A DNA stretch of 64,000 bases from a virus (lineage: Duplodnaviria > Heunggongvirae > Uroviricota > Caudoviricetes). The stretch is from IMG/VR virus record IMGVR_UViG_3300035659_001474, positions 21,110 to 85,109 of that record; one strand, 5' to 3'. Made by a program: the position numbers and the translations under genes. Shown one piece after another: positions 1 through 64,000 of the stretch. Position 1 is the first letter of the stretch. The number at the start of each line of letters is the position of its first letter. Below the pieces are notes generated by a model. That model did not search any database. It worked only from the letters and a program-made list of their open reading frames with translations, and was not told the DNA's origin.

Positions 1-370
1 TTTGCACACTATCAATCATTCTGTCATAGTCATCATCAATGTCTCCTTCGTCATCTGTTCCTTGTTTCTTTAATCTTCTTATAAGATCGTCTATAGTGTC
101 TTTACTTAACAAATGTGAAAACTTGGGAACTTCATCTTTACCTTCAGATTCTATGGCTAATGCAACATTTATTGCACCGGATGTATTATATTCATTATTC
201 ATCCGTTTAATTTGTTTTGCTACTAATTCATTAATGTCTTTATTTTTCTTAACAGCTTTAGCTAATTTGTCAACGAATTCAGCAGCCTCGTCACTATCAC
301 TCCAGTGTTCCAATCCCATGAACCCTGACATTTTCAAGAACTCTCTTTGGATTATAGCTAAATGCTTCAT
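1..370 (-). CDS. MKHLA-leader family protein, partial (C-terminus lies beyond the window start); begins MKHLAIIQREFLKMSGF
   Basis: Manual translation of the minus strand from the ATG at 368-370 gives MKHLAIIQREFLK... and stays open to position 1. The reverse-complement of the upstream sequence is AAGGGAGGATCA-ATG, a Shine-Dalgarno site. Confidence 0.5.
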   Translation of the reverse strand, partial: MKHLAIIQREFLKMSGFMGLEHWSDSDEAAEFVDKLAKAVKKNKDINELVAKQIKRMNNEYNTSGAINVALAIESEGKDEVPKFSHLLSKDTIDDLIRRLKKQGTDDEGDIDDDYDRMIDSVQ

Positions 371-381
371 TGATCCTCCCT

Positions 382-1470
382 TTAGAGACTAATATAGTCT
401 GCAAATGTTGCAGTCATGAAATTTTCTTTGATGCCTTTGTTTGTTAGAAATTCTTTTAGACCAGGTGTAGTATCAAGGTAATTTTTTGCAACATCATAGA
501 CTGCATCATCATTGTACATGTCGTCAGCTTTTAGTTCACGAGCAATTTGTCGACCTAGACGTCTGACTCTTTTTTCGTCAAGTTTTCTTTCTTTTCTGGG
601 TGGTCGATTTATCTTTTCTTGTTTTCGTTGTTCCCAAGCTTTGTTTTCTTCATCTGTAGCACCGATGAATAGTTCAACGCCCGCATCTTCATACGGACGA
701 CGATTTACAGTGACTCCTTTAGTATTCTTAACATCAGCTAATCCTACACGATAGAATTCACTAACAATTACTGGTGCATTATCAATGTTTCCTCTAGCTA
801 TTCTCATTCTCATATGAGTGCTCATTAATATGCCCGGCTTTGCAAACTCATGTCCTTCACTAGAAAAGTCCATAATTGCTTGTCGAGGTTCATCACCTGA
901 AGTCTGTTCAAATACTGGCACTAGCTTTAATTTGTCAACCACATTTTCATAAAATTCTCTACCATCATCACCAGAAACGTATTCACTAGCTTTGTCATCA
1001 CCAACACGCATAGCATCATTTACCATAATGTATTTGATGGGTTCTTTTAGTGTATTTAATTGTTGTCGTATTTTTGAACCGTAATTGAAGAATAGTTCTT
1101 TGTGTTCATCGTCATCAGATGGTGACAATGGTGGCAGTTCATTAATAATATTGACCATCTTCATCTTTTTTGCATGTTTGCTAAAATTTTTGAATCTTTT
1201 ATAAGCTTCCATTGCTTCTGGAGTAGTGTCAGCAAATGAATGATTGTCTTTAATGTGAGACAATACCTTGTCTCTATCAACAAACTTAGTACCACAGATA
1301 GGACACATTTGTTGACCCTTGTCAGCTATTGGAGGAGTAGCAGTTATCCTCTTAGTAGTTTTTGGATGAGTTTGGATGTAATGACGTTGTTCAAAGTAGC
1401 TAAGATCATCCCAGTAATCTTTAGCGACTTTTTCAACAAATTCTTTGCTAATAGTAGCCAAGTGTTTCAT
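382..1470 (-). CDS. MKHLA-leader family protein with a C2H2-like zinc finger (CPICGTKF..H..H)
   Basis: ORF track. The N-terminus is MKHLATISKEFVEKVAKDYWDDLSYFEQRHYIQTHPKTTKRITATP. A Shine-Dalgarno site (CAGGAGATATC) precedes the ATG. Confidence 0.6.
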   Translation of the reverse strand: MKHLATISKEFVEKVAKDYWDDLSYFEQRHYIQTHPKTTKRITATPPIADKGQQMCPICGTKFVDRDKVLSHIKDNHSFADTTPEAMEAYKRFKNFSKHAKKMKMVNIINELPPLSPSDDDEHKELFFNYGSKIRQQLNTLKEPIKYIMVNDAMRVGDDKASEYVSGDDGREFYENVVDKLKLVPVFEQTSGDEPRQAIMDFSSEGHEFAKPGILMSTHMRMRIARGNIDNAPVIVSEFYRVGLADVKNTKGVTVNRRPYEDAGVELFIGATDEENKAWEQRKQEKINRPPRKERKLDEKRVRRLGRQIARELKADDMYNDDAVYDVAKNYLDTTPGLKEFLTNKGIKENFMTATFADYISL

Positions 1471-1522
1471 GATATCTCCTGGTCATTGATCGTTATGCAG
1501 ACAATGAACGAAGATGTAGTAT

Positions 1523-2050
1523 TCAATCCCATATTCCTGGTTCATTTTCTTTCATCCATGATTTATTGATAGCAGTTGCAATTTCTTTTAGATCTTTGTA
1601 AGTTTTACCAACATCACCAAGATTAATATCGCGACTATAACCTTCAACAATGGCTTCAAAGTTACCCTTCGGCATTAACTTGAATGACATTGAAAAACCT
1701 TTTTTGTTTGTAACAGAGAATATGTTATTATCAAATTCTTCATTTACTTCAAACTTATCTTTTTTGAATTGACTTGATAAATCAGTAAGTTTTTTGAGTT
1801 TCTTTTTTTGTTCAGGTGTTTGTGATTCAAGTTCTTTCTTTTTAGCTTCAAGCTGTTTTATTTCAGCATCAATATCAGCAGTTGACATTTCTCTCTTTTT
1901 ATGCTGCAAATCGCTTAAAGTTTTTCCAGTTATTTTTCTTTTAGACTTGGGATGTCGTTTCAAATAAGCCTTTTGATCTGCTTGTGACATATCATCCCAT
2001 TTACGAGCTGACTTCAAAAACTCTGACTGAATAACTGCTAGATGTTTCAT
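1523..2050 (-). CDS. MKHLA-leader family protein with a K/E-rich coiled-coil tail
   Basis: N-terminus MKHLAVIQSEFLKSARKWDDMSQADQKAYLKRHPKSKRKITGK. Its start (ATGA) overlaps the stop of the upstream gene. Confidence 0.6.
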   Translation of the reverse strand: MKHLAVIQSEFLKSARKWDDMSQADQKAYLKRHPKSKRKITGKTLSDLQHKKREMSTADIDAEIKQLEAKKKELESQTPEQKKKLKKLTDLSSQFKKDKFEVNEEFDNNIFSVTNKKGFSMSFKLMPKGNFEAIVEGYSRDINLGDVGKTYKDLKEIATAINKSWMKENEPGIWD

Positions 2051-2307
2051 TTACTAACTCCTTGTAATGTATCCATAGTTCGATTAGTTTTTACATGTCG
2101 AGTTTTTTCATTTTTGTGAATTTTTCGATATTTAGGTTTTAGTCTGTACTTTTTTCTTTTTGATGGTTTTGCATTTACAACTTTTTTTGAACCAGGATGA
2201 TCTTCAAGATATTGCCGTTGCTGCTGCATATTCATCTTAAGCCATCGACGACTATATTGCTTTGCCTGAATCAAAAACTCATGTTGTATAGTAGCTAAAT
2301 GTTTCAT
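2047..2307 (-). CDS. small, very basic MKHLA-leader family protein (86 aa)
   Basis: N-terminus MKHLATIQHEFL..YLEDHPGSKK, followed by a K/R-rich tail. Translationally coupled to its neighbours. Confidence 0.55.
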   Translation of the reverse strand: MKHLATIQHEFLIQAKQYSRRWLKMNMQQQRQYLEDHPGSKKVVNAKPSKRKKYRLKPKYRKIHKNEKTRHVKTNRTMDTLQGVSK

Positions 2308-2309
2308 GA

Positions 2310-4067
2310 CTAACGACTCATGGCTTTAGCTTGTTCTAAGGCTCCCCAATACTCTTTGTTACTTGGCTGTATTTTACACAATCTCTCAATAGCACGAATA
2401 ATCATAGCCTTGTTATCACTGTTTAACATACCTCTTCCGATCATAGCATATCCGAATCCTTTCATCAAATCTTCGCCCGTAGGTCCGCTTTTATGTATTT
2501 CTAGAAGTTCCACGTCAGTTGGTTCGCGATACTTCGTGCCCTGGAAGAAACTTGGTTTTAACTTCTCGCCTATAGCTATTTTCAAAAATTCAGCTTGGTT
2601 TTTTGCAATGCGTGACTGACTCTTACTTTTCAAGAACTGATAGAGCAATCTCACACCATAACCTGTAGCATTATGTGGTAAATCACCATGTGAATGATCT
2701 ATCTCTTCGCACATGTCTTCATTAAATGCAACATTAGACATATCAACATGTGCCCAAGGTATATTTCCTACAAACTGTTTTATGAAAGATGCACCCATAG
2801 CTGATTTTGCTTGTTGTTGTTCAAATGAATTCTTGAGATCAGCGATATCACTTTCTACTGATTTGTTGTATTCTGGATATAATGGTAATCTCCAAACTCT
2901 TTCATTAGCAACTTTTCCAGCTCTATATAAATCATTAGCCAATTGGTTATTGTTTGCGAATAATCCAGCAGCTGATTTACCAAATATATTGAGAATTGTC
3001 TTTGTCAGCGTAGCAAGATCAACTAAAACTGTTGGTTTAAACTTCTCAACACAATAAGAAACTGCATCTGCAAGAATGAGGCGACCTTCAGCATCAGTGT
3101 TATCAATTTCGACTGTTTTACCACTGTAAGACGTGTAAACATCACCTGGTAAATACGATCGACCATCTATAGAATTATATGTCAATGGCAGCACACCAAC
3201 AATGTTGACAGGTAATTTCAATAATGCTATAGCTTTCATGACCCCTATAACTGCAGCAGCTCCGGCAACATCTTTTCGCATCGTCCTGATACTCTCAAAT
3301 TCTTTTAGTGCAACTCCGCCAGTGTCAAATATGATTCCTTTGCCAACTAAAGCAATACTTGAAGTAGATGATTTGTTACCAGTATATTGAATAGTGACTA
3401 TTCGTGCAGGATAGGGAGAACCCTCAGCAACAGCCTGAATCAGTCCGAAGCGTGACATTAATTCGTCAGGTAGTATTTTAACGTCAAGACCAATAGTCGT
3501 CAATTCATTTTTGATATAGTTAGCAAATATATCAGGATGCTTGTCTTTTGCATTACGATTGACCAAGTCTCTGGCATAATTTGTGCATTGACAAACTATC
3601 AATGATTCTTTAAGCTCATTATCTGTAATTTTATCTGTAATGATTTCAATTGTAGATAGATGATGGTATTTTTTGGTCTTGTATTGGTCAAATTTGTATG
3701 ATCCTAAAACTATTCCTTCAACACATGCAATAGTTAATGATTTGTCAAACCAATCAGGAATGATTATAGAAAGTGTTGGCCAATTCAAATACTCTGCTCG
3801 TTGGATACCATAAGCTACAGTCTTACTTACTATTGCAGCTGTTGCAGTCTCACCGCAGCCACAGCATATTGTCAAGATATCGCCTTCAGTCCGAACATTT
3901 ACTTCGTCTACTTCAGCATTGAAATCAGCTGCGTTGTCTTGAGTTCTATAAAAAGTCAATCTTGTTTTAGGCATTGACATATCAGACGGTTGACTTGTCA
4001 AATGTATGTCTATTTTTTGTATTGCTAATTTGACGAATTCACTCTGTATTTTAGACAAGTGTTTCAT
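2310..4067 (-). CDS. M17-family leucyl aminopeptidase carrying the MKHLA leader
   Basis: Contains the M17 signature NTDAEGRL plus GKGIIFDTGG and DVAGAAAVIGVMKA, which match the LAP catalytic domain. N-terminus MKHLSKIQSEFVKLA. Confidence 0.8.
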   Translation of the reverse strand: MKHLSKIQSEFVKLAIQKIDIHLTSQPSDMSMPKTRLTFYRTQDNAADFNAEVDEVNVRTEGDILTICCGCGETATAAIVSKTVAYGIQRAEYLNWPTLSIIIPDWFDKSLTIACVEGIVLGSYKFDQYKTKKYHHLSTIEIITDKITDNELKESLIVCQCTNYARDLVNRNAKDKHPDIFANYIKNELTTIGLDVKILPDELMSRFGLIQAVAEGSPYPARIVTIQYTGNKSSTSSIALVGKGIIFDTGGVALKEFESIRTMRKDVAGAAAVIGVMKAIALLKLPVNIVGVLPLTYNSIDGRSYLPGDVYTSYSGKTVEIDNTDAEGRLILADAVSYCVEKFKPTVLVDLATLTKTILNIFGKSAAGLFANNNQLANDLYRAGKVANERVWRLPLYPEYNKSVESDIADLKNSFEQQQAKSAMGASFIKQFVGNIPWAHVDMSNVAFNEDMCEEIDHSHGDLPHNATGYGVRLLYQFLKSKSQSRIAKNQAEFLKIAIGEKLKPSFFQGTKYREPTDVELLEIHKSGPTGEDLMKGFGYAMIGRGMLNSDNKAMIIRAIERLCKIQPSNKEYWGALEQAKAMSR

Positions 4068-4071
4068 TAAT

Positions 4072-4437
4072 TTATCCTTGTGGCATTTCTGTTTTATCGA
4101 TTAATATGATGTCTTTGCTGACAAGATTTTCTTGTTCGAGTATTATGCTTTGGAACCACGGAGCATCTAATTTGTACTGTCGAGTTTTTGCATTATAGAA
4201 AGAAGCCATACAATAGACAGTTTTTTCAGATCCGTATTTCTCTTGATATTTGACCTTTAGAACTTTATCGGGTGTAGCAGAAGATTCGAGTTCCCAGTCA
4301 TTTTTTTCTACAGCAGTATTTTGAGGCACTACTTCTTGTGTACTATTAACAAGTTTTCGAGCACGTATTTTAGCGATGAGTCGTTTGATAAAAAGCATAT
4401 AACTCCCGTCTACCGAAATTGCGTTCTTATCAAACAA
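4072..4437 (-). CDS. hypothetical protein
   Basis: 121-aa ORF co-oriented and tightly packed within the gene block. Confidence 0.4.
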   Translation of the reverse strand: MFDKNAISVDGSYMLFIKRLIAKIRARKLVNSTQEVVPQNTAVEKNDWELESSATPDKVLKVKYQEKYGSEKTVYCMASFYNAKTRQYKLDAPWFQSIILEQENLVSKDIILIDKTEMPQG

Positions 4438-4835
4438 TTATTTTCTTATGTTTTTATTGTAACTACACTATTATGAGAGTAAACCCTTCTGCTCCAGTGT
4501 TTAAATTGCCACCTCAAGTAGTACAAGGCGTAGTGTTTTCAGAAAATGTCAGAAATGAAGCTGCTATTAGAAAACAATTTATACGAAAACTGTTTCGTAA
4601 GAAAAAAGAATTTGATTATCGTCAGACCGTGAGAAAGCGAGTGCAGATAATAAATGAAGATTTAGCGAATAAAGGTATGAGGTACGAATTCGAAGTGAAA
4701 GACGATGACAATGATCTTGTAATAAATCTATTAGTGGACGGATTGACAATATATAGTAGAAGAATCGATAATGACAATTTTGGAGAGATACTTGACAAAT
4801 TATCAAACGGCTCAGGCTTTATATTTGATGATTAA
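4419..4835 (+). CDS. hypothetical protein (lone plus-strand ORF inside a minus-strand block; true start possibly the internal MRVNPS)
   Basis: 138-aa ORF that fills an otherwise non-coding gap. Confidence 0.3.
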   Translation: MRSYQTIIFLCFYCNYTIMRVNPSAPVFKLPPQVVQGVVFSENVRNEAAIRKQFIRKLFRKKKEFDYRQTVRKRVQIINEDLANKGMRYEFEVKDDDNDLVINLLVDGLTIYSRRIDNDNFGEILDKLSNGSGFIFDD

Positions 4836-5638
4836 CGCCACCAATATAAAGGGCCATGAATTAGTCTTGCGTTGTTCGCAATTAAATCTTTAATTGCTCT
4901 TGGAATTCTGCGCACTTGTTTGCGCTGCTTTGCTTCTGACAATAAATCATTAAATTTCTGTAATGCCTCTACTGCAGCTTGTTTAGTTTCAGGAACCTCA
5001 GTCATAGCAAATACAGCTGTTTTAGCTGTATGATATGCATCCATTAGATTTTGAGATGATAGTTCTTGTCGTTTTTGTTCTATAGATTCAACTACATTTT
5101 GTGGGCCGTATTTTAGATCAAGATAGTTGTAAATGTGTTCAATTTTTGGTAGTAATTGGCTTGATGATTTTTCAATCAATTCTGTCGTATTTGGTTTGAA
5201 AATACCAATATATGATCCATGTGACTTATCAGTAAGTAATGCAATATCAAATGACTGCCCATTAGTTAATGTATAGCGTGATGTTGTCCATCTCTTTTTG
5301 CCTAAACTTTGCATATCATTTGGGCCAATGATGTCTAATCGTCGGAAATGATCCATTGCAAATTGCCAGTCGCCCTTAAATGGTGCAATGCCATTACCAT
5401 ATCCCATAAAACTTGCAGAACCGGTATGCACAGTACGAGGATGCCATTGTAAATACTGTGTAAAATTATCTGGTTTCATTTGTTCAGTTATAGGTCGACG
5501 AATAACTGGTCTAGCCGTTATTCGATGTTGTGAACCAGGATGATCTCTAAGATATTGAGTTTGTTCTTCAAATGTCATATCATCCCAATCACGAGCAATT
5601 TTCAGAAATTCACACTGGATTTGCGCATTATGTTTCAT
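4832..5638 (-). CDS. MKHLA-leader family protein (variant start MKHNAQIQCEFLKIARDWDDMTFEEQTQYLRDHPGSQHRITARP)
   Basis: N-terminus matches the leader family. The C-terminal 220 aa carry no recognisable motif. Confidence 0.55.
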   Translation of the reverse strand: MKHNAQIQCEFLKIARDWDDMTFEEQTQYLRDHPGSQHRITARPVIRRPITEQMKPDNFTQYLQWHPRTVHTGSASFMGYGNGIAPFKGDWQFAMDHFRRLDIIGPNDMQSLGKKRWTTSRYTLTNGQSFDIALLTDKSHGSYIGIFKPNTTELIEKSSSQLLPKIEHIYNYLDLKYGPQNVVESIEQKRQELSSQNLMDAYHTAKTAVFAMTEVPETKQAAVEALQKFNDLLSEAKQRKQVRRIPRAIKDLIANNARLIHGPLYWWR

Positions 5639-5687
5639 GCAATCTCCAATTTTTGAATGATATTAGAACTGAGAGATTAAAGAAGTA

Positions 5688-6542
5688 TCAAAAACACTTA
5701 TTGTAATAATCTTCATACTCTTCTACTGCAATAGCACTAACATTCTCAACTATTGCAGCCATGTTGCAACCATATAGTCCAGCGCAGCTAAATGATCCTA
5801 TTTCTAATAACCAATAATCATCGTCTTCATCTTGACAAACATCAATCGTATACACTGGATCAGGATTATACTTAACATTTGCTATCTCTTGCGCTTTAGT
5901 CCAAGCTAACGAATCACTTCTAACTTCTTGATACTGTGATTGTCCATTAATCTTATATAGTGAACCCGTGATGATTTTCTCTCTAGCAACTATGAATCTC
6001 CATTCAGCTTTAATATTCTTAGGACTTGAAATTACAACTATTTGGTCTAAGTCTGCATTTGCAAAACTTAATGCACAATCCCAGTCTTTTTCAAACGTAT
6101 TTTTAATAAACACTTGACCCGTGAAAGTCTTAAATCCAGAACTTGGTCGAATAAAAATAGCATCGTACATAGGAAACAATTCATCTTCCGACAATTGAAA
6201 GTGCAATATTCTGCGCACAACATCACCGATTGGTAACATAATATAGTCATTATTGAATAAGAACTTACCTAAATGTGCATAATATGACATGCACTCATAC
6301 ATTTTGAGATTGAGCCAACAATTCGGCACCCACTTCTTCTCTCTCAACAATTGTCGTGCCAATTGTAATGAAGCTTGGACAATTACACACTCTTGTATAT
6401 TTGGGTATACATTGTATGAGCCGCTTTGGAATGGTATGTACTTGATAATTTCACATGTCATGCCTTGTCGTTTGACTTCAGCTGCCAGCTCGTCAAACTT
6501 ATTATCTTGCGCAAAGTCTTCAATCAACCATTTTGGTTTCAT
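5688..6542 (-). CDS. hypothetical protein, possibly an ATP-grasp-fold enzyme
   Basis: The C-terminal EWRFIVAREKIITGS...YWLLEIGSFSCAGLYGCN weakly resembles ATP-grasp B/C-domain motifs. Confidence 0.3.
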   Translation of the reverse strand: MKPKWLIEDFAQDNKFDELAAEVKRQGMTCEIIKYIPFQSGSYNVYPNIQECVIVQASLQLARQLLREKKWVPNCWLNLKMYECMSYYAHLGKFLFNNDYIMLPIGDVVRRILHFQLSEDELFPMYDAIFIRPSSGFKTFTGQVFIKNTFEKDWDCALSFANADLDQIVVISSPKNIKAEWRFIVAREKIITGSLYKINGQSQYQEVRSDSLAWTKAQEIANVKYNPDPVYTIDVCQDEDDDYWLLEIGSFSCAGLYGCNMAAIVENVSAIAVEEYEDYYNKCF

Positions 6543-6545
6543 TCT

Positions 6546-6604
6546 TCCTTCTTAATAATTCGGTGGAACTAACTTCAACTTTTGATTGAACTTCTTCTTG
6601 TTTT
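6546..6604 (-). repeat. copy 1 of a ~59-bp direct repeat (5' leader and RBS region of gene 5688..6542)
   Basis: Differs at only 3 of ~59 positions from the copy at 6904..6962. It sits immediately upstream of a start codon and ends in AAGAAGGAAGA-ATG. Confidence 0.7.
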
Positions 6605-6611
6605 ATGCTCA

Positions 6612-6893
6612 CTATCTTTCTTTGCGCCCACCCACTGTTGTACGAAGTTTAATCGCATTCCTTAATGTCCTCCGGGGCGCACGGGTTAAAGGGCACCATT
6701 TGGGAACATCTTCCTTTCTGTTTTCTGCTAAAGGCTCATCTCCACGTACGCCTGTGTTACTATTAGGCGTTAAGCTTTCGGGGAGCTGAGGAGCTTTTGG
6801 ATGAAAACAATCGTTTCCATAACATCTAATATATCGGTAATATGGGCATTCAGCACAATCTAACTTAATTTTAATACAGACTTTTCGTGACAT
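6612..6893 (-). CDS. small Cys-rich hypothetical protein (true start probably the ATG at 6891-6893)
   Basis: ORF track 6612..6899, which begins at a TTG. An in-frame ATG lies two codons downstream. Cys-rich motif CIKIKLDCAECPYYRYIRCYGNDC. Confidence 0.4.
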   Translation of the reverse strand: MSRKVCIKIKLDCAECPYYRYIRCYGNDCFHPKAPQLPESLTPNSNTGVRGDEPLAENRKEDVPKWCPLTRAPRRTLRNAIKLRTTVGGRKER

Positions 6894-6903
6894 AATCAAT
6901 CTA

Positions 6904-6962
6904 CCCTTCTTAATAATTTGGTGGAACTAATTTCAACTTTTGATTGAACTTCTTCTTGTTTT
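6904..6962 (-). repeat. copy 2 of the ~59-bp direct repeat (upstream of gene 6612..6893, overlapping the 3' end of a 58-aa ORF)
   Basis: Near-identical to 6546..6604. Confidence 0.7.
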
Positions 6963-7083
6963 CTCTAACAAAAGTACTACATACAATTTTAACTGGATCA
7001 GAGAAGACTTCTTTTTTGCCACACTTGACACGCCAATTGTAAATAGCACTTCTACCTCTACCACCTCTTATATCTGATGGCAT
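6907..7083 (-). CDS. small hypothetical ORF (58 aa, MPSDIRGGRGRS...NKKKFNQKLKLVPPNY)
   Basis: Manual translation. Its ATG overlaps the stop of the radical-SAM gene (TAATG). It is below the length cut-off of the ORF track. Confidence 0.25.
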
Positions 7084-7985
7084 TATTTCATCCCGACTGC
7101 TAAATTGAAATCACACTTGAAATCCATGCAATAGTTACTACAAATAGGATCACTCTTAGGCACGTGATTCTCGTACCACTTCAGCCGATCTGCTTTAATA
7201 TCACCTGACATATCACCAATAGCACTACCCTTTTCTCTTGCATAAACTAAACAAGGATAATGCTTCGTACCTACTATAGAGATATCACTCTTTGCAATCT
7301 CGCATTTGAAATTAGCATTGATACCACGCATGCTCTTGCCTTGTTTAAACCGTGACACACGATAATTCAAAATAGGATACTTTGAGTAATCGTAATTACC
7401 ACTAAAAACAGGCATCACTTCATCATGAGTCGATACTGACAATTTAATATCATGCACGCCAAGCATGAGAACAAATTGAATAATCTGTTCAATCCTATTT
7501 TGATTGATTGAGTCAATTACAATACCAACATTCACATACTTCAATTTGGATAGTGCCTTTATGTTGTCAATAACTTTCTCAGGATTTTCATACCCTCGAT
7601 TGATTAACACTCGAGTGTCATAATCATCAAGTGATATTGAAAACATATCCACATGAAGATCTTCATACAAGTCTAACGATGCTGAACCATTTGTTGACAA
7701 TCCCAACTTGATCTTGGTCGGTTGAGCCTTTATGAAATTGCACAATTGCCACAAATAAATACTCTTTGTAGGTTCTCCACCAGTCAACTGGATATGTCGT
7801 AAAGACGATCGTTCAGCATAAATGAATTTGCGAATAGATTCATAATCTATTTCTGATCGAAGTCTGTTGCAATACTTACAATGAAAGTTACATTCTCCTG
7901 TCAAAGCAATTTCACAGTACCAGAAACCATTTCCTGCATACTTCACTCGTTCTTCAGTTATTTCACTAAATCCAGTGTTTAACAT
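7083..7985 (-). CDS. radical SAM domain protein
   Basis: CxxxCxxC motif (GECNFHCKYC) followed by the GGEPT motif. Confidence 0.7.
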   Translation of the reverse strand: MLNTGFSEITEERVKYAGNGFWYCEIALTGECNFHCKYCNRLRSEIDYESIRKFIYAERSSLRHIQLTGGEPTKSIYLWQLCNFIKAQPTKIKLGLSTNGSASLDLYEDLHVDMFSISLDDYDTRVLINRGYENPEKVIDNIKALSKLKYVNVGIVIDSINQNRIEQIIQFVLMLGVHDIKLSVSTHDEVMPVFSGNYDYSKYPILNYRVSRFKQGKSMRGINANFKCEIAKSDISIVGTKHYPCLVYAREKGSAIGDMSGDIKADRLKWYENHVPKSDPICSNYCMDFKCDFNLAVGMK

Positions 7986-8209
7986 TCGTTGACTTCTTCA
8001 CATTGACTTTGGTTGACAATTGAACCATCATCCATCAAATACGCTAGCTTTCCTGAATATGGATTCGTAGTGACTGAAATTACTGTGCCTATTTTCTTTC
8101 CACTCTTGAATGGCTTTCTAGACTTCTTTTGAACTTTCATCTTTTCCTTTGTCCTTTGACATCTTCTGAAACTTTGAAATCGTAGCAGCAAGCTCTTTCT
8201 TGACTTCAT
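7979..8209 (-). CDS. small basic hypothetical protein
   Basis: ORF track. Partly overlaps 8118..8351 in a different frame. Confidence 0.3.
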   Translation of the reverse strand: MKSRKSLLLRFQSFRRCQRTKEKMKVQKKSRKPFKSGKKIGTVISVTTNPYSGKLAYLMDDGSIVNQSQCEEVNEC

Positions 8210-8351
8210 CGGACTGTCCCAAAGCAGCTGCTGTACTTTCCAAAACTACAAAATGTTTGCCGGCTTTGTCTTTGTTACCAGCATCAACTGCTGCTTTGAA
8301 ATACTTGATAACTCTACCCAATGCACTTTTGCGTCTAGCATCACGTCCCAT
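8118..8351 (-). CDS. small hypothetical protein
   Basis: ORF track. Confidence 0.3.
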   Translation of the reverse strand: MGRDARRKSALGRVIKYFKAAVDAGNKDKAGKHFVVLESTAAALGQSDEVKKELAATISKFQKMSKDKGKDESSKEV

Positions 8352-8372
8352 TTGATACCTCCAAGTTAAGTT

Positions 8373-9383
8373 TTATTCGTCTTCTTCACTAGCTTTCATG
8401 TTATGAATTGGTTTGATCTTATTCAGAATTTTTGCTGTAGGTTCTATAGCTTGCTCAATGAATGTTGAATCTTTGTACGCTCCTGGAGACTCATCAAGAG
8501 TAGCTTGTCCTACCGATGTAGAATAAATGCCTTCCATTTGTGATTTGAATGTCTCTACACTTAATTTTCTTTTAGCTTCTCCACGACTCAAAACTCTACC
8601 GGCTCCATGTGGCGCAGAAAAATTCCATTCTGGATTTGATTTACCTTCACAAACCAAAATACCATCTCTCATATTAAATGGAATAATCATGCGTTCACCA
8701 ATATAAGATCTAATAGCACCCTTTCGAATAATGAAGTCATGAAAATCGATAAAATTATGAACAGTGTCTATTTGATCTACGGGTGTCACTTTCAAAATGT
8801 CACATATAATAGACACTATATATTTTCGATTAACTTCAGCATAAATCTGAGAAAATATCATGTCAAACAAATACCCGGCAGCATCTTCTCCTTCTAACCA
8901 TTCACATCCCTTCATATCAATGTTAGGTTTAGCAACTGCTTTCAAAGCTTTGATCTTAGTATATAATTCTTTACCATCTTGAACAGTTTCTTTCAAGACT
9001 TTAATTTGCTCTTGAATAATAGACTGTCTGTCACATTTATGAAATTTCTCAGCTTTATTTTGCCAGTATTCACAAATACGTTTTCCAAAATTGCGACTGC
9101 CAGTATGAATCGTAATCCAATAATCTCCGTCATTACTAATGCCTGTTTCAATGAAATGGTTTCCTCCACCAATAGTGTCAATAGAATTTATTGCACGTCG
9201 AGTACTTCCACCAGTTGACTCATATTTCTCTAAAAACCAATTCATATCGTATTGAACTGGAGAAATGTCCCCAAATTTCTCTCGATATGCTAAAGCAAAT
9301 TTCTGAGCCAACACATTAGCCTGATGCCACGGAAATTCCTTTCTCCATATTGATGACAGAATTTTCATGCGTTTGCATGCCAA
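8373..9383 (-). CDS. rtcB: RtcB RNA ligase, C-terminal two thirds (in a different frame from the N-terminal part)
   Basis: RtcB motifs GGGNHFIE, HTGSRNFG and SAPHGAGR. The frame already matches RtcB at 'CKR', upstream of the annotated TTG start. Confidence 0.7.
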   Translation of the reverse strand: MACKRMKILSSIWRKEFPWHQANVLAQKFALAYREKFGDISPVQYDMNWFLEKYESTGGSTRRAINSIDTIGGGNHFIETGISNDGDYWITIHTGSRNFGKRICEYWQNKAEKFHKCDRQSIIQEQIKVLKETVQDGKELYTKIKALKAVAKPNIDMKGCEWLEGEDAAGYLFDMIFSQIYAEVNRKYIVSIICDILKVTPVDQIDTVHNFIDFHDFIIRKGAIRSYIGERMIIPFNMRDGILVCEGKSNPEWNFSAPHGAGRVLSRGEAKRKLSVETFKSQMEGIYSTSVGQATLDESPGAYKDSTFIEQAIEPTAKILNKIKPIHNMKASEEDE

Positions 9384-10785
9384 ACGGCACTCTTTGCCTA
9401 ATTCTATGATCTAACAACTCAAGAGTAATAGAAAGACTTTTTCCTATATTAAATGAAGTCATCCCGCAATTATGAACAAATACACCTGCAGCTAGTGCAA
9501 AGTTGCTATACTCTTCAATTGTCAAACAATATACATCTGTTGGTAAACAATCTATTAGTTCAATATTTTTTACAGAATGATTTTGTACCCGTTTAAAGTC
9601 TTTGAAAACTAATTTTAGATGCGCTGCATCAGTTTTTAATGCTTTTAGATGATTAAAGACACCAAAAGCGCTTTTAACTTGTGCATGACATATTGGACAT
9701 TCATATAGTCTATTACCTATTTCTGTAGACTTCTTTATTCCTTTTTCTGATTTAGAATAAGCAATCAAATATTCTCTGCCTCGTTTTCCGGCTAATTTTG
9801 CCATTTCTTTAAATTTATCTGTTTTACAAAATTCTTGAAATGTCTTAGCTGCTCTAATTTTTAGATTTTTGGCAAATTCTGGATCTTTGTGTAATGCACT
9901 CATTTTTTCTGATGACATTTTTGAAAATCTATCTCTATGCTTTTGCCACGTCCTTGTCCAACCGCCACTACCATCTTTATTTGCGATTAATGTATGACTA
10001 GCATGCAAAGTTCGATGATTAGCCCACGACATTCTGACAATATTTGTAGGATTATTATTATACTTATTAAAGTCATCGTGATGTCGAATAAATTTCGATG
10101 TTAATGCAACCATTCTATGACGAACATTGTAATCGTCCGCAAGCAAATGTATAAAATCATATAAATTTGTATATGGATTGTAAACTACAAAATACTCTTT
10201 TAACTTCCAACATTTATTAATCTTTGACAATTGTTCACGAACAACATCTTTCACTTTCACAATATATAATGGTAGTAATGACTGATTAACTGTTAATTGA
10301 TCAGCACGTGTTTCTTCATTGTTTCTCGTATAAAAAATCTGATCAATAGTAGAATAAATTGTTTCATTATTATCTAATGTAACTTTCGCAAGTCGATCGA
10401 CTGTTCTTGTTTTCTTGACAGATAATATTTTCGTAATTACAATATTGCCATGATCATCTTTAGCAAACACATAATTATCTTTATTAGCATTAAAATCATC
10501 TAATAATTCTAACATAGTTAATTCTTTATTATTTGCTAATTTAACTTTTGTATCTTGAGTAAAACATCCAATATCTACGCCCACAACATTGGGAATTGTT
10601 TTATCAGTCATTGGCATCGTAAATCCAATAACAGATCCTTTGCCTGCATGAGTATCAGGCATGATTGCAATTGGATTTGTAAATGCTGGATGATTTACAA
10701 AATTAGTAATCTGAGCAGCGCAAGACTGTTCAATTTGATCAATCATGACTTTTGCAGTTGTGTATTTGCCAGGATATTCAATCAT
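9316..10785 (-). CDS. rtcB: RtcB RNA ligase N-terminal extein, a ~366-aa intein, and a 50-aa C-extein segment
   Basis: MPDTHAGKG and VGVDIG are followed by an intein with an N-terminal Cys (CFTQDTKV...) and the C-terminal ...VFVHN|CGM junction. The C-extein reads CGMTSF..IRQRVPFG, matching RtcB DIGCGM...VPHG. Confidence 0.7.
   Translation of the reverse strand: MIEYPGKYTTAKVMIDQIEQSCAAQITNFVNHPAFTNPIAIMPDTHAGKGSVIGFTMPMTDKTIPNVVGVDIGCFTQDTKVKLANNKELTMLELLDDFNANKDNYVFAKDDHGNIVITKILSVKKTRTVDRLAKVTLDNNETIYSTIDQIFYTRNNEETRADQLTVNQSLLPLYIVKVKDVVREQLSKINKCWKLKEYFVVYNPYTNLYDFIHLLADDYNVRHRMVALTSKFIRHHDDFNKYNNNPTNIVRMSWANHRTLHASHTLIANKDGSGGWTRTWQKHRDRFSKMSSEKMSALHKDPEFAKNLKIRAAKTFQEFCKTDKFKEMAKLAGKRGREYLIAYSKSEKGIKKSTEIGNRLYECPICHAQVKSAFGVFNHLKALKTDAAHLKLVFKDFKRVQNHSVKNIELIDCLPTDVYCLTIEEYSNFALAAGVFVHNCGMTSFNIGKSLSITLELLDHRIRQRVPFGMQTHENSVINMEKGISVASG
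9469..10566 (-). mobile_element. intein inserted in the RtcB DIG|CGM motif, with an internal putative homing-endonuclease region (possibly HNH-like)
   Basis: The intein's splice-junction residues are a Cys at residue 74 and a terminal HN before the +1 Cys. The 366-aa insert contains a central basic, His/Cys-containing domain (ECPICHAQV..FNHLKA). Confidence 0.6.
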
Positions 10786-11210
10786 TTCTTAATTCCAACT
10801 AGAATAGGATCAGGAATTGGTATTTCAATTCCTATTGGACGCCATAAATGTAAACAATATGGATGTTGATTCACATATAGACTTTTTGGTGGATGAAATT
10901 GAAATACTGCATCTTCATCGTCCCAAAATAGATCTTTTACTTGACTCATTTCAATCCAATTCGGACATCGATTCTGCAATGACACTGAAACATGCTCCCA
11001 ACCAAGACCGTCACTAGCTATAGTAGTTACTACAGTACCAATCTTAGTCGGTATGTAAAATGCGCCATTGTTACCATAAGAGTCATCACTTGCATAATCG
11101 CCATCACCTCGTATTCGATGTCTATTTGGTACGTGAAACACGCTTTGTCCAAATGTTGAAATTACTGAGTTTGTATAATGAAATGACTGTATCAATGACT
11201 TCTTGATCAT
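10782..11210 (-). CDS. hypothetical protein
   Basis: ORF track. The ATGA overlaps the rtcB start. Confidence 0.35.
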   Translation of the reverse strand: MIKKSLIQSFHYTNSVISTFGQSVFHVPNRHRIRGDGDYASDDSYGNNGAFYIPTKIGTVVTTIASDGLGWEHVSVSLQNRCPNWIEMSQVKDLFWDDEDAVFQFHPPKSLYVNQHPYCLHLWRPIGIEIPIPDPILVGIKK

Positions 11211-11787
11211 CTGTGTACTTTGTATAAAGCATAGTCTTCAAATCAGGTTTGTTTCCAACTTTATCAGAACCGTCTTTGATCTCAGTTTTTCTGTTCTTGA
11301 AAGCGTCCACAAAATCGCAAATAGATATGATTGTGGAAATCTCTAGAACTTTTTTAATAGTTGACGGCGACCAATTCTCAGGAAAAGCATTTTGATCTAA
11401 ACCGTACCCAGCTTTGTAAAGATTATGATGCAAACCCGCGCAAAGTGCCGTAAACATGTGAAGCTTTTTGAGAGCCTTATAACCTGCCTGAGCATGAGTC
11501 TTGACATGATCATACTCTATAGCATCTATATTGCGTCCATCAAATAGTTCTGCAGGCAATAGAAGCTTGCCGGCATCATGTAAGAGACCTGCAAAGAAAG
11601 CCGCTTTTGCATCTTTACGTAGAGCTTTTGCAGTGGCTTCTGCAAGTAAAGCTACTCTTTCCAAGTGATCTTTTGTAGAAGCATGATTGACGTCACACAT
11701 TGCTAGAATCAAACGAGCAGTATGAGCAAGATCACCCTTTGGATTGTATGTTCGAATTTTTGATTCAATCAACGTAGATCGCTTCAT
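11122..11787 (-). CDS. HD-domain phosphohydrolase
   Basis: H..H...AGLLHDAGK motif and a downstream HH pair. Confidence 0.55.
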   Translation of the reverse strand: MKRSTLIESKIRTYNPKGDLAHTARLILAMCDVNHASTKDHLERVALLAEATAKALRKDAKAAFFAGLLHDAGKLLLPAELFDGRNIDAIEYDHVKTHAQAGYKALKKLHMFTALCAGLHHNLYKAGYGLDQNAFPENWSPSTIKKVLEISTIISICDFVDAFKNRKTEIKDGSDKVGNKPDLKTMLYTKYTDDQEVIDTVISLYKLSNFNIWTKRVSRTK

Positions 11788-11788
11788 A

Positions 11789-12442
11789 TCAAAATTCCTT
11801 TGGATCGTAATCCAAACATTCTTTCTTCAAACGATTTAGTTTCTTTGGACAATATGGCATGTCGAATCCAACTTCTTTAAGTATTACTACATTTTTGCAA
11901 TTTTCACATCGTTCTATTGCATATTCTAATAGTCGAGTTTCCCATTGTTCATCTTCCTGATAAGCTCGACAAAAATCTGGAAATAGTTCGACTTTTTGCG
12001 CACATCGATAAATGGTCTTACCTATTTCTATATCGATCATCTCATGATATTCACAATTTCCACAGCGATCCATTGCTGCATCACGACTTTCATGCTCTAC
12101 TGAATGCATAAGATAATCAGATTTACCCTCATCTGATTCTAGGTAAGTTTGGGCATCTATACCAGCTGACTTAAGCAATTGAAAAGACTGATCAACAAAT
12201 TCTTGCTCTCGTGTCAAAATTTCTTCAGGTGTTTGTTCTAATGTCTTAAATCGAGTTAATCGATACACTCGACTAATCAACTGTGCTTTCAATTCTGCCG
12301 GTGTTTTCTGTGAATTCAAAAAGTTAGTATAACATTGAGGTGAACAGCATCTATAGTTAACTAACATCTCACCATAGACACGAATTATTTCTTTGACATT
12401 AAATTGTTTACTGCAGACTCTACAAGTTAATTGGTTTTGCAT
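11789..12442 (-). CDS. CxxC-rich zinc-binding hypothetical protein (real start MQNQLTCRVC)
   Basis: The ORF-track entry 11789..12712 runs on through a tRNA gene. The tRNA translates as ...LVEQQLLDLRVVGSNPARG, a typical tRNA read-through artefact. The first ATG downstream of the tRNA is at 12440-12442. Confidence 0.45.
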   Translation of the reverse strand: MQNQLTCRVCSKQFNVKEIIRVYGEMLVNYRCCSPQCYTNFLNSQKTPAELKAQLISRVYRLTRFKTLEQTPEEILTREQEFVDQSFQLLKSAGIDAQTYLESDEGKSDYLMHSVEHESRDAAMDRCGNCEYHEMIDIEIGKTIYRCAQKVELFPDFCRAYQEDEQWETRLLEYAIERCENCKNVVILKEVGFDMPYCPKKLNRLKKECLDYDPKEF

Positions 12443-12474
12443 ATAGATATAATCAGTTGAAAAAGCTATGAAAA

Positions 12475-12547
12475 TGCCTCGAGCCGGATTCGAACCGACA
12501 ACACGCAGATCTAGAAGCTGCTGTTCCACCAATTGAACTATCGAGGC
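12475..12547 (-). tRNA. tRNA with anticodon CUA (amber suppressor); isotype not assignable
   Basis: Manual fold has a perfect 7-bp acceptor stem (GCCTCGA/TCGAGGC), a D arm with GG, the anticodon loop TT-CTA-GA, a 5-nt variable loop, the T loop TTCGAAT and discriminator A. CCA is not encoded. Confidence 0.8.
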
Positions 12548-12554
12548 ATTCTCT

Positions 12555-12860
12555 TCATGCAAGTGGTAGAGATTTGAAAATCTCACCAGTGTCATAGCAA
12601 GCCATAGCTGTTGGTCTATTCTCCTGATCTGGTTCAATAAAAGTCGTAGACTGTTTATTTTGCAGACATAAGAGACTTGACCATTGCTCAATTCCACTTG
12701 CAAAACGGACACCTAAAAATATCAAATGCCCATTATTCCACTGATGAAATATTTCAGGATATCTCAGTGCAAAAGCTGCCAATGCATGAGCACCCTGCAC
12801 ACAACGATATGTTTCATCCAGATCACTACGCACAAGCACATACATCTTTGGCTTGTCCAT
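12555..12860 (-). CDS. PTH2-type (archaeal/eukaryotic-type) peptidyl-tRNA hydrolase-like protein
   Basis: KMYVLVRSDLDETYRCVQGAHALAA matches the PTH2 motif KMVLVVRxDLxMGKGKIAAQCSHAA. The start is probably the internal MDKPKM; the ORF track gives 12555..12938. Confidence 0.5.
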   Translation of the reverse strand: MDKPKMYVLVRSDLDETYRCVQGAHALAAFALRYPEIFHQWNNGHLIFLGVRFASGIEQWSSLLCLQNKQSTTFIEPDQENRPTAMACYDTGEIFKSLPLA

Positions 12861-13119
12861 GTTGGATCTCCTGGATGAATTGTTGAACAATGTCCATGTT
12901 CGGTTCATTACCTTCACGAGGCTTCTCAATGCACTCATACGGCGTTCCTCTCAGAATGCAGTAAGCAATATGCTTGAGCCGAATATGTGATTTCATTATG
13001 TGCAATTGACATTGTTTTAATGCGCTTGCGGTAGTGTGAGGTTTTGAAAGTTCGACTTTAGACTGTCGAATCTCGAGGGCTTTAGTCTTGAGTTCATTCT
13101 TAAGAATTGTCAAATCCAT
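12826..13119 (-). CDS. hypothetical protein
   Basis: ORF track. Confidence 0.3.
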   Translation of the reverse strand: MDLTILKNELKTKALEIRQSKVELSKPHTTASALKQCQLHIMKSHIRLKHIAYCILRGTPYECIEKPREGNEPNMDIVQQFIQEIQHGQAKDVCACA

Positions 13120-13214
13120 GATATACTCCTGTTTTATTGTTGTTCGTTGACAGACAATTAACCTAGAAGTATATCAGGAGGTGCTCTTATTAGCACCTAT
13201 GTGAAGCCACTAAT

Positions 13215-13391
13215 CTACAACATAGCGACATCCTTTTTAATGAGTTCTATATCATCATCAAACCAACAGCGAGTCTCATTCATTGAATCTTGCACTACAA
13301 CGACACCACTTGCATGATCAATTTCTTTGATCACACCTGTTTTGTCAAGCTTGACATTCTTGACACAATCATTGATGCTGTAGAACTTCAT
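13215..13391 (-). CDS. small hypothetical ORF (58 aa, MKFYSINDCVKN...)
   Basis: Manual translation of a gap not covered by the ORF track. Confidence 0.2.
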   Translation of the reverse strand: MKFYSINDCVKNVKLDKTGVIKEIDHASGVVVVQDSMNETRCWFDDDIELIKKDVAML

Positions 13392-13394
13392 ACA

Positions 13395-13778
13395 TTACTT
13401 TTTGACTGGAGCAGGGCAACCTTGCTGCTGTTCAATAACATCAGGCTCAGTCTTTACTGCTTCTGCATGAGGCGTATTGATGACTGCGCTTACGCTAGCG
13501 ACAATTTTCTCTTCAACTGTCGCAACCGGCACTGGTATTTCAACACACTTTGATTGGGCCGGACTACAACGCAAACACATTGAATTCGTGCATCTTTCAG
13601 TATGCTCATGCTCAGTTGCATGATCACATGCGATATATGGTTTGTCAGTTTTGTTTTTACCAGCAACAGCTGTCTTGAGTATTCCGCATGTCTTAACATT
13701 CTCACAGATAACCATTTCTCTACTCCTTGTAAATAATTGAAAGTTTCTTAACTTATACTTAATCATGCTAATTATCAA
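13395..13778 (-). CDS. Cys/His-rich hypothetical protein
   Basis: ORF track. Contains CDHATEHEHTERCTNSMCLRCS. Confidence 0.35.
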   Translation of the reverse strand: MIISMIKYKLRNFQLFTRSREMVICENVKTCGILKTAVAGKNKTDKPYIACDHATEHEHTERCTNSMCLRCSPAQSKCVEIPVPVATVEEKIVASVSAVINTPHAEAVKTEPDVIEQQQGCPAPVKK

Positions 13779-13783
13779 TGAAA

Positions 13784-13854
13784 GCCACTAGGAGGATGCG
13801 AGCCCCCGACCGACTGCTTACGAAGCAGTTGCTCTACCAGCTGAGCTATAGTGG
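13784..13854 (-). tRNA. tRNA-Thr (anticodon CGU)
   Basis: Manual fold has acceptor GCCACTA/TAGTGGC, a D loop with GG, the anticodon loop TT-CGT-AA and the T loop CTCGCAT. Confidence 0.8.
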
Positions 13855-13867
13855 CAATTTCAAAAAC

Positions 13868-13942
13868 TGGAGACGGCGGGGAGAATCGGACTCCCGGTAT
13901 CGGTTTTGCAGACCGAGGCTTTAACCACTTAGCTACGCCGTC
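13868..13942 (-). tRNA. tRNA-Cys (anticodon GCA), CCA encoded
   Basis: Manual fold has acceptor GACGGCG/CGCCGTC, the anticodon loop CT-GCA-AA, the T loop GTCCGATTC and a 3' TCCA. Confidence 0.85.
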
Positions 13943-13956
13943 GCATTAATAGCTTT

Positions 13957-14181
13957 TCATCTGTGCATTCCACATTTCATCACAATTTCTGCACAGCTTG
14001 CAACTATCATTGCAAAATAGTCAAATGATTCAAATTCTTTTACTTTAAGTTCATCAAGTTTGCTTAGTATTTTTATTACTTGATGTTGTTCAAATAGTAA
14101 TGGTATCTGTTTAGATTTAGTGCCACAGTGTATACACATTTGTGACATATCATTCACTGGACTGAAAATTACAGATGCCAT
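13957..14181 (-). CDS. hypothetical protein
   Basis: ORF track. Confidence 0.3.
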   Translation of the reverse strand: MASVIFSPVNDMSQMCIHCGTKSKQIPLLFEQHQVIKILSKLDELKVKEFESFDYFAMIVASCAEIVMKCGMHR

Positions 14182-14227
14182 TTTGTTTTCTACAATGAAG
14201 TCTATCTATCCACATAGTATGTCAAAA

Positions 14228-14319
14228 TGGCGGAGAATACAGGATTCGAACCTGTGGAGGTTTTTAAAGTCCTCACTACGTTAGCACCATAGAGCCTTAA
14301 ACCACTCGGCCAATTCTCC
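14228..14319 (-). tRNA. tRNA-Ser (anticodon GCU), type II with a long variable arm, CCA encoded
   Basis: Manual fold has acceptor GGAGAAT/ATTCTCC, a 3-bp D stem, the anticodon loop GT-GCT-AA, a long variable stem (GTGAGG...CCTCCAC) and the T loop TTCGAAT. Confidence 0.85.
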
Positions 14320-14655
14320 GTGCTGAATATGTCGCTTTTCTTGAATTGTTTTTTCATCGAAGTATTTTCTTGGATTACCACATCCCATGCATGAGCAAAG
14401 TTTCGTCGTATGTCTATGACGTCGTTCAGATTTTGTCACCCATTCAGGATGTTGCAATTTCGTAAGCTGACTGTAAAAGTTGACTACACGTTTCTTACTC
14501 TTCTTGACTCCAACAAGAAAACGTTCTTTCCTGTTCACTGGATGTGACATGATGACTCCTTTTGTTAGCGCCACTAAGTGCGCGTTCATGTGGATGCCAT
14601 CATGTACTCCTTTCAGTGTATTTGTCTGTAAAACAATTGCCGCAAGCACTGTCAT
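14281..14655 (-). CDS. doubtful ORF whose C-terminus is a translation of tRNA-Ser
   Basis: The ORF ends ...GELAEWFKALWC, which lies inside the tRNA. Any real coding part would be shorter, or the ORF is spurious. Confidence 0.2.
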   Translation of the reverse strand: MTVLAAIVLQTNTLKGVHDGIHMNAHLVALTKGVIMSHPVNRKERFLVGVKKSKKRVVNFYSQLTKLQHPEWVTKSERRHRHTTKLCSCMGCGNPRKYFDEKTIQEKRHIQHGELAEWFKALWC

Positions 14656-14679
14656 TAAATCGGTTGATTAGCAAATTAA

Positions 14680-14951
14680 CTGGCGAGAAGGGACTCGAAC
14701 CCCCAACCATCTGGTTACACTTATCCACATATTTTTATGTGGCGTGGACTTTCTCTTCACCTTGTCTATTACTAGATTTAGGTGCACCGTGTAAAGTCTC
14801 TACACATAAGAGCTTTTTTTACTCTCTTGCTCGGGATTGCCATAGATAGATTCCTTAGGTTTCCCCGACTTAGCGGCGTGTTCATCTAAATATTTCTATT
14901 TAGAGCTGCGTTTACCCACAGCCAGATGCTCTGCCATTGAGCTACTCGCCA
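14680..14951 (-). tRNA. tRNA interrupted by a group I intron in the anticodon loop. Exon 1 is 14918..14951 and exon 2 is 14680..14717. The best reading is tRNA-Asn (GUU); tRNA-Thr (UGU) is the alternative.
   Basis: The 5' half reads TGGCGAG-TA-GCTCAATGGCAGAGC-A-TCTGG-CTGT. The 3' half reads TAA-CCAGA-TGGTT-GGGGGTTCGAGTCCCTT-CTCGCCA-G. The acceptor pairs perfectly (TGGCGAG/CTCGCCA) and the anticodon stem is TCTGG/CCAGA. The splice site follows a U, and the intron ends in G. Confidence 0.7.
14718..14917 (-). ncRNA. group I self-splicing intron (IC3-like, tRNA anticodon-loop type)
   Basis: The intron contains GGGGAAACCTAAGG, a GGCAATCCCGAGCAAG Q-like element, a GTGTAGAGACTTTACACGG R/P7-like element, CCTAAATCTAGTAATAGACAAGG and GAAAGTCCACG. 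All are close to the Azoarcus and Anabaena tRNA intron cores. A 6-bp P1 can form between exon GGCUGU and intron GCAGCU. Confidence 0.7.
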
Positions 14952-14974
14952 ATAATTTCAAAGAACTATCAAAG

Positions 14975-15050
14975 TGGTGGCTGCGTCCGAAGTTGAATCG
15001 GAGGCCTCTTGTGCTTCAAACAAGCGCTCTACCGACTGAGCTACACAGCC
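14975..15050 (-). tRNA. tRNA-Phe (anticodon GAA), CCA encoded
   Basis: Manual fold has acceptor GGCTGTG/CGCAGCC, D arm GCTCAGTCGGTAGAGC, the anticodon loop TT-GAA-GC and the T loop TTCAACT. Confidence 0.85.
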
Positions 15051-15086
15051 ATGATTCTTCATCGTGTTCATCCCAATAAAAAAGCT

Positions 15087-15117
15087 CCATCGATCAATGA
15101 CCGGTGGAGCTTTTTTT
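15087..15117. terminator. hairpin flanked by an A-tract and a T-tract, resembling a bidirectional terminator, in the divergent region
   Basis: Sequence aaaaAGCTCCAtcg-atcaatga-ccgGTGGAGCTttttttt. Confidence 0.35.
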
Positions 15118-15245
15118 AGTAGAAGATTTTGAGTTATCTATCTACGCAAACTCCACCAGTTCATTTCTGCTATTACTAAAGCAGAAATTACACGTGCAAT
15201 TGCTATTGCTAAACGTGTTGTTGGTGGTAATTCGCATCTTCGTTC

Positions 15246-15274
15246 CTTTAGTGAAAATTGTTCTTGTGTATAAT
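15246..15274 (+). promoter_or_regulatory. candidate extended -10 promoter (TGTGTATAAT) for the plus-strand block
   Basis: ttcttgTGTGTATAATataatc lies ~170 bp upstream of the first plus-strand gene. The -35 element is weak. Confidence 0.25.
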
Positions 15275-15440
15275 ATAATCAAAATTATCAAAAGATGTTC
15301 AATTATTTCTCAAAATATTAATCATATATATAGTCGTAGAAAAACCATTGCTTAATTATTGTTTGATTTCTATCACTCTAAATATGATGACAGTCATAAT
15401 CGTTGTTAAAATATAGCAACATAACTGAAAGGATGTCAAA

Positions 15441-16121
15441 ATGTCAACGCCTACTATCACTAGTCAAAGAGTTAGTCCGATTCTTGCTGGTAAGAACAAA
15501 GTAACCACAATCAACATGACACAGCTGTATGTTGATGATCCTGATTTCCCTGGAGGACTTGGTAAAGATTGGGTAATTGAAGCACAAGCAGGTGCACATT
15601 ATACTGTAGATCAAGATTCAGGTGTAGTAGAATCATTTGACTTGATGCCTACAGCAAATTACACAGGTTCATTGTCAGTGGCAGTGAAATTAAGCAGTGA
15701 TGGTGGTTCGACTTGGAGCTCGTGGTTTGGACTTAACATATTGGTTGTCGAAGTTCCTGTAATTTCAAATCAGACGAGCTTTCCGAAAGTGTATATTGGA
15801 TCTTACCTCACGATCACGCTTAACAATTTGATTGTTGTGACAAGTAAGATATATCCTCAGCAATTCACACTATTAGCTTCTACTGGTATAGGATACTCAG
15901 TAATTTCATCAACCAGTACGTCAGTGAAGATTTTAATTGAAGGTAATTTGTCAACTACTTCACGATCAATACCCGTTCGAGTAAATGATGGATCAATTTG
16001 GAGCGACGCCTACAATTATATCGTTAATGTTGTTGCAAAACCTGCGACTGGCAGACCTGCAGCAATGGGAGTTAGTATAACTGCACCGTCACCGTTTGAG
16101 CAGCCTTTTAGAAGAGTCTAA
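15441..16121 (+). CDS. hypothetical Ser/Thr-rich, beta-rich protein (possible structural or glycosylation-target protein)
   Basis: ORF track. It is the first gene of the plus-strand glycan cluster and is followed by a strong terminator. Confidence 0.4.
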   Translation: MSTPTITSQRVSPILAGKNKVTTINMTQLYVDDPDFPGGLGKDWVIEAQAGAHYTVDQDSGVVESFDLMPTANYTGSLSVAVKLSSDGGSTWSSWFGLNILVVEVPVISNQTSFPKVYIGSYLTITLNNLIVVTSKIYPQQFTLLASTGIGYSVISSTSTSVKILIEGNLSTTSRSIPVRVNDGSIWSDAYNYIVNVVAKPATGRPAAMGVSITAPSPFEQPFRRV

Positions 16122-16142
16122 ACTAATTCATAAATTTGAAAA

Positions 16143-16178
16143 AGCTGATGACATAGAATATGTTATCAGCTTTTTTTG
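16143..16178 (+). terminator. rho-independent terminator
   Basis: A 12-bp stem (AGCTGATGACAT/ATGTTATCAGCT) with loop agaat, followed by T7. Confidence 0.6.
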
Positions 16179-16190
16179 CTCTCTTAATAG

Positions 16191-17243
16191 ATGAAAATTA
16201 TGATACCGAAAAAAGTACTAATTGGTAATGATCCTTGGAGTACTGATTTACTAGATTTCATTAAATCTGGTCCTCATTATTTGACCGCGCAGCAATGGCA
16301 AGAAAATATTGACATACCTTTAGAATCTACTTTCTATTACAAATGGTTAATGTCAATGTTCATAGCTGACGGTGCTGTGTGGGGCGGAATATTGAAAAAT
16401 GAAGATGACATTGTGAAGCAATGTGCTAGATATAGAGCTATGTATTTGATAGCTCCTAAGTGGCAAGAGGAATATAGTACATGGCAAACTGATACGAATT
16501 CTGCACACTATTATGGATATAGACCTGCAAAAATTCATCGTAATGGTGCTATTGACATTTGGGACGGCATGCATAGAATAAGCTTATTGACTTTCAAGCA
16601 GTTGCCTATAGAAGTTACAATATGTGAGCGATTACCGGGATGGGCGGAACTATACAAAGAAATTGAAGATTTGTATCCTAATAAAATGCTATATCAGCCG
16701 ATACCACATCCTGACTTTAGTGATTGGGCCACAGCAATTGACGGCAACAAAGAACAAATTATTTGCGACTTCTTCAAACAAAATAAAATTGACAGTGTAT
16801 TAGATTTGGGTACTTGTCACGGTTTCACTCTTTACAAACTAAAAGATCTGATTAAGCACGGTATAGGCATTGAATCTGACAAAATTAGATTTCAAATAGC
16901 AAGTATACTGCTAAACAAAATAGGGTTTTCTTGTCATAATGCAAATGTAATAGACTACATTGAGACTAGTGAAAGTGTAGATTGCACGCTGTGTCTAGCA
17001 ATGCTGCATCATATATCGAGACTATGTCCTATAGAAGTGTTTGAAAAATTCTTGCAAACAGTAGCACAAAAGACTAAGTTTATAATCTATACATTGCCAA
17101 ATCCGAATGAAGATCAGTTCTCATGGATATATGAATCTAAAAGAGACAATTTTGACGAGTACATATTGCAATTGACAGGCTTCAAAACTAGAGAAGTAAT
17201 AGCTAGTTCTAGAGAAATTAGAATATTAGAAAAGAACCTATAA
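16191..17243 (+). CDS. protein with a C-terminal class-I SAM-dependent methyltransferase domain
   Basis: Motif I VLDLGTCHG and post-I GIESD. Confidence 0.55.
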   Translation: MKIMIPKKVLIGNDPWSTDLLDFIKSGPHYLTAQQWQENIDIPLESTFYYKWLMSMFIADGAVWGGILKNEDDIVKQCARYRAMYLIAPKWQEEYSTWQTDTNSAHYYGYRPAKIHRNGAIDIWDGMHRISLLTFKQLPIEVTICERLPGWAELYKEIEDLYPNKMLYQPIPHPDFSDWATAIDGNKEQIICDFFKQNKIDSVLDLGTCHGFTLYKLKDLIKHGIGIESDKIRFQIASILLNKIGFSCHNANVIDYIETSESVDCTLCLAMLHHISRLCPIEVFEKFLQTVAQKTKFIIYTLPNPNEDQFSWIYESKRDNFDEYILQLTGFKTREVIASSREIRILEKNL

Positions 17244-18055
17244 TGTACGGCGTAACATACGATCAAGAAAATAGTACATTAAGTCTTGACAAACATGATT
17301 GTGGTTTGTTATCTAATGCTAGTGTGACATTTAAGAGCCTGCTATCAATACACAAAGATGCGTCAAGACTTGTGAAAATATTATGGCCATATACGTCAGC
17401 TTGGAACAAACCTGACAGATTAAGTCGAAATGTTTATGATCTATATTTTACGACAGTTAACAGTGATATTAAGACAGGACAAGACATTTATTTTAATGCA
17501 ATGATTGGTGATTGTAATAAGTTTGATTTTAGTGCACTAAAGCCAATTAGAGATACATATTTCAATTTATCTAGTGAAGTAATAGCTAGACAAGAGTCAT
17601 TCATTCAAAAGTACCATATAGACTTTGATCGTACTATTGCAATTCTTTATAGAGGTACTGATAAAATTCTTGAAGTGCCAAGAGTACATCCAAAGTATTA
17701 TTTGAACCCAATCAGTCCGATTAAGGACATTTCAAATTATAGGGTACTTATACAGACAGATCAACAACAGGCATTAGACTATTTCAATCACGAGTTACCT
17801 AATTCGTTTCACATTGAAGAAATGCCGTTGACAAAAACAGATCAAGTGATGCATAATTTACAACGTGATACAAGAATGAGTAATTACGATTTGGGCGTCA
17901 ATTATTTGGCTGCGATTGCTATTTTGAGTAAGTGTAAGTATGTAGTTTATGATACTAATAATGCAGGATTATGGATATGTATTTTACGAGGTGACATTAA
18001 TAACATGTGTCAAATACATGCAAGCGTTAACACAATGAATAGATTTGAGTACTAA
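17243..18055 (+). CDS. hypothetical protein in the glycan cluster
   Basis: ORF track; its ATG overlaps the upstream stop. Confidence 0.4.
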   Translation: MYGVTYDQENSTLSLDKHDCGLLSNASVTFKSLLSIHKDASRLVKILWPYTSAWNKPDRLSRNVYDLYFTTVNSDIKTGQDIYFNAMIGDCNKFDFSALKPIRDTYFNLSSEVIARQESFIQKYHIDFDRTIAILYRGTDKILEVPRVHPKYYLNPISPIKDISNYRVLIQTDQQQALDYFNHELPNSFHIEEMPLTKTDQVMHNLQRDTRMSNYDLGVNYLAAIAILSKCKYVVYDTNNAGLWICILRGDINNMCQIHASVNTMNRFEY

Positions 18056-18066
18056 AAGAAAAAATC

Positions 18067-18645
18067 ATGAACAGAACAGACATCATCAACTTCTATACTA
18101 GCAAAAAACAAAACTGTCGTTATCTTGAAATAGGCATTGGAAACGCATCTGCCAATTTCAATAAAATCTTTGCTGCCGTAAAAGACGCAGTAGACCCTGT
18201 CAATCCCTGTAATCATCTTATGAGTTCTGATGCATTTTTCTCAAGTAATACTCAACAGTATGACGTCATTTTTATAGACGGTGATCACAAAGCAGCTCAG
18301 GTCATCAAAGACATTTCAAATTCACTAAAATGTTTGAGTGCTGATGGAATTATACTTTTGCATGATTGTAATCCTGAATTAGAAGTTCATCAAACAGAAA
18401 GTATTACCGTATCTCATTGGAATGGATCAGTTTGGAAAGCAATACTATTTTATAGAATGCTTGATCCTAATTTATCAATCTACACTGTTGATATAGATGA
18501 AGGTATTGGCATAATAAAGCGCGGACAACAAGAGCTATTTGAGTGTAGCGAAACAATGTTTGACTTTGCTTTTCTTTGCAAATATAGACAGAAAATACTC
18601 AATTTGCTAACCGTGCATGAGTGGCAATTGATGGAGCGACAATGA
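18067..18645 (+). CDS. class-I SAM-dependent O-methyltransferase (CmcI/TylF-like)
   Basis: YLEIGIGNASAN followed by DVIFIDGDH and ILLHDC. Confidence 0.55.
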   Translation: MNRTDIINFYTSKKQNCRYLEIGIGNASANFNKIFAAVKDAVDPVNPCNHLMSSDAFFSSNTQQYDVIFIDGDHKAAQVIKDISNSLKCLSADGIILLHDCNPELEVHQTESITVSHWNGSVWKAILFYRMLDPNLSIYTVDIDEGIGIIKRGQQELFECSETMFDFAFLCKYRQKILNLLTVHEWQLMERQ

Positions 18646-19571
18646 TCTATACTATGTCTTATTGGCATTGGTACAAGTACTGTAGTATTCAAGTTAAAAA
18701 TATTACAGTTGACGTTGAACCAAGCAAAGATGACTGGTTCGTTGTATTTCAGCCTTATGATGCTGCTCGTAGAGAACTAGTGTCGACTGTTATTGATAGA
18801 TTTGATTACTCTAAAAGAGTGCTGATTCATTATGAGGGTCGATATCGACAGCCTCACGGATTTAGACTAAGATATCAGCAAAAGTTTGGAAGAATCTATA
18901 CTTACAATTCAACTGATGTCGACGGTGACACTGTCAAGTACATGCCAATACCACTATGGATTACTGAAGAAGAATGCTACCCAACCGGCAATCGATCAAA
19001 ATTCATTGGTACTGTCATAACTAACTATTTCCGAGACGGTGAGCCAAGAAATACAATAATAAACAAATTCAAAAACTTAGGTATGGACGTTTACGGAAAT
19101 TCAGATAAACCTGTGCCATTAGACATTAAACAGCAATCTAGTGATACTAACTTACCTAGATATTCTGCTAAAGTGAAATTGCTATCAGACTACACGTTTG
19201 CTTTTACTATAGAAGGTCAATTAGACTTAGGTCACTTGACTGAAAAACCATTTGACTTGATAGCAGCAGGCTGTATACCTGTTTATTTAGGGCCAAAAGA
19301 TGCATCAACGTTTATTCCTAAAGATTGCTATATTGATTATAGAGATTTCTGGTCTGAAGCTGATCTAATGAAATATCTTAAAAGTATGTCACAGCAAAAA
19401 ATTCAAGAGTATCAGCAGTCAATTGCAAAACATCAAAAAGTTTTAGTAGGCATGAGAACCTTTGAATCATGCATGAGATTTCTATGTAAAGATTTGGGTT
19501 TTGACTGTCAATCACCTTATCATGATCAAATACTAGAACTATCAAATATACTTGCAACAAGGACAAAATAA
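18621..19571 (+). CDS. GT10-like (alpha-1,3-fucosyltransferase-like) glycosyltransferase
   Basis: YTFAFTIEGQLDLGHLTEKPFDLIAAGCIPVYLGP resembles the GT10 motif FxLAFENS..GYVTEK...IPVV.G. Confidence 0.45.
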   Translation: MAIDGATMIYTMSYWHWYKYCSIQVKNITVDVEPSKDDWFVVFQPYDAARRELVSTVIDRFDYSKRVLIHYEGRYRQPHGFRLRYQQKFGRIYTYNSTDVDGDTVKYMPIPLWITEEECYPTGNRSKFIGTVITNYFRDGEPRNTIINKFKNLGMDVYGNSDKPVPLDIKQQSSDTNLPRYSAKVKLLSDYTFAFTIEGQLDLGHLTEKPFDLIAAGCIPVYLGPKDASTFIPKDCYIDYRDFWSEADLMKYLKSMSQQKIQEYQQSIAKHQKVLVGMRTFESCMRFLCKDLGFDCQSPYHDQILELSNILATRTK

Positions 19572-20101
19572 TGAAGTTGCATTTAGGTTGCGGCAAACGA
19601 TATATTCCTGGCTATACGCACATTGACGTTATAGAATATCCTCACATTGATATAGTGAATAGTGTTGATCGTCTACCAATGATTGAAGATGAATCATGTG
19701 ATGTAGTTTATAGTTGTCATGTATTAGAGCACTTTCACAAAAAAGTCATTATAGATGTTCTTCATGAATGGTTAAGAGTACTAAAAGTAAATGGTACATT
19801 GAGAATATCTGTACCTGATATGCAAAGTCTACTTAAAGTGTATGAGAAAACAGATGATCTTTCATTAATACTCGGTCCTATATTTGGCAGGTGCAATTAC
19901 CTATACAATTTTCATTACACAGGATTTGACTTTAAGTCTTTGAAACATGTACTTGAATTAGCAGGTGCTAAAGATGTTAGGCGTTATGACTGGAGACTAA
20001 CAGAACATGCAGACGTTGATGACTACAGTCAAGCATATATTCCGCAAGATAAAATAAACGGGACTCTTATTAGCTTAAATGTAGAAGCGACAAAAGTATG
20101 A
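19571..20101 (+). CDS. class-I SAM-dependent methyltransferase
   Basis: MKLHLGCGKRYIPGY followed by VVYSCHVLEHF. Confidence 0.55.
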   Translation: MKLHLGCGKRYIPGYTHIDVIEYPHIDIVNSVDRLPMIEDESCDVVYSCHVLEHFHKKVIIDVLHEWLRVLKVNGTLRISVPDMQSLLKVYEKTDDLSLILGPIFGRCNYLYNFHYTGFDFKSLKHVLELAGAKDVRRYDWRLTEHADVDDYSQAYIPQDKINGTLISLNVEATKV

Positions 20102-23100
20102 GTGTATTTTTATCTGACTTAACAGTCTTTGTCATAAGTAGTGGTCACAATCCTTGCTATGATGCATGCTTGCAGTCATTAAACTCTCAAACAGTTTCAT
20201 TTAAGATTGAAATTATCAAAGATGTTCATCCGATGTCAAAGGCCTTTCAATGTATGATCGATTCTTGCAAAACTCGATACTATATTGAAATTGATGAAGA
20301 TATGGTCATGAACGCAAATGGTATTGAAATCCTACACAAGTATGCTATTCAATCTGCACCAATGACAGCTATGATTGCCTGTAAATTGATTGATGTGCAT
20401 TTGAATTTTGAAATTTATGGTGTCAAGATTTACAAGCATGACATACTTAAGAGATATCCATACGATTTGTCCTCAATGTCATGTGAAGTTGAACAAATTG
20501 ACAGAATGAAAAATGATCAATATAAAGTCGCATTAATGACTGATGTAGTCGGTCAACATGCGCCTTATTGGTCTAATGAAGGAATATTTGATAGATATCG
20601 CAATTTACTTGACAAATTCAAACAGTTTAGATATCCCTGGACAGGCGATCTACCTGCAAAATTGTGGTCAATGTTGAAAACTCAGCCAACTGAGCAGAAC
20701 ATGTATGCTTTACTTGGTGCATATACTAGTTTGATCACAGAAACTGTTCAAGTAGGAGAGAAAGACTTTAGAAATAGAAATGCGCCATTTGAAACAATGA
20801 GAAGCTTCATGAATCCTCCTGTTAGTGCGAACTTGTATCTAACATCAAAATGTAATTTCAATTGCAAGTTTTGTTATCGTAATTCTCAATTAATTGAACA
20901 GTCTATTGACATGACGCTAAAAAGCGTTAGTGACTTGTTAATAAGATATCCGTCAATTAGAGGCGTTTGTTGTGCTGGCTATGGAGAACCATTTTTATGC
21001 GATAGTCTTTTTGACATCATATCATTTCTAAAGTCAAAAAATAAAGTTGTCGGACTAATAACAAACGGATCACTAATAGTTGAAAACATCAATAGTTTGT
21101 TAGCAAACAGACCGGACTATATATCTATTAGCTTGAATGCGTCTAATGCAAAAATACATAGCGAAATAAACAAGTCATTTACGTTCGATACTGTACTACA
21201 AGGTATAAGACTCTGCGTAAGCAGTGGATTACCTACCTACTGTTCGTACGTATGCACCAAAAGCAATTTACAGTATATTCCTGAATTTTTGAAATTAGTA
21301 GACTCTTTAGGTGTAAAAACTGTGCACTTACTAAATTTGTTGCCACACTTAGCAAGTGACTATGACGACAAATCATTTTGGCAAGAAGTATTGACGAATG
21401 ATGACAGACGCAAAATTGATGCATTACAAGAACTTCCTGAAGCTCATTTAATCAAGCTGTACCCGACGCTAATAAATCGTAACGAAATTCAATGTAATTG
21501 TCAAATACCATGGACTACAATAGGTATAAACGGTAATGAAAGCGTGACATTCTGTGGATCAGTTTATGCGCCAGATAGAGCTAATGGGTCACTTAAGAAT
21601 TTTGAAAATGTTTGGTTAAATAAGAGTGCTAGAGAATTAAGAACTAATTTATGTGATGTCAATACGATGACTGACACGTGTAAAATGTGTTTTAGAAATT
21701 GCAACTCGTATAATCCACCAGCAAAACAAATAGTGTCACAACCTAAGCAAATTCCAAAAAAGCTTAAAGTTTGTAAAATTATTGATCAATTTGGTTGGGC
21801 CTATTACTTTGTTGCGAAAGAACAGCAATTATATTCTTCGCATGACATCACGTACAAACGACTGTTAGATGTCACTGACATCGATGCAGACATAGTATAC
21901 ATTCATGCACCAAATATTGATCACGCTAAAATCAATAGTCTTGTTTCATCATTAAAGCAAAAAGGTATCAAAGTTATTGGTGGTTATGGCGGAGAATCAA
22001 AACTAAAATATGACACTAATCCGGATCTTATAGTATCAATATCGATGAGACATATTGACTGCTTGAACAATATGTACCCCAATAAACCTGTTGTGTTCCT
22101 GCCAGAATCAATTGACACCAGCTTCTTTACTGCAGCTGTAAAAGATGACAATAATTTTATAGTTGGCTGGGCAGGCTGCTTGCGCGATGTAAAACGACCT
22201 CACTTACTAGACAAACTAAAATTCAACGTTGTTAAGAAAAATGACTGGGGCAAGCAGTTTTTCTCTGATGGTAGATTACTAGACGACATGAAGTCATTTT
22301 ATCATTCAATTGATGTACTAGTATTGACAAGTATTAGCGAATGTATGCCAAGAGTAGTATTAGAGGCTATGTCATGTGGATTGCCTGTAGTTTCTACAAG
22401 AGTTGGTTGTATTGGAATGCTACTGGACAAAGACTGGATTGTAAGTGTATTACCTGAAGAAAATGTTATTTCAGAAATGAATCATAAACTTTCATTGCTA
22501 AGTAATAGTAAGTCACTACGACAAGAAGTAGGCAAAAGAAACAGACAACACATTTTGAAGTTTTTTAGTTGGGCAGCTAATCAAAAATTATGGGATAGAA
22601 CATTTGAACTAGTTATGCAAAACAGATTCAAAGATATAGCAGTTCTTAGTGATGAATTTATACAGTCATTACCAAATTCAAACGAATTGCAATTCAATAA
22701 TTTGGACATGCAGACCGAACAAACTAATTTTCCAGAATTAATTCAATGTGAATTAGTCAAATGCGAACCGGTCTTACAGCAACCTAAATTAGAACCTGCA
22801 TCTAATGTAGAATTAGTAAAAATTGAAACTCGTCTTGAACCATCTAAATTCAAAAAACCAGTATTCATATCCTACTACACGAAAAATACGGGTTATGAAA
22901 ACGAATATAAAAAATTGGAATCATCATTAAAACGATTCAGTCTAGATTATGAAATAGTTGGCATTGATTCACAAGGCAGTTGGTTCAACAATTGCTTCTA
23001 TCGCACAACATTTGTCAAAGACATGCTAAACAAACATGGTCGACCTGTAGTATGGGTTGACTGCGATGCAATAATACAACAAGATCCACAGTTACTTTCT

Positions 23101-23424
23101 ACATTAAGCGAGTTTGACTTTGCATTCCACCCAAGAGTTAGATCAAATGGTAGTACTGAACTTCTCGGCGGTACAATGTATTTTAATTGTACTGTCGGTG
23201 CACTAAAGTTGCTAGCTAAATGGACTGAATTAGTAAATGCAGATAGAACAAAATATCGACTCGATCAATCTTATTTGCATGAAGCAGTCAGTACCTTACA
23301 TTCACTGAAAGTTTATTATTTACCAGCCACTTATTGTCAAATATTTGACCTAATGAAAGATGCTGGTAAGCCTGTCATAGAGCACTTTCAGGCGTCAAGA
23401 AAATACAAGCAACATGTTAAATAA
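20098..23424 (+). CDS. 1108-aa multidomain glycan-modifying protein: a GT2-like N-terminus, a radical SAM/SPASM-like domain, a GT4 (Glycos_transf_1) domain and a C-terminal nucleotide-sugar transferase-like domain
   Basis: VISSGHNPCY (GT-A-like); LYLTSKCNFNCKFC (CxxxCxxC) with downstream Cys clusters; ECMPRVVLEAMSCGLPVVSTRVG (GT4 E-x7-E); VVWVDCDAII (DxD). Confidence 0.6.
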   Translation: MSVFLSDLTVFVISSGHNPCYDACLQSLNSQTVSFKIEIIKDVHPMSKAFQCMIDSCKTRYYIEIDEDMVMNANGIEILHKYAIQSAPMTAMIACKLIDVHLNFEIYGVKIYKHDILKRYPYDLSSMSCEVEQIDRMKNDQYKVALMTDVVGQHAPYWSNEGIFDRYRNLLDKFKQFRYPWTGDLPAKLWSMLKTQPTEQNMYALLGAYTSLITETVQVGEKDFRNRNAPFETMRSFMNPPVSANLYLTSKCNFNCKFCYRNSQLIEQSIDMTLKSVSDLLIRYPSIRGVCCAGYGEPFLCDSLFDIISFLKSKNKVVGLITNGSLIVENINSLLANRPDYISISLNASNAKIHSEINKSFTFDTVLQGIRLCVSSGLPTYCSYVCTKSNLQYIPEFLKLVDSLGVKTVHLLNLLPHLASDYDDKSFWQEVLTNDDRRKIDALQELPEAHLIKLYPTLINRNEIQCNCQIPWTTIGINGNESVTFCGSVYAPDRANGSLKNFENVWLNKSARELRTNLCDVNTMTDTCKMCFRNCNSYNPPAKQIVSQPKQIPKKLKVCKIIDQFGWAYYFVAKEQQLYSSHDITYKRLLDVTDIDADIVYIHAPNIDHAKINSLVSSLKQKGIKVIGGYGGESKLKYDTNPDLIVSISMRHIDCLNNMYPNKPVVFLPESIDTSFFTAAVKDDNNFIVGWAGCLRDVKRPHLLDKLKFNVVKKNDWGKQFFSDGRLLDDMKSFYHSIDVLVLTSISECMPRVVLEAMSCGLPVVSTRVGCIGMLLDKDWIVSVLPEENVISEMNHKLSLLSNSKSLRQEVGKRNRQHILKFFSWAANQKLWDRTFELVMQNRFKDIAVLSDEFIQSLPNSNELQFNNLDMQTEQTNFPELIQCELVKCEPVLQQPKLEPASNVELVKIETRLEPSKFKKPVFISYYTKNTGYENEYKKLESSLKRFSLDYEIVGIDSQGSWFNNCFYRTTFVKDMLNKHGRPVVWVDCDAIIQQDPQLLSTLSEFDFAFHPRVRSNGSTELLGGTMYFNCTVGALKLLAKWTELVNADRTKYRLDQSYLHEAVSTLHSLKVYYLPATYCQIFDLMKDAGKPVIEHFQASRKYKQHVK

Positions 23425-24043
23425 TAGATTAGTGATCATTGGTGGCGGATCAAGTATAAAAGAATTTGACTTAGCTAAGCTTGATCATGAATTCACATTC
23501 GGTTTGAATTTTGTTTGCCACTATTATGAACCCACAGCATTAATATGGATCGATCGCAATTTCTACAACCAAAACCAACAAGCTATAGACAAACTCAGGT
23601 GTGTGAAAATCACAAGAGATAGCCGTGATGTGCCAACAGATGTATTCAAATTAATGTCTGCAAAACAATATCATGGTTTAGATGGATTAACATCTGGTCT
23701 GTACCATCCGTATTTAGTCGGACTATTCTCGTTGTCATTGGGAATAGCACTTAAATTCAAAGAGATTTATTTACTTGGATTTGATGGACGATTTATGAAT
23801 GACAACAGTCATTTCCACGATATAAAGTATCGTGGTACAGAAGATGAAGATGTTTACATTCGTGGCAATAAATACTTCGATGTCTATAAAGATTGTGAAT
23901 CTAAGATCTACAATGTTTCACCTGATTCAGCGATTCATACATTCACTAAAATCACATACAATGACTTTTGCAAAACAATTGATAATGACGATATTGATCA
24001 AATAGATGCAAGAAAATGGCTTGTTAAATCTTTGACAATTTAA
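23414..24043 (+). CDS. GT42/CstII-like (sialyltransferase-like, DUF115) glycosyltransferase
   Basis: LVIIGGGSSIKEFDLAKL and YHPYLVGLFSLSLGIALKFKEIYLLGFDGRF..NDNSHF parallel Campylobacter CstII (VIIAGNGPSLKEID; GVYMCAVAIALGYKEIYLSGID..NDNSHY). Confidence 0.5.
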   Translation: MLNNRLVIIGGGSSIKEFDLAKLDHEFTFGLNFVCHYYEPTALIWIDRNFYNQNQQAIDKLRCVKITRDSRDVPTDVFKLMSAKQYHGLDGLTSGLYHPYLVGLFSLSLGIALKFKEIYLLGFDGRFMNDNSHFHDIKYRGTEDEDVYIRGNKYFDVYKDCESKIYNVSPDSAIHTFTKITYNDFCKTIDNDDIDQIDARKWLVKSLTI

Positions 24044-24294
24044 GTGATTATTTTCTTGCAATGGAATTCAAGCATCAAATACTTGATTAATTTTCAAAGG
24101 AGCTTCGTATGTAGTACTTCATCTTTTTTTTAATATTGATAAACTAATTAAAGAAGTATTGGCGCGCAGAGGTCGTCGTAGCTGACCCTCACAATTTCGA
24201 TAGCAGAAGTAATCGTTGATAGCGCGCTTTCGGCTCGGCAAAACCAGCCAATTATTAGATGTTATAGTTGTTTGAAAATTGGACGTTATGAAAA

Positions 24295-24329
24295 AGGGTC
24301 GGCGAGACTCCATTCGCCGGCCCTTTTTA
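24295..24329. terminator. bidirectional rho-independent terminator at the convergent junction
   Basis: aaaaAGGGTCGGCGA-gactccat-TCGCCGGCCCTttttt, an 11-bp stem with one G·U pair and an A/T tract on both sides. It overlaps the stop of the 24327..25031 gene. Confidence 0.7.
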
Positions 24330-25031
24330 ATGAATAGCGTTTTTGTAGAGAGACGAAAGATTGTCTTCGAGACCACACTTGTTACACGACATGTGTAGCG
24401 TATTTTGTAGCAACTCATCAAAAGAAGAGTCAATAGTACCTATCTTGTGACAAAAGCGTGACTCACCTGCAACAATATTACCATGAATATCAATTGACGG
24501 TGAGCAAATTTTACCCTTCATTCTTAAGAGCATCACGGCTTTTGAAAAGTCTTTCAAAGTCTTACAAGCACTTCTAAGATTGAAACACAATGGTGACATT
24601 CGACCAGCAGGCTCATTCAAATTTCTTGCTCGTCCAATGGGACTAAGAAGATTGATTTTATCAGCAAATAGTACTCGAGGATGATTGATAGGTTCTACTT
24701 TCAGTGGATAATACTTTGGATCATTATAGACTTGAATTGGAATATTGTATGCTAGAATCATTTCTCGAGTCTTAGTATCAGACCAGAATAAGCCGTTGCT
24801 TAAAAGAATAGCATTCCAGTCTTTCAATTCATTCAAAATCTGTTGAATTTGTGGATGATCAGTAGGTTCACCGCCACTTACTAATATAATACGTCGACCA
24901 CTGTATATATGCTCTATGAAAACGAGTGTCTTTCTAAACGTTTCAAGAGACATATGTTCACCGACAGATTTTGCATCTTCCATGCAATGGCTGCAACTCA
25001 TTTGACATTGTGTGGTGATTTTAACCAGCAT
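24327..25031 (-). CDS. radical SAM domain protein
   Basis: TQCQMSCSHC (CxxxCxxC), LVSGGEPT, and C-terminal Cys clusters. Confidence 0.65.
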   Translation of the reverse strand: MLVKITTQCQMSCSHCMEDAKSVGEHMSLETFRKTLVFIEHIYSGRRIILVSGGEPTDHPQIQQILNELKDWNAILLSNGLFWSDTKTREMILAYNIPIQVYNDPKYYPLKVEPINHPRVLFADKINLLSPIGRARNLNEPAGRMSPLCFNLRSACKTLKDFSKAVMLLRMKGKICSPSIDIHGNIVAGESRFCHKIGTIDSSFDELLQNTLHMSCNKCGLEDNLSSLYKNAIH

Positions 25032-25230
25032 TTCTTACTCGATCACAATGATTCAAAAACTTCTTGAGAATGTCTACATTTTGTTTACGTTTGTTATTCT
25101 CATAATAAGACAATAGCGGTTCTGACTCTCCAATAGCAATAGCAATGTCTGCTAAAGTTAAGTTCAAAGATTGACGCATAGTCTTCATTTGTTGACCTAT
25201 ATCACCACGAATGTCGATTTGAATTTTCAT
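25021..25230 (-). CDS. XRE-family helix-turn-helix transcriptional regulator
   Basis: MRQSLNLTLADIAIAIGESEPLLSYYENNKRK matches an HTH_3 pattern. Confidence 0.5.
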   Translation of the reverse strand: MKIQIDIRGDIGQQMKTMRQSLNLTLADIAIAIGESEPLLSYYENNKRKQNVDILKKFLNHCDRVRNAG

Positions 25231-25799
25231 ACTTCCCAGTCAAAACTTGAAGCTGGCGAATGATATGTGATCGTTGGTCCTAGTTTTATGACTTGACCAA
25301 TATCGACTTTTGTCAGAATCAAAGAATGAGTTGCCACTATAATTTGACAATACTGTGACTGCTCGACTAACATGTCACGAAGTTTCACTTGATTCCACGG
25401 TGAAATACCATTTTCAGGCTCATCCAGCAAAGCCAAGTGCTTGTTGTCTTTTGGAATTTTCTTAATCATATCAGTACAGATCATTAAACATTGACCATGC
25501 GACATCCATAGCATGTGCGCTTCAAAGGCAGTGTCAACTCTATGTCTTACTCTTGGATTCATATGTTCAGAATCAAAATAATAGGATTGCAGTTTTTTGT
25601 CACTTGATTCCGAAAGTCGTGCTCTAAATTGCATAACGCTATCAGCTTTACGACTCAATGACTCTAAAATAGTAGATTTGCCACTACCATTTTCACCAAC
25701 TAGAAAATTGATTTGTTTGTCAAACTTGATCTGTTTGCCATTGAGCAATTTGACACGATCACATTTAGTTATCATTATACTTTGTAAGTGCATTTTCAT
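25227..25799 (-). CDS. small ABC-type/AAA_21-like ATPase
   Basis: Walker A GENGSGKST, Walker B LALLDEPENGIS and an H-loop ATHS. Confidence 0.55.
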   Translation of the reverse strand: MKMHLQSIMITKCDRVKLLNGKQIKFDKQINFLVGENGSGKSTILESLSRKADSVMQFRARLSESSDKKLQSYYFDSEHMNPRVRHRVDTAFEAHMLWMSHGQCLMICTDMIKKIPKDNKHLALLDEPENGISPWNQVKLRDMLVEQSQYCQIIVATHSLILTKVDIGQVIKLGPTITYHSPASSFDWEV

Positions 25800-25805
25800 C
25801 CTCTA

Positions 25806-26012
25806 TCAAACTATTAGCCTCATTGATGGAAAATACAAACCCGACGATTCGATGTTCATCCACTGTCTAAGAAGAATACGTCTATGACATTCACTATGGC
25901 ATTCGCCTGTACAACTGATTACTGCTGGATCAGCGCTCAACTGTGTTACTAGAGAAATGATTGTAGCTCTCGTATTTTGTGGTAAATTATGCAGTCTTTC
26001 TTTTATGTTCAT
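25806..26012 (-). CDS. hypothetical protein
   Basis: ORF track. Confidence 0.3.
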   Translation of the reverse strand: MNIKERLHNLPQNTRATIISLVTQLSADPAVISCTGECHSECHRRILLRQWMNIESSGLYFPSMRLIV

Positions 26013-26814
26013 TTTGTTGGACCTGTCCCTCTTTGAATTGTCTTAACAACTTTGCCTTTATTTGCCGAACACGCTCTCTAGTAATGTTCAATTTAGAACC
26101 AATTTCATCTAAAGTTTGCGGTGCTTCATGAAACCCATAATACCACTCAATAATACTTCGATCACGATCAGAAAGACCATCTAGTATTTTTGTGATTTGT
26201 TTTTTGATTTGTGCATCTGAATGATTTTGATTCATTTCATTTACAAAAGTAAAATCACTCAACAAGTCATAACCAGTTCTTGAATCATCGATAGGAGCAT
26301 CTAAAGATTGTGGTTTATTTATAAGTAGCAGTAATGGCCCTATTTCAGTCCCAAGATGAGTTTCTATTTCATGTTGCGTCGGCATCCTATGAAGCATACC
26401 CAACAATTTATCACGAGTTTTTATTACATTTACTAGTTTGACTGTTTGATTGATGGGTACTCGAACCGGTCTTGAATGATCAGCAATACCTTGTAAAATA
26501 GCTTGTCGTATCCACCAAACTGCATAAGAAATGAATTTGAAATTCTTTGTCTCATCAAATCTCTTAGCAGCGCTTACTAATCCTCTATTTCCCATTTGTA
26601 TCAAATCTGGTAATTCAATACCTTGATGTTGATAATTGACTGCCACAGAGACTACAAATCTCAAATTTGATTCTATGAGTTTATTTAGTGCTTTAGTGTC
26701 ACCACGACGAATAGCTTTAGCTAATTTAGATTCATCGTCTGAAGACAATAGCTTGTACTTCTGAATCTGCTTCATGTATATAGCTAAAGTCTCTGCAATC
26801 TCTTTTTGCATCAT
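25987..26814 (-). CDS. sigma-70 family RNA polymerase sigma factor
   Basis: A region-2-like segment (DLIQMGNRGLVSAAKRFD...YAVWWIRQAI) and a region-4 HTH (SDRDRSIIEWYYG...QTLDEIGSKLNITRERVRQIKAKLLRQ). Confidence 0.75.
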   Translation of the reverse strand: MMQKEIAETLAIYMKQIQKYKLLSSDDESKLAKAIRRGDTKALNKLIESNLRFVVSVAVNYQHQGIELPDLIQMGNRGLVSAAKRFDETKNFKFISYAVWWIRQAILQGIADHSRPVRVPINQTVKLVNVIKTRDKLLGMLHRMPTQHEIETHLGTEIGPLLLLINKPQSLDAPIDDSRTGYDLLSDFTFVNEMNQNHSDAQIKKQITKILDGLSDRDRSIIEWYYGFHEAPQTLDEIGSKLNITRERVRQIKAKLLRQFKEGQVQQNEHKRKTA

Positions 26815-27047
26815 ATAGTTTTATGAGTCTTTTTGAAAGATGAGATGTTTTTTGATTTTGGTCGAAGTTCATTTGGCACTACATTATTGCGCTTAGCACA
26901 CGCAATACACAAATCGTAATGAGTGGGATACTTAAAAAACGTTGTTCCTTCCTCTTCTTCACGAAAAGGACCACCTTGACATGATCCACACCAAGTGTAT
27001 TTCTTTGTCTGTCCGTTTTCTTTGTAAAAGTGTTTTCGGATTGGCAA
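26811..27047 (-). CDS. hypothetical protein with a zinc-ribbon-like motif
   Basis: CGSCQGG...CIACAKRN. Confidence 0.35.
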   Translation of the reverse strand: MPIRKHFYKENGQTKKYTWCGSCQGGPFREEEEGTTFFKYPTHYDLCIACAKRNNVVPNELRPKSKNISSFKKTHKTI

Positions 27048-27067
27048 GATGACCTCCTTGTTGAGAT

Positions 27068-27649
27068 CTATTGTCTTAAATTACCTATAGAATCTGCTGC
27101 TTTGTTACTTGTTCGTGGTAACCACTTCACTCGTTCATTTTGAATGCCATTGACTACAGACAAACTGTCATTGTAAACTGTCAATGTTGCATGCATTGTC
27201 AAGCCAAGAACTATTGCTTGACGTTCTGCATCAGAATTGCAATTTACTTCAATGAGTCTTGACTTAGCATCAATGTTCGTGCCGTCAACAACAATAGCAG
27301 CAATTTTTGCTTTGCCATCTTTGAACCCAGAATCTGTGAATATAGCAGATCCAATTGTTTGTGCTGTCTTTTCACATTGATTCATGAATTTAGCGACATC
27401 AAGCATCTCTTGCATTTTTTCGACGCTAGTTTTAACCTCTGCCTTTATATGATTCACAATAAAGCTAAGTGATACTTGCTCATGTGTTTCCCGATCACCA
27501 GCCATTTTGAGTTTGATATATCCTATTTTGCTAATCCAAATGTCGTGAGGTCCTTTACTCGATGTAATTTGTACGTGATATTGTGATCGTACAATAACAC
27601 GATCACCAAAAACTTCTGCCAATCGTTTGACAAGCGTTGTGACATTCAT
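27068..27649 (-). CDS. RNase H-like domain protein
   Basis: The C-terminal AAIVVDGTNID...ERQAIVLGLTMHA..LTVYNDSLSVVNGIQN matches the RNase H D..E..D pattern. Confidence 0.4.
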   Translation of the reverse strand: MNVTTLVKRLAEVFGDRVIVRSQYHVQITSSKGPHDIWISKIGYIKLKMAGDRETHEQVSLSFIVNHIKAEVKTSVEKMQEMLDVAKFMNQCEKTAQTIGSAIFTDSGFKDGKAKIAAIVVDGTNIDAKSRLIEVNCNSDAERQAIVLGLTMHATLTVYNDSLSVVNGIQNERVKWLPRTSNKAADSIGNLRQ

Positions 27650-27897
27650 TTGCCAAGCTCCGTAAAAATTTCACCCAGAATAGCTGATAATCCACGAGTT
27701 CTATCAACTATAACCGACCCTGTTTTGTGCACAGGAGCACACTCATGAACTACACCAATTGTTGGTTCATAATACTCGTAGTCATATTTTCTAATGCTTT
27801 GTTGTTCGTGATATGACGTGGCACCTTTATTTTGTACATGTAGTACACCGACAATGCCACCATTGATTCGAATTTCAGCCGTAAACATCACTCCCAT
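27646..27897 (-). CDS. hypothetical protein
   Basis: ORF track. Confidence 0.35.
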   Translation of the reverse strand: MGVMFTAEIRINGGIVGVLHVQNKGATSYHEQQSIRKYDYEYYEPTIGVVHECAPVHKTGSVIVDRTRGLSAILGEIFTELGK

Positions 27898-28316
27898 CCT
27901 TCCATAAATTTCAATGCTTTCGAATACTTTGCTGTTAGCCTCTGAATTGTTTCAGGCGCCAGTTTGTACAATCGAATGGGACTAGCATTGTCTCGAATAT
28001 CTGCAATTTTGACTTCACGAGCAAGCGGATTTGCTTTCACTCTCTTGAGATATTCGTCATAAGCTTCACCTTTTACTTTAGTTATCGCTTGAACAGCTCC
28101 AAGAATTTCTCCATCAAATCCAGCTGAAACGAAATCAGCAGCAGTTTGCAGCGTGTCTTCAAGAACATCATGAAGTATGGCCACTATCTTAGCTTTTTCT
28201 GATGTAACGCACAACATAACACGAATAGGATGAAGAATGTATGGTTCTCCAACTTTGTCAATTTGATTCTCGTGAGCAATTGCTGCAAAAGCGATTGCTT
28301 TGTCAATTAGTGCCAT
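27888..28316 (-). CDS. SpoT/Mesh1-like HD-domain (p)ppGpp hydrolase
   Basis: AIAFAAIAHENQIDKVGEPYILHPIRVM...VAILHDVLEDT matches the RelA/SpoT N-terminal HD motif. Confidence 0.55.
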   Translation of the reverse strand: MALIDKAIAFAAIAHENQIDKVGEPYILHPIRVMLCVTSEKAKIVAILHDVLEDTLQTAADFVSAGFDGEILGAVQAITKVKGEAYDEYLKRVKANPLAREVKIADIRDNASPIRLYKLAPETIQRLTAKYSKALKFMEGWE

Positions 28317-28324
28317 TTATCCTC

Positions 28325-28738
28325 CTATAGTATTACGTCAGAATATCTTATCAATGCATTAAGAATCTCGCTGTAACCGCCTGAATGACCGTCTTCATAG
28401 GCCTTGCCCATAGCTTTATCAGCTTTGGCATGACCTTTAAGACCTACAAAATCAATTGCATCATCATTGAATTTGTCAGGATGATCTTCATAATAGCCAG
28501 CAGAAATGCGTTCCCAAATATCTCCTGAGTCATACTTACGCTGTCTTTCCTTTTCAACGCACTCAGGACATCGATCAATGTAATTGCAGTTGAGTCTAAG
28601 CGGTGTTCCCTCAACATGCCAGCCTAGTTTTCTTGCTTCATCAAATGTCGCAGTTGTGATACTTGCGCCGCACTTACAACCAATCGTATACGTTTTGTTC
28701 TCACGAATCATAACGTCCTCCTGGAATGAATAAGTCAT
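28325..28738 (-). CDS. hypothetical Zn-binding protein
   Basis: CKCG...CPEC. Confidence 0.4.
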   Translation of the reverse strand: MTYSFQEDVMIRENKTYTIGCKCGASITTATFDEARKLGWHVEGTPLRLNCNYIDRCPECVEKERQRKYDSGDIWERISAGYYEDHPDKFNDDAIDFVGLKGHAKADKAMGKAYEDGHSGGYSEILNALIRYSDVIL

Positions 28739-30395
28739 CCTTAGTTAACCATGCTCTTCGACAAATCCACAATCCAAATGTCTTCACATATTGTATTTGA
28801 CTTTTCTCATGAGCATCAGAACCAATTGCGATTTTGATACCCATTTCTTTACATCTTCGCATCACGTCTTCATCTGCGTCTAATCTATCCGGCTGACAAT
28901 TAAACTCTATCGCAACATTGTGATTTTTACACTCTTGCAAAATGGTTCCAACATTCATGACATGACCAGGTCGTTGATTGATTAATCGGCCTGTCAAATG
29001 ACCTATGATGTGGACTTTACCAGTACGAATTGCTTTGCAATACATTTCAGTAACATCCTGCTTCGTATAAATGTGAATTGACGCAATTACAATATCAAGT
29101 TGGTCGAGAATTTCATCTGAGTAATCAAGCGAACCATCAGATTTAATGTTAACTTCACTCCCCATTAATATCTTTATGGTTGGATATTTCCTCCTCAGAA
29201 CTTCTATCTCGCTAATCTTCTGTTTAATATCAGCTGCCAGTACTTTCGTAGCAATCACTTGAGAATGATCTGTAATTGCTATGCCCTTCAATCCTTGCTT
29301 TATCGCAGCTTGTACCATTTCTTCAATTGTTGATTTACCGTCAGACCATATTGAATGAGTATGAAAATCATACTCAATATCAACAGCTTTTAGCAAATTC
29401 ACTTTTGGCTGATCAATACGATACTTGCCAAACTGAGAGATGTCATCACGATGCTCTGGCGGTATGAAATTGAATCCAAGAGAATTGTAGATACTAGTCT
29501 CAGTACCGCCATCAAGACGATCTCCCGTTCGTTCATCACCAAATCGTCTATAAAGGCCATACTGCGAAAGAATCAACCCTTTTGATTTTGCAATCTTTCG
29601 CAATTCTTCGTTATGATCAGCAGAACCTGTAAGATGCATAACGCCTGACTCAAAAGTATCTGCCTCAAAAATGTAGCAATCGATACGAATACCCTTAATC
29701 CAAACTGATGCTTTCTTCTTACCAATGTCTATGACCTTATCAACTATTGGTAAGTCAGCAAATCGTTGTAAAAAATTGGCATCATTCGATACAACTGCGA
29801 AATCGATATCCCCAATAGTTGATTTTGACCGTCTGAAAGAACCACAAAATTCAATTCTGTCACAGAATTCTTTCAATTGACTATGTATTTGTACCACTAA
29901 TTCCAAAGCTTCATCAATACGAATTCTGCCTCGAGTTGTCTCAAGATACTCTATGCCTTGTTTGATACTTTCAATAGTTTTGTCCTTGAAAACTTGAGCT
30001 AGCGTGCCATTCTCTACAGCAATCTTCAACTCAACTATCGTAGATATTCCAAGTGTCTCATAGATTTTCAATGCCTTTTTCTCACCAATTCCTTCAATCT
30101 TGAGCAACTCTTCGACTTTCTGAGAAGTAGCCAGACAAGTTTGATTATCTACGATAAATTGAACTTTACCAGTAGAGAGGTATTCTAGTATACTGTTCGC
30201 AATCTTAGGTCCAATTCCTTTGGTGGTCGAAAGATCTAATTCTGAGACCGGCGTGGGTAGGTTAGAAATGAATTTAGCAGCTTTTCTATAGGCACCGATT
30301 GAAAATTTGTTATCATTCTGGTGTTGTCTTATTTCAGCAATGTCATAGAGAATCTTGGCAACGTCTTGGTTTATCATGTAATAATAATCATACAA
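28701..30395 (-). CDS. family X DNA polymerase (Pol beta-like) with a C-terminal PHP domain
   Basis: HhH motifs (TTKGIGPKIANSI; IEGIGEKKA), the nucleotidyltransferase motif GSFRRSKSTIGDIDFAV, and the PHP motif DFHTHSIWSDG. Confidence 0.75.
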   Translation of the reverse strand: MYDYYYMINQDVAKILYDIAEIRQHQNDNKFSIGAYRKAAKFISNLPTPVSELDLSTTKGIGPKIANSILEYLSTGKVQFIVDNQTCLATSQKVEELLKIEGIGEKKALKIYETLGISTIVELKIAVENGTLAQVFKDKTIESIKQGIEYLETTRGRIRIDEALELVVQIHSQLKEFCDRIEFCGSFRRSKSTIGDIDFAVVSNDANFLQRFADLPIVDKVIDIGKKKASVWIKGIRIDCYIFEADTFESGVMHLTGSADHNEELRKIAKSKGLILSQYGLYRRFGDERTGDRLDGGTETSIYNSLGFNFIPPEHRDDISQFGKYRIDQPKVNLLKAVDIEYDFHTHSIWSDGKSTIEEMVQAAIKQGLKGIAITDHSQVIATKVLAADIKQKISEIEVLRRKYPTIKILMGSEVNIKSDGSLDYSDEILDQLDIVIASIHIYTKQDVTEMYCKAIRTGKVHIIGHLTGRLINQRPGHVMNVGTILQECKNHNVAIEFNCQPDRLDADEDVMRRCKEMGIKIAIGSDAHEKSQIQYVKTFGLWICRRAWLTKDDLFIPGGRYDS

Positions 30396-30464
30396 AATTG
30401 CATAGAAATAACAGAGAGTTAACTAAATATTTTTAACACATCATCTCTATCGAAAATGTTCTGT

Positions 30465-30650
30465 TTACCAAAATATTTTTCTCGAAAGGTGAACATTCAA
30501 ATCAGTCTTAATTCGTTGCTGTTCATTAGCAGTAAGCTTAGAATATTTTCTAATATCAAACACCGGCTGTAATTTCCCTTGTTTTATCAATCGCTTAACA
30601 GTACTTCTAGACACGTTAAATTCTCTACAGATTTCACGAATAGTTATCAT
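30465..30650 (-). CDS. small HTH DNA-binding protein (AlpA/excisionase-like)
   Basis: ITIREICREFNVSRSTVKRLIKQGKL. Confidence 0.45.
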   Translation of the reverse strand: MITIREICREFNVSRSTVKRLIKQGKLQPVFDIRKYSKLTANEQQRIKTDLNVHLSRKIFW

Positions 30651-30675
30651 ACTTCACAAAAAATCTACGCATTTA

Positions 30676-30691
30676 TCATTGATAAATTTGT
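30676..30691. promoter_or_regulatory. near-palindromic 16-bp site TTGATAAATTTGTCAA immediately upstream of the HTH gene (candidate operator)
   Basis: The site is an inverted repeat with a single asymmetric pair and lies 26 bp upstream of the start at 30650. Confidence 0.25.
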
Positions 30692-31100
30692 CAATGCAGC
30701 GCAAGGCATACCATTATAAGCTGACCATCAGTCTCAATGTCGCCAAACGATCTTGGTCCATTTTGCTGCCTCTATAAAGCGACATCGGGTCATAGAAATT
30801 TACAAATGGTAATTTTGTTTTCATTTGTAAACTTTGATATATTTTCAACGCTGAATCTGTGCTTAAAAACCATGACAGAAATTGTTGTAAATTTACTGTT
30901 TGATTTACACGTATAATACGATGTCTTTTGCCGTCTGAGTCAATAAGGAGTTAGTAGTAAGAAATAGAACTATAAAGCATTGAAATAAAAAAGTGTTGTA
31001 GTCTTCGTCACTTTTGCCAGGATCAGCCAGCATAAAAGCGATTCAGAATCTACAACACTGACTACTAAAATAAATCAAAAACTATTTCTCGAATAGGAAT

Positions 31101-31289
31101 TTAGTCAGTATCACGATCGATTGACTCAATTATTTCATCGAGATATGTACCGTTACCAGTGTCTTTTACTCGAATCACTTTATGCTTGATATCTTGAATG
31201 AAACTCTCTAATCCTTCAATCGCAATAGTTGCTCCAGTAGGCCAAGACATCCATGTCTTTGTTCCTACTTCATTTTGTACTGTCTTCAT
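31101..31289 (-). CDS. hypothetical protein
   Basis: ORF track. Confidence 0.3.
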   Translation of the reverse strand: MKTVQNEVGTKTWMSWPTGATIAIEGLESFIQDIKHKVIRVKDTGNGTYLDEIIESIDRDTD

Positions 31290-31292
31290 AAT

Positions 31293-32702
31293 TTAGCTCT
31301 TCTTGACTTCAGGTTTTTCTACAATTGCAAGTTTCTCAGCTACTTGTCCCAAGTATTCCGGCAATTTCATACCGGCCATGTTGAAGAGGTCTTGCAATGG
31401 AGGAACCGATCCAAGCATTCCGGAAAGGAAATTAGCTGTCGTCGGTTTGCCGTTTCCTGCACCATTTCCCATACCGTCCCAAACAGTAACCTTATCAATC
31501 TTGATGCCCTTAATAGCTTCAACTTGAATTCTGATGATTTCAGGCAACTTATCGACGATCATCAACATTGCTGCTTGTTGAGCCTGTAGTGGACTACTAC
31601 CAGTTGCTGCAACAATCTCTTTCAAACCTTCGGCTTGTCTAACTAACATTTCTTTAAGCCCTCTTGCTTGAGCTTCAAGGTTAGCATAAGTTGCATCAGC
31701 TTGGCCTCTTGCTTCAAGACGCAATTTCTCAGCCTGAGCACCTGCTGCAATCTCAATCTTCTTTCGATCAATTTCAGCCTTGACAACTTCATTAGCTGTC
31801 TGCGTCGCTCTTTCTCTATCAGCACGAGCAGCTTCAGCAATCTGTTCAGCTGCATATGCTTCCTGTAATGCCTTAGCATTTGCAACTTTCTCTGCTGCAA
31901 TGGCTGCTCGTTCTGCTTCAGCTTTCTTCTGCCGCATGTCTGACGTCGAATTAGCAACAGTGACTTGAGCTGTATTCTCACCTTCGACAGCTGTTGCATT
32001 AGCGCTTGCTACATTCACTCTCTTATCTTTGTCGGCATTTGCCTGACCAATAGCTCCGTCACGGTCCTTCTCTGCAACATCTTTCTTAGCTTTATTAAGT
32101 GCTTCAGCTGCAGCCTTTTGACCTAATGACTTGATATAGCCGGATTCGTCTTGAATATCAGTAATATTGACATTGATCAATCTCAAACCGATCTTCTCAA
32201 GTTCGACTTCTACATTCTTATAGATATTCTCTAAAAACTTGTCTCGATCGGCATTGATCTCTTCAATGTCCATCATTGCTACTGACAAACGAAGTTGACC
32301 GAATATGATCTCCTTTGCTATACCTTGTATCTCAGCTGGTTGAAGTCCCAATAGACGTTCAGCAGCAGCTGTCATTATCTCAGGTTTTGTAGATATACCT
32401 ACTGTGAAATTTGAAGGCACATCAACTCGAATATTCTGCTTACTCAATGCATTTTGCAGTGGTACTTCAATTTGCATTGGCGTAAGACTCAAATACGCAA
32501 AGTCTTGAATGATAGGCCACACAAATGCTGCACCACCATGAACACACTTTGAAGTACTTCCCTTTGCTACTTTACCATACACTATCAAGATCTTATCTGA
32601 CGGACACTTCTTGTACCTCGTAATGACAGAAATGAAAAGTACAAACAAAACAATGACACCAGCAGCTGCACTGATTAACCAATACATGTTAACCCCTTTC
32701 AA
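31293..32702 (-). CDS. flotillin-like SPFH/band-7 domain protein
   Basis: An N-terminal TM segment, an SPFH core and a long Ala/Glu-rich coiled coil (AEAERAAIAAEKVANAKALQEAYAAEQIAEAARA...), as in YqiK/flotillin. Confidence 0.7.
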   Translation of the reverse strand: MKGVNMYWLISAAAGVIVLFVLFISVITRYKKCPSDKILIVYGKVAKGSTSKCVHGGAAFVWPIIQDFAYLSLTPMQIEVPLQNALSKQNIRVDVPSNFTVGISTKPEIMTAAAERLLGLQPAEIQGIAKEIIFGQLRLSVAMMDIEEINADRDKFLENIYKNVEVELEKIGLRLINVNITDIQDESGYIKSLGQKAAAEALNKAKKDVAEKDRDGAIGQANADKDKRVNVASANATAVEGENTAQVTVANSTSDMRQKKAEAERAAIAAEKVANAKALQEAYAAEQIAEAARADRERATQTANEVVKAEIDRKKIEIAAGAQAEKLRLEARGQADATYANLEAQARGLKEMLVRQAEGLKEIVAATGSSPLQAQQAAMLMIVDKLPEIIRIQVEAIKGIKIDKVTVWDGMGNGAGNGKPTTANFLSGMLGSVPPLQDLFNMAGMKLPEYLGQVAEKLAIVEKPEVKKS

Positions 32703-33267
32703 CGATTAAAGTGTTGTTTTGAATACTTACGACTTTGACTTGTGAACCAGATGAAATTAATTCCTTAGCAGTCATTGCATTAAGTTCTCGAACTTGATTT
32801 TGAATTATGACATTGACTTTTCCTATGCCAATCATATTTGGAGGTATAGTCAAATAGACAGTTGCTGATTTTCCGATAGCTTCTTGTATATTGACATTAC
32901 CGCTACTTACCATTTTAGTCATCAAATAGAAAAATCCAGCAACAATCACAGCAAATATGCTGCCGATTACAATTGATATTGTTGTGACTAGAATAGGTTC
33001 GTTCAATATTCCTTTTGCATGGATGAGTGCTATTCCGCTCCAACCAAGCATCGTAAAGAATGCCACTAGTGATCGAATGCTTAGTAATTGGAAATGAGAT
33101 TGCGTGTCATCATGACCAGTAGACACATCATGATGCAAATCAACAGAATCATGTGATAGACCGGCAAAAGCCATAGCTGTCTGAATGAGTAAGAGTGTAC
33201 TAGCTATGACTGCAATGAACCAATAAACATGCTCAAACATTGACATGTTTGACCACCATGCATTCAT
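32689..33267 (-). CDS. NfeD-like membrane protein (YqiJ-like partner of flotillin)
   Basis: A multi-TM N-terminus plus a C-terminal beta-rich OB-like segment (GKVNVIIQNQVRE...VKVVSIQNNTLIVERG). It overlaps the flotillin gene start. Confidence 0.5.
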   Translation of the reverse strand: MNAWWSNMSMFEHVYWFIAVIASTLLLIQTAMAFAGLSHDSVDLHHDVSTGHDDTQSHFQLLSIRSLVAFFTMLGWSGIALIHAKGILNEPILVTTISIVIGSIFAVIVAGFFYLMTKMVSSGNVNIQEAIGKSATVYLTIPPNMIGIGKVNVIIQNQVRELNAMTAKELISSGSQVKVVSIQNNTLIVERG

Positions 33268-33295
33268 GCAGCCCTCCTTTTGAAATTTTACACAG

Positions 33296-34021
33296 CTACA
33301 CTGCTATTATCTTCAATTTTCTTCTTATCAATTTGACGTCCATTAATCTTCTAGTAATAGTCATTCGTTTTTGTTTTATCTTTTTTCCCTTATTTAATTT
33401 GACACGACTACTAATTAGCAGTCTTGTTTTTAAAGAATGTGTTTTACCAAAAAAATTATTATTTTCTCCTCTTCGATTTAAACTCATTTTCTTTCTAGTT
33501 TCTAAAGAATGCCTAAATCCTTTTACTGAAGCTCTAATTTTTGCTTTAGTTTCTTCAGACACTATTCTAGTCTTATTAGATTCAATAATTCGTTGTCTAT
33601 GTCGTTTAGTGAGCTTTTTACCATAAAATGGATTATTTGAACCGTTTCTTTCAACTGTCGCAAGTAAACCTTGACCTCCATCAGTTCTATTTACTAGTGG
33701 CCCTTTATTCATGTCAGCACGACCAATTTGTCTTATTAAAGAGATTTCTACTTTGCAACTTTTATTATCAGTAAGACCATGACGTAATATAGTAATAATG
33801 GGTTGTTTTCCTGATCGCAGAATTTTTTTAATTTTATTTATTTTGTGATTACGTATTGAAAAGTTTAATTGTTTTTTTGCACTTTGTAAATGACTTTTAT
33901 ATCGTTCATTAATACCTTTACCAATGTAAAATGGTTCATATAAAAAACAAATACTTCGATATGTATATTGCCCAGGTTTATTAGGATTCAAATATGCATA
34001 AACATAAAACTCTTTTTTCAT
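33296..34021 (-). CDS. GIY-YIG homing endonuclease with NUMOD repeats
   Basis: YVYAYLNP...PFYIGKG (GIY-YIG), then repeated SEETKAKIRASVKG / ETRKKMSLNRRGENN (NUMOD3-like). Confidence 0.8.
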   Translation of the reverse strand: MKKEFYVYAYLNPNKPGQYTYRSICFLYEPFYIGKGINERYKSHLQSAKKQLNFSIRNHKINKIKKILRSGKQPIITILRHGLTDNKSCKVEISLIRQIGRADMNKGPLVNRTDGGQGLLATVERNGSNNPFYGKKLTKRHRQRIIESNKTRIVSEETKAKIRASVKGFRHSLETRKKMSLNRRGENNNFFGKTHSLKTRLLISSRVKLNKGKKIKQKRMTITRRLMDVKLIRRKLKIIAV

Positions 34022-34281
34022 TATATTCGTAACATTACATCTTCAATTTGATATACTAAATCGACAAATTCTGGTCGTCTTTTAATTTCCATTGTTTTTC
34101 CTAAAGTTATCGATAATGTTTGTGGTACTTGAATGCGCTTAATAATTTGTCCAGGATTTGAACTCATAATAAAAATGTCATCACCTAAATAAACTGCCTC
34201 AGCGATATCATGATAAGTTTGATTGACATTTTTCAATTCAATAATGTCACACAAATCTGTGTTTACAAATTGTACAGCCAT
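34021..34281 (-). pseudogene. C-terminal remnant of a NitT/TauT-family ABC ATPase (SsuB/TauB-like); Walker A/B region absent
   Basis: TYHDIAEAVYLGDDIFIMSSNPGQIIKRIQV matches the SsuB C-terminus ([23 protein letters not shown]). The ORF is only 86 aa, and the permease gene abuts it upstream with a 2-nt gap. Confidence 0.55.
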
Positions 34282-34283
34282 GA

Positions 34284-35078
34284 TTACCTAATGTATTTAT
34301 ATTTGAATAGTAATCTATCAATGGACTCTAGTACTTTGTCTTGTAAGAACCCAACCATGATTATGACAATCAATAAAGCAAACACTAGGTCAGATTTTCC
34401 TTGACGTCCAGCTAAAAACACTAGTGGTCCAATACCTCGTGTAGCATTGACCATCTCGGCTACTATTATGTATGTCCAACTTATAGCAACAAGCACTTTG
34501 ATGTCGTCAGATATCTTAGACATTGCAGCAGGTATAAACACATATCGTATTCTCTGCCATAACGATGCACCAAGTGTAACAGCTGTCTGATCATATATGT
34601 TATCAACTTCATTAATACGTTGTATGACTGTCGGTATTAAATATACAATAATTCCAACTGCTAAAAACTGAATCTTCATATTGTTGTCAATACCAAACCA
34701 AGCCATGAATAGGCCAATAACAGCTGTAAGCGGTAAGAACCTTATTGCGTTGACATATTTACTAAACAAACTGTTGACTACTGGAAACAATCCCATTAAA
34801 AATCCAGCAATGAGTGACACAATGACAGCTTCTGCATAACCCGCAACATTCAAGTACATCGAGAAAAACAAATTCCTGACTAATTCATAATGAAAATGTA
34901 ATTGCCCAAATGCAGTAAACACCTTGAATGGTGAGGGTAATATTTGTGGTACTACCCATTTGCAAGCAGTGATGACTATCCATATTGTCATTAGCGAACA
35001 GAATCCAATCAGTCCTATGACAATATTTATCGTCTTACTTAGTTGACCGCGTAGCTCAAATAGATCAGATATTTTCAT
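34284..35078 (-). CDS. ABC transporter permease (SsuC/TauC-like)
   Basis: A multi-TM protein with an EAA-like loop (TLGASLWQRIRYVFIPAA). Confidence 0.65.
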   Translation of the reverse strand: MKISDLFELRGQLSKTINIVIGLIGFCSLMTIWIVITACKWVVPQILPSPFKVFTAFGQLHFHYELVRNLFFSMYLNVAGYAEAVIVSLIAGFLMGLFPVVNSLFSKYVNAIRFLPLTAVIGLFMAWFGIDNNMKIQFLAVGIIVYLIPTVIQRINEVDNIYDQTAVTLGASLWQRIRYVFIPAAMSKISDDIKVLVAISWTYIIVAEMVNATRGIGPLVFLAGRQGKSDLVFALLIVIIMVGFLQDKVLESIDRLLFKYKYIR

Positions 35079-35088
35079 GATAGTACCG

Positions 35089-36666
35089 TTAGTTAGCTTG
35101 AATCATTTCAAACGCTGTGTTACGATTTTGTGCTCGTCCAGCTTCAGTGTCATTTAAAGTAATAGGCTTATCAGAACCATTACCAACAACAATGAATCTG
35201 TTCTTGTCGAATGTGTATGTTGTCACCAAATAATCTACAACAGCTTGAGCACGTTTCTTAGAAAGTGACCGATTAAAATCATCAGATCCAATATTGTCAG
35301 TATTTCCTTCAACTCTTACTCTGAATCCTGCTAAACCCCTTGCGTCATCAGAAAAGTCTCGACTAATAATGTATTTAGCTTCGTCAGATAATGTATAACT
35401 TCCTGATGCAAAATTGATGATGATTCTTTTGGTCGCAACAGCTGGCATTGTCTTCATCTCTGTAGTCGGCTTAGTAAATGTTTCTGATTCTTCAGCAGCA
35501 TGTTCAGGCCCTGTAAATTTACTGCTAAGTGATTGTAGAATACTGATGTCAGAAATATCACGCCAAGGTTGTACATTATCCGGTGCATAGCCAATCTTAT
35601 TGAAAGCTGCAGCCATTTTGGTATAAAGATCTTCACCTTTGACACATTTACAATTAACAGGTAAGATGTTGAAAAAGTTTACATTGTCACCATAAGTACA
35701 AAATCTTGCATTATCAAAATTCATCAATGCTTCAGATACATTAAAGCATTTTGACATTAATGCTGTTGCATTTTTTCTAACTTCAATTGATGAATTTATT
35801 TCTTGTGCACCTTTCAACCAACCTTCTGTAAAAGCCTGAATGTCTTTATATCGTGACTTGAGAAATGCATCTTTGGTATAGAAAATATCTGCAATAACAT
35901 ATTTAGCTTCTTTTGTGCTAATCAAAACTTTTGAACCAGGTATGGCAGAAATACAATCTTCATCATCTGGACTCCATACAAGAGCAGCATCAACTTTGCC
36001 ATTCTTATAGGCAGATGCTGCATCAATTGCCGTATTCATTGATACCACACCGTCTTTAATGTCTGACCATGCGACTTGACCACTTTCAATAGCTCTAATC
36101 AAAAGTGTCTGTGATGGTGAGCTTATTGCAACAGCTATCTTCTTGCCTTTCAAGTCAGCAATGGAATTGATGCCTGGTCGCACAACCATTTTATCTCCGC
36201 CGCGAGACCAGTCTATTTGCATGAACACTTTGGGCTTAAATTGTGAAAAGTTCGGAAGTTCAGTAGAAAGTACATCAGCTGTATTACAAATAATATCGAC
36301 GCGATCTGTTGACCAAGCTATTCTTGAATTACCAAAATCGTCCATCTTAACGAATTGTACTAGCAAACCAAATTCTTTGTAATACCTTGAAGTCTGTGAT
36401 GGTTCAAATCCACCATTCATATATACACCAGGTGCAAATCCTGGCCAAGTGTTAATTGCAACAAGCAATGGTTTTTGTCCACCAACCATAATCGGTTTTG
36501 GCATATCAGCAGTTTGTACATTGTTAGATGGTGCAACTGCTTGAGTGATTTTGCCAAGTGCACCACTTTTCTTTAGTGAATTGATTCCAAAAAATGTACC
36601 AACTAGTACTCCTGCAATAAGAATCACCCAAACGCCCGGCTGAATCACAAACTTCCTACTACTCAT
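35089..36666 (-). CDS. membrane-anchored NMT1/SsuA-like substrate-binding protein fused to a C-terminal OmpA-like domain
   Basis: An N-terminal TM segment; KKIAVAISSPSQTLLIRAIESG and GKVDAALVWSP as SBP motifs; and an OmpA C-like segment RVEGNTDNIGSDDFNRSLSKKRAQAVVDYL. Confidence 0.6.
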   Translation of the reverse strand: MSSRKFVIQPGVWVILIAGVLVGTFFGINSLKKSGALGKITQAVAPSNNVQTADMPKPIMVGGQKPLLVAINTWPGFAPGVYMNGGFEPSQTSRYYKEFGLLVQFVKMDDFGNSRIAWSTDRVDIICNTADVLSTELPNFSQFKPKVFMQIDWSRGGDKMVVRPGINSIADLKGKKIAVAISSPSQTLLIRAIESGQVAWSDIKDGVVSMNTAIDAASAYKNGKVDAALVWSPDDEDCISAIPGSKVLISTKEAKYVIADIFYTKDAFLKSRYKDIQAFTEGWLKGAQEINSSIEVRKNATALMSKCFNVSEALMNFDNARFCTYGDNVNFFNILPVNCKCVKGEDLYTKMAAAFNKIGYAPDNVQPWRDISDISILQSLSSKFTGPEHAAEESETFTKPTTEMKTMPAVATKRIIINFASGSYTLSDEAKYIISRDFSDDARGLAGFRVRVEGNTDNIGSDDFNRSLSKKRAQAVVDYLVTTYTFDKNRFIVVGNGSDKPITLNDTEAGRAQNRNTAFEMIQAN

Positions 36667-36693
36667 GGCACCCTCCTCTTTGAAGTTGAATTG

Positions 36694-37713
36694 TTATTTA
36701 GCAAATAGGTCACTAAATTTATTTGGTCGGTCGGCTTCTTCAGAAACTATTTGACCAATGTCATTTGTTTTAATTGTCGGTACAGACGGTTGATCAGATC
36801 CAAGCAACCATGAATCAGCCTTCTTCTCAAATTCTTCGAGCATCTGCATGCCTTTTTCTTGTAGCACACCGTTGCGCACATCAATATTGTCCATAATTGT
36901 CTCTGCTGATTCAAGCATAAATTCAATTTCACCAACTTTCATGCCCAAATCATTATTGATATACTCTGCAGTCTCTTCAAACAATGCTCTTTCATCTTTA
37001 TTACCCTTAAGAGCATTCTCTGCTGACTTCATTGCACTATAAGCAGCCCTAATAGATATCCATTTGTCTTCCAACAACTTGACCTCTTGCTGTTTATCGG
37101 TCAACAATATTGAAGCATTCTCATACAGTTTATCTAGTACTTTATAATAGATTTGTAGTCGTGAAGCAATTGCTGTCAATTCAACTGCAGCACCTTGCAA
37201 TCGACCAGCTTGATTTGCACTTAAAATTGATTCTCGTTTTATGTTCAATTCTTTTGCTTTTTGTGCGGCAATCAAATTATCTTTAGCTTCTTCTTTGTAA
37301 GTTGAAATCTTCCGTAGTAAATTACTAAGAATTTGTTTTAATTTACTTCGTTCTCCTTCAAATACTTCCAACCGATGCTGACCTCTTTTAATCAATATCT
37401 TCATGACAGCAATTGGATCTGTTTTAATGATGAACGTGTTAATGATCTTTGTCAAAAACAGCTTATATGCTATTGACATTTTGAGTCGCAGATCACTTTG
37501 CGTAAACGGAAATATCAGAATACCGGCAACAATCAACATTGCTGCAAGTGTAATCGTATTGCCCGCCAATATCAAAAGCCAAGGCAAAATCTTGGCCCAA
37601 AAGATCAAACCACCGCCGGCCAAAAACAAAGCAGAAATGACAATGCCAACTTTGCCTTCTGGCTTCTCCCAAAAAGACTTCAAAGCTTTTTTTCCTTCAG
37701 GCATCAAATCCAT
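36694..37713 (-). CDS. membrane-anchored coiled-coil protein (two N-terminal TM helices)
   Basis: ORF track; hydrophobic N-terminus and a long heptad-rich C-terminus. Confidence 0.45.
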   Translation of the reverse strand: MDLMPEGKKALKSFWEKPEGKVGIVISALFLAGGGLIFWAKILPWLLILAGNTITLAAMLIVAGILIFPFTQSDLRLKMSIAYKLFLTKIINTFIIKTDPIAVMKILIKRGQHRLEVFEGERSKLKQILSNLLRKISTYKEEAKDNLIAAQKAKELNIKRESILSANQAGRLQGAAVELTAIASRLQIYYKVLDKLYENASILLTDKQQEVKLLEDKWISIRAAYSAMKSAENALKGNKDERALFEETAEYINNDLGMKVGEIEFMLESAETIMDNIDVRNGVLQEKGMQMLEEFEKKADSWLLGSDQPSVPTIKTNDIGQIVSEEADRPNKFSDLFAK

Positions 37714-38364
37714 TTACTTTCCTCCTGTTAAATACTGTTTGATCTTATCGACATCATTGTTTATTCTGTCAACAAACACTTTCAACGTGGCATAGAAATT
37801 GTTCTTGACTTTGTCAACGTCAGCTGTACTAGTCGCAATCTCATTTTGCATTGCGACTTTCTGTGACTGCAAAGTATTCATCTTATCAGTGATCGACTTG
37901 ATTTGTTCAGCCATTGTCTGAATCTGTTTATCAATGTCTTGTATCTGACTTTGTTTGCCGCCAATTTCAGATGAAACGTGCGTATTCAAAGCATCAACGA
38001 ATTCAGTTTCTTTTTGCTTCAAAACTTTCAAATATGACTGCGCTGAGCTTAATATGGACGGTATTGTTGCATCCATTGACGATGCCATTGCACCAACTGA
38101 TTGAAATCGTAGTGCTTCTGTAGGAATTACTGAAGCTTGAGCATCAAGAGCCCTAGCAAATTCAAAGTAATCAAACCCTGGCAAGTTAGCAGCAGCAAGC
38201 GCAGCAGTCAACTGTTCTTTTATTGCTGCATCTTCTTGACCAATAATAGATGATGTTTGCACAACTGGTTGAGGAACTTGTTGAGTTACGATTTGTTTAA
38301 CTTCTATAGGTTCATCTACAACTTTGAAAAACAAACCACCAATAGATGAAAGAGTCTTTTTCAT
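37714..38364 (-). CDS. coiled-coil hypothetical protein
   Basis: ORF track; Q/E/K-rich heptads. Confidence 0.4.
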   Translation of the reverse strand: MKKTLSSIGGLFFKVVDEPIEVKQIVTQQVPQPVVQTSSIIGQEDAAIKEQLTAALAAANLPGFDYFEFARALDAQASVIPTEALRFQSVGAMASSMDATIPSILSSAQSYLKVLKQKETEFVDALNTHVSSEIGGKQSQIQDIDKQIQTMAEQIKSITDKMNTLQSQKVAMQNEIATSTADVDKVKNNFYATLKVFVDRINNDVDKIKQYLTGGK

Positions 38365-38600
38365 ATTTTCTCCTTGTTTTCTTCTTTCAAAGATTTCATC
38401 ATCTCATTCAAAACAATAATACCAACTTTTCGATCAGGCCATGTCTTAGCATCACTAATCTCAAGTACTAACTCTTGCTGCGTGACTAAACCTTTTTTGA
38501 TTAGCACTTGTTGTATTGCATAAATATTAGCAAGAGCTCTATTGATTTTGTCAATAGATGTCTCCATAAATTTCAAAATAATTTCATTGTCAGTTGACAT
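38361..38600 (-). CDS. hypothetical protein
   Basis: ORF track. Confidence 0.35.
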   Translation of the reverse strand: MSTDNEIILKFMETSIDKINRALANIYAIQQVLIKKGLVTQQELVLEISDAKTWPDRKVGIIVLNEMMKSLKEENKEKI

Positions 38601-38642
38601 TTGTACCTAGATTACTGTAATGAATTATAATCAATTCAGTTG

Positions 38643-39104
38643 TCATTGATTGATAACGTTATTTGTCAACATCAAATACATTGTCTTAGTAAAATACTTA
38701 CCATAACAATCTGAATCATCAATATGTATGTTCAATTTTGCTTTCATGGCATATTTACCTTTTGCTCGATTCCAAAGATCTTTGTCAATCCACGGTCCAT
38801 TCTCATCATATTGAATTTTCGTTCCAATCGACTCATGATACCCAATAATTGAAAACATTGTAGTCCACTCAATACCAAAATCAAGCAACTTTTTAACAAG
38901 TTTATCTGTAATCTTTGCGCCTGTAACAATGTGTATTTCATGACCAGTACGAATCAGTTTTTTAGTCAATCTTGAAAACACTTTTGGATAAGTAGTAATC
39001 ACACCATGCACATCAAGACCAATCTTATATTTACGCTTATCACGTATCATATACTCTAACATTAATGTAACATCATTGATTGACACTTTACATGTTGCGT
39101 TCAT
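38643..39104 (-). CDS. hypothetical protein (weakly HAD-like)
   Basis: IGLDVHGVIT resembles a degenerate HAD motif I. Confidence 0.3.
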   Translation of the reverse strand: MNATCKVSINDVTLMLEYMIRDKRKYKIGLDVHGVITTYPKVFSRLTKKLIRTGHEIHIVTGAKITDKLVKKLLDFGIEWTTMFSIIGYHESIGTKIQYDENGPWIDKDLWNRAKGKYAMKAKLNIHIDDSDCYGKYFTKTMYLMLTNNVINQ

Positions 39105-39279
39105 ACTTCTCCTCTAATGATGCTATTCTCATTTTTAATTCTTGTATCTCTGTAATGGTATCCTGAAGCAATTGAAGTAAGAAATGTTCATTAGCACTCA
39201 GATGATGTTCATCTGACTTCATAAATTGAATCTCATTGATATTATACAATGTTCGATGTTCATTCTTGGGCATAATCAT
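39088..39279 (-). CDS. hypothetical protein
   Basis: ORF track. Confidence 0.3.
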   Translation of the reverse strand: MIMPKNEHRTLYNINEIQFMKSDEHHLSANEHFLLQLLQDTITEIQELKMRIASLEEKYERNM

Positions 39280-39288
39280 CTCCAGTAA

Positions 39289-40110
39289 TTATAATATCAT
39301 AAACTCAAAATTGAATCCCTTTTGTAAACAAGCAGTTCTTTTAATTTCATTTCTTTCTTGATGCAGTCTATATGACCATTTACTCTTAACTTCAATTATC
39401 TTATTTTGCGATTTAATAAAAATATCTGGAAAATATCTATGAATTTTAGACCGATATGTGTATAAGATTTTCCCAATGAATTTTCCTATATCATGAACAC
39501 CAATAACTAAATCTGATTCTTCAAACGTTTGTAAAAGTTGTGCAATTGCTCTATCTTCATATCCTTGTACTTTTACAATTTTTCCCGATGGAAGACTATA
39601 ATCTCTACTTTTAGAAATAAACATTCTACTAGCATTGCTTTCATTTTTCCAAAATTTAAGTTTGTCATTAGAAAGCTTAGCTATAACAACAGGATCTTTA
39701 TATGCATCTCTTAAAGCTTTAATTCTTTTCTTTCGACTTTTTTCATTGTTCCAGACTTTTCTCATTTGATCTGAACTAACCTTACGAACTTCTTTACTTT
39801 TGTCTTTATCATTATAAAATGCTGCTAAACTCTCTTTTATTTTACGTTTAACTTCAGGTTTATTCTGAATAATTTTACAAATAGCTCTATGTTTTTCTTT
39901 TATTTCTGGCTTATTTAACGCAGCCTTAATTGCTTTACGTTGTCGTCGTTTAACACTAGGCTTATTCATTGCTAATCTAGTTGCAGCACTGCGTTCTTCA
40001 TGATATTTGTCAGTCAACATATATATTGACTTACATTGTTTAGAACAATATTTTTTTACTTTGTTTGCTGTAATAAATTCTTTATTGCAGCCTTTACAAA
40101 TTCTAATCAT
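39289..40110 (-). CDS. NUMOD-repeat DNA-binding protein, putative free-standing homing endonuclease
   Basis: An N-terminal Zn finger (CKGCNKEF..CSKQC), repeated NKPEIKEKHRAI / NKPEVKRKIKESL NUMOD-like units, and an unassigned C-terminal domain. Confidence 0.35.
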   Translation of the reverse strand: MIRICKGCNKEFITANKVKKYCSKQCKSIYMLTDKYHEERSAATRLAMNKPSVKRRQRKAIKAALNKPEIKEKHRAICKIIQNKPEVKRKIKESLAAFYNDKDKSKEVRKVSSDQMRKVWNNEKSRKKRIKALRDAYKDPVVIAKLSNDKLKFWKNESNASRMFISKSRDYSLPSGKIVKVQGYEDRAIAQLLQTFEESDLVIGVHDIGKFIGKILYTYRSKIHRYFPDIFIKSQNKIIEVKSKWSYRLHQERNEIKRTACLQKGFNFEFMIL

Positions 40111-40856
40111 AAATCATACTTTCCATAATAGCAATATACACATTTATGAAAACAACGACTCCTGCTGCTCAACAATTCTTTTTTATTGCCAAGACATGCG
40201 CAACACAGTCTTTGTTTTGAGAATTTATCGATAAGCTGTACACCAAGTAATTCACAATCTTTAGCTGAAATACATCCCGTACATTCAAAATCAGGTTCAC
40301 CACATACTTCAGGTCGACCAAGTCTTTCCCATGCCTTTTTTCTTAACTTTAACGGTGCATGAAATGTCGTCCACGGCAATTCAACATCAATATCTTTGAA
40401 TCGTTTTTTAACATGGTCATATTGATCGATGAATGACACTCTCACTCGAGTCTTAAATAGTTTCTGTGCTTGACACAAGACATTATACGCAGTATCAATA
40501 CCAGCATCTGTAGGAACTATCGGATCAATGCGTAATACTATTCTTTCTGGCCCTAACAATTTACACAGTTCTTCAAATCCGAGTAGTGCACAATCAACAT
40601 CAGGCACATTTGGCTCGATTATAGATCTAGCAAAACCGGTAATTGTTGTGTGTACGATGATATTTGGAAATCTAGGGTAGACTTCTTCACATTTGCCATC
40701 TTCAATAATGACTTTGATATGATCGAAGAGTTTTAGAGGATCTTTAGTAATCAAAATAGCAGGGTTACCGTCAACGACCCACTGTGTCCACTGACAATCA
40801 ATTGCAGGATCACCACGTTCTGTAATACCTATTTGATCACTCACTAACGAGCTCAA
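40107..40856 (-). CDS. hypothetical protein with a C-terminal Cys cluster
   Basis: ORF track; CTGC...CCAC...CFHKCVYC. Confidence 0.4.
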   Translation of the reverse strand: MSSLVSDQIGITERGDPAIDCQWTQWVVDGNPAILITKDPLKLFDHIKVIIEDGKCEEVYPRFPNIIVHTTITGFARSIIEPNVPDVDCALLGFEELCKLLGPERIVLRIDPIVPTDAGIDTAYNVLCQAQKLFKTRVRVSFIDQYDHVKKRFKDIDVELPWTTFHAPLKLRKKAWERLGRPEVCGEPDFECTGCISAKDCELLGVQLIDKFSKQRLCCACLGNKKELLSSRSRCFHKCVYCYYGKYDL

Positions 40857-40994
40857 CTATGCTTTTTGTAAAACTTATCTCTCATTTTAATCATTTGTTT
40901 ACGTATAATAGCGCCCTGCAGTCGCTCACTAGTATTGTCATACACATCACCATCCATGTGATCTATGGCTTCATTCCATACAACTAGTCTATCA

Positions 40995-41927
40995 TCAATT
41001 TGCCATTGCATCAACTTTTTCATTGTCAACGTTCTTGTAATGCCAATGTGCTTTGAACTTACTAATGTCAGTAACAGTCTTTAGAAACTTCAAATAATCT
41101 TTTGCTTCATCCAATTCAACTCTTGTCGTTCCCTGATATGATATGTAACGAATGCTGACTCCATTTTTAGAAACTGAAGCACCACTCCAGAACAATACAG
41201 CATGACCATCATGTTCTTGCTTAATTAGTCGCTCTATTCTTTTCAATTGTATTGTCATTGCATCTGCGACTTCTAATGCAGTCATGTCATCTATAGGCTT
41301 CGACACTCTTTCTTTCAACTCGTACTTTTCTATCACAGGCAACTGATCTGGAGCAGGTAAAGCTTTTTGATCTGATTGTTGCAACATTGGCGAAATATCA
41401 ACATTATTGACGCCGTGTTCACTTAAAAATATTGCCAATTGACTTTTTGCACATTCTTGCATTGACTTTATTTCTTCAGATGCCTGTTGCACAGTAAAAA
41501 CTGCATTTGACTCAAAATTGTCTTCAATCACTCGAGCACTATGAAGTAATTGTTCAAGAGTTTTCTTTCCAGCTTTTCCTTCATTGAGAGCTTCGTAAAG
41601 ATCTTTTCTTAAATCCTTTATCCTGTTACTAAGTGATTCATGAACTTCACCCATTCTATCAATCATTCGATCACGAACAGATTCAGGCTTTTTCACTTCC
41701 TCAACAATTAAATTACCTTCACAGTCACGATACCGTTCAAGAGTCACAGTTGTATTACATGCATCAGTAAGTATTTGAACAAATTGGTCGTAAGACATTG
41801 ACATACGACACAAAATTTTGCCTTGAGGATCATCAATTTCCAAAGACAAATAATAATGTTGCGCTTGCAAACAATCATTCAAATAAGTACCATTTGAGGA
41901 CACACGAGATAATCGAGCTTTAGACAT
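40995..41927 (-). CDS. hypothetical protein
   Basis: ORF track. Confidence 0.4.
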   Translation of the reverse strand: MSKARLSRVSSNGTYLNDCLQAQHYYLSLEIDDPQGKILCRMSMSYDQFVQILTDACNTTVTLERYRDCEGNLIVEEVKKPESVRDRMIDRMGEVHESLSNRIKDLRKDLYEALNEGKAGKKTLEQLLHSARVIEDNFESNAVFTVQQASEEIKSMQECAKSQLAIFLSEHGVNNVDISPMLQQSDQKALPAPDQLPVIEKYELKERVSKPIDDMTALEVADAMTIQLKRIERLIKQEHDGHAVLFWSGASVSKNGVSIRYISYQGTTRVELDEAKDYLKFLKTVTDISKFKAHWHYKNVDNEKVDAMAN

Positions 41928-41929
41928 AA

Positions 41930-42265
41930 TTATTTTCTCAGTGATCGGACAGTTACTGATTTTATTTTGACCATCGGGTCATTAAGTCTGAGAACACCTT
42001 TCCACGACAATAGTGCATCTCGAGTATAGTCAATAACTTCTTGCATCGTAGCATCAGGTACTGTGATACTTACTTCAAGTCTTTTCTTATTTGATTTGCT
42101 TTTGTCAGGTAGTAATGTTAGATGAGACCAGTTAAAAGTTACTCCCGCTGGTAAACCATGCTCTTTAGCAATCTTACGTATTTTCTGATTTGCATACTTT
42201 CTAATCTCACTATGTACGTTCATTTGCGTCATCCTGTTCAAATAATTCTTGCGGATAACGTTCAT
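41930..42265 (-). CDS. hypothetical protein
   Basis: ORF track. Confidence 0.35.
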   Translation of the reverse strand: MNVIRKNYLNRMTQMNVHSEIRKYANQKIRKIAKEHGLPAGVTFNWSHLTLLPDKSKSNKKRLEVSITVPDATMQEVIDYTRDALLSWKGVLRLNDPMVKIKSVTVRSLRK

Positions 42266-42278
42266 TGTGTTTTTTACA

Positions 42279-43262
42279 TCAATCGTAAACTAAATTTTGT
42301 TGCGATTGTGTGGCTTTTTTTCCATCGCCAACGAAATATGAATTCTTACCAAGGCCACCAATCTTAAGCCAACCAAGATTTTCCAGCATGCTTTCAGATT
42401 TATTAGCTATGTAACCAGTATCATCTTCATAATCGTGATTACCTAACGTTGCCCTTATGATTCTTTCAGCCATGTAAATATGACAAGCATACTCACATCC
42501 GTAAAACTGTCCATCAGGACTGACCCAACCAAATTTTGATTTTAATTCAGAATCAACAATCGGTCGTTCTAACTCTATCTGCTTTTCTTTTGCTTGCTTA
42601 TCTACTTTACGCTCTGAAACTATAACATCTTCTTCATCATATTTCTTTCGAAAAACTATCGGTAGGTCTTCACTGCTATAACGAACAAAATAGCCATCTT
42701 CTTGCAGTCGCCCGCAAGCATTCACTGCATGTTGTGGTATCTTCTCAACATCCATCCAGACCGGCGGTGCTACTGACTGTTCAAACAGTACACAATGCAT
42801 CTCATGATCAGGACATTTAAGAAAGAATATCTTATCTTTAGACTTGTTTTTGCAATAAAATCTTGCCCTAGTATTATGAATTTCTTGCCCTTGTTCAGCC
42901 TGAAAATTCTTTTGACTATCATTGTAATATGAAAAATCTTGATACCCATAAGAAGTCACATAAGAATATGGTATGTACCATTGATGACCAATACGTACAT
43001 AATATCCGTACATCTTATCAAGTTTTTGCATATATTTGACATCTGATTTTTTAGCTAAACTCACACCAACTTTTGAATCACCAGTAAATTCAACGGTGCC
43101 TGACAATACTGACATGATAGTATTGTAGTCTATTCCAATCAGAGACTTGTTCAAGAATCTGACAGCACTTTCCCATTCACCTTCCAAAACTAAATCTCTG
43201 GAATGACGAGTTACAAACTCACCAGTAATTGTAAAACAGACATGCTCTATTGTTGAATTCAT
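42279..43262 (-). CDS. hypothetical protein
   Basis: ORF track. Confidence 0.4.
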   Translation of the reverse strand: MNSTIEHVCFTITGEFVTRHSRDLVLEGEWESAVRFLNKSLIGIDYNTIMSVLSGTVEFTGDSKVGVSLAKKSDVKYMQKLDKMYGYYVRIGHQWYIPYSYVTSYGYQDFSYYNDSQKNFQAEQGQEIHNTRARFYCKNKSKDKIFFLKCPDHEMHCVLFEQSVAPPVWMDVEKIPQHAVNACGRLQEDGYFVRYSSEDLPIVFRKKYDEEDVIVSERKVDKQAKEKQIELERPIVDSELKSKFGWVSPDGQFYGCEYACHIYMAERIIRATLGNHDYEDDTGYIANKSESMLENLGWLKIGGLGKNSYFVGDGKKATQSQQNLVYD

Positions 43263-43576
43263 TTAGCTATTTCTGTTACAGAAATTACTTGCCAACTATA
43301 TGGCACATCTCCAAACTTAGGATGTTTCACATGACAATTCGTAGCAAGAAGTCGCGAATTAACAAACCGCCAATCTTGATCTGAAACTGCTTTTGTAATT
43401 TCAATACAATTTTGCCAATCACCTGTATATTCTGGATATTTAGAATCTGCTACATGTCTATTATACAGCTCTTGCAGCATTTGTTCTTTTGTGGGTGATG
43501 CGTCAAAATACACTGGTTGTTCGAAAATACCAGTGCCTTCATAATTAGTAATCGGAATTGTCACTTTCACTATCAT
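43259..43576 (-). CDS. hypothetical protein
   Basis: ORF track. Confidence 0.35.
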   Translation of the reverse strand: MIVKVTIPITNYEGTGIFEQPVYFDASPTKEQMLQELYNRHVADSKYPEYTGDWQNCIEITKAVSDQDWRFVNSRLLATNCHVKHPKFGDVPYSWQVISVTEIAK

Positions 43577-43592
43577 ATTCAGCTCCTCTCAA

Positions 43593-43943
43593 TCACATTC
43601 TTTGAAACGACACATCACTTGCTTTCAAAACTTCTTTAGCCATCAGCTGTACCTGTTGTATTGTCAGTACGTCATTTGCAATAAATTCAATGAAACTAAC
43701 ATATAAGTCATATTCTCTACTACTTGCTGCTTCAGGATCACCTGAACGATTTTTAATATCCTCAACAGCTTCACGAATGCCCTCTATCGACCAAGGATCT
43801 TTAACATTGATATTGCAATTCTTTCGAATACGTGCAATTGTCGCAACAACTACTTCATCATTGCAAACTTTCTCAAGCAAATCCAAATCACACTTCAACT
43901 GCTCATTTGCTGCTTTTTCGCGTGCCTTAAAACGCATGATCAC
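43593..43943 (-). CDS. hypothetical protein
   Basis: ORF track. Confidence 0.35.
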   Translation of the reverse strand: MIMRFKAREKAANEQLKCDLDLLEKVCNDEVVVATIARIRKNCNINVKDPWSIEGIREAVEDIKNRSGDPEAASSREYDLYVSFIEFIANDVLTIQQVQLMAKEVLKASDVSFQRM

Positions 43944-43950
43944 TCCATCA

Positions 43951-44196
43951 TTATTTTTCTCTCAGTTTACATGTCTCGCAAGAGACTTTAGCTTTTGCTA
44001 AAAATCCCTTGGAATATGCCATGGTAAGAAGTCCACTGATTACAGGGCAGATTTTTTTCAAATTATCATGTCTTTGGAGCCTATTGCTAGAGTCTTCCCC
44101 GGTGAACAGGTAGTTTATTGCAAGAGATATTGCAGGACAAGAATATGCTGGACATTTTTTCTTAGTCATTCTTTGAACTACTCCATCATTTTCCAA
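43951..44196 (-). CDS. hypothetical protein
   Basis: ORF track. Confidence 0.3.
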   Translation of the reverse strand: MENDGVVQRMTKKKCPAYSCPAISLAINYLFTGEDSSNRLQRHDNLKKICPVISGLLTMAYSKGFLAKAKVSCETCKLREK

Positions 44197-46133
44197 AAGT
44201 CAGCTTCGGGTATCACACTAATACCCATCGCACTGGCCTTTGAAAGCTTGTTACTATTCGGCCGACACGCAAGCAAGTAATTCAATTCCTTACCCACTCG
44301 CTTAATCTCTCCACCATTTGCTTGAACTAACTCATACCACTCTTCTCGCTTGTATGCTTTCTGCGTTGTCGGATTAATCTTCGTAATCGGTCCAGTCACT
44401 TGGAATGATTTACCTTGCAGTTTCGCAGATTGCAATGTAATCGCAGCAGGTTTCTTAATCTTAATCCCACAACTCATCAACTTCTCAATCAACGGTCGTC
44501 GTTGTTCCAATCCTTCAACAACATCCTTTGCTCTTGAAGGACCAATTCCAGAAATCTTAGCCAAATCAGCTTCAGTCACTTCTTCCATCAACGCATACAA
44601 ATCATACTCATCAGTGATCAACTCGGCCATAGTCTCACCAAGAGCAGGAATTGCAAGCGCACATAGAAGAGTAACGACGTCCATTTCTTTGCATCGTTCA
44701 AAACCTTCAACAATCTTCTTGGCTGATTTGTCTCCCGACCTATCAAGACTTGCAACTTTTTGCATTGACAAGGTATAGAAATCTGCAGGATCTTTCACCA
44801 AATCTCTTTCATACAACTGTCGAATTGTACTTTCTCCAATATCCGTCAAACTCATTCGCTTCTTCAAAACATCAACCCAATGGCGAAGCTTCCTGAATTC
44901 TTTTCCAACACAATTATCACTCTCACACACCAAATATGCACCATCAGGATCTTTCACCAACGGTCCTTTACATGACGGACAAACTGTCGGTGCTACGATT
45001 TTCTTTCCAACATGTTTGATCACTTGAGTCAGTTTGGGAATAATTTCTCCTGCCTTAATCACCAAAACAGTATCACCAATACCAACACCGAGTCGATTGA
45101 TTTCATCGATATTGTGCAGTGTCGCAGCCTTGACCATCGAACCATCAATATTTACAGGATCCAAAACTGCATTTGGTGAAACAACTCCTGTCCTACCAAC
45201 TTCCCAAATACAATCAAGCAAAGTAGTAGCAACTCCTCGAGGATCAAACTTGAAAGCAACCTGACCCTTAGGATCACCATTAGAATGGATGCCGAGCTCT
45301 TTCGAAGCTGAAATATTATTGATCTTCAGAACCAAACCATCAATATTATACTTCAACTTTGCTCGATCTGAATCTGCATACTGTTGGCGAATCTTGACGA
45401 CTTCTGCTGGTGTAACCAATTTGTAATTGGTCGTCACTAATCCCAACACATTCGACAGATAGTCAAGTTTTTCAGTCTCATAAGAAAACGTGATGTCAGG
45501 TGAAACAATGTCATAAAGAATCAAACTAACATACTCAATGTACTTACCATCGAATCGTTTGAGGATTCCATTTGCTGCATTGCGAGGATTCGAAAATGAT
45601 ACGCCAGGCAAACTAATGAGCTTTTCGAAGTCTGCATTGAGGATGATTGCTTCACCACGAAGACTTGCTGTAATTTTCTCAGGTATCGTCTGCTTGACGA
45701 ACTTCATTGACTTGGCATTAATAGTGACATCATCACCAACATGACCATCTCCTCGCGTTATACCTTGCACAAGTTGGCCATTGACGTAGTTTAATGCCAA
45801 TGATGCACCATCAAATTTGTCTTCAAGAACAATGACTTTACCTTGAATTCTACTTGACTGAACCCACTTGTCATATTCAGGAATAGTCATTGCATTTGCG
45901 AGAGATGCCATGGAGATTGAATGTTCAGCTTTTTGCCAACCATTCTCAGAATCTGGCGGCGCACCCGTCTTCTTCAATTCAGCATTTTCGGGATCAAGCT
46001 GTTTCAAACGCTCAAGAATTGCGTCATAAACTTGATCAGAAATTCGAGGTTCCTTGTTGTAATACAAATACCGATGAAGCCTGATTTCTGAAGTAAGCCT
46101 ATCGACCTCTGCTTTGACATTCTTCTTCATCAT
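44178..46133 (-). CDS. ligA: NAD-dependent DNA ligase
   Basis: The N-terminal Ia/adenylation region (RYLYY), the KxDG motif (EDKFDGASL), a Cys4 zinc finger (CPSCKGPL..CESDNC), HhH repeats and a BRCT-like C-terminus. Confidence 0.9.
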   Translation of the reverse strand: MMKKNVKAEVDRLTSEIRLHRYLYYNKEPRISDQVYDAILERLKQLDPENAELKKTGAPPDSENGWQKAEHSISMASLANAMTIPEYDKWVQSSRIQGKVIVLEDKFDGASLALNYVNGQLVQGITRGDGHVGDDVTINAKSMKFVKQTIPEKITASLRGEAIILNADFEKLISLPGVSFSNPRNAANGILKRFDGKYIEYVSLILYDIVSPDITFSYETEKLDYLSNVLGLVTTNYKLVTPAEVVKIRQQYADSDRAKLKYNIDGLVLKINNISASKELGIHSNGDPKGQVAFKFDPRGVATTLLDCIWEVGRTGVVSPNAVLDPVNIDGSMVKAATLHNIDEINRLGVGIGDTVLVIKAGEIIPKLTQVIKHVGKKIVAPTVCPSCKGPLVKDPDGAYLVCESDNCVGKEFRKLRHWVDVLKKRMSLTDIGESTIRQLYERDLVKDPADFYTLSMQKVASLDRSGDKSAKKIVEGFERCKEMDVVTLLCALAIPALGETMAELITDEYDLYALMEEVTEADLAKISGIGPSRAKDVVEGLEQRRPLIEKLMSCGIKIKKPAAITLQSAKLQGKSFQVTGPITKINPTTQKAYKREEWYELVQANGGEIKRVGKELNYLLACRPNSNKLSKASAMGISVIPEADFWKMME

Positions 46134-46236
46134 CTCTCCTTAGTTATTCCTTATACTATAATCACATAAAAAAGCATAGAATTGACAAAAGAAAAGCTGT
46201 AGACATAAAAATCTACAGCTTTCTTTATAGGCTAAA

Positions 46237-46683
46237 CTACTTTTTCTTTGACTTGATGCCATAAATAGTAGCAATAAGCGTTGAAATTGCGCCAAGTAGA
46301 CCAATTAAAACTTCAACTATTTTTACAACAACATCGAGGTTCTTACGATGTGACTCAGATTGAGATTGCAAATTCTCCATTATTATAGTCATTTTGTTTA
46401 TTGAAGCTTGTATCTCAGTCATGTCTTTATCATATTCATGTACTGTCACAAACTGATTTGTCACTGATAATGTAGATAACGGTGACAATGTAGTAGACCC
46501 AGAACCTCCACTCTTAAACAACTCATCAGGCGGTATTAACGGCATATACTGTAATTTGAAACCAGGCTGTTCAGTAGCAAGATGCTTAGCTCTAGAACTT
46601 CTAGCCAATAATGAATCTAACGGTGTTAATTGTGCACAGACTACAGAACTGCAAACTAAAACTGACAACAATGATAGTCTCAT
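46237..46683 (-). CDS. hypothetical protein with a signal peptide and a C-terminal TM anchor
   Basis: A hydrophobic N-terminus (LLSVLVCSSVVCA) and a C-terminal TM segment. Confidence 0.4.
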   Translation of the reverse strand: MRLSLLSVLVCSSVVCAQLTPLDSLLARSSRAKHLATEQPGFKLQYMPLIPPDELFKSGGSGSTTLSPLSTLSVTNQFVTVHEYDKDMTEIQASINKMTIIMENLQSQSESHRKNLDVVVKIVEVLIGLLGAISTLIATIYGIKSKKK

Positions 46684-47513
46684 GCGTCCTCCTCTTGCAA
46701 CTTTTTCATCAATGCTTTAGCATTCTCATTGGCATTATTATGACAATCAGTCCATGAACACCATTTACAATTATCACTAATTCTCTTTTCAAAGTTATTT
46801 GCTTCTATCGCATCAAACATCTTGTCAACTTTTTTCATCACAACATAATAATCTTCATCTGTAACCTTCACATCAACTATTCTATTCTCTTTCTTGGACG
46901 GATGCACAAACCTCACACAATCTTCAATCATATCAAATTGTCTGGCAATAGCCCAACTATAAAGTATAGCCTGCAATCTATATTTCTCTTCACTATGTTT
47001 TCCTGTCTTCCAATCTAATATATAGACTTTGCCATTTACTTCAATAAGTAAATCAATATATCCGTGAACATCAATCTCAAATCTACTATTATTATATGGT
47101 TGCTTAAATTCAATTTCTGATCCGATTGATTCATGCAACCAATCATTTGCTTTAGCCATCGCAACCCAATTTTTCAATAATGTGAAACCAGAACCTCTTG
47201 CATACTTCAATTCTAACTTTTCAGCTTTCTGAACTTTAACCTCTATATCAAAAAATCTCTGCCAATTCTGGAACAAATCATATACTCTGAACATCTTTTG
47301 CTTGTAAAATGAATCTAATAATTTATGAAATGCTTGACCAAGAACTAATGCTGTACTTGGTACTTGAAAAGTTGGGCGTTTAAGAATTTTGTCTTGCTTA
47401 AACGCCCATGGACATGTACAGAAGTAGTTAATCGTTGATGCAGATAAGTTAAAGTCAAGTTTTTTCAACATTCTTCCTAACTGTGTCAGACAGCCATTTA
47501 GTAGCCTTTTCAT
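46680..47513 (-). CDS. Cas4/RecB-like PD-(D/E)XK nuclease with a Cys cluster
   Basis: GYIDLLIEVNGKVYILDWKTGK (D..E.K), an N-terminal Cys and a C-terminal CKWCSWTDC. Confidence 0.6.
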   Translation of the reverse strand: MKRLLNGCLTQLGRMLKKLDFNLSASTINYFCTCPWAFKQDKILKRPTFQVPSTALVLGQAFHKLLDSFYKQKMFRVYDLFQNWQRFFDIEVKVQKAEKLELKYARGSGFTLLKNWVAMAKANDWLHESIGSEIEFKQPYNNSRFEIDVHGYIDLLIEVNGKVYILDWKTGKHSEEKYRLQAILYSWAIARQFDMIEDCVRFVHPSKKENRIVDVKVTDEDYYVVMKKVDKMFDAIEANNFEKRISDNCKWCSWTDCHNNANENAKALMKKLQEEDA

Positions 47514-48798
47514 GTTTCACAGCTGTTTCACTTGCACGATAATTCGTGTCTTTCTTCAAATTCTCAAGCACGCCCTTAATCTCTTCTTCACTCTTATTAA
47601 GAGTTTTTGCACGACCAACTACAAATTCCTCAACTTCTTCCTTAGATGCTGTGAAATTATTGATCTTACAAACATGATCCAAAAATATCTTCACTTCAAG
47701 AGACTTTTCAACTCGAGGTCTCTTCTGACCATAAAACACGTCTTTACCATTCTTATTCTTCTTCAAAAACTCTTCCTCAGTTGTACCCATACGATACAAC
47801 AACTGGTGCCATTCATTAGCAAGTTCCCACTCAATCATAGCTGTCGGTATCGGCTCAATCTTTGCCTTCAACACACATTGCGTCAATATGTCTGACTCGT
47901 AGTTCTCTTCATCAATACGTGCATAATCAGCTATAAGCTTATCATGAATTGATTGTCTAAATTCGTCTACAGTCTTGCCTTCATCAATAGCCAATTGTTC
48001 AAGAGTCTTTGGCAACTTTGAATTGATCTTGTTAATTTTCACTGTGAATACAGCATCTTTGTCTTGTAACTCTTTTGCATGATAATCTGTTGGGAATCTA
48101 GTAATGACCTTACCTTCTTCATTCAACTTGAACTTGATCATCTGTTCTTCAAACCCACTAATGAATTTAGTCTCACCGACTACAAACCTAAAATTCTTAG
48201 CAGTACCACCTGAAAAAGCTTTACCATCAACTTGACCTGAAAAATCTATTATCAAAACATCGCCAGTCTTAATCACATAATTTGCATCAGTGATATTCTC
48301 AAACAAAGCCTTTGAACTTTGTTGCGCCTTAATCTGATCTTCAATCATCTGCTCTGAAACCACTGTTACATTCTTAACAGCGCTAACTTCATTAATATCA
48401 AATTTCTCAACTGTCGGTTTCAAATATACTGTAGCTTGTATTGTCAATGGTATGTTGTCTTCAAAGGGACCGACAATTTCAAAATCAGAAGCATCGACAA
48501 CGTCAACTCCTAATTGTTCAACCGCCTTCTTATACAGAATATCAAACACTTCTGAATAAGATGTGTACTTATTGAAGTGAGGTTGTTTTTCAGCTACTTC
48601 ACGAGGTACATTACCTTTTCTGAAACCATTTGCTGAAATTGTTGGCTTGATCTTATCGTATGCAACATCAACTAACTTCTTGACTTCTTCAGGACTCTCG
48701 ACTAACCGAATCTTGTAAGGTGTTGCTTGTCTTTTCAATTTAGCTTCCATTTGCATCTCCTCCACAGAGAAATTTGAATTTAGCCGTCTTGTCAACAA
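47455..48798 (-). CDS. tig: trigger factor (ribosome-associated chaperone)
   Basis: An N-terminal ribosome-binding region with GFRKGNVP, the trigger-factor signature, a central PPIase-like region and a C-terminal arm. Confidence 0.7.
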   Translation of the reverse strand: MLTRRLNSNFSVEEMQMEAKLKRQATPYKIRLVESPEEVKKLVDVAYDKIKPTISANGFRKGNVPREVAEKQPHFNKYTSYSEVFDILYKKAVEQLGVDVVDASDFEIVGPFEDNIPLTIQATVYLKPTVEKFDINEVSAVKNVTVVSEQMIEDQIKAQQSSKALFENITDANYVIKTGDVLIIDFSGQVDGKAFSGGTAKNFRFVVGETKFISGFEEQMIKFKLNEEGKVITRFPTDYHAKELQDKDAVFTVKINKINSKLPKTLEQLAIDEGKTVDEFRQSIHDKLIADYARIDEENYESDILTQCVLKAKIEPIPTAMIEWELANEWHQLLYRMGTTEEEFLKKNKNGKDVFYGQKRPRVEKSLEVKIFLDHVCKINNFTASKEEVEEFVVGRAKTLNKSEEEIKGVLENLKKDTNYRASETAVKHEKATKWLSDTVRKNVEKT

Positions 48799-48891
48799 TA
48801 TCTTGTTTAGATTTGATCATTGTAGATTTAACTTTTTGGATATTAGCTTTTGATTGCAATTTATTTGCCATTGTCACTAATTCAGGAATAA

Positions 48892-49551
48892 TTACTCTCC
48901 TTTTCGGCATTTGCGCAATCTCAATACATTATGTTTGTATTTATATTTAATCGGAATCACACCTAATTTTACTAATTCCCTAGCAACGCCATCAATATAT
49001 CCATTTGCAATTACGACACCAACGATCGTCTTCCATTGCTTCAAAATCAATTTTAGTTTAAAGTCTAATAAATATTTTTCAATTTGCGAAATAACGCTAA
49101 ACCTTGCATGACTCTTTTTCACTTCAATCACGTATGTTGTCAAACCGTCTTTAGCTATTATGTCGACTTTTCCATACCTGGTTGGATGTTCTAAATTTGA
49201 AATAAAAAATTGATCAGTTGCGCCAAATAATTGTTTCAAACTATCAGATTCTTTGCAAATGATTTTGACCAAATCACTTTCAAGTGCTACTTGCTCGTCA
49301 TCTTTATTTGGCGCATCAACATTATCATCTTTGTAGTTGAAATTCTTAACTGTGAGGCCATTTTCAATCGCTGTCGACAGTTGTCGTAAATGATCCCATC
49401 GTTCGTCAACTTTCAAAACGTCAAAACTTTTTTCATCAATAGTAAACTCATCACGTAAAAACTCTAAATACATCTTGGCATCTTGACTATTACCAAGAAG
49501 TATGGCATTGTATAGACTGTAATAATAAACTTCTACATCGCCTGATGACAT
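48892..49551 (-). CDS. PD-(D/E)XK-like nuclease (NucS/EndoMS-like or Holliday-junction-resolvase-like)
   Basis: GKVDIIAKDGLTTYVIEVKK core. Confidence 0.35.
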   Translation of the reverse strand: MSSGDVEVYYYSLYNAILLGNSQDAKMYLEFLRDEFTIDEKSFDVLKVDERWDHLRQLSTAIENGLTVKNFNYKDDNVDAPNKDDEQVALESDLVKIICKESDSLKQLFGATDQFFISNLEHPTRYGKVDIIAKDGLTTYVIEVKKSHARFSVISQIEKYLLDFKLKLILKQWKTIVGVVIANGYIDGVARELVKLGVIPIKYKYKHNVLRLRKCRKGE

Positions 49552-49713
49552 TAGGCATCCGTGACTGATTCCACTATGCGAGAAAAATTCTTGATAACGT
49601 AATTTGCCACTTCATCTTCATCGATTTCTTCTTTGCGTTCTTCAACCATAAACAAAATAATTGCAGCAGCAACTATGTCACACACAAGCGCTTTATCAAA
49701 CAACTGTCCTTTA

Positions 49714-51132
49714 TCACTCATCTGTTGATGCCTCTCCTGTAATTTGTTTCATTATCTCATCATGCTCATTGTACTCTTCATCATATTCAATACTCATAAC
49801 ATCAAATTTTCTCTTCAAGAATAATGTAGGTCCTCGACCATCTCGATATTTAACAATATTCATTTTCAACCACTGTTGCTCGTCTGATATTATACCCAAC
49901 ATCACATCTGAATTCTGACCAAGTCTATCAGAACTTGCAGAATCCATGGCATCCATATCTTTACCTTGTAGATGTCTTTTATGTCCCTCACGATTAATCT
50001 GATTTGCAGTTATAACTGGTACATCTAATTTTCTACCTAACAATTTCAAGTCCCAAGATATTGCTCCGACAGGATCATCATCATCTTTATTAGGTTTCAT
50101 CAAATAGATTGGATCAACAAGTACTAAATGTATTTTCTTACCACTTGATTTCTCAAAACTATTAATCCTTGATTCAATGAAGTTAGCATTACACATTGAT
50201 GGTGCATCTAATATCATGTATACATTTTCACGTTTGCTTCGTTCTTCTTTGATTTTTTGTTCAATGTATATTAGTTCTTCATCAGTCAATAGATCTGCAT
50301 TTTTCATTTTGAAGTATGGGACTTTAGTCATTTTCGAGTATAGACGCCGTTTTTGTTGCATTATCGGCATCTCAATCGTCACATATAGTACATTGAATCC
50401 AGTTTCCCAAGCTGCATATCCAAAATTCAATAGTACGATTGATTTTCCTTGACCAGTGCGACCCATGACAGTGATTAAATCACCGCCCATCCAACCGCCA
50501 GTAGCCAAAGTAAGTGGTGGTATACCAGTTTCAACACCGCGATATTTATCTGGGTTGTCGTGTCTGTCTTTTATTTCAGCTATGTCGTCATCAATACTCA
50601 TGAACGCATCTTCTTCAATGATGCGTTCACGAGTGCTTTGATCATTTATCTTGTCAAGAGTGACTTCTAATCTGCGGACTAATGGAGCAGCACTTACATC
50701 TCTAGAGCCTTCTTTTATTGATTTGAGATCAGCTAGTACATTTTGTGTAGCATCGAATATTTGTCGTATGTGGAATAGATTTTTGATTTCGTCAATGATG
50801 GGTTCTAATTCTTGTTGGTCAAATTTCCTATTGATGATTTTTTCAAATAGTGCTTTTGCATCAGCTATCGATTGGTCTTTCTTGTACTTTTTGATTATTT
50901 TCTGAGTGACAAGATCAATAGTGAGTGCCGATGCATACGAATGATAATGCATCATTATAGCAGAGAATAACCAGCTTCTGAAGTCAGTAGTAAAGCATTC
51001 AGGTGATATACAGCTGTCAATAAGTTTTTCTATATTGCGAGCAGCAAATTGTGCGTCAATAGCTTCATGGTTAATGAGGCTCTTGAGTAATTTGTTTTCA
51101 CTAGCTATAGCTGTGAATATTTTTTCAGCCAA
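49714..51132 (-). CDS. dnaB: DnaB-like replicative DNA helicase
   Basis: GDLITVMGRTGQGKS Walker A and a RecA-like C-terminal domain typical of the DnaB/gp41 family. Confidence 0.8.
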   Translation of the reverse strand: MAEKIFTAIASENKLLKSLINHEAIDAQFAARNIEKLIDSCISPECFTTDFRSWLFSAIMMHYHSYASALTIDLVTQKIIKKYKKDQSIADAKALFEKIINRKFDQQELEPIIDEIKNLFHIRQIFDATQNVLADLKSIKEGSRDVSAAPLVRRLEVTLDKINDQSTRERIIEEDAFMSIDDDIAEIKDRHDNPDKYRGVETGIPPLTLATGGWMGGDLITVMGRTGQGKSIVLLNFGYAAWETGFNVLYVTIEMPIMQQKRRLYSKMTKVPYFKMKNADLLTDEELIYIEQKIKEERSKRENVYMILDAPSMCNANFIESRINSFEKSSGKKIHLVLVDPIYLMKPNKDDDDPVGAISWDLKLLGRKLDVPVITANQINREGHKRHLQGKDMDAMDSASSDRLGQNSDVMLGIISDEQQWLKMNIVKYRDGRGPTLFLKRKFDVMSIEYDEEYNEHDEIMKQITGEASTDE

Positions 51133-51865
51133 TTCGATGACCTTTTTTACCAGTGTGGCTTAGTTGTTGTAAGAGTACTTTTGATTGTTCTTGACGAATG
51201 TCTGATCCAATGAGTTTTATTTCTATTAAGTTTGATTTTAGTAGTGTGACAAGTGAATCATTGAAGATAGTTGATGATGAAGTGATGTCATGCATTGACG
51301 TAAGTATAGTGACCTTTTTTTGGTTACATCTAGTGACAAATAGTTTGTCTAAGAATTGTGTTGATTGACTTGATTGTACATGATAATCACGACCTATGTC
51401 ATCTACTACTAGAAAGTCTACATTTGTGACTATGTATTGGTATTTTAGTTTGAGATTGTAGTCTTTCCAGCCAGAAGTTATGAAGTCTACTAGATCAGTC
51501 ATCGATATGAAATAGGCTGTGAATTTTTGTCTTATGGCTTCAAGCAAGATCACTGTGGCAGCTGTTGTCTTTGCTAGACCATGCGTGCCAGATAAGAATA
51601 GACCAGTGCCGTTATTTCTAGCTTTTTCTAAATTCTTGTAGTATAGTATATAGTTTTCTATTGGCTCATCATTAGCTACATCATTACTCCAGATATCAAT
51701 GACATGATCAAAATTGAACGAATGATAGTTTGCGGGAATGTTAGCTAGTAGCAGATGTCGTTTGAATTCGTTATTTTCTTCTTTTATTGCATGTCGAAGA
51801 CCGTCAAATTCTGATAGTTCGAACATTCGAAAGTAATGGTCTAAGAAATGGCGCTTTTGGTTCAT
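51125..51865 (-). CDS. DnaC/IstB-like AAA+ helicase loader
   Basis: Walker A GTHGLAKTT, Walker B LVVDDIG and an ATGA overlap with dnaB. Confidence 0.6.
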   Translation of the reverse strand: MNQKRHFLDHYFRMFELSEFDGLRHAIKEENNEFKRHLLLANIPANYHSFNFDHVIDIWSNDVANDEPIENYILYYKNLEKARNNGTGLFLSGTHGLAKTTAATVILLEAIRQKFTAYFISMTDLVDFITSGWKDYNLKLKYQYIVTNVDFLVVDDIGRDYHVQSSQSTQFLDKLFVTRCNQKKVTILTSMHDITSSSTIFNDSLVTLLKSNLIEIKLIGSDIRQEQSKVLLQQLSHTGKKGHRIG

Positions 51866-51887
51866 ATTTCATACTATACTTTTTCAC

Positions 51888-52796
51888 TTAAGAATTTAAC
51901 CATTCATAATTACAGAATAATTCATCTTCTCTATTTTTAGTTCGTAGAATGTCAGCTCCTATTTTCCACATTCTTTTTAATTCGTCAACATTGTTGTTTG
52001 TTAGTAGTTTCTTGTAAACAGTATTGTCAAGAACACTGCCTATTGCAAGTTTTATAGAAAACCGTCTAGTACTTGATTGCTTACGTTTTTCTGTTTCTCG
52101 TAATTCAACTTCTTGGTCAATATACGGTTGATCTTTCAATTTCTTTAATTTGTTTTCTGCGATCCTGATGATGTATCTAAAGCCTCGTTGTCCGGCTATA
52201 TTAAGATTACCACTATATGTTTGACAAGCTTTAATTACAATGACTTTATCAAAATCAGATATTTCACGTAAAAATCTTGCAATTGTTCCAAATGTAAATC
52301 GCTTGTCTCTGTCAATACAGTGTCTTTGTACTAATTTGACAGTTTGAAATAGCAATTCTATTAAGAAACTGTCAGAACTAGTGAATACTTGTCGAATTTT
52401 TTGTTTTATGGCATCATCAGACATCTTTTTTTGTTTTTCTTGTACTACTTGTTCATTATCAAAAACAGTTAATGTAACATTTCTAAGTTGATTATTGAAT
52501 TGTTGTTGAGTCGACATCTCATTATCTTGTTGAATTTTTTTACTATTCAAAGTATACATTTTTTCATTTTGCCATTTTTTTTCAATAATAAGCTCAGAAT
52601 CAATAAGCTCTTTTAATGCAATCTTAGCAGCAATAACATTAACTCCCACTATTTTTCTAAACATTCTAGCATTATTAATATGAATGTCGTCTTTTGTTGT
52701 TCGAGCAAGATAAATAATTTTAAGTAACACTTTAACAGCATCACCACTTAATTCATTAATGTATTTTTCTAAAACAATTTTTTCAATATTAAACAT
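51888..52796 (-). CDS. hypothetical protein, possible replication initiation/organiser protein
   Basis: First gene downstream of the putative origin region and immediately upstream of the loader and helicase genes. Confidence 0.3.
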   Translation of the reverse strand: MFNIEKIVLEKYINELSGDAVKVLLKIIYLARTTKDDIHINNARMFRKIVGVNVIAAKIALKELIDSELIIEKKWQNEKMYTLNSKKIQQDNEMSTQQQFNNQLRNVTLTVFDNEQVVQEKQKKMSDDAIKQKIRQVFTSSDSFLIELLFQTVKLVQRHCIDRDKRFTFGTIARFLREISDFDKVIVIKACQTYSGNLNIAGQRGFRYIIRIAENKLKKLKDQPYIDQEVELRETEKRKQSSTRRFSIKLAIGSVLDNTVYKKLLTNNNVDELKRMWKIGADILRTKNREDELFCNYEWLNS

Positions 52797-53338
52797 TTCT
52801 TGCTATTTTCTTTCTATGCTTTGACAAATTAAAAACCCATATACTCTTTTTGATTACTAGCGGCTGCGCCGCGGAGCCAAACTATTCTGTGTCGCTTAGT
52901 TTTCTCTCTTTATGTTCTTAAACTTTTTAGAATCATCGTAAGATTGATTGATTTTGCATCTCAATCGATACGATTGTCTTAATTTATTTTCTGCAACTTT
53001 CACGTTATATCTAGATGAAGATAATTTAGATAGTTTAGGTTAATAACTACTATATTCGACGACCTTCAATAATAGTTTATATGTTAAAATTTATCATTGA
53101 TTTTACTTGGCTTATCAGACAATCATGTATTAACCAAGTAATACTTATCTAAATTTCTCATTCTTAGTTGTTCTCAATATTATAGAATATTCTGTAGATT
53201 GTGAATTGCAGTCTGATGACATGCAGAGCATTGCTCGAATCGCTCTATTGTCTTACAATATATTGAGTCAGATGGTGTCGTAAAACTCACTTTTCTTATA
53301 AGTCAAATAGAGTCAAATAGTATCTTAGCTCTATAGTA

Positions 53339-53562
53339 TACACGCGCGAGTGCGTTAGCGAAGTACATTTTTTTCACTTTCGCTGACAGACAGTTATGAA
53401 ACTTAAAAAATACCATTTTCAAGATTTGATTCAATCGTAAATCGAAAATGCTTACGCGCGATATAAATTAACGCGCGGGAATTTGGCGACATTGACAATT
53501 GCTTATTAACTCCACGAGATCAGAAAAATAAATCAAATTTCTTTACGCGCGATACGCGCGTT
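53339..53562. promoter_or_regulatory. cluster of ACGCGCG / TTACGCGCGATA motifs in a long non-coding region (candidate origin/iteron or regulator-binding array)
   Basis: Five CGCGCG cores within ~220 bp of an otherwise AT-rich spacer, plus the tandem repeat agtcaaatag×2 at 53303..53322. Confidence 0.35.
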
Positions 53563-53574
53563 CAAAAACTCGAC

Positions 53575-53604
53575 AATAAAAAAGACACTATTGCTAAGTG
53601 TCTT
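53575..53604 (-). terminator. rho-independent terminator (minus strand) after the upstream gene block
   Basis: The minus-strand reading is AAGACACT-tagcaat-AGTGTCTT followed by TTTTTTATT. Confidence 0.55.
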
Positions 53605-53629
53605 CTCTCTTCAATCAAATGCCAAACTA

Positions 53630-53986
53630 TTACTTGGCTTCAAGCTGATCTGCAGTAACTTCTCTAAGTCCATCATCACCTTCATCACGATACTTCTTAT
53701 CAATTCTCACTGTGATGAGTGCATCTTCTAATGGTGTTGATTTTGTAGTGTCAATAGCTTCAATTTTTCCAAACTCTTCAGGCCAACCCTCACTTTCATT
53801 TGGCTTTAGTCGAACATGTTGACCTTTTTTGAACTTCAACTTTTGTGATCTATCAGGTTTCGCAGTAATTTTTCTCTTACTCTTAGGATGACGCTTCAAA
53901 TATGCCTTTTGTTCACCCAATGACATCTTGTCCCATTTACGCGCTTCTTTCAAAAATTCCACTTGCACTTGAGCTAAATGTTCCAT
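53630..53986 (-). CDS. MKHLA-leader family small protein (real start MEHLAQVQVEFLKEARKWDKMSLGEQKAYLKRHPKSKRKITAKP)
   Basis: The ORF-track entry 53630..54037 starts at a TTG. The ATG at 53984-53986 is preceded by AGGAGGATGT and gives the canonical leader. Confidence 0.6.
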   Translation of the reverse strand: MEHLAQVQVEFLKEARKWDKMSLGEQKAYLKRHPKSKRKITAKPDRSQKLKFKKGQHVRLKPNESEGWPEEFGKIEAIDTTKSTPLEDALITVRIDKKYRDEGDDGLREVTADQLEAK

Positions 53987-54023
53987 ACATCCTCCTATAT
54001 AATTTGCTCTTTTTATCAAATCA

Positions 54024-55487
54024 TTAAAAACTCTCAATTATCTCAAACTCTCTCTCTTGTTCACATATTGCTCTACGTTTTTTATAATGTCCAGCTAAAT
54101 ACCGCAAATTATCCTTGAAATCTATCACTATTGCTTCAGTCTTACCAGGCGACGGTCTCAACGTCCGACCAATCCTCTGTATCACTCTAGTAGGTGACTT
54201 ACCAGCACCAGCTAATATCAACGAATCAAGTGCAGGGATATTCAAACCCTCATCAGCTAATTGTGTAGCAATCATCACATCTAATTGTTTATTTCGTACT
54301 TGATTAATATACTTTTTTCTCAACATCTTATCGACATGACTGTATATAAACTCACATGATATACCATCAATTTCTTTTATCATCTTCAATAACAAATGAC
54401 CATGCTTCTTTGTAGTAACTGTTATCAATATTGATTTATTGAGACTCTTCAATCTCTTCACACAATCTACTATCAGTCGGTTCCTATAAGTATTGTTGAC
54501 AATGTACAGTTTGTAAATAGTATTGTATCTTTTTCGACTAAACTTATAAGCATCATTTTTAGAACCTTGCAAATAGTAAATCTTTGGCTTCACCAAATAC
54601 CCATGCTCAATCAAATAAGATGCTGAAACTTGTGCCACGATACTTCCGGCATATGCTTGCAAAACCATATCGCGACCAGTGCCAGTTTCTGGAGTAGCTG
54701 AGAGACCTCCACGAAACCACGCATGTTTGCAAGTCTTCATTGTTTCAACGTAACTTGCACTGCTGAGATGGTGGCACTCGTCTACTATTACACATTGAAC
54801 AGTTTGCAAAAACTTCTTTATACTATCATTTCGCAAGTAGCTTTTCTTGACAATAGTATCTTCTTCCATCTGTTCTTTTTCGACTTCATCAAATGGCACA
54901 TACTCTTTATTCAACACTGCATGAACGGTTTGAATCATGCAAATATTGATTTTCTTGATATCACATTCACCACCACCAATTTTTCCAATAGGTACTTGCA
55001 ATAATTCTGTCAAGTCGTCATAAGCTTGCTCAAATAAATCACCGGTATGCACTATAAATATTGACGGCATATTGAGTCTTGCAAGAATAGCACCGGCAAT
55101 AATTGTTTTGCCACCGCCAGTAGCAACCTGAATGACAAATCGCTGATGATCAATAGCAGCGTCGATTATGTCAGATTGATAGGACCTGAGTGAATCGCCT
55201 GGTCGCATGTGAATTTTAAGAGATTTGTTAGTAGCAGGTTTAATTCTATTGTCAACTACATCGTAGTCAATGTTATGAGTTTCAAAGACATCAGCAGCTT
55301 TTGAGAATAGTCCCGTTGGAAATGATTGTTTTTGTCTGTTGAAAAGTACATGCTCAATAGTGACAAAATTGAATCCGTTGAATTCGCTTGTCTTGTAAGT
55401 CATCGCGCTGTATAGATCATAGATTACTGCATTTTCAAGATTGCCAATGATTTTACTGTTGACATTATTGACTTCGAGTTTGATCAT
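54024..55487 (-). CDS. superfamily-II DNA helicase (UvsW/XPB/type-III-Res-like)
   Basis: Motif I VATGGGKT, motif II VIVDECHH and motif VI QRIGRTLR. Confidence 0.75.
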   Translation of the reverse strand: MIKLEVNNVNSKIIGNLENAVIYDLYSAMTYKTSEFNGFNFVTIEHVLFNRQKQSFPTGLFSKAADVFETHNIDYDVVDNRIKPATNKSLKIHMRPGDSLRSYQSDIIDAAIDHQRFVIQVATGGGKTIIAGAILARLNMPSIFIVHTGDLFEQAYDDLTELLQVPIGKIGGGECDIKKINICMIQTVHAVLNKEYVPFDEVEKEQMEEDTIVKKSYLRNDSIKKFLQTVQCVIVDECHHLSSASYVETMKTCKHAWFRGGLSATPETGTGRDMVLQAYAGSIVAQVSASYLIEHGYLVKPKIYYLQGSKNDAYKFSRKRYNTIYKLYIVNNTYRNRLIVDCVKRLKSLNKSILITVTTKKHGHLLLKMIKEIDGISCEFIYSHVDKMLRKKYINQVRNKQLDVMIATQLADEGLNIPALDSLILAGAGKSPTRVIQRIGRTLRPSPGKTEAIVIDFKDNLRYLAGHYKKRRAICEQEREFEIIESF

Positions 55488-55588
55488 ATTAATGTAGTCA
55501 ATTCAAAAATCTATGATTTCTCACATAAAAAAAGCTAGTATATTGAATACTAGCTTGATTTGTTGAACAGATTTATGATTGCTATTAT

Positions 55589-55861
55589 CTAAAGCACTTG
55601 AGCTTTTGCATCTTGCATTTTACGAAGCTGTCTTTTTAATTGCCGTAATGTCTTATGATTTGTTTCATGCTTTATACTTTTCTTCAATTCATTTATTGTC
55701 ATAGGTTTAATATCACTTGTAGACTTAGTTGATTTAGCATTTACTCTTCGTTTTGACCCTGGATGTCGTTTCAAATAAGACTGTTGTTGTTCACGAGTAA
55801 GATCTTCCCACTTACGAGCTTCTTTTACAAATTCAACTTGAATTTGCGCTAAATGATTCAT
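55589..55861 (-). CDS. small basic MKHLA-leader family protein (90 aa)
   Basis: MNHLAQIQVEFVKEARKWEDLTREQQQSYLKRHPGSKRRVNAK. A Shine-Dalgarno site (AGGAGGGAATT) precedes the ATG. Confidence 0.6.
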   Translation of the reverse strand: MNHLAQIQVEFVKEARKWEDLTREQQQSYLKRHPGSKRRVNAKSTKSTSDIKPMTINELKKSIKHETNHKTLRQLKRQLRKMQDAKAQVL

Positions 55862-55882
55862 AATTCCCTCCTGAATAATAGT

Positions 55883-58759
55883 TTATCTAATCAACGGTCT
55901 ATTCTTTATGAAATAAAAATCTACACCAATATGAGTAATATCAGCTGATGTCAACTGATTCGTAGCATCATTGTTCGAATATGTCCACGCATACAACACT
56001 AACTCATTCTTCATTGCAAATCCTGTAGAAGCAACAGCTATTCCAAACACTGCTACTTGCTTATGATTTGCCACTACTAACGGCATCATCATTATTGACT
56101 TCAATGATGTAGCTTCATTACCTCCACGCTCAACAGCGTTCAAACCTGAATTATACCTGGCAGTTATTACATCGTCTATCTTCAACACTGATTGTGATAC
56201 ATTTGCATATTCTAATAATTCTGCAACTGTATTGCACACATCATTTCCAATAAATTTACCAAGATTAGCAACTCCATTTATTGAATCACCCTTAATCAAA
56301 TGTTCAACATCTAACGGCGTCGGCAAATATGACACTAATGGTCTAATATATGTCTTACTATCTATATTTGAACTAACATTTGCTGTTCCGTCAGAATGCG
56401 CATATCCCATCATAGCTTTCAAAGTTGCATCTAATTCAATAGCTTCGACCATTCCTTGATATGGCAAATAACTATATGAAATCTTTACTTGAGCTCCATC
56501 ATGAGGTTCAGCAATATAATCCATATCAATCCACAATTGCTGACCATCTACAATTGTAGCATCATCGCGAACTGTTATCCAATTATCTGTCGGCACAACA
56601 CTATTTGTAATATATGCATTAACTCTTGCTGTAGGTATACTACTATAAGACATCTGAAAATCTGAAACATTTGACGACAATGGCGAATAAATAGCACCAC
56701 TACTATTCACTAATATAAACTGGTCAATATCACCACTAGAACTCTGTCGATAAACAGGTGACCAACCAGCAGTAATAAGATCTAATGATAACGGCACATA
56801 AACTACTGAAGTAATTTTTGCAAATGAATACGGTGTATGTGGTCCTGTCAATGGATGTCTAAAAACTTGACCAGAAATCATAGAAGGATTCTGACCAAAA
56901 AATGTTTCAGCTGCAACTTCAGTCACTCCGGTTGATGCTGTATAAATACCACGAATCATCCATACTTTGTTAGTAGCAAATGGTAACTGTATTTGTCTTG
57001 TTGTATTGCTAGTGTTAGTAACAAACATTGTGCGAGTGCTACCATTAACCGTCGTAGTTGATGAAACTATCGGTGCAATACTAATCTGCTTATTACGCGT
57101 CAAAACTTGATAATTAGCAGCATAACTATTAACAGTACCAGTATGAGTGTAATTCAATTGTTTTGAATGTCTTGATAAAAATAATGATGTATCAGATAAA
57201 TTAGTACCAGCTCGAACTATACCACTATGCGGTGAATATGCAACCTGTGCTATAGGAAAGGACGCTGCGTTAACGTAATTCACATTAAGCACTTGATCTG
57301 GTACAAATGTCAAACCATGATTGTTTGGATACTGTATATCATAAGTAATCCAAATTTCTTGATTAGTCAATGAAATGTTAGTACTTAATGTAAATGTCGC
57401 AGTGGCTGTTCCAGTATTTAACCATGATCCAGCGACGTCAGATAATCCAGCATCATTCATGTATACGAATGGTTTTGTTCCTGGAGCTGAATCAGCTGTT
57501 CCAAGAATAATAGTACCAGTAGGAGAACCCGCAGGCACTTTAACTACTATATTATTGCCATTTGCCCAATTACCAATGCCACTTGCTCTATAAAAATCTT
57601 GAGAAGAATCTGTATCAGTAGTATTGAGTCTAATTACATTTGATACTACCGTCGTCTGAAGATCACTAATCACTGTTCTAGTTTTATCAGCAGCACCCAC
57701 TATAGAATATCCAGTAATAGCAACATCACTAAGTGCATCATATTTGACGGTTATAGGTCTACGAACATTATTTTGACCAGTCAACAAGTCTTTTACAGAT
57801 GATTTCAAAATTTCTTCATATGCAACTTGCTGTCCCAAAATTACTTTGTGTCGTAAATCTATAATATCTTGTTGAGCGACTGAGTCATAAAACAAACCAT
57901 CAGGTCTATCAGACACTCCGCCAATAGCGACATCAGATGCTTGTTGACCATTCAAATCTTCATCAATAAACGGTGCACGAGATCTTCTGAATACTAATGC
58001 AATGGGTATAGCATATGAATAACCATCAACACTTTTGAGTTGTAATCTTGAAGCAGCGTCACCATTACCTGCACGCCATAATCCATAATCACCAGTAGAT
58101 GCACCTTGATTTGAAAAACTGAATGGATTTATGGGTAATAGTGCGCCGCCTTGAGCAAATGTAATGGCATCAAATACATTTGAATTTTGAGCGTTTGGAG
58201 CAGCTACATTTTCTTGAATACGAATTCGATATTGAATTTGTACGCGCTTAGTTGTTTCGGGATAAACAGCTGCTATAATTGGATCTATTATGTCATCATC
58301 TAATGTGTCTGTGGTATTTTGTACGTTACCTTCTTTATAGATATGAGTTGCATCCGGCTTATGTTCAGTTGCTCCTCCAGATATCATTGTCTTCCAAACT
58401 TCAAGAAATATGAAGTCATATCTTTGATTACCGCTTCCAAGTGAAGCTGTACTCAGATTAATATTAGAGGTGCCAGATGGTAATATCTTGACTTGTAAAC
58501 CATTTACAATTGCAAAGTCTTGAAGCATTTGAAAAGTATTTGACCAAGTTGAGTTGACAATGAATGATGAAGAGTTTAAGAAGCCGCTTTGAGTTTGATT
58601 TGAAATATATTTTTGAAATTTGTCAGATATGACATCAAATAATAGATTGAGTTCTGAATCAAGGACAGGTTTACCGTCTTGAAACACTAGAGTGTCAAAA
58701 CTATGAAATTCAGGCTGTAATGTTCTTGAAACTCCAGTGCCGTAGTCAAATATTGACAT
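55883..58759 (-). CDS. large (958 aa) S/T/N-rich, beta-rich hypothetical protein, possibly a virion structural or host-recognition protein
   Basis: ORF track. It lacks enzyme motifs, and its composition is typical of fibre or structural proteins. Confidence 0.4.
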   Translation of the reverse strand: MSIFDYGTGVSRTLQPEFHSFDTLVFQDGKPVLDSELNLLFDVISDKFQKYISNQTQSGFLNSSSFIVNSTWSNTFQMLQDFAIVNGLQVKILPSGTSNINLSTASLGSGNQRYDFIFLEVWKTMISGGATEHKPDATHIYKEGNVQNTTDTLDDDIIDPIIAAVYPETTKRVQIQYRIRIQENVAAPNAQNSNVFDAITFAQGGALLPINPFSFSNQGASTGDYGLWRAGNGDAASRLQLKSVDGYSYAIPIALVFRRSRAPFIDEDLNGQQASDVAIGGVSDRPDGLFYDSVAQQDIIDLRHKVILGQQVAYEEILKSSVKDLLTGQNNVRRPITVKYDALSDVAITGYSIVGAADKTRTVISDLQTTVVSNVIRLNTTDTDSSQDFYRASGIGNWANGNNIVVKVPAGSPTGTIILGTADSAPGTKPFVYMNDAGLSDVAGSWLNTGTATATFTLSTNISLTNQEIWITYDIQYPNNHGLTFVPDQVLNVNYVNAASFPIAQVAYSPHSGIVRAGTNLSDTSLFLSRHSKQLNYTHTGTVNSYAANYQVLTRNKQISIAPIVSSTTTVNGSTRTMFVTNTSNTTRQIQLPFATNKVWMIRGIYTASTGVTEVAAETFFGQNPSMISGQVFRHPLTGPHTPYSFAKITSVVYVPLSLDLITAGWSPVYRQSSSGDIDQFILVNSSGAIYSPLSSNVSDFQMSYSSIPTARVNAYITNSVVPTDNWITVRDDATIVDGQQLWIDMDYIAEPHDGAQVKISYSYLPYQGMVEAIELDATLKAMMGYAHSDGTANVSSNIDSKTYIRPLVSYLPTPLDVEHLIKGDSINGVANLGKFIGNDVCNTVAELLEYANVSQSVLKIDDVITARYNSGLNAVERGGNEATSLKSIMMMPLVVANHKQVAVFGIAVASTGFAMKNELVLYAWTYSNNDATNQLTSADITHIGVDFYFIKNRPLIR

Positions 58760-58771
58760 TATTTGCTCCTG

Positions 58772-58990
58772 CTACGATAGAACTATGTTAGCAAATTCTT
58801 TACTAATTGTACAAGAGTGTTTATGTTTTTGAATTGCTCGTTCTTGACGTAATGCTTTTTCTTTAGAAGGATATCGACCAAGTAATTTAGAGCCATCACT
58901 AGTATAGAGACAAATTTTTTGGTCTTTATCAGACCGACTATCTTTGTCTTTTTTCTTACAAGGTTTGATTACTGATTCTATATCTTTCAT
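58772..58990 (-). CDS. small basic hypothetical protein
   Basis: ORF track. Confidence 0.3.
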   Translation of the reverse strand: MKDIESVIKPCKKKDKDSRSDKDQKICLYTSDGSKLLGRYPSKEKALRQERAIQKHKHSCTISKEFANIVLS

Positions 58991-60261
58991 TAGTCTTGAT
59001 ATCCGTTAAGATATAAGTTTTTATGATCTTCAAAAAACTTAGCTACTTGTCTATAATACTCAGGATCTTCAATCTTTTCTGTCCCCAAATCAAAGCCCAA
59101 ATCATTCTTTACATCACCATCTTTTTCTTCAATCTCACGATCAGCCGGTGTTCGTACAACGAAACCAGCTTCTACACCTTCATCTGTTTCAACATTCTCG
59201 CCAGTATCTTTGGCCTTTTGGAAAAAATCAGCTAGATCATTCAAACCCTTTATAAAACCATCCATATCACCAGGTGAGAAAGTCACGGATGCTTCATCTT
59301 TATCATCTTCAGGCTCTGTGAACATTGAAATCTCACCACCAGATTCCCAATCAACCATACCAGAATATTTGTTTTTAGTATTTGGATCGTAAGCATTATG
59401 TATTTTAAGTAATTCTTTAGCTTGTGAGGTTGGAATATTTGCAAATGTTTTCTTGAAATTAGCTAGTGATTTATAAGTTTTAGGAGTAACAGTGATCTTT
59501 GAATCTTGCAATGGCTTTTTTAACTGTTGTTTATCTTTCAATGATCGCTTTATATCTCTTAATTGTTTTACGTTATTAATAGTAGGTCCTGTAGCAAAAT
59601 AATCAGTTGTAGACTTATACTCTTTGTCATGAGGAGTGTCAGTGAATCTCACATAAGTATCAACTTTAATCACTTGCGTGCCGTCATCAAGCGTTGCAAC
59701 TGCAGTATTTTTCTTATAACGTGCAGTGCCACTTTTAGCAGCAGATTCTTCTACATCTAAATTTCTAAATTTAGCAGAATTGAATCTCTTATACAAATTT
59801 TTAGTATCCTTTAATTGTTGAGGCTTATAAACAGCTTCAGTTAAATTTAGTGGATTAGTAAATGAATTTGGGAAATGATTTAACAGTAACGGTATGAATG
59901 ATTTGTCTTTTAGTATCTCTTGCACTTTAACAGGTTGTAATCGAATCCTGATGTTACTTAAGCCAGAGTGATCAAGTATATCACCATCTTTTTCTTTTCC
60001 GGGCATAGAAATACTAGAGACAGCCATCAAATTTGATGACAACCACTTAGGAACATTACTTACTGTCTTTGTTTGATCTACTTTTTTGTTCAACTGATCT
60101 ACTTTTTCATTCAACTTTTTCTTATTCCCCGGTTTAGCAGTAATCTTTCTTTTGCTCTTTGGATGTCGCTTCAAATAAGCTTTTTGATCTTCAAGCGTCA
60201 AATCATCCCACTTACGAGCTTCTTTCAAAAATTCTATCTGAATTCTAGCTAAATGTTTCAT
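58990..60261 (-). CDS. MKHLA-leader family protein (423 aa)
   Basis: MKHLARIQIEFLKEARKWDDLTLEDQKAYLKRHPKSKRKITAKP. A Shine-Dalgarno site (GGAGGATAAGATT) precedes the ATG. Confidence 0.6.
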   Translation of the reverse strand: MKHLARIQIEFLKEARKWDDLTLEDQKAYLKRHPKSKRKITAKPGNKKKLNEKVDQLNKKVDQTKTVSNVPKWLSSNLMAVSSISMPGKEKDGDILDHSGLSNIRIRLQPVKVQEILKDKSFIPLLLNHFPNSFTNPLNLTEAVYKPQQLKDTKNLYKRFNSAKFRNLDVEESAAKSGTARYKKNTAVATLDDGTQVIKVDTYVRFTDTPHDKEYKSTTDYFATGPTINNVKQLRDIKRSLKDKQQLKKPLQDSKITVTPKTYKSLANFKKTFANIPTSQAKELLKIHNAYDPNTKNKYSGMVDWESGGEISMFTEPEDDKDEASVTFSPGDMDGFIKGLNDLADFFQKAKDTGENVETDEGVEAGFVVRTPADREIEEKDGDVKNDLGFDLGTEKIEDPEYYRQVAKFFEDHKNLYLNGYQD

Positions 60262-60265
60262 AATC

Positions 60266-62815
60266 TTATCCTCCAGTTAAGATATCTTGCATAAAATTAT
60301 CACCACTTACAGACGATTTTTTACCTAGTAGTTTTTTGATTCTATCAAGTAATGATTTTTTCTTCTCAGGTGTAACTTCTGTTTTTGGGGCAGTGATTTT
60401 TGTTTCGGTTTTTGGTGCTTCTTTTTTGACTTCACTAACTGGTACAGTTTTTGTTAGTTCGTCTATGTCTTTGCGAGTATCTTCATCTATATTAGATTCT
60501 GGTTCTGTTTTTGGTGATAAGTCTTCAAGATTTACTTCTTCAGGTTCAGCAACTTCGACATCTGATGGTGACCGTTCTTTTTGTCGTTTGATACCAGTTT
60601 GCTGACCTCGAGCTGTTTCAAGCGCTTTTTCACGTTCTTTACGTTGTTTAAGTATTTCATCTATATCAGATTGTGTCTTTGTCGATTCTTCTTCAAGCTG
60701 TTTTGCACGTGCATCTATACTTTCACGTTGTTTTTTAAGACGTTCACGTAATTCATCCATACGTTTACGGAATTCAATACTTACAGTATCTTCTTTTGGC
60801 TCTTCTTCAGGTAATTTAGCTTTTTCTTCAGCTTCAGTTTTTTCTTGTTCAATTTCTTTCATTGACTTTTGTTCAATAAAAGTCTGAGGTCCTTTAAGTG
60901 CTCTTGAAGCTTTATCATTTTCAGCACTAGTCATATGACCAGATTGAACTCTCACTTGGTCAGCTCTAGACTCACCAGTATATATCATATCACCCGCAGG
61001 AAGTAGCTTATTAGCTTCATTGACTCCCGTAGCAGCTGCTTCATCTTCATTTGATACACGACAAACCAATCGACCTTTAAAGTTAGTTTTCAGTCTACCT
61101 GCAATTAGTTCAGATCTTAATGATTGAGTACATCCAACAAAATTAATGTTGCTAGAACGTACTTCAGCCATTAATTGACCTAAGTGATCAGCAACGCTAG
61201 TTTCTTTACCTTTTGTTGATTTGACATATACATTGTCTTTTTCAAGTAAATTCATCATCTCATCAATGCAAACAGCGATTCTCGGTATCACTTTTTTCTT
61301 ATCTTCAGGTATTTTTGCTAAAAATGCTTTATCATCATCATCTAGTTTTTCTGGAGGAGCAGTAATAAATGCGTTCCAATCAGTGATATTTTCAAACGTC
61401 TTTCCTGTCAAATCTTGAATCTCTCCAAGAAACTTCTTACGTTTCATATGTTCTGTTTGCAAATGGTCTAATGTCTTATGTACTTTCTTTAAAAACTCAA
61501 TGTCTGTACTGTCAGCAAGTACTGCTGGCTCTGCTAAATATTTTGACCCAGCATATCTACGAAGCTCTACATTTTTAGGATCAATAACTACAAGTTTCAT
61601 TTCTTCAGGAGTATATGCATGTTGAACTGTATTAATTATACTGTGAAGATTTACAGTTTTACCAGAACCAGTTGTGCCAACAATCATCACTCCCACGTCT
61701 TTAGCAAAATCAATTACTTCTGTCTGACCGTCACTATTCACGCCTATTGGCACGTTAAACGCTGCAGGTTTATTCTTTCGTGCTTCTGTAAATTCATTAC
61801 TAGTAATCAATTCTTTAAAAGACACAGGATCACGATCTTGTATATCAAATCCTTTAGGAAGTTGAATACTAAAATCATAATCTTTCTTTTTATCTAAATT
61901 CTCACTTAAAATAACTCCCCTTGTTTTTGTAAAAGTACTAATAGAATCACCCGTATTAGATGAAACAATTCGTTTCATCATGTTGGCTTTTGCTATAGGA
62001 TCTGTAACTTTCATGTGTACAGTGGTAAAATTCGGACTGTCAACAGTATCTGTTCGTTGTAAATATTTACTAAAACCTAATGCATCAAAAGCTTCATCAG
62101 TATTTTTTATTTGAGTTTTTAGCTCATCTATATTTCGCTGTTTTGGCGGTGTAGGATTATGAAACATATCAACACTATTTACTAACTTATCTTTATTTGC
62201 TGCAACTGCTTCTATTTTGTGTTTATAGACTTCATTTGACTTATCACCAGTCTTATTCAAATCATCAATATGCTGTTGCATTTCCTGATCAATTACTGCA
62301 TCAGCCTTTTCTTCATGTTCAATCTCTTTTTCTGTTTCTATTACGGTAGGCGCAGACTCAATGACAGCATCGATTTTAGAATCATGAACTGTCGTCTCTT
62401 CTTTCTTCTCTTTAAGCTCTTTATCAACCACTATCTTTGTTGTCGGTTTACTAATCTCTTTCTCTTTCTTTTTAAGCTCTTTCTTTATTTGCTTAATATG
62501 CTTCTTTGGCAACTTTGCTTTAACTTTAACCTTTATCTTATCTTTTTTGTGAACTTTCTTAGATTTTGACCCTAACCACTGTTTATACAGTTGCTTAAAC
62601 GTTGCTTTCTGACGTTCGTCACCACTCTTCAATGACTTAATCTTAATAGTAGGATTCTTACCTCTCTTTGAACTCGGATTCTTAACTGTCCGATCGCCTT
62701 CTTCTTTCAAAAAAGACGCAGTTGAAACACTGCGCTTACTTGTCTTTTTTGCAATCTTACGCATATCAGATTGCAATTGCAAAAACTCATTTTGTATCAA
62801 TGCAAGAAATTTCAT
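60266..62815 (-). CDS. FtsK/SpoIIIE-family ATPase with a K/E-rich low-complexity N-terminal region and an MKHLA-type start
   Basis: MIVGTTGSGKTVN (Walker A), VIDPKNVELRRY, RIAVCIDEMMNLL (Walker B) and GCTQSLRSELIAGRLKTNFKGRLVCRVSNEDEAAATGVNEANKLLPAGDMIY parallel the FtsK motifs ATQRPS..IKAN.P.RIAF.VSS..DSR.IL...GAE.LLG.GDMLY. N-terminus MKFLALIQNEFLQ. Confidence 0.8.
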   Translation of the reverse strand: MKFLALIQNEFLQLQSDMRKIAKKTSKRSVSTASFLKEEGDRTVKNPSSKRGKNPTIKIKSLKSGDERQKATFKQLYKQWLGSKSKKVHKKDKIKVKVKAKLPKKHIKQIKKELKKKEKEISKPTTKIVVDKELKEKKEETTVHDSKIDAVIESAPTVIETEKEIEHEEKADAVIDQEMQQHIDDLNKTGDKSNEVYKHKIEAVAANKDKLVNSVDMFHNPTPPKQRNIDELKTQIKNTDEAFDALGFSKYLQRTDTVDSPNFTTVHMKVTDPIAKANMMKRIVSSNTGDSISTFTKTRGVILSENLDKKKDYDFSIQLPKGFDIQDRDPVSFKELITSNEFTEARKNKPAAFNVPIGVNSDGQTEVIDFAKDVGVMIVGTTGSGKTVNLHSIINTVQHAYTPEEMKLVVIDPKNVELRRYAGSKYLAEPAVLADSTDIEFLKKVHKTLDHLQTEHMKRKKFLGEIQDLTGKTFENITDWNAFITAPPEKLDDDDKAFLAKIPEDKKKVIPRIAVCIDEMMNLLEKDNVYVKSTKGKETSVADHLGQLMAEVRSSNINFVGCTQSLRSELIAGRLKTNFKGRLVCRVSNEDEAAATGVNEANKLLPAGDMIYTGESRADQVRVQSGHMTSAENDKASRALKGPQTFIEQKSMKEIEQEKTEAEEKAKLPEEEPKEDTVSIEFRKRMDELRERLKKQRESIDARAKQLEEESTKTQSDIDEILKQRKEREKALETARGQQTGIKRQKERSPSDVEVAEPEEVNLEDLSPKTEPESNIDEDTRKDIDELTKTVPVSEVKKEAPKTETKITAPKTEVTPEKKKSLLDRIKKLLGKKSSVSGDNFMQDILTGG

Positions 62816-62823
62816 ATCATTCC

Positions 62824-63969
62824 TTATTTAGCGTAACCATCTTGCCAATCTTCATCATCTTTGTGCTTAAGCATATACTTCAAACTCTCTATTTCTTCTT
62901 GTCCCATCGGAATTGACGTCCATTTTTTATCTGCAACTGTAAGTTTATCAACCATACTAACAGCAGTATCCAAATATTTATCTTTCAATTTCTTGTCATC
63001 AGTCATTATAGCTTTCTTGAAATTATCTTGCATAATAAACATTGGATCATTCTTCAATATATGCGCAGGCGCTGCATGCTTATTATTAAATACATTTGAA
63101 GCAACTGAATTAAACATGCCATAACTTAACTGTTCAGCAGTCCCATTAGGTCCTTTAGTCAACGGTCGCTTAAAACTATTAGCGACTTCTTTAATTAAGT
63201 CTTTAAATTCATCATGCGTGTAATCACTCTTAACTTTTTTCAAAACTTGAGATGAATCAGATTGAGTTGTCGCAACGTTAGGACTTTCTGATAATTTGTC
63301 AGACAGTGCGTCAATATTACTTACTATAGTATCAAATTCTTTTACATCTTTAACGTCATTAAGTTTATCAATGTTCGATTTAATATCATACTGCATTTTT
63401 AACAGATAACCCTTAGTCTCATACGGAAAAGCAATACTTATTTCAAGCGCATCACCAATCTCTTGATCAAATGACTCTTTATCACCTTTTTCTAAAAATG
63501 ATCTAGCACCAGAAAGTATATCAAGAATGTCACCTATATCTGACTTTGCACTTTCATAATCATGAGGTTTAACTTTATCTTTCTTTGTCACATTTTCAGA
63601 CATAACATCACTAACTAATGCATGTCTTGAAGCATCTAAATAAGTGTCCCAAGTCTTAGAATTTAATATTTTATCTGCATTGCCACCGTCAGATTCTATA
63701 GTCTGCTTCATTTCATCAGTGTTAGCTAACGTTTTCAAATCATCAATAGACATTGTCTTTAACTTTTCAGCATATTTTTTTCTTGTTTTGTCACTGCCCT
63801 CAAGTTTGTCGCTATACAATGGATTAGATTCATCTTCACCTGTCACTTCAATACTACCTGAATCACCTGTCATGCCTGCAATTGTCTGATAAACGTCTTC
63901 TTCACCAGCAACGTTGAAATTATACTTGCTTGCATCAAATAGTTCATCTAACAATGGATTAGTCTTCAA
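62824..63969 (-). CDS. acidic hypothetical protein
   Basis: ORF track. Confidence 0.4.
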   Translation of the reverse strand: MKTNPLLDELFDASKYNFNVAGEEDVYQTIAGMTGDSGSIEVTGEDESNPLYSDKLEGSDKTRKKYAEKLKTMSIDDLKTLANTDEMKQTIESDGGNADKILNSKTWDTYLDASRHALVSDVMSENVTKKDKVKPHDYESAKSDIGDILDILSGARSFLEKGDKESFDQEIGDALEISIAFPYETKGYLLKMQYDIKSNIDKLNDVKDVKEFDTIVSNIDALSDKLSESPNVATTQSDSSQVLKKVKSDYTHDEFKDLIKEVANSFKRPLTKGPNGTAEQLSYGMFNSVASNVFNNKHAAPAHILKNDPMFIMQDNFKKAIMTDDKKLKDKYLDTAVSMVDKLTVADKKWTSIPMGQEEIESLKYMLKHKDDEDWQDGYAK

Positions 63970-64000
63970 TTCATCTTTTTTAACAGCTAAATCTTTTTTA

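Follow-up and report, generated by a model that had tools for sequence, protein, structure and literature searches.

A plus-strand phage gene island that may assemble a decorated glycan in the cytoplasm of the infected cell

The window, the whole 64,000-nucleotide stretch of DNA analysed here, comes from an uncultivated large bacteriophage and carries a block of eight co-directional plus-strand genes (15441-24043) whose most likely role is to produce a decorated sugar chain within the host cell during infection. We tentatively read the block as a soluble (cytoplasmic) phage cassette for glycan assembly that glycosylates a phage protein. The cassette holds about six glycosyltransferase domains (GT2-like, GT4 and GT77-like in the p1108 megaenzyme, with GT10, FUT8/NodZ/POFUT-fold and DUF115/CstII-superfamily enzymes beside it), three class-I methyltransferases, one of them fused to an SbnI-like ParB/Srx domain, and a radical-SAM domain with its catalytic Cys intact. 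The first-pass annotation had listed seven products for the eight genes, leaving out the 270-aa gene (17243-18055), and had called the toolkit complete; that word has to be dropped, as profile searches identified no nucleotide-sugar synthesis genes, initiating transferase or flippase in the island.

The coordinates of the block were confirmed by an ORF check (Table 1), and neighbouring ORFs mostly overlap, by 1-11 nt. As first proposed, it is the sole plus-strand block of the window, since every other plus-strand ORF of at least 120 aa overlaps a longer minus-strand ORF and the sign of the GC skew switches, window-wide, across the island alone. Its GC composition is native (GC 0.350 vs 0.355 in the rest of the window; GC3 0.281 vs 0.272) and it is present and syntenic in the relatives L010, L002/L011 and L003, in place of the absence from syntenic relatives and capture-like composition that the first-pass annotation had named as evidence against its own proposal. 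The surroundings comprise tRNA, replication and transcription genes, with structural genes not among them. The island promoter presumably lies in the divergent intergenic region, which contains several sigma-70-like hexamer pairs (e.g. 15251-15279), with no excess over shuffles. Both terminators proposed earlier, near 16143 and 24295, correspond to hairpins. The first (16138-16176) combines an 18 bp stem with a downstream T-run (dG -21.3 kcal/mol, z = -4.9, 0/200 shuffles folding equally well) and is identical in L010, the closest relative; L002 has no hairpin after its p226 gene, and the following gene there overlaps p226. This hairpin is probably an attenuator. The second, G+C-rich and terminator-like, lies ~250 nt beyond the last island gene; with an A-run on one side and a T-run on the other it can act on both strands, and would end the island as well as the minus-strand operon that converges on it.

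Table 1. Features of the island and its borders, in window coordinates.
Feature	Position	Strand	Evidence
tRNA-Phe	14975-15050	minus	
Divergent intergenic region between tRNA-Phe and first island gene	15060..15440	+	presumed promoter site
Island ORFs	15441-16121, 16191-17243, 17243-18055, 18067-18645, 18621/18642-19571, 19571-20101, 20098-23424, 23414-24043	+	
p226, two tandem Ig-like beta-sandwich domains and disordered tail	15441..16121	+	composition, structure model
Intrinsic-terminator-like hairpin and T-run, gap between p226 and enzyme genes	about 16138..16178	+	dG, shuffles
p350 N-terminal domain, ParB/Srx-like, SbnI-type	16191..16760	+	domain-only family profile vs PDB
p350 C-terminal domain, class-I SAM methyltransferase	16761..17243	+	family profile vs PDB
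p270, FUT8/NodZ/POFUT/FUT1-type (GT23/65/68/37-like) fucosyltransferase-fold glycosyltransferase	17243..18055	+	
p192, class-I SAM methyltransferase, Methyltransf_24 (TylF/O-methyltransferase-like)	18067..18645	+	PF13578 E 5.3e-10
p316, GT10-family (alpha-1,3/4-fucosyltransferase-like) glycosyltransferase	18621..19571	+	PF00852 E 2.8e-13
p176, small class-I SAM methyltransferase (Methyltransf_11)	19571..20101	+	PF08241 E 4e-8
p1108 domain 1, GT-A / GT2-like	20098..20802	+	PF00535 via homologues
p1108 domain 2, radical SAM and Cys-rich extension	20803..21732	+	PF04055 E 6e-20
p1108 domain 3, GT4 (GT-B, Glycos_transf_1)	21733..22677	+	PF00534 2.9e-12, PF13692 2.5e-12
p1108 variable low-complexity linker	22678..22872	+	identity among relatives
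p1108 domain 4, nucleotide-diphospho-sugar transferase (GT77-like GT-A)	22873..23424	+	PF03407 E 4e-6
p209, minimal DUF115/MptE-like (Maf) and CstII (GT42) superfamily enzyme	23414..24043	+	PHROG, homologue Pfam, PDB profile
Bidirectional terminator-like hairpin	24291..24328	both	z = -5.3 plus, -3.4 minus

The first gene encodes p226, and its earlier description as a Ser/Thr-rich beta-protein is borne out. Ser+Thr amount to 22.6% of its residues, 4.7 SD above the 38 other window proteins (11.8 +/- 2.3%, maximum 18.3%), and it is predicted, at moderate model confidence (pLDDT 68), to be all-beta, with domains at residues ~1-103 and ~107-198; the C-terminal ~25 residues form a conserved, disordered tail. 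p226 lacks a signal peptide, a TM segment and Cys. Hoc-like proteins share the Ig-like fold, as do tail, head and S-layer proteins. Homologues are restricted to five phage lineages, in the island every time; in all five p226 is co-inherited with p1108, its gene immediately precedes that of p1108 in every case where the methyltransferase/GT10 block sits elsewhere or is missing, and more distant carriers lack it. Identity to L010 is 82% for p226, 92-99% for the methyltransferase/GT10 block, 86% for p1108 and 79% for p209; p226 evolves faster than most island enzymes, with p1108 and p209 diverging similarly. We regard p226 as a candidate acceptor or virion-surface protein, and count its location, Ser/Thr richness, Ig-like fold, faster evolution and conserved hairpin towards an acceptor role. 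The evidence leans modestly towards this adjacent protein, and in the window's lineage the co-inherited p226 is, tentatively, the likeliest acceptor, which would be O-glycosylated in the cytoplasm. None of the island proteins contains a membrane segment (no 19-residue hydrophobic window at the TM threshold), which, together with the missing signal peptide of p226, we count for a soluble cytoplasmic system.

The three class-I SAM methyltransferases announced by the first-pass annotation (p350, p192, p176) are profile-supported. In the PDB, the family profile of the p350 methyltransferase finds WbdD at E 1.7e-18 (70 bits), with the runner-up at 1e-10; the window sequence alone gives weak Pfam methyltransferase matches and a very weak match to the pseudaminic-acid-associated methylase TIGR03587 (E 0.0085). 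The profile of its N-terminal domain, in which an invariant G..DGxHR motif precedes W, Y and HPDF, matches three entries for SbnI, a free L-serine kinase (E 1.9e-4 and 5.3e-4); the only other PDB match, a spectrin chain (E 0.63), was set aside as chance. p176 matches PHROG 6636 (E 1e-12) and is the best-conserved gene of the island (99% identity to L010). The GT10 assignment of p316 is upheld (50.4 bits against PF00852, cut-off 23.9; motifs YTFAFTIEG...HLTEKPFD...IPVYLG), and its true start is probably the ATG at 18642, since residue 8 is the start in gene callers and most homologue alignments. R137 is invariant in p270, whose fold class takes in protein O-fucosyltransferases. p192 matches PHROG 27561 (E 3e-14), labelled 'DNA methyltransferase'.

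This label, the ParB-like domain of p350 (a fold often fused to DNA methylases), the replication and nucleotide-metabolism genes around the island and the dUTPase, dCMP deaminase or MazG-like genes flanking it in relatives could be taken to indicate DNA hypermodification, in which modified bases (5-hydroxymethyl-pyrimidine or the like) would carry an oligosaccharide, tailored by the methyltransferases and radical SAM, that counters restriction/CRISPR. Phage DNA bears diverse glycans (Pyle 2024, as summarised in PMC12619734), and YerA41 thymidine carries an adduct of ~1 kDa (PMC9023294). We consider this explanation highly improbable. The window ORFs that were scanned include neither a base-hydroxymethylase gene nor any other for DNA modification, the methyltransferases match sugar/O-methyltransferases (WbdD, TylF/Methyltransf_24) and not DNA methylases, and one relative's cassette adds a carbohydrate-type sulfotransferase. 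To our knowledge, GT10, FUT8/NodZ-fold, CstII/DUF115 and GT77-like enzymes are not among the known DNA glycosyltransferases.

Within the 1108-aa protein, the radical SAM (E 6e-20), GT4 (E 3e-12) and further nucleotide-sugar transferase domains (PF03407, 27.4 bits, cut-off 22; motif WVDCDAI) proposed earlier are all recovered, the last being confined to the window's lineage, while the GT2 and SPASM labels need qualification. The window copy of domain 1 has no Pfam match, and its GT2 nature is assigned transitively, by the 7/18 homologues that match PF00535; D66-x-D68 (EIDEDM) is invariant, and the domain is a core common to 23/23 distinct related phage loci and 38 bacterial loci. In domain 2, C252-x3-C256-x2-C259 and the downstream C468, C486, C528 and C531 are all invariant in 15/15 homologues. 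The four downstream Cys could hold one auxiliary cluster, and the extension looks twitch-like or like a partial SPASM, which does not justify the full SPASM label. In the PDB, domain 2 comes closest to unnamed rSAM structures, NifB, viperins, MoaA and BlsE, and domain 3 to BshA-type GT4 enzymes. The four domains are conserved at similar rates (49-91% identity among relatives), whereas the linker varies freely (18-57%).

Peptide or cofactor maturases make up many of the higher NCBIfam matches of the rSAM domain (tungsten-cofactor maturase at the top, StsB, WgkB), with the mycofactocin maturase ranking lower (E 5e-11); all score 4-10 times below the family cut-offs. p176 is weakly similar to MftM, the mycofactocin oligosaccharide methyltransferase (E 0.004), the order structural gene, hairpin, modifying enzymes resembles that of RiPP operons, and the conserved p226 tail would suit a precursor. 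A glycosylated small molecule or RiPP-like product, that is, a peptide-derived or aminoglycoside-like metabolite tailored in mycofactocin style (MftC/MftF/MftM) with p226 or its tail as precursor or scaffold, nevertheless seems very improbable to us: p226 is a folded two-domain protein of 226 aa without Cys, the island has no protease or exporter, and many phages carry the rSAM domain while lacking p226.

For p209, the earlier GT42/CstII-like call is partly supported, at the superfamily level. The window copy has no Pfam match; it matches PHROG 4603 ('alpha-2,3-sialyltransferase', E 1e-11), and 10/30 family members match PF01973 (DUF115/MptE-like, Maf family). Against the PDB, the family profile ranks CstII first, at E 0.017 and near full length, followed by Cst-I and Maf 5mu5, with CstII/Cst-I as the only plausible matches, at marginal E values (0.017-0.06). 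That the island makes host-mimicking structures, as had been suggested, is speculation. CstII, FUT8, NodZ and GT10 enzymes use glycans and lipids as readily as proteins, which argues against a protein acceptor, and the Helicobacter and Campylobacter GT10 and CstII enzymes target LPS/LOS.

Modular in make-up, the cassette turns up in many uncultivated phages, jumbo phages included, and comparison across related phages indicates that the island enzymes are under purifying selection; among 50,697 GenBank phage records there was no match beyond isolated domains. The enzyme core (GT2-like+rSAM, GT4, GT10, p270, p176, p192, p350) is also found in more distant jumbo phages without p226 and p209, and p226 therefore cannot be a universal acceptor. 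This distribution counts for a serious rival to phage-protein glycosylation, though one that we rate as rather unlikely: remodelling of the host surface glycan by enzymes at the cytoplasmic membrane face, acting on a lipid-linked host glycan, whether O-antigen, LOS core, capsule or a precursor of the S-layer glycan. The enzymes would attach fucose-type and ulosonic-acid residues as well as methyl caps, blocking, for example, superinfection or virion trapping on lysed cells, with p226 unrelated or accessory. Comparable GT/LPS clusters in large cyanomyoviruses have been interpreted in this way (PMC12801897). WbdD, nearest to the p350 methyltransferase, caps undecaprenyl-linked O-antigen; in bacteria, homologues of the GT4+GT2-like pair are found in polysaccharide-type clusters that also contain other GT2/GT4 genes and an ABC exporter; and the L004/L005 lineage has a polyprenyl-phosphate sugar-phosphotransferase (Bac_transf) 4.6 kb from the cassette. 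Such a phosphoglycosyltransferase is, however, absent from the window and every other locus examined, as are a membrane protein, flippase, polymerase, ligase and initiating transferase from the island, and strict co-inheritance of p226 with p1108 and p209 is left unexplained. Known serotype-converting phage systems are small, membrane-bound and from temperate phages, whereas the source genome looks large and virulent-type. Against glycosylation of a phage protein we count the jumbo carriers without p226, the bacterial polysaccharide-type clusters, the L004/L005 sugar-phosphotransferase, the non-structural neighbourhood and the moderate p226 model.

The nucleotide sugars would be host-made (GDP-fucose-type, UDP/GDP-hexose, possibly CMP-ulosonic acid) and the product may be a short, branched, O-methylated oligosaccharide with deoxyhexose. 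Its non-reducing end would be capped by the WbdD-like methyltransferase, possibly after phosphorylation by the ParB/Srx domain of p350, and the radical-SAM domain may act on a sugar, nucleotide-sugar or attachment residue. The hairpin after the p226 gene would raise p226 abundance above that of the downstream enzymes, and p226 would probably be placed on the virion exterior as a decoration or adhesion protein. The cassette is conserved among uncultivated phages, and of the two candidate attachment targets for its glycan, phage protein and host glycan, the protein is modestly preferred.

The earlier remark that loci of this kind are poorly described in bacterial viruses is half true, with mycobacteriophage virion glycosylation and cyanomyovirus GT clusters on record. 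The mycobacteriophage glycosyltransferases are accompanied by O-methyltransferases, and we know of no radical-SAM, GT10, FUT8-fold or DUF115 enzyme or multidomain megaenzyme in these operons, which are smaller than the island and show no sequence relationship to it (50,697 GenBank phage records; isolated domains only). The operons of Che8, Corndog and Myrna (Freeman et al. 2023, as summarised in PMC12619734) resemble the island in having soluble phage glycosyltransferases, in cassettes varying between relatives, that modify phage structural proteins in the cytoplasm; glycosylated capsid and tail-tube are a precedent, with acceptors at subunit C-termini established by mass spectrometry, whereas the island acceptor is a candidate. 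The T4-like cyanomyoviruses P-SSM2, S-SCSM1 and S-SCSM2R are large virulent phages, as the island source appears to be, with many glycosyltransferases (GT10, GT11, GT25, GT2, GT4), and their clusters also have a radical-SAM 'maturase', their functions being predicted from genes (PMC12801897). Those clusters include sugar-nucleotide synthesis genes, which the island does not, lack the fused GT2-rSAM-GT4, the ParB/Srx-methyltransferase fusion and p226, and have no close sequence relationship to it that we detected.

H. pylori FutA/FutB (GT10) and Campylobacter CstII (GT42), soluble or peripheral enzymes acting on GDP-fucose or CMP-sugars, are similar to island enzymes at the family (GT10) or superfamily (CstII/DUF115) level, with no evidence in the island of Lewis or ganglioside mimicry. 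The Helicobacter enzymes carry heptad repeats and amphipathic helices at the C-terminus, which are presumably missing from p316. WbdD, the E. coli O8/O9a chain terminator (PDB 4azs and related), is by far the most similar to the p350 methyltransferase and, as in p350, the methyltransferase is joined to another domain: in WbdD this has a eukaryotic-like protein kinase fold, in p350 it is a ParB/Srx-like, SbnI-type candidate kinase whose activity is purely putative. A coiled-coil ruler and a WbdA polymerase partner are both missing on the phage side. Maf flagellin islands (Campylobacter, Helicobacter, Aeromonas, Clostridium; PMC11339370) place a DUF115 enzyme, methyltransferases and glycosyltransferases beside a Ser/Thr-rich protein, as here, and the characterised Maf enzymes O-glycosylate flagellin Ser/Thr in the cytoplasm. 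Maf proteins have ~600 aa with extra domains while p209 is a 209-aa minimal core, the phage island lacks the nonulosonic-acid synthesis genes, and its putative acceptor is an Ig-like protein in place of flagellin. Chlorovirus PBCV-1 differs in being a eukaryotic-algal virus with N-linked glycans on Vp54, unrelated domains and no radical-SAM. Its A064R (GT+GT+methyltransferase, with the capsid protein as target) and A111/114R (three GT domains) are, as in the island, viral multidomain transferases with methyltransferases, and they assemble an O-methylated glycan that contains fucose on a virion protein, without using the host glycosylation machinery (PMC7019647).

The island comprises eight plus-strand ORFs, whose products of 226, 350, 270, 192, 316, 176, 1108 and 209 residues are named here by length in gene order (p226 to p209); the p316 ORF encodes 309 residues if begun at the ATG at 18642. 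Most of the genes are packed, with overlaps of 1-11 nt. Across the 64-kb window, the remaining plus-strand ORFs of at least 120 residues all overlap longer minus-strand genes, and both GC skew and AT skew are positive over the island only. The ORF overlap pattern and the sign of the skew thus bear out the first-pass annotation, which had taken the island for the sole plus-strand block of the window. A divergent spacer of 390 nt separates its start from a minus-strand cluster of five tRNAs. Terminator-like hairpins lie where that annotation had put them; the first is the same base for base in L010, the closest relative locus. The surrounding window carries typical large-phage genes (NAD-dependent ligase, DnaB, a DnaC-like loader, helicases and an FtsK-like ATPase) and also encodes a PolX-PHP polymerase, a sigma-70-family factor and an intein-containing RtcB. 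A 128-kb JGI contig encodes proteins identical to those of the window, as do Logan assemblies of run SRR11721627. Megablast of the island with 20 kb of flanking window against 50,697 GenBank phages returned no match, and tblastn of p1108 against GenBank phages returned isolated-domain matches only, in metagenomic megaphages and one Cronobacter phage. Judged from these 50,697 records, the virus has no cultured relative.

Positions of the island, of the p1108 domains (in residues) and of signals and other genes in the window
Feature	Position	Strand	Evidence or description
Island, eight genes	15441-24043	+	
p270 gene	17243-18055	+	
p1108 GT2-like domain	residues 1-235		PF00535 in 7/18 homologous domains, best E 1.6e-6
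p1108 radical SAM domain	residues 236-545		PF04055, E 6.4e-20, 72 bits
p1108 GT4 domain	residues 546-860		PF00534, 46.9 bits vs 26.4; PF13692, 47.7 vs 27
p1108 Nucleotid_trans domain, GT77-like	residues 926-1108		PF03407, 27.4 bits vs 22, E 4e-6
18-bp hairpin with T-run, after p226 gene	16138-16178	+	dG -21.3 kcal/mol, z -4.9
G+C-rich hairpin with A-run and T-run flanks	24291-24328	both	closes island and converging minus-strand operon
G+C-rich element	24159-24250	+	GGCGCGC...GCGCGC closing stem with inner arms
tRNA with CUA anticodon	12474-12548	-	amber suppressor; 'Pyl' according to ARAGORN
Second radical SAM gene	24327-25031	-	234 aa; CQMSCSHC motif; PF04055, E 3e-7
Third radical SAM gene	7083-7985	-	300 aa; PF04055, E 7e-15
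RtcB RNA ligase	8373-10785	-	two overlapping ORFs in different frames
Auxiliary gene set	2310-4067, 5688-6542, 28701-30395, 31293-32702, 34284-36666, 47455-48798	-	
TnpB/Cas12f-like gene of L002	17877-18926 (L002)	-	OrfB_IS605 and Cas12f1-like_TNB

Several features outside the eight genes deserve mention in their own right. The G+C-rich element in the 250-nt spacer past the island is kept in L010 (approximately 14135-14215); it folds no better than shuffles (z of -0.9 and -1.6), has no Rfam match and is not called as a tRNA by ARAGORN. The five-tRNA cluster combines the CUA tRNA with Thr-CGU, Cys-GCA, Ser-GCU and Phe-GAA. Among 46 window ORFs, TAA ends 27, TGA 14 and TAG five, so this region uses the standard code; the suppressor tRNA could still serve stop-codon readthrough or late-gene recoding. 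The second radical SAM gene converges on the island, and L010 has a 234-residue ORF at the equivalent position, a likeness of length and position. The two RtcB ORFs encode 489 residues (N-terminal part and intein/HNH) and 336 residues (C-terminal part), and could represent an intein-interrupted gene, a split gene or a frameshift. Auxiliary genes that are unusual for a phage encode an M17 leucyl aminopeptidase, an R2K-type ATP-grasp protein, the PolX-PHP polymerase, an SPFH/Band-7 protein, and an ABC permease adjoining an NMT1/OmpA-domain protein.

The largest product, p1108, is a megaenzyme whose four domains are kept at similar rates, while the linker before the last of them is variable. The window copy of the N-terminal GT2-like domain has no Pfam match and a profile of this domain has no sequence match in the PDB; its DxD motif is invariant. 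In the radical SAM domain, C252, C256 and C259 (CX3CX2C) are invariant in 15/15 homologues, as expected of the superfamily. Further downstream, C468, C486, C528 and C531 are invariant in 15/15, C291 is present in 14/15 and C535 in 1/15. A SPASM domain of the TIGR04085 type, with two auxiliary 4Fe-4S clusters, has seven cysteines in the pattern CX9-15GX4C...CX2CX5CX3C...C; the p1108 domain lacks this pattern, and its scores against the SPASM families of NCBIfam lie far under the cut-offs. The earlier label of SPASM was thus too strong: the four invariant downstream cysteines are enough for one auxiliary cluster, which argues for a twitch-like domain. The nearest solved structures are unnamed radical SAM proteins, NifB, viperins, MoaA and BlsE, with 9DFN as the best PDB match. 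The domain can be placed in the superfamily but in no named family, all NCBIfam families falling far below cut-off. When present, it is always fused to a GT2-like domain. Some homologues of p1108 residues 1-534 (P0008-P0012, on contigs of up to 93 kb) are interrupted at the conserved GGEP SAM-binding motif by an intein of about 350 residues that includes a LAGLIDADG or HNH endonuclease (PF14890, PF14528, PF13392). A gene for a GT2-like and radical SAM protein is an unusual host for an intein, which suggests that the domain is important for the phage.

Three stand-alone transferases accompany the megaenzyme. p316 matches PF00852 with 50.4 bits (cut-off 23.9, E = 2.8e-13) over profile positions 4-136 of 182, and the same annotation falls on its homologues in the related loci L002, L003 and L009. 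Its motif stretch reads FAFTIEGQLDLGHLTEKPFD...IPVYLG. Compared by eye with the alpha-1,3-fucosyltransferase motif, which we take to be FxLxFENS...YxTEK with a catalytic/GDP-binding Glu-Lys, p316 keeps TEK and the first Glu and has Gly in place of Asn. By sequence, p316 is clearly a member of GT10. The p270 gene had been left undescribed. Even a 34-member profile of p270 finds no match in Pfam, NCBIfam, PHROG or PDB sequences, and the protein does not fall into the CAZy/Pfam families of GT23, GT65, GT68 or GT37 by sequence; structure prediction alone gives it the GT-B-variant fold of the FUT8/NodZ/POFUT fucosyltransferases (GT23/65/68/37). Its invariant R137 lies within YRGTDK, which resembles the HxRRxDK-type motif I, whose Arg binds the GDP phosphate; R137 may be its counterpart. 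Some p270 relatives are fused to FkbM methyltransferases, to GT41 or to radical SAM and methyltransferase domains, and one has a GT11 match below threshold. We regard p270 as the representative of a separate, undescribed sequence family with at least 844 cluster representatives. p209 itself has no Pfam match and hits PHROG 4603 (‘alpha-2,3-sialyltransferase’) with E = 1e-11. Searched against the PDB, its 30-member profile ranks CstII first over residues 3-192, with a marginal E of 0.017-0.05 (Cst-I, 0.059); in the E = 0.017 alignment, which is nearly full-length, the GxGxS and LxGxD motifs line up. PF01973 (DUF115/MptE-like, Maf flagellin glycosyltransferases) is matched by 10/30 p209 homologues, with a best E of 4.9e-9, and is present in the closer homologues P0032-P0035 (51-54% identity). 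By transitive homology only, p209 may be classed as a minimal member of the DUF115/CstII superfamily. The first-pass inventory of enzymes was largely right as regards the GT10, GT4, radical SAM and methyltransferase domains, its GT42 assignment being marginal. A 213-residue ORF in the jumbo-phage locus L014 was considered as a p209 analogue and proved unrelated (hhalign probability <1%); the family of 213-218 residues to which it belongs is a sulfotransferase.

Of the methyltransferases, p192 and p176 are class-I enzymes (Methyltransf_24, E = 5e-10, and Methyltransf_11, E = 4e-8, respectively). The third, p350, is a fusion. A 12-member family profile matches its C-terminal half to the methyltransferase domain of WbdD in the PDB with E = 1.7e-18 and 70 bits, the next match being at 1e-10; a three-member profile gives E = 3e-6. 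WbdD is a kinase-methyltransferase fusion that caps the O-antigen of E. coli O8/O9a with methyl phosphate at its non-reducing end. p350 shows no match to the eukaryotic-like protein-kinase fold of WbdD and lacks its combination of kinase fold and coiled-coil ruler. Its N-terminal core has an invariant G..DGxHR motif, and the only significant PDB matches of this domain are to SbnI, a free-serine kinase of the ParB/Srx fold (E = 1.9e-4). p350 resembles WbdD in its methyltransferase half only; it may work like WbdD but is no member of that family. Since WbdD itself fuses a kinase to a methyltransferase, the two domain similarities suggest that p350 may be a non-orthologous WbdD analogue.

The eight-gene order is complete in L010, at 79-99% protein identity, and in L002/L011, where identity is 61-85%; all of these have an extra TylF-type methyltransferase, and L002 also a 305-residue gene of no assigned function. 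The locus L003 holds the same genes in two divergent arms, and L004/L005 hold p226, p1108 and p209 only. Relatives come from IMG/VR, as viral contigs 113-126 kb in length. A wider scan of IMG/VR found 21 viral loci with parts of p1108, contigs of 234-388 kb among them, in which the domains are rearranged as a GT4 gene followed by a GT2-like and radical SAM gene, or as a GT2-like and GT4 fusion lacking the radical SAM domain. In L013/L014 the rearranged parts are followed by homologues of GT10, p176, p270, the TylF-type methyltransferase, p192 and p350, and genes of the p350 family accompany a GT2-like domain in 16 of 23 distinct loci. The jumbo-phage cassettes are flanked by a conserved GT4-methyltransferase fusion, a GT2 and a GT1_2-like gene, and in L013-L015 and L018 a carbohydrate-type sulfotransferase (PF03567, E = 3e-14) follows the GT2-like and radical SAM gene, which implies that the glycans of these phages are sulfated as well as methylated. 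Neither p226 nor p209 was found in the jumbo-phage loci searched. Cellular genomes (Planctomycetota, Acidobacteriota, Rokubacteria, Chloroflexota and others) have the GT2-like domain only, usually with GT4, in 36/38 loci; the other two, L031 and L036, have the radical SAM part too. The one bacterial locus looked at belongs to a cluster of polysaccharide type that also has other GT2/GT4 genes and an ABC exporter.

Composition also bears on the origin of the cassette. The island matches the rest of the window in GC (0.350 vs 0.355) and GC3 (0.281 vs 0.272). Its codon-frequency correlation with the rest is 0.912, against 0.961 +/- 0.015 for random gene sets, and we attribute this difference mostly to amino-acid composition. 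The GC and GC3 match and the synteny in relatives rule out recent capture from a host, which the first-pass annotation had raised; in these phages the cassette is native and of long standing. An archaeal virus is likewise ruled out, by sigma-70, NusG, trigger factor, DnaB and bacterial-type tRNAs in the window and its relatives. L003 (GCA_030650065.1, contig JAUSEY010000618.1, 33 kb) was binned as a Nitrosarchaeum MAG; its island adjoins DnaB, a DnaC-like gene, trigger factor, Cas4 and TROVE/Ro60 in phage-like synteny with the window, and it is probably a mis-binned phage contig, a composition artefact of low GC. From position alone in this synteny, a 447-residue window ORF may be a trigger-factor-like chaperone. 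Near the island of L002 a TnpB/Cas12f-like gene is inserted, which is absent from the window. The loci L012-L015, L018 and L019 (IMG/VR contigs of 75-388 kb, mostly jumbo) have dUTPase, dCMP deaminase, CAP-domain and DUF7873 proteins around their cassettes. A distant p1108 homologue (33% identity) occurs in L006/L007, ENA metagenome scaffolds of 105 kb and 26 kb, as GT4 followed by GT2-like and radical SAM; it lies in a cluster of about 14 kb whose genes encode GT4, GT2, GT29-like sialyltransferase, methyltransferase and epimerase enzymes; neighbours of the cluster are SLH-domain, volactin (actin-like) and fn3 proteins, and the replicon may be that of a cell or of a huge phage.

Taken together, these comparisons show a conserved set of predicted soluble glycosyltransferases, methyltransferases and a radical SAM domain, with catalytic motifs intact. 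No island protein reaches a mean Kyte-Doolittle value of 1.6 in any 19-residue window, and no membrane segment is predicted. The description of a complete toolkit goes too far, as there are no sugar-nucleotide genes in the island, so the enzymes must draw on host nucleotide-sugar pools. The two fucosyltransferase-type enzymes would use GDP-fucose or a related GDP-6-deoxyhexose and the DUF115/CstII-type p209 a CMP-activated ulosonic acid; further residues would come from the GT4, GT2-like and GT77-like domains. The chain would be decorated by three O-methyltransferase-like enzymes (four in relatives) and plausibly ended by the WbdD-like p350. BtrN and other twitch-type radical SAM enzymes act on carbohydrates, and the radical SAM domain most plausibly alters a sugar or nucleotide sugar used or made by the GT2-like domain; alternatively, it could alter the attachment residue. 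DNA as the substrate of hypermodification seems very unlikely: no base hydroxymethylase or attachment-point enzyme appeared among those window ORFs that were scanned, the window being 64 kb of a contig that measures at least 128 kb. That the enzymes build a small-molecule or RiPP-like product is hardly more probable.

For the acceptor in this lineage we tentatively favour p226. The protein has no family match in Pfam, PHROG, NCBIfam or PDB sequence searches. Its AlphaFold model (pLDDT 68) consists of two beta-sandwich domains in tandem, followed by a tail in which about 25 residues are disordered, and Foldseek against viral models returns Ig/PKD/BIG2 arrays from the tail, head and fibre proteins of phages. 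Ser and Thr make up 22.6% of p226, 4.7 SD above the other window proteins; no hydrophobic segment, signal peptide or Cys was found in it. Homologues were found in five lineages only, invariably inside the island, and a metagenome scan for further relatives returned the same lineages. Wherever the methyltransferase/GT10 block sits elsewhere or is missing, the p226 gene is directly upstream of p1108. This strict co-inheritance and adjacency with the enzymes speaks for p226, as do its Ser/Thr richness, an Ig-like fold typical of virion-surface proteins, and a cytoplasmic location shared with wholly soluble enzymes. The conserved hairpin after its gene is attenuator-like and would lift p226 expression over that of the enzymes. 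p226 also lies at the fast end of the island in identity to L010 (p226 82%, p1108 86% and p209 79%, vs 92-99% for the methyltransferase/GT10 block). Relatives of p209 and p270 act on proteins: the fold class of p270 takes in protein O-fucosyltransferases, and characterised DUF115 members O-glycosylate Ser/Thr of flagellins (PMC11339370). Precedents exist in mycobacteriophages (as summarised in PMC12619734) and chloroviruses (PMC7019647).

The evidence against p226 as acceptor is what makes remodelling of the host-envelope glycan a serious rival, one we consider rather unlikely: jumbo phages carry the enzyme core without p226, bacterial homologues resemble polysaccharide enzymes, a phosphoglycosyltransferase lies near the cassette in one lineage, though it is absent elsewhere, and the island sits among replication genes. 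The phosphoglycosyltransferase, that of L004, has no homologue in the window or any other locus, and therefore stands outside the conserved system. A 226-residue ORF of L014, suggestively positioned as a p226 analogue, is unrelated (hhalign probability <1%). The first-pass annotation had proposed glycosylation of a virion protein or remodelling of the host surface, which was reasonable but unproven; its appeal to host mimicry was overstated. With p226 as the acceptor, the parts could be joined into a self-contained viral protein-glycosylation machine of new design, running from radical linkage chemistry to a methyl(-phosphate) cap, a reading that in its entirety we hold to be improbable. Here the megaenzyme would make an unusual sugar or sugar-protein linkage radically and then extend the chain, the two fucosyltransferase-fold enzymes would add branches, and the ParB/Srx-fold kinase fused to a WbdD-like methyltransferase would add a methyl-phosphate or methyl cap; the finished glycan would coat a phage-encoded Ig-like surface protein, and jumbo phages would run an elaborated version with a sulfotransferase and extra GT/methyltransferase fusions.

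Whatever its target, the phage glycan cassette is real, conserved and unusually rich. Should it act on a virion protein, glycan shielding or adhesion of virions would reach beyond actinobacteriophages, and new enzymes for glyco-engineering would be at hand; should it act on the host envelope, virulent phages would have in it a large auxiliary pathway for remaking the cell surface. To our knowledge, experimentally known phage-encoded glycosylation comprises few systems: DNA glucosylation, serotype conversion and mycobacteriophage virions. Large and jumbo uncultivated phages of several lineages have in common a modular and much richer glycan toolkit. Three of its elements are without characterised counterpart: a radical SAM domain embedded between glycosyltransferase domains, the large undescribed fucosyltransferase-fold family of p270, and the ParB/Srx-methyltransferase fusion, which may be an independently invented glycan chain terminator. 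The island proteins match no Pfam/PHROG family of Gtr-type systems (GtrA/GtrB/Gtr, Oac, Wzy), and the lack of membrane proteins argues against serotype conversion of that type. In its predicted mode of action the cassette is best likened to the virion-glycosylation operons of mycobacteriophages and to the multidomain GT/methyltransferase enzymes of chlorovirus PBCV-1, with no detectable sequence relationship to either; to what is reported for those two systems it adds an embedded radical SAM domain, two fucosyltransferase-type enzymes, a DUF115-type enzyme and the ParB/Srx-methyltransferase fusion.

Follow-up and report, generated by a model that had tools for sequence, protein, structure and literature searches.

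A four-module phage polypeptide joining three predicted glycosyltransferases to a radical SAM module as one fusion state of a largely viral didomain family

Introduction

Can radical chemistry on sugars be built into the same polypeptide that transfers them, and can a virus encode such an enzyme? To our knowledge, almost all known cases of radical SAM sugar chemistry come from antibiotic pathways of cultured bacteria, and the viruses known to encode glycosylation are chiefly those of algae, with a few phages besides. The question is raised by a long open reading frame (ORF) in the window analysed here, a stretch of 64,000 nucleotides of viral DNA (IMGVR_UViG_3300035659_001474:21110-85109), in which a single stop-free frame (20098..23424, plus strand, as are its parts and the adjacent genes below) encodes a protein of 1108 aa. 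A preliminary description had presented this frame as a giant four-domain enzyme in which radical SAM chemistry, coupled directly to glycosyl transfer, would generate a modified sugar by C-methylation, epimerisation or deoxygenation. Answering the question requires establishing whether the frame is real, what each module is predicted to be, which part of the chain evolves as a unit, and which substrate its genomic surroundings favour.

Integrity and architecture of the reading frame

The protein comprises, from its N-terminus, a divergent module predicted to be a GT2-like GT-A glycosyltransferase (D1), a radical SAM core followed by an iron-sulfur tail (D2), a GT4 glycosyltransferase module (D3) and a PF03407 module of the GT-A type (D4). 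The initial claim of one polypeptide with four modules is borne out, the modules being two predicted GT-A folds, one GT4 fold and a genuine radical SAM partial barrel, and both quoted strings are present in the frame, NLYLTSKCNFNCKFC at aa 245-259 and ECMPRVVLEAMSCGLPVV at aa 748-765.

Six further sequences, which are 59-86% identical to it and come from at least 4 different metagenome samples, have the modules in the identical D1-D2-D3-D4 order, so the frame is not a mis-join of two ORFs, the outcome that would have refuted the initial claim; P0002-P0006, L011 and L012 share the architecture. The exact arrangement is rare, as had been supposed, being represented by about seven clusters.

Strong purifying selection acts on each of the four modules, with dN/dS values of 0.083 (D1), 0.072 (D2), 0.079 (D3) and 0.055 (D4), against 0.31-0.37 in the linkers. 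Disordered linkers flank D3 on both sides, and D1 is joined to D2 without any flexible linker. The first (aa 536-553; 21703..21756) is variable, with pLDDT below 50 over aa 519-553 and a dN/dS of 0.37 compared with about 0.07 in the domains, and the second (aa 866-918; 22693..22851) is of low complexity and variable length, with pLDDT below 50 throughout, a dN/dS of 0.31 and indels between aligned relatives.

The glycosyltransferase modules

The most readily classified of the transferases is D3 (aa 554-865; 21757..22692), which matches Glycos_transf_1 (PF00534) over aa 704-817 (E 3e-12, 46.9 bits against a cut-off of 26.4) and PF13692 (47.7 bits against a cut-off of 27). Its E-x7-E motif, formed by E748 and E756 within ECMPRVVLEAM (22339..22365), is kept in all full-length relatives, and Foldseek matches include BshA, MshA and the BA1558 GT4 enzyme. 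With an above-threshold profile and this motif, D3 is assigned to the predicted GT-B glycosyltransferases of family GT4.

The C-terminal module, D4 (aa 919-1108; 22852..23421), is likewise assigned by profile and motif to the PF03407 nucleotide-diphospho-sugar transferases, with a predicted GT-A fold. Scanned alone, it matches PF03407 at 27.7 bits against a curated cut-off of 22, as do 7/7 family members, and its DxD motif (D988-C989-D990; 23059..23067) is invariant in an alignment of seven sequences, two of which are distant phage proteins. Its structural model is poor (pLDDT 40-70), and single-sequence and profile searches against PDB sequences returned nothing useful. Stand-alone counterparts of D4 are found in P0087, in L010 and as gp30 of Cronobacter phage JK004.

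More divergent is D1 (aa 1-235; 20098..20802). The copy in the 1108-aa protein has no significant Pfam match, and sequence and profile searches against the PDB again gave nothing useful; weak matches to PF00535 (GT2) occur in 8/11 family members, the best at E 7e-6, and an AF2 model of high confidence (pLDDT 85-97) displays an alternating beta/alpha pattern. A DxD motif (D66-E67-D68; 20293..20301) comes after the modelled strand E61-66, and an alignment of 35 didomain relatives (29-45% identity) has D68 in every member and D66 in at least 90%.

The radical SAM module and its auxiliary-cluster tail

Central to the question is D2 (aa 240-535; 20815..21702), which motif and profile place in the radical SAM superfamily, with predicted SAM cleavage. 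The Radical_SAM profile (PF04055) matches aa 247-400 over nearly its full length (positions 2-165 of 166; E 6e-20, 72.4 bits against a cut-off of 29.5). The CxxxCxxC motif (C252, C256 and C259; 20851..20874), invariant in 35 relatives, would hold the radical SAM [4Fe-4S] cluster; it lies inside this match and in a confidently modelled domain, whereas a position in a linker with no barrel would have refuted the initial claim. The SAM-binding 'GGE' motif is represented by AGYGEP (aa 293-298; 20974..20991), in which G294, G296, E297 and P298 are invariant. Inteins interrupt relatives of D2 exactly at the third Cys of CxxxCxxC (P0009, P0011) and, at a second site, at the Cys directly preceding the GxGEP motif (P0008, P0010, P0012), positions that are typical of essential catalytic residues.

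The Cys clusters downstream of the core had been described as SPASM-like, a reading that is only partly sustained. Seven downstream Cys are indeed present, of which C468, C486, C528 and C531 alone (21499..21690) are invariant among the 35 relatives, C466 and C518 being lost in close relatives and C535, the last Cys of the CX2CX3C spacing in this tail, being unique to the 1108-aa protein. SPASM domains are defined by the seven-Cys motif CX9-15GX4C-gap-CX2CX5CX3C-gap-C, which binds two auxiliary clusters, and twitch domains are truncated versions with a beta-hairpin and a helix, one Cys before and one after the hairpin, two Cys after the helix and one cluster (PMC6231123). In the model, C468 precedes a hairpin (E474-478/E482-484), C486 follows it, and C528 and C531 come after helix 509-519. 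SPASM membership was rejected on the four conserved Cys and on the lack of any PF13186 match up to E 1; because only four Cys are conserved, in the pattern of one auxiliary cluster, the modelled tail fits a twitch-like layout with a single predicted auxiliary cluster. A PDB search with the Cys-rich tail alone matched designed 'Pizza' propellers, which were discarded as spurious.

Module shuffling and distribution

Whether the four-module chain is itself the unit of interest was assessed from relatives retrieved with a HMMER scan of 1.84 billion proteins; hits at E <= 1e-30 numbered 365. Judged from the sequences, the real unit is the stable and abundant D1-D2 didomain, carried by 88/162 proteins examined, and the four-module chain is one fusion state of shuffling modules. 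P0025, of 540 aa, is an example of the plain didomain. The giant enzyme of the preliminary description therefore exists, but its standing as the unit of interest does not survive, since relatives have the modules separate, permuted or partly missing. In L007, D1-D2 is followed by a separate 321-aa GT4 gene that is 44% identical to D3 over its full length; in P0013 and about 9 other proteins D3 precedes D1-D2; in L040 and L043 D1 is fused to D3 and D2 is the next gene. In locus L010, which encodes D1-GT4-GT4-D4, D2 (44% identity) stands alone 1.3 kb upstream; a methyltransferase, a PIG-L deacetylase, WbqC and a GT29-like gene accompany them. The arrangement D1-GT4-GT4-D4 is also that of P0019, about 15 proteins are D1-D3 without D2, and a D3-type GT4 is encoded at the same locus in 15/19 viral loci. 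These fusion and fission states tie the modules to a single pathway, and the fused frame probably arose by the joining of genes that stay separate neighbours in related phages.

The didomain occurs on IMG/VR viral contigs of up to 388 kb (the viral contigs of the analysis number 44) and is almost absent from the 185,579 cellular genomes of a GTDB scan, in which D1 was found alone in bacterial chromosomes. Searches with the 1108-aa protein and two divergent members recovered no cultured phage with D1-D2. A 537-aa protein of Ralstonia phage RP12 (BFVD) shares no more than 18% identity across the radical SAM part. On this distribution, D1-D2 constitutes a sizeable, almost purely viral and unstudied family of predicted enzymes. 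No description of a glycosyltransferase-radical SAM fusion was found in the literature; work on pelagimyophages reports radical SAM cassettes near transferase genes, without fusion.

Gene neighbourhood

Directly upstream lies an island of genes (15441..20101) encoding two proteins of unknown nature (226 and 270 aa), a 350-aa protein of which half is a methyltransferase by Pfam (16191-17243), and Pfam matches to Methyltransf_24 (18067-18645), a GT10-like enzyme (18621-19571) and Methyltransf_11 (19571-20101), the last overlapping the start of the fusion by 4 nt. The island is syntenic in L001, and L016 and L017 carry the same gene set in another order beside unfused D3 and D1-D2. A homologue of the 350-aa protein occurs in 8/19 viral loci; its identification as WbdD or as a pseudaminic-acid methylase was dismissed, the matches being not significant (E 0.2 and 0.0085).

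Overlapping the stop of the fusion is a 209-aa ORF (23414..24043) with counterparts at 66% identity in L001 and 24% in L010. Its interpretation as a Maf/MptE-like protein glycosyltransferase conserved across loci was abandoned, the only match being a sub-threshold MptE-like one in the L010 homologue (E 0.01). In L016-L018 the ORFs that occupy this place are unrelated to it and probably correspond to sulfotransferases of the neighbour census.

Across loci, the recurring neighbours are mostly carbohydrate enzymes, including several glycosyltransferases, TylF-type O-methyltransferases, sulfotransferases, DegT aminotransferases, PIG-L and WbqC, a context of carbohydrate biosynthesis. The 25 most frequent neighbour families include no lipid-carrier, flippase or polymerase genes. 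Elsewhere in the window, 55883-58759 encodes a 958-aa tail-fibre-like protein, a candidate virion protein.

Proposed function and alternative explanations

In our judgement the ORF probably encodes a functional, modular enzyme with which a large (jumbo-type) phage assembles a glycan, its radical module editing a sugar. Each of D1, D3 and D4 would transfer a sugar from its nucleotide-sugar donor, and in D2 a SAM-derived 5'-deoxyadenosyl radical would abstract hydrogen from a sugar unit, most probably the one that D1 has just attached, with the single twitch-type auxiliary [4Fe-4S] cluster handling the second electron. Candidate reactions include two-electron oxidation yielding a keto sugar, conversion of a uronic acid into a pentose by decarboxylation, epimerisation and dehydration, any of which might give a sugar form missing from the nucleotide-sugar pools of the host; the glycan could then be finished by the class I methyltransferases and the GT10-like enzyme encoded nearby. 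Of the three chemistries originally suggested, C-methylation is the least likely because a Pfam scan detected no cobalamin-binding domain in the ORF. That D2 acts on a sugar at all, by which reaction, in what order of steps and on which acceptor, is what we infer, as is the direct coupling of its chemistry to transfer; given the carbohydrate-biosynthesis context, radical chemistry directed at a sugar is the most parsimonious view. Because lipid-carrier, flippase and polymerase genes are lacking among the 25 most frequent neighbour families, we favour as acceptor a phage structural protein or some other cytoplasmic molecule. A more specific version, which we put forward only tentatively, regards D1-D2 as a virus-specific enzyme that transfers and then edits, its GT-A half attaching an ordinary sugar of the host to a glycoconjugate of the phage (virion) and its twitch radical half at once rewriting that sugar into a residue available from no nucleotide-sugar pathway. 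Workers in the field caution that similarity within the SPASM/twitch subfamily is no guide to function (PMC6231123).

The substrate of D2 could instead be a protein or peptide acceptor, as for anSME, sactisynthases and peptide epimerases, in which case the module would create or complement a glycosylation site on a phage structural protein. Of these, anSME converts Cys or Ser to formylglycine, and the structural neighbours of D2 described below include peptide maturases. A RiPP recognition element is nevertheless absent from D2, which has a predicted GT-A module as its N-terminal partner; sugar enzymes, rather than precursor-peptide, protease or exporter genes, recur in the neighbourhood; all NCBIfam matches of D2 fall far below the family cut-offs; and the enzyme that matches best in structure has a glycoside as its substrate, leaving this explanation unlikely. 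Less credible again is a role in hypermodification of phage DNA, with the transferases adding sugars to modified bases and the radical SAM module altering the group so attached. Phage thymidine hypermodification pathways do include radical SAM steps, and glycosylated 5hmC systems exist; the genome is that of a large phage, in L007 about 2.8 kb separate D1-D2 from the last gene of an upstream FolE/QueD/QueE/QueC 7-deazaguanine cluster, a dUTPase is present in 4 neighbour sets, and a DGMHR stretch in the 350-aa protein is, by eye, reminiscent of ParB-like domains. Against this, neither the recurring neighbours nor the island in the window include hydroxymethylase, TET/JBP, DpdA or base-kinase genes, the multiple glycosyltransferases with TylF-type O-methyltransferases, sulfotransferases, DegT, PIG-L and WbqC are typical of complex glycan synthesis, and the term 'radical SAM' is absent from a preprint on viral DNA glycosylation (10.1101/2023.12.21.572611).

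That D2 is a decayed, dead spacer, or the long frame an artefact of assembly or gene calling, is already largely refuted and deserves very little credence. The modules are separate genes in other phages, and since relatives without D2 exist (P0019 and the D1-D3 proteins), D2 must be dispensable for the fold of the chain; but the cluster ligands and GxGEP are all invariant under the low dN/dS of D2, the domain model is confident, inteins are kept at active-site Cys, and the unbroken four-module frame is found repeatedly across metagenome samples.

Significance

The D1-D2 family would join radical SAM sugar chemistry to viral glycosylation, through a predicted radical enzyme fused to a predicted glycosyltransferase; selection on these proteins is strong, and they are found almost exclusively in large phages that have not been cultured. 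If D2 edits sugars, phages could make glycan residues beyond the abilities of their hosts, with a bearing on virion shielding and recognition, and a compact two-domain system of about 540 aa would combine substrate delivery and radical tailoring in one chain. On the tentative transfer-and-edit version above, no earlier radical SAM enzymes would be devoted to making viral glycans, and the family would mark jumbo-phage glycans with chemistry not yet seen. The natural fusion, fission and permutation states, moreover, provide ready hypotheses on which modules cooperate.

Comparison with known systems

In overall construction, parallels are found in the chlorovirus PBCV-1 proteins A064R and A111/114R, single polypeptides that string together several transferase modules, with methyltransferase modules as well, and that build the capsid-protein glycan in the cytoplasm from host nucleotide sugars. 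We know of none with a radical SAM module, and these enzymes belong to eukaryotic algal viruses, the likeness to the 1108-aa protein being one of architecture as described. A cellular system that brings similar activities together is mycofactocin biosynthesis, where the SPASM/twitch-class radical SAM maturase MftC, the oligosaccharide-building GT2 enzyme MftF and the sugar O-methyltransferase MftM act in one pathway (PMC7491314); weak NCBIfam matches to MftC (E 5e-11) and MftM (E 0.004) lie far below the family cut-offs, and, unlike in the phage fusion, the radical enzyme modifies a peptide and the proteins are separate.

Among the twitch enzymes, D2 shares its layout with BtrN, MoaA and SkfB and is an orthologue of none, all its NCBIfam matches being far below cut-offs; they are free-standing or RRE-linked, whereas D2 is fused to a glycosyltransferase. 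The closest solved structure to D2 is BlsE (PDB 7VOB), at only 18% sequence identity and with a match that leads those to the peptide maturases SkfB, SuiB, anSME and PqqE by no more than about 3 Z units. BlsE is the radical SAM cytosylglucuronate decarboxylase of the blasticidin S pathway, acting on a sugar just installed by a transferase, and is a typical single-[4Fe-4S] enzyme (2013 paper). Because D2 has four extra invariant Cys, its chemistry may differ from that of BlsE, whose substrate is a nucleoside and not a glycan. In the actinomycete antibiotic pathway BlsE is free-standing and its transferase, BlsD, is a separate protein, whereas in the phage family the predicted transferase D1 and the predicted radical enzyme D2 are fused in a single chain.

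Architecture and integrity of the fusion gene

The main result of this analysis is a sizeable, virus-restricted and uncharacterised family of glycosyltransferase–radical SAM proteins, encountered here in an ORF at 20098-23424 (+) that runs for 1108 codons without interruption. The motif strings quoted in the preliminary description are present, NLYLTSKCNFNCKFC at aa 245-259 and ECMPRVVLEAMSCGLPVV at aa 748-765. In a whole-protein Pfam scan, Radical_SAM matches aa 247-400 (E 6e-20, profile almost fully covered) and the C-terminal half of GT4 matches aa 704-840 (E 3e-12), with no match at either terminus. A search of 5.8 billion protein sequences returned one identical copy, six full-length relatives at 54-70% identity and partial ones, and alignment of these relatives together with mapping of local matches made the boundaries of four modules clear: D1 (aa 1-235, GT2-like), D2 (aa 240-535, radical SAM), D3 (aa 554-865, GT4) and D4 (aa 919-1108, the PF03407 family of GT-A nucleotide-diphospho-sugar transferases).

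The assignment of D1 is based on weak GT2 (PF00535) matches in 8 of 11 D1 sequences and on a conserved DED motif at residues 66-68; the module is also found as the C-terminal part of unrelated proteins that combine several transferases (relatives P0014-P0017). Isolated D4 exceeds the curated Pfam threshold for PF03407, and all seven D4 family members match this family, including a stand-alone Cronobacter phage JK004 protein and part of an 836-aa protein from a megaphage. The full-length AlphaFold model likewise displays four modules, with D1 very confident (pLDDT 85-97), a D1–D2 junction free of disordered linker, disordered linkers at 519-553 and 866-918, and a poor model for D4 owing to its shallow alignment. 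Pairwise dN/dS against an 86%-identical relative is 0.083, 0.072, 0.079 and 0.055 for D1 to D4, versus 0.37 for the first linker and 0.31 for the second, so each module is kept functional. Judged by these substitution rates and by the same ORF in relatives, the gene is genuine and single, and a mis-join of two ORFs is ruled out.

Radical SAM module and its predicted auxiliary cluster

In a confident model based on 12 sequences (pLDDT 83, pTM 0.84), D2 forms a partial beta/alpha barrel of six strands, after which come a beta-hairpin and a helix. Across 35 didomain (D1–D2) relatives sharing only 29-45% identity, C252/C256/C259 and the GxGEP residues G294/G296/E297/P298 are invariant, as are exactly four further cysteines, C468, C486, C528 and C531. 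The tail of this protein holds seven cysteines and is SPASM-like in appearance, the class named in the preliminary description; C466 and C518 are missing in close relatives, C535 is found only here, the SPASM-defining CX2CX5CX3C block is not present in the tail, and the Pfam SPASM model does not match the fusion protein, so that SPASM membership was rejected. In the models, one invariant cysteine stands ahead of the hairpin, one behind it and two after the helix, the layout of a twitch domain with a single auxiliary cluster such as that of BtrN (PMC6231123; PMC9012708). By this placement, and with the SPASM block lacking, the predicted class of the tail is twitch-like, which answers the check for a third SPASM cysteine pattern suggested in the preliminary description.

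Five relatives (P0008-P0012) carry inteins of 330-355 aa that interrupt the radical SAM core (e.g. 10001-12655 of locus L007) at two sites, the third cysteine of CxxxCxxC and the cysteine directly ahead of GxGEP. Inteins typically sit at indispensable catalytic residues. Other members of the family also have insertions of intein size, located in their D1 and D3 modules.

Module shuffling and viral distribution

An exhaustive HMMER scan over 1.84 billion cluster representatives retrieved 365 proteins at E <= 1e-30, and the modules were mapped on 162 proteins, namely the best 150 of these and those of the first search. D1 is fused to D2 in 88 of the 162, comprising 49 plain didomains of about 530-570 aa, about nine with an intein-size insertion, 14 with an additional N-terminal region, about nine with D3 ahead of the pair and seven with D3, with or without D4, behind it; about 15 mapped proteins are D1-D3 without D2, and stand-alone D3 and D4 also occur. 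Individual loci show the modules unfused: in L007, D1–D2 precedes a separate GT4 gene 44% identical to D3 over its full length; in L040 and L043, D1 is joined to D3 and D2 comes next as a gene of its own; and jumbo-phage contigs L016 and L017 hold, in different order, nearly all genes of the same-strand carbohydrate island around the fusion ORF, with D3 and D1–D2 unfused. The IMG/VR contig L010 encodes a D1-GT4-GT4-D4 protein without radical module and, 1.3 kb upstream, a free-standing D2 (44% identity) adjoining genes for a methyltransferase, a PIG-L sugar deacetylase, a WbqC-family protein, a second D4 and a GT29-like protein. This recurrence of fusion, fission and permutation is strong genomic evidence that D1 to D4 work in one pathway. 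The four-module make-up of the "giant" enzyme is confirmed and its interpretation partly supported, with a twitch-like tail in place of SPASM; the 1108-aa chain is just one of the arrangements that these shuffling modules take, and the unit of interest is the didomain.

Separately, in the 462-kb uncultured megaphage LR756500 (L005, 2224-4734), the same kinds of module are arranged differently again in an 836-aa protein, whose unidentified N-terminal region is accompanied by a D4-like PF03407 module (34% identity) and by GT4 at the C-terminus.

The window itself is phage-like, with a five-tRNA cluster, a sigma-70 factor, an NAD-ligase, DnaB and homing endonucleases; among cultured phages, its 958-aa protein and DnaB are most closely related to proteins of Bacillus phage G and Tunturiibacter phage Tunturi_5, and the window's close relatives, 113 and 126 kb in length, are viral contigs in IMG/VR. 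The didomain profile hit 44 IMG/VR loci, 22 of them with both halves and seven on contigs of 200-390 kb. Among 185,579 bacterial and archaeal species (one genome each), both halves occur in only four of the best 80 loci, all on MAG contigs of <=50 kb that may represent phage DNA binned in error; the remaining 76 have only D1, in many cases on megabase chromosomes of Planctomycetota, Acidobacteriota and Nitrospira. D1 would accordingly be an ordinary bacterial transferase family whose fusion to D2, nearly always lacking in cells, is essentially viral. The didomain is absent from 50,697 deposited phage genomes and has no close structural relative in BFVD, no family member examined bears an informative name, and literature searches found no description of a glycosyltransferase–radical SAM fusion. 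The JGI pipeline already labels the identical protein as both, so the co-occurrence is machine-visible yet unstudied.

Gene neighbourhood and other features of the window

A census of 142 ORFs lying no more than about 4 kb from 19 viral didomain genes is dominated by GT4 (12) and class I methyltransferases (about six per Pfam model, TylF-type sugar O-methyltransferases included), together with GT10, NDP-sugar epimerase/dehydratases, DegT aminotransferases and sulfotransferases. The 25 most frequent families include no lipid-carrier, flippase or polymerase genes. Upstream of the fusion ORF, on the same strand, lie three methyltransferase-type genes and a GT10-like gene. Directly after D1–D2 in L016 (9618-10271), L017 (9624-10265) and L018 (9617-10264), an ORF of about 215 aa, unrelated to the window's downstream ORF, probably belongs to Sulfotransfer_2, counted three times in the census, and hints that some of these phage glycans are sulfated. 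In L007, a FolE/QueD/QueE/QueC 7-deazaguanine cluster (4546-7207) ends about 2.8 kb upstream of the didomain gene, and this phage probably modifies its own DNA too.

Two further small radical SAM ORFs, at 24327-25031 (-) and 7083-7985 (-), encode 234 aa with CQMSCSHC and 300 aa with CNFHCKYC, the latter MoaA/twitch-like by NCBIfam, and a DUF1848 protein lies at 40107-40856 (-); such unusual richness in Fe-S radical enzymes suggests an anoxic habitat. Other minus-strand genes encode a complete trigger-factor homologue (Trigger_N, FKBP_C, Trigger_C; 47455-48798), an unusual gene for a phage to carry, and SPFH/Band 7 (31293-32702), OmpA-domain (35089-36666) and R2K-clade ATP-grasp (5688-6542) proteins. 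An RtcB-type RNA ligase is apparently interrupted, possibly by an intein or homing-endonuclease insertion: ORF 9316-10785 (-) matches RtcB only N-terminally, followed by an HNH endonuclease, and ORF 8373-9383 (-) carries the remainder by eye.

The same leader of about 45 aa (MKHLAxIQxEFLKxARKWDDMSxxEQKAYLKRHPKSKRKITAKP) starts at least five otherwise unrelated minus-strand ORFs (382-1470, 1523-2050, 4832-5638, 53630-54037 and 58990-60261), with a weaker copy at 2310-4067 on a body M17 aminopeptidase-like by eye, and may be a targeting, packaging or processing tag. Within the five-tRNA cluster (12474-15050), ARAGORN places a tRNA with anticodon CTA at 12474-12548 (-), an amber suppressor labelled Pyl. 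Late-infection stop-codon reassignment has been reported in some large phages, and this tRNA may hint at it; the window's ORFs read normally with code 11.

Proposed function and alternatives

Most economically, the fusion protein and its neighbours would form an assembly line for a glycan in the cytoplasm, in which D1, D3 and D4 would each add one sugar, neighbouring methyltransferases would methylate glycan sugars, and D2 would edit a sugar through hydrogen abstraction. The direct D1–D2 junction and the precedent of BlsD/BlsE, a transferase step followed by radical SAM sugar editing, point to the sugar installed by D1 as the most likely substrate. In line with a proposal made for BtrN (PMC9012708), the twitch cluster would take the second electron. 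Oxidation, decarboxylation, epimerisation and dehydration are each possible; C-methylation is unlikely, since the Pfam scan detected no cobalamin-binding domain in the fusion protein. As acceptor, we lean towards a virion protein, a host surface glycan being possible.

The main alternative, that D2 acts on a peptide or protein, draws on real fold similarity to maturases and is nonetheless unlikely, given that D2 has no recognition element and that peptide-pathway genes are missing nearby, with nothing RiPP-like among the 25 most frequent neighbour families of the 19 viral loci. Those same families include no DNA-base hypermodification enzymes, and DNA hypermodification by the island (15441-24043, +) is conceivable but improbable. 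A dead D2 or an artefactual ORF is essentially excluded, as conservation, selection and recurrence all oppose it. Glycan assembly with radical editing of a sugar is the reading we prefer, and it joins two known kinds of system: multi-module viral glycosyltransferases and twitch radical SAM enzymes that tailor sugars.

What the first reader, a model, noticed from the sequence alone, without database searches (positions are those of the whole stretch)
34021..36666. An ABC-importer-like operon in which the ATPase is reduced to an 86-aa C-terminal stub and the binding protein is fused to an OmpA-like domain
The gene order on the minus strand is: a membrane-anchored SsuA/NMT1-type substrate-binding protein with a C-terminal OmpA peptidoglycan-binding domain, then an SsuC-type permease, then only the last third of an SsuB-type ATPase (from ...VTHDxxEAV onward; no Walker A or B). 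The ATPase stub begins 2 nt after the permease stop. It ends where a GIY-YIG homing-endonuclease gene begins. Either the transporter is being degraded, perhaps through an endonuclease-associated deletion, or the binding-protein/permease pair has been repurposed and no longer needs its own ATPase. The fusion to OmpA is itself unusual.
Basis: partly seen in the sequence, partly recalled or inferred. Interest (0 to 1): 0.55.

Follow-up and report, generated by a model that had tools for sequence, protein, structure and literature searches.

The report
Internally deleted ATPase in phage transporter cassette
A large phage carries a five-gene membrane-stress/transporter cassette already described in bacteria, and in this one phage the cassette's ATPase gene has recently lost its whole catalytic core through an in-frame deletion, so it is an ordinary gene remnant rather than a new kind of transporter.

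Summary
The ORFs are real and in the stated order.

(1) The 86-aa ORF is not simply the last third of an ATPase. It is the native first 23 residues (…IIELKNVNQTY) joined in frame to the H-loop and C-terminus (HDIAEAVYLGD…). About 186 codons holding Walker A, Q-loop, LSGGQ, Walker B and D-loop are deleted. Junction: 34213|34212.

(2) The OmpA fusion is not unusual. It is the standard architecture of a widespread cassette: coiled-coil protein, TM-anchored PspA/IM30-like protein, SBP+OmpA, permease, ABC ATPase. The cassette occurs in at least 592 bacterial species genomes, Lak megaphages, Bacillus phage G and many huge-phage contigs. Ravi et al. 2024 described its core.

Of 119 distinct related loci, 114 keep a full ATPase, so the deletion is a singleton. 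It looks recent: the permease, the SBP and the remnant all retain family-invariant residues. Both remnant pieces share their nearest relative with the permease. Relatives carry a short direct repeat (ATGAT) at both breakpoints.

An independent assembly reproduces the junction, and its contigs break exactly there with a k−1 overlap. That suggests a second allele in the sample. The adjacent GIY-YIG endonuclease gene is lineage-specific; a causal role for it is plausible but untested.

The parts
37714..38364 (-). Coiled-coil protein (216 aa), first gene of the conserved cassette
   Evidence: Homologues lie upstream of the cassette in 50 phage or metagenome loci and in most genome loci. Only coiled-coil-type matches were found. 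No detectable homology to the PspA-like partner (hhalign probability 9%).
36694..37713 (-). Membrane-anchored PspA/IM30 (ESCRT-III-like) protein, 339 aa
   Evidence: 19 of 31 homologues hit Pfam PF04012 PspA_IM30, and sources name them 'phage shock protein A'. The AF2 model has an N-terminal TM hairpin plus a long helical hairpin at 100-235 with pLDDT around 90. The top Foldseek hits are CHMP1B, Vipp1, PspA and Snf7. Conserved upstream of the SBP in 62 loci.
35089..36666 (-). Solute-binding protein (NMT1/SsuA-type) with an N-terminal hydrophobic anchor or signal and a C-terminal OmpA-like peptidoglycan-binding domain, 525 aa; intact
   Evidence: Pfam OmpA E=1.5e-16 and NMT1 E=3.9e-8; NCBIfam SsuA_fam and ABC_peri_uca. 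2 of 87 family-conserved columns differ, against a family median of 3. OmpA-domain residues N455, D457 and R472 are invariant across the family alignment.
34284..35078 (-). TauC/SsuC-type ABC permease, 264 aa; intact, coupling loop retained
   Evidence: BPD_transp_1 E=2e-13; NCBIfam SaoP 4.7e-34 and TauC 1.2e-28. 2 of 72 conserved columns differ, against a median of 2. The coupling-loop region 'DQTAVTLGAS…IP' matches the family consensus.
34213..34281 (-). ATPase remnant, N-piece: native start codon and first 23 codons (MAVQFVNTDLCDIIELKNVNQTY)
   Evidence: Aligns to the N-termini of full-length family ATPases. 86% identical to L027. Weak profile match at HMM 22-40.
34021..34212 (-). ATPase remnant, C-piece: H-loop (HDIAEAVYLGD) to the native stop codon, 63 codons; deletion junction at 34213|34212
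   Evidence: HMM 223-281, 58 bits. TauB 181-240. All covered family-invariant residues are retained. Logan contigs L026 and L107 overlap by exactly 30 nt starting at 34212.
33296..34021 (-). Free-standing GIY-YIG/NUMOD3 homing-endonuclease gene whose ATG overlaps the remnant's TAA
   Evidence: Pfam LEM-3_GIY-YIG 1.5e-11 and NUMOD3 1.2e-17. PHROG 314 homing endonuclease. Absent from all 106 related cassette loci. No group I intron in 32500-35500. Relatives are at most 37% identical and none sits next to this ATPase family.
31293..33267 (-). Context only: NfeD-like (32689-33267) and SPFH/flotillin (31293-32702) membrane proteins downstream
   Evidence: Pfam NfeD 6.3e-5 and Band_7 2.6e-28. Not syntenic with the cassette in relatives.

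Best explanation
The locus is one copy of a widespread five-gene envelope cassette: a coiled-coil protein, a TM-anchored PspA/IM30-like protein, a solute-binding protein fused to an OmpA-like peptidoglycan-binding domain, a TauC/SsuC-type permease and a TauB/SsuB-type ABC ATPase. Huge phages share this cassette with many bacteria.

In this phage lineage the ATPase gene has undergone a recent internal in-frame deletion of about 186 codons (about 560 nt). Codon 23 is now joined to the H-loop histidine. Walker A, Q-loop, the LSGGQ signature, Walker B and the D-loop are gone. The 86-aa product cannot bind or hydrolyse ATP and lacks the Q-loop/helical subdomain that normally engages the permease (inferred from established ABC transporter knowledge). 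ATP-driven transport by the phage-encoded set is therefore abolished, and the remnant is a young pseudogene.

The deletion most likely arose by recombination or slippage between short direct repeats. This is inferred from relatives, which carry '(Y/C)AT GAY' at both breakpoints. It may have followed a double-strand break, and the lineage-specific GIY-YIG endonuclease gene inserted directly after the ATPase stop codon is an obvious but unproven source of such a break. The other four genes are still intact because too little time has passed for decay. The sampled population probably still contains another allele at this site.

Shown: the anatomy, the singleton status, the intactness of the neighbours, and the reproducibility of the junction. 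Inferred: loss of function, the microhomology mechanism, endonuclease involvement, and polymorphism.
For: - Alignment with 14 full-length relatives, and then 57, shows the N-piece and C-piece flanking a clean gap that covers GxSGCGKS…LSGGQ…LLxDEP.
- A six-frame profile scan finds only HMM 22-40 and 223-281 in the window, and nothing in 11.7 kb of flanking sequence.
- 114 of 119 distinct related loci have a full ATPase after the permease. 41 of 80 genome loci show the complete five-gene order.
- The N-piece (86%), C-piece (59%) and permease (66%) share the nearest relative L027. Identity rankings correlate, Spearman 0.54, p=4e-6.
- L032 carries ATGAT at both breakpoint positions. L027, L033 and L035 have Y-[L/Y/F]-D on the left and T-H-D on the right.
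- At family-conserved columns the permease has 2/72 mismatches and the SBP 2/87, both at or below the family medians of 2 and 3. The remnant keeps all covered invariant residues.
- The junction is reproduced at 100% identity in a Logan assembly. Contigs L026 and L107 overlap by exactly 30 nt (k−1), beginning at the junction, and L107 then runs 5.75 kb unbroken.
- The endonuclease gene is absent from all related loci.
- The cassette is known in bacteria: Ravi et al. 2024, PMC11237479.
Against: - Only 64 kb of the contig was available, plus 11.7 kb of flanks; the contig is 128 kb and the genome is probably larger. A second ATPase gene elsewhere cannot be excluded.
- The deletion is in frame, and the remnant keeps its native start, its stop and its overlap with the endonuclease ATG. 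That is compatible with some retained role, for example translational coupling, although an in-frame outcome has a 1-in-3 chance anyway.
- The undeleted allele implied by the contig-break pattern was not recovered, and no branch is seen at the left breakpoint.
- The microhomology is inferred from relatives at about 60-66% protein identity, not from the true ancestor.
- The remnant has a unique 4-aa insertion (QTLS) that remains unexplained.
Confidence: 0.75

Rival explanations
1. Endonuclease-driven deletion and self-immunity. The adjacent GIY-YIG enzyme cleaves inside the conserved core of the ATPase gene. The break was repaired by microhomology-mediated end joining, removing the target site and leaving the endonuclease-carrying genome immune to its own enzyme. 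This is a specific version of the best explanation rather than a true alternative.
For: - The endonuclease gene abuts the remnant with an overlapping stop/start (ATAATG) and is absent from all 106 related loci.
- The ATPase gene is a recurrent target of selfish elements in this family. LAGLIDADG inteins sit in the P-loop in two other lineages.
- Short repeats lie at the breakpoints in relatives.
Against: - There is no information on the enzyme's cleavage site.
- None of 80 loci holding relatives of this endonuclease carries an ATPase of this family.
- Deletions between short repeats also arise by replication slippage without any endonuclease.
Confidence: 0.3
2. Functional repurposing. The PspA-like protein, SBP+OmpA and permease still work together without a phage ATPase. 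They would act either as a structural inner-membrane-to-peptidoglycan tether or by recruiting the host's orthologous ATPase. The 86-aa product might serve as an adaptor or simply as a translational-coupling leader for the endonuclease.
For: - SBP, permease, the PspA-like protein and the coiled-coil protein are all intact with normal conservation.
- The deletion is in frame.
- One other huge-phage contig (L002/L008) has no ATPase within 4.7 kb after the permease.
- Bacteria carry the same cassette, so a host ATPase could exist.
Against: - 114 of 119 relatives retain the ATPase, so the family normally needs it.
- The exact 86-aa form is found nowhere else.
- The remnant lacks the Q-loop/helical subdomain that contacts the coupling helix (established ABC transporter knowledge).
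- Intact neighbours are equally expected shortly after a recent deletion.
Confidence: 0.12
3. Assembly artefact or minor variant. The true dominant genome has a full-length ATPase, and the deletion path was chosen by the assembler or exists only in a defective subpopulation.
For: The Logan contigs break exactly at the junction with a k−1 overlap. This implies a second k-mer path entering there that is identical for at least 5.75 kb afterwards.
Against: - Two independent assemblies cross the junction identically: the JGI 128-kb contig and Logan L026.
- The junction 30-mer is unique in the window, so no repeat-induced collapse is expected.
- L026 is unbroken across the left breakpoint, so the deletion allele is the well-supported path.
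Confidence: 0.08

Closest known systems
PspA/Snf7-associated ABC transporter operon with a PBPb+OmpA solute-binding protein (Ravi et al. 2024, mSystems, PMC11237479; example OGG56892.1: PspA -> SIG+PBPB+OmpA -> TM(s) -> ABC-ATPase -> TM+Snf7 -> AAA+)
   Same: The core order is the same: a PspA-family protein, then a solute-binding protein fused to OmpA, then the permease, then the ABC ATPase. The proposed logic is also the same: OmpA binds peptidoglycan, the binding domain captures the transported solute, and there is a link to membrane remodelling.
   Different: - Here the PspA-like protein itself carries the N-terminal TM hairpin.
- A coiled-coil protein precedes it.
- No Snf7+AAA+ pair was seen next to the cassette.
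- The carrier is a large phage.
- In this copy the ATPase is internally deleted.
NitT/TauT-family type I ABC importers (TauABC, SsuABC, SaoABP)
   Same: The SBP is of NMT1/SsuA type. The permease matches SaoP, TauC and SsuC, and the ATPase family matches SaoA, TauB and SsuB. The permease coupling loop is retained.
   Different: - All scores lie far below the NCBIfam equivalog cut-offs, so the substrate is unknown.
- The SBP is fused to OmpA.
- The operon is coupled to PspA.
- The window copy has no catalytic ATPase.
Free-standing GIY-YIG homing endonucleases of large phages (T4 Seg/I-TevI-like enzymes)
   Same: It has a GIY-YIG catalytic domain plus NUMOD3 DNA-binding motifs, a sporadic lineage-specific presence, and an insertion between genes next to a highly conserved gene. 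Knowledge of the T4 Seg genes is from memory.
   Different: The target site and activity are unknown. It is not inside a group I intron. Its start overlaps the stop of a deleted gene.
Cassette copies in deposited huge phages: Prevotella Lak megaphages, 735-kb uncultured phages LR756501/3, Bacillus phage G gp243-gp250
   Same: The SBP+OmpA protein covers 87-97% of the query. Phage G also has a permease (gp243) and an ABC ATPase (gp245) nearby. PHROG 25518 covers the whole fused protein.
   Different: - Identity is only 28-38%.
- Those genomes are unannotated or labelled only 'OmpA/MotB domain'.
- Phage G has two SBP+OmpA paralogues and a different gene order.
- ATPase integrity was not inspected residue by residue in those records.

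Membership tests
Type I ABC importer, NitT/TauT family | Periplasmic solute-binding protein of the NMT1/SsuA/TauA type | tested here: met
   Pfam NMT1 E=3.9e-8; NCBIfam SsuA_fam 3.9e-12 and ABC_peri_uca 3.3e-15. All are below the equivalog cut-offs.
Type I ABC importer, NitT/TauT family | Permease with a BPD_transp_1 domain and an EAA-type coupling loop | tested here: met
   BPD_transp_1 E=2e-13. The loop 'DQTAVTLGAS…IP' equals the family consensus, and 2 of 72 conserved columns differ.
Type I ABC importer, NitT/TauT family | ATPase with Walker A, Q-loop, LSGGQ signature, Walker B, D-loop and H-loop | tested here: not met
   Only the H-loop and C-terminus (HMM 223-281) plus 23 N-terminal residues remain. 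All 54 family-conserved residues of the core are deleted. 114 of 119 relatives meet this feature.
PspA-associated SBP+OmpA ABC operon (Ravi et al. 2024) | PspA/IM30-family gene adjacent to the transporter genes | tested here: met
   19 of 31 homologues of the 339-aa protein hit PF04012. The fold search is topped by ESCRT-III, Vipp1 and PspA. The window protein itself falls below Pfam detection.
PspA-associated SBP+OmpA ABC operon (Ravi et al. 2024) | Solute-binding domain fused to a C-terminal OmpA-like peptidoglycan-binding domain | tested here: met
   Pfam OmpA 419-515 E=1.5e-16. N455, D457 and R472 are invariant across the family.
PspA-associated SBP+OmpA ABC operon (Ravi et al. 2024) | Membrane-anchored Snf7 and double AAA+ ATPase in the same operon, as in the published example | tested here: inconclusive
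   No Snf7 or AAA+ hit among the neighbours scanned. The coiled-coil protein shows no detectable PspA/Snf7 homology. The paper says these 'may occur' together, so they are not obligatory.
Free-standing GIY-YIG homing endonuclease | GIY-YIG catalytic domain plus a DNA-binding module (NUMOD3) | tested here: met
   PF22945 E=1.5e-11; NUMOD3 E=1.2e-17 over 2 stretches; PHROG 314.
Free-standing GIY-YIG homing endonuclease | Sporadic presence at a site that is empty in related genomes | tested here: met
   Absent from all 106 related cassette loci. Its own relatives are at most 37% identical and lie in unrelated contexts.
Free-standing GIY-YIG homing endonuclease | Site-specific cleavage of the endonuclease-less allele, and homing | not testable with these tools
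   Needs enzyme assays or co-infection crosses.
Intron-encoded endonuclease (group I intron) | A group I intron RNA fold surrounding the endonuclease ORF | tested here: not met
   The Rfam E-value scan of 32500-35500 gave only a sub-threshold miRNA-model hit, 27 bits against a cut-off of 63.

The most novel reading that the evidence does not exclude
The PspA-like/SBP+OmpA/permease cassette is a recurrent cargo of huge phages (Lak megaphages, phage G, 735-kb phages and hundreds of metagenomic contigs). It may stabilise or re-tether the host inner membrane to peptidoglycan during long infections, and that structural role would survive loss of the ATPase. On this reading, the window and L002/L008 would be natural experiments showing ATP-independent function, with the ATPase gene acting as a preferred landing pad for selfish elements (inteins and homing endonucleases).
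Probability: 0.1. Interest if true: 0.6.

Novelty: new member of a known kind. Interest (0 to 1): 0.27.

Why it matters
The specific finding matters little. It is a young pseudogene in one phage lineage, and the 'unusual' OmpA fusion is the normal architecture of a cassette already described in bacteria.

Two side results are of modest value:

1. This PspA-linked transporter cassette is a common but so far uncommented cargo of huge phages. The two huge-phage papers I checked do not mention it. This suggests that large phages manipulate host envelope homeostasis.
2. The cassette's ATPase gene repeatedly attracts selfish elements: P-loop inteins in two lineages and an adjacent endonuclease here. 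The exact k−1 contig break at the junction also hints that deleted and undeleted alleles coexist in one sample, which read mapping could test directly.

Tried and rejected
- **TAG recoding.** A CTA-anticodon tRNA is present, but all three genes stop at TAA and no in-frame TAG has long open frames on both sides.
- **Missing ATPase core relocated within the window.** tblastn and a six-frame profile scan found nothing. A 9-residue 'IDFVGLKGH' resemblance at 28430-28498, next to a Logan contig end, scored only 2 bits and is chance.
- **The 190-aa P-loop protein at 25227-25799 as a substitute ATPase.** It is an AAA_21/GajA/AriA-type protein, not a transporter NBD.
- **Mosaic origin of the C-piece through co-conversion with the endonuclease gene.** Both pieces track the permease phylogeny.
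- **Group I intron, or a hairpin at the junction.** There is no Rfam hit above threshold and the fold z-score is −1.17.
- **Defence-system membership.** PADLOC gave only generic coiled-coil, MotB and ABC matches.
- **Searches for the undeleted allele.** A homology search with the stub returned only the stub itself, and the junction 30-mer has no match in IMG/VR.
- **Other searches that found nothing useful.** Megablast of the region against deposited phages gave no match. Promoter and terminator scans were at chance level. Sequence-profile searches of the two upstream partners against the PDB gave only coiled-coil noise.
Full report
**1. Observation**

On the minus strand the window encodes, in order:
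- a 525-aa protein (35089-36666) with an NMT1/SsuA-type solute-binding region and a C-terminal OmpA domain;
- a 264-aa BPD_transp_1 permease (34284-35078) that best matches SaoP, TauC and SsuC;
- an 86-aa ORF (34021-34281);
- a 241-aa GIY-YIG/NUMOD3 endonuclease (33296-34021).

The permease ends in TAA and the 86-aa ORF starts 2 nt later. The ORF's TAA shares one base with the endonuclease ATG. A CTA-anticodon tRNA at 12474-12548 raised the possibility of TAG recoding. That does not affect this locus: the relevant stops are TAA, and no in-frame TAG in the window has long open frames on both sides.

**2. What the 86-aa ORF is**

I aligned it with full-length ATPases that follow the permease in related huge-phage contigs.
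- Residues 1-23 (MAVQFVNTDLCDIIELKNVNQTY) are the native N-terminus and first β-strand.
- Residues 24-86 begin at the H-loop histidine (HDIAEAVYLGD…) and run to the native C-terminus.
- Everything in between is absent: GxSGCGKS, Q-loop, LSGGQ, LLxDEP and the D-loop. All 54 family-conserved core residues fall in the gap.

Relative to the nearest relative L027, the gap is codons 25-210, about 186 codons, and it is in frame. A family profile matches only positions 22-40 (weakly) and 223-281 (58 bits). This is an internal deletion that keeps the original start and stop codons.

**3. How unusual the deletion is**

Protein-guided scans recovered 25 IMG/VR loci, 80 metagenome loci (of at least 498 hits) and 80 genome loci (of at least 592 hits).

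Among 119 distinct loci with at least 1 kb after the permease:
- 114 have a complete ATPase;
- 2 are cut by contig ends;
- 3 show none, and only L002/L008 has enough downstream sequence (4.7 kb) to be convincing.

Other variants are P-loop inteins (L012/L067; L030/31/37), one frameshift (L041) and one permease-ATPase fusion ORF (L058). The window's form is a singleton. A database search with the stub found only the stub itself, on a JGI contig of 128,327 nt.

**4. Recent, and in situ**

- The N-piece is 86% identical to L027, the C-piece 59% and the permease 66%. Identity rankings for the C-piece and the permease correlate (ρ=0.54, p=4e-6). Both pieces therefore descend from this lineage's own ATPase.
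- The permease differs at 2 of 72 family-conserved columns (median 2). The SBP+OmpA differs at 2 of 87 (median 3). The coupling loop equals the family consensus.
- The remnant keeps all covered invariant residues.

No decay is visible, as expected soon after a deletion.

**5. Mechanism of the deletion (inferred)**

Close relatives read Y-[L/Y/F]-D at the left breakpoint and T-H-D at the right. In L032 the pentanucleotide ATGAT occurs at both positions. Such short direct repeats are the usual substrate for replication slippage or microhomology-mediated end joining.

The GIY-YIG gene immediately downstream is absent from every related locus and is not intron-borne. It is therefore a lineage-specific insertion and a plausible source of a double-strand break. 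No data bear on its target, and none of its relatives lies next to this ATPase family.

**6. Reality of the junction, and possible polymorphism**

Two Logan contigs from SRR11721627 are 100% identical to the window. L026 crosses the junction and ends at 34183. L107 begins at 34212, the first base after the junction, and runs 5.75 kb unbroken. The two overlap by exactly 30 nt, which is k−1 for a k=31 assembler. The value of k is from my own knowledge of Logan. The 30-mer is unique in the window.

This geometry implies a third k-mer path that enters at the junction and is identical afterwards. The simplest candidate is another allele of the same phage, such as the undeleted gene. I could not recover that path. 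The absence of a branch at the left breakpoint is also unexplained.

**7. The cassette and the OmpA fusion**

The fused SBP+OmpA protein has more than 1,865 database relatives. NCBI names some of them 'phosphate ABC transporter substrate-binding/OmpA family protein'.

In genomes the order coiled-coil → ~340-aa TM protein → SBP+OmpA → permease → ATPase is seen in 41 of 80 loci. One of these is on a complete 3.8-Mb Bacteroidia chromosome, where it is flanked by an HtrA-type protease and an ECF sigma factor.

The ~340-aa partner is a membrane-anchored PspA/IM30 homologue:
- 19 of 31 homologues hit PF04012;
- the AF2 model has a long helical hairpin;
- the top fold hits are all ESCRT-III superfamily members.

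Ravi et al. 2024 (PMC11237479) describe the core PspA → SIG+PBPB+OmpA → TM(s) → ABC-ATPase, and propose that OmpA binds peptidoglycan while the binding domain captures the solute.

In phages the cassette occurs in Lak megaphages, the 735-kb phages LR756501/3, Bacillus phage G (gp243, gp245, gp249, gp250) and PHROG 25518. The two huge-phage papers I checked do not mention it. The fusion is therefore typical of the family, not unusual.

**8. Search for a substitute ATPase**

There is none in the window or in 11.7 kb of flanking sequence. The only other P-loop protein resembling ABC ATPases (25227-25799) is an AAA_21/GajA-type protein. The rest of the genome could not be examined.

**9. Verdict**

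This is a young, in-frame, loss-of-function deletion in the ATPase gene of a known, widespread PspA-linked SBP+OmpA ABC cassette carried by a large phage. It lies next to a lineage-specific homing-endonuclease gene.

It is a new member of a known kind, and the specific anomaly is ordinary gene decay. The residual interest lies in the cassette's unexplored role in huge phages, and in the ATPase gene as a hotspot for selfish elements.

Noticed in passing
window 12474-15050 (minus strand): A cluster of five tRNA genes includes one with anticodon CTA (amber-suppressor type; ARAGORN labels it tRNA-Pyl) at 12474-12548. No in-frame TAG with at least 100 stop-free codons on both sides exists in the window, so there is no sign of TAG recoding in these 64 kb.
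   Followed up: partly
L012:7036-9027 and L067; L030:1317-3569, L031:7811-10063, L037:3578-5830: In two related huge-phage lineages the cassette ATPase carries a LAGLIDADG intein inserted in the P-loop (GxSGCGK|C…VVHN|S). The resulting ORFs are 663 and 750 aa. The same gene therefore hosts selfish elements repeatedly.
   Followed up: partly
window 31293-33267 (minus strand): An NfeD-like protein and a 469-aa SPFH/flotillin protein lie directly downstream of the endonuclease gene. Together with the PspA-like protein they form a cluster of membrane-maintenance genes. The pair is not syntenic with the cassette in any related locus.
   Followed up: partly
window 28463 and 34212 (ends of Logan contig L107): L107 is bounded on one side exactly by the deletion junction. 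Its other end at 28463 falls inside a 137-aa ORF. Whether that end also marks a polymorphism or a recombination boundary was not examined.
   Followed up: no
window 25227-25799 (minus strand): A 190-aa protein has an ABC/SMC-type Walker A at its N-terminus and AAA_21 C-terminal motifs. Its best PADLOC matches are AriA, GajA and PtuA. It looks like a minimal OLD/ABC-like ATPase, which is unusual to find in a phage.
   Followed up: partly
window 39289-40856 (minus strand): A DUF7487 protein with a TnsA-like endonuclease N-terminal match (39289-40110) sits next to a DUF1848 protein (40107-40856). This may be another mobile endonuclease-type gene near the cassette.
   Followed up: no
L002/L008 (IMGVR_UViG_3300002220_000519), L041:948-1752, L058:512-2116: Other cassette variants exist: one huge-phage contig with no ATPase within 4.7 kb after the permease, one ATPase split by a frameshift, and one 534-aa ORF in which permease and ATPase are fused.
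   Followed up: partly
L188 (Bacillus phage G, NC_023719.1 171458-180963): Phage G infects a Gram-positive host yet encodes two SBP+OmpA paralogues (gp249, gp250), a permease (gp243) and an ABC ATPase (gp245), in a different order from the cassette described here.
   Followed up: no
L148:10123-12332 (Bacteroidia chromosome OZ252261.1): The chromosomal cassette copy is flanked by an HtrA/DegP-type protease (Trypsin_2+PDZ) and an ECF sigma factor. This fits an envelope-stress role for the cassette.
   Followed up: no
window 34060-34140 (remnant C-piece): The remnant has a 4-aa insertion (QTLS, in '…IQVPQTLSITLGK…') that is absent from all 57 full-length family ATPases compared. Its origin is unexplained.
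   Followed up: no
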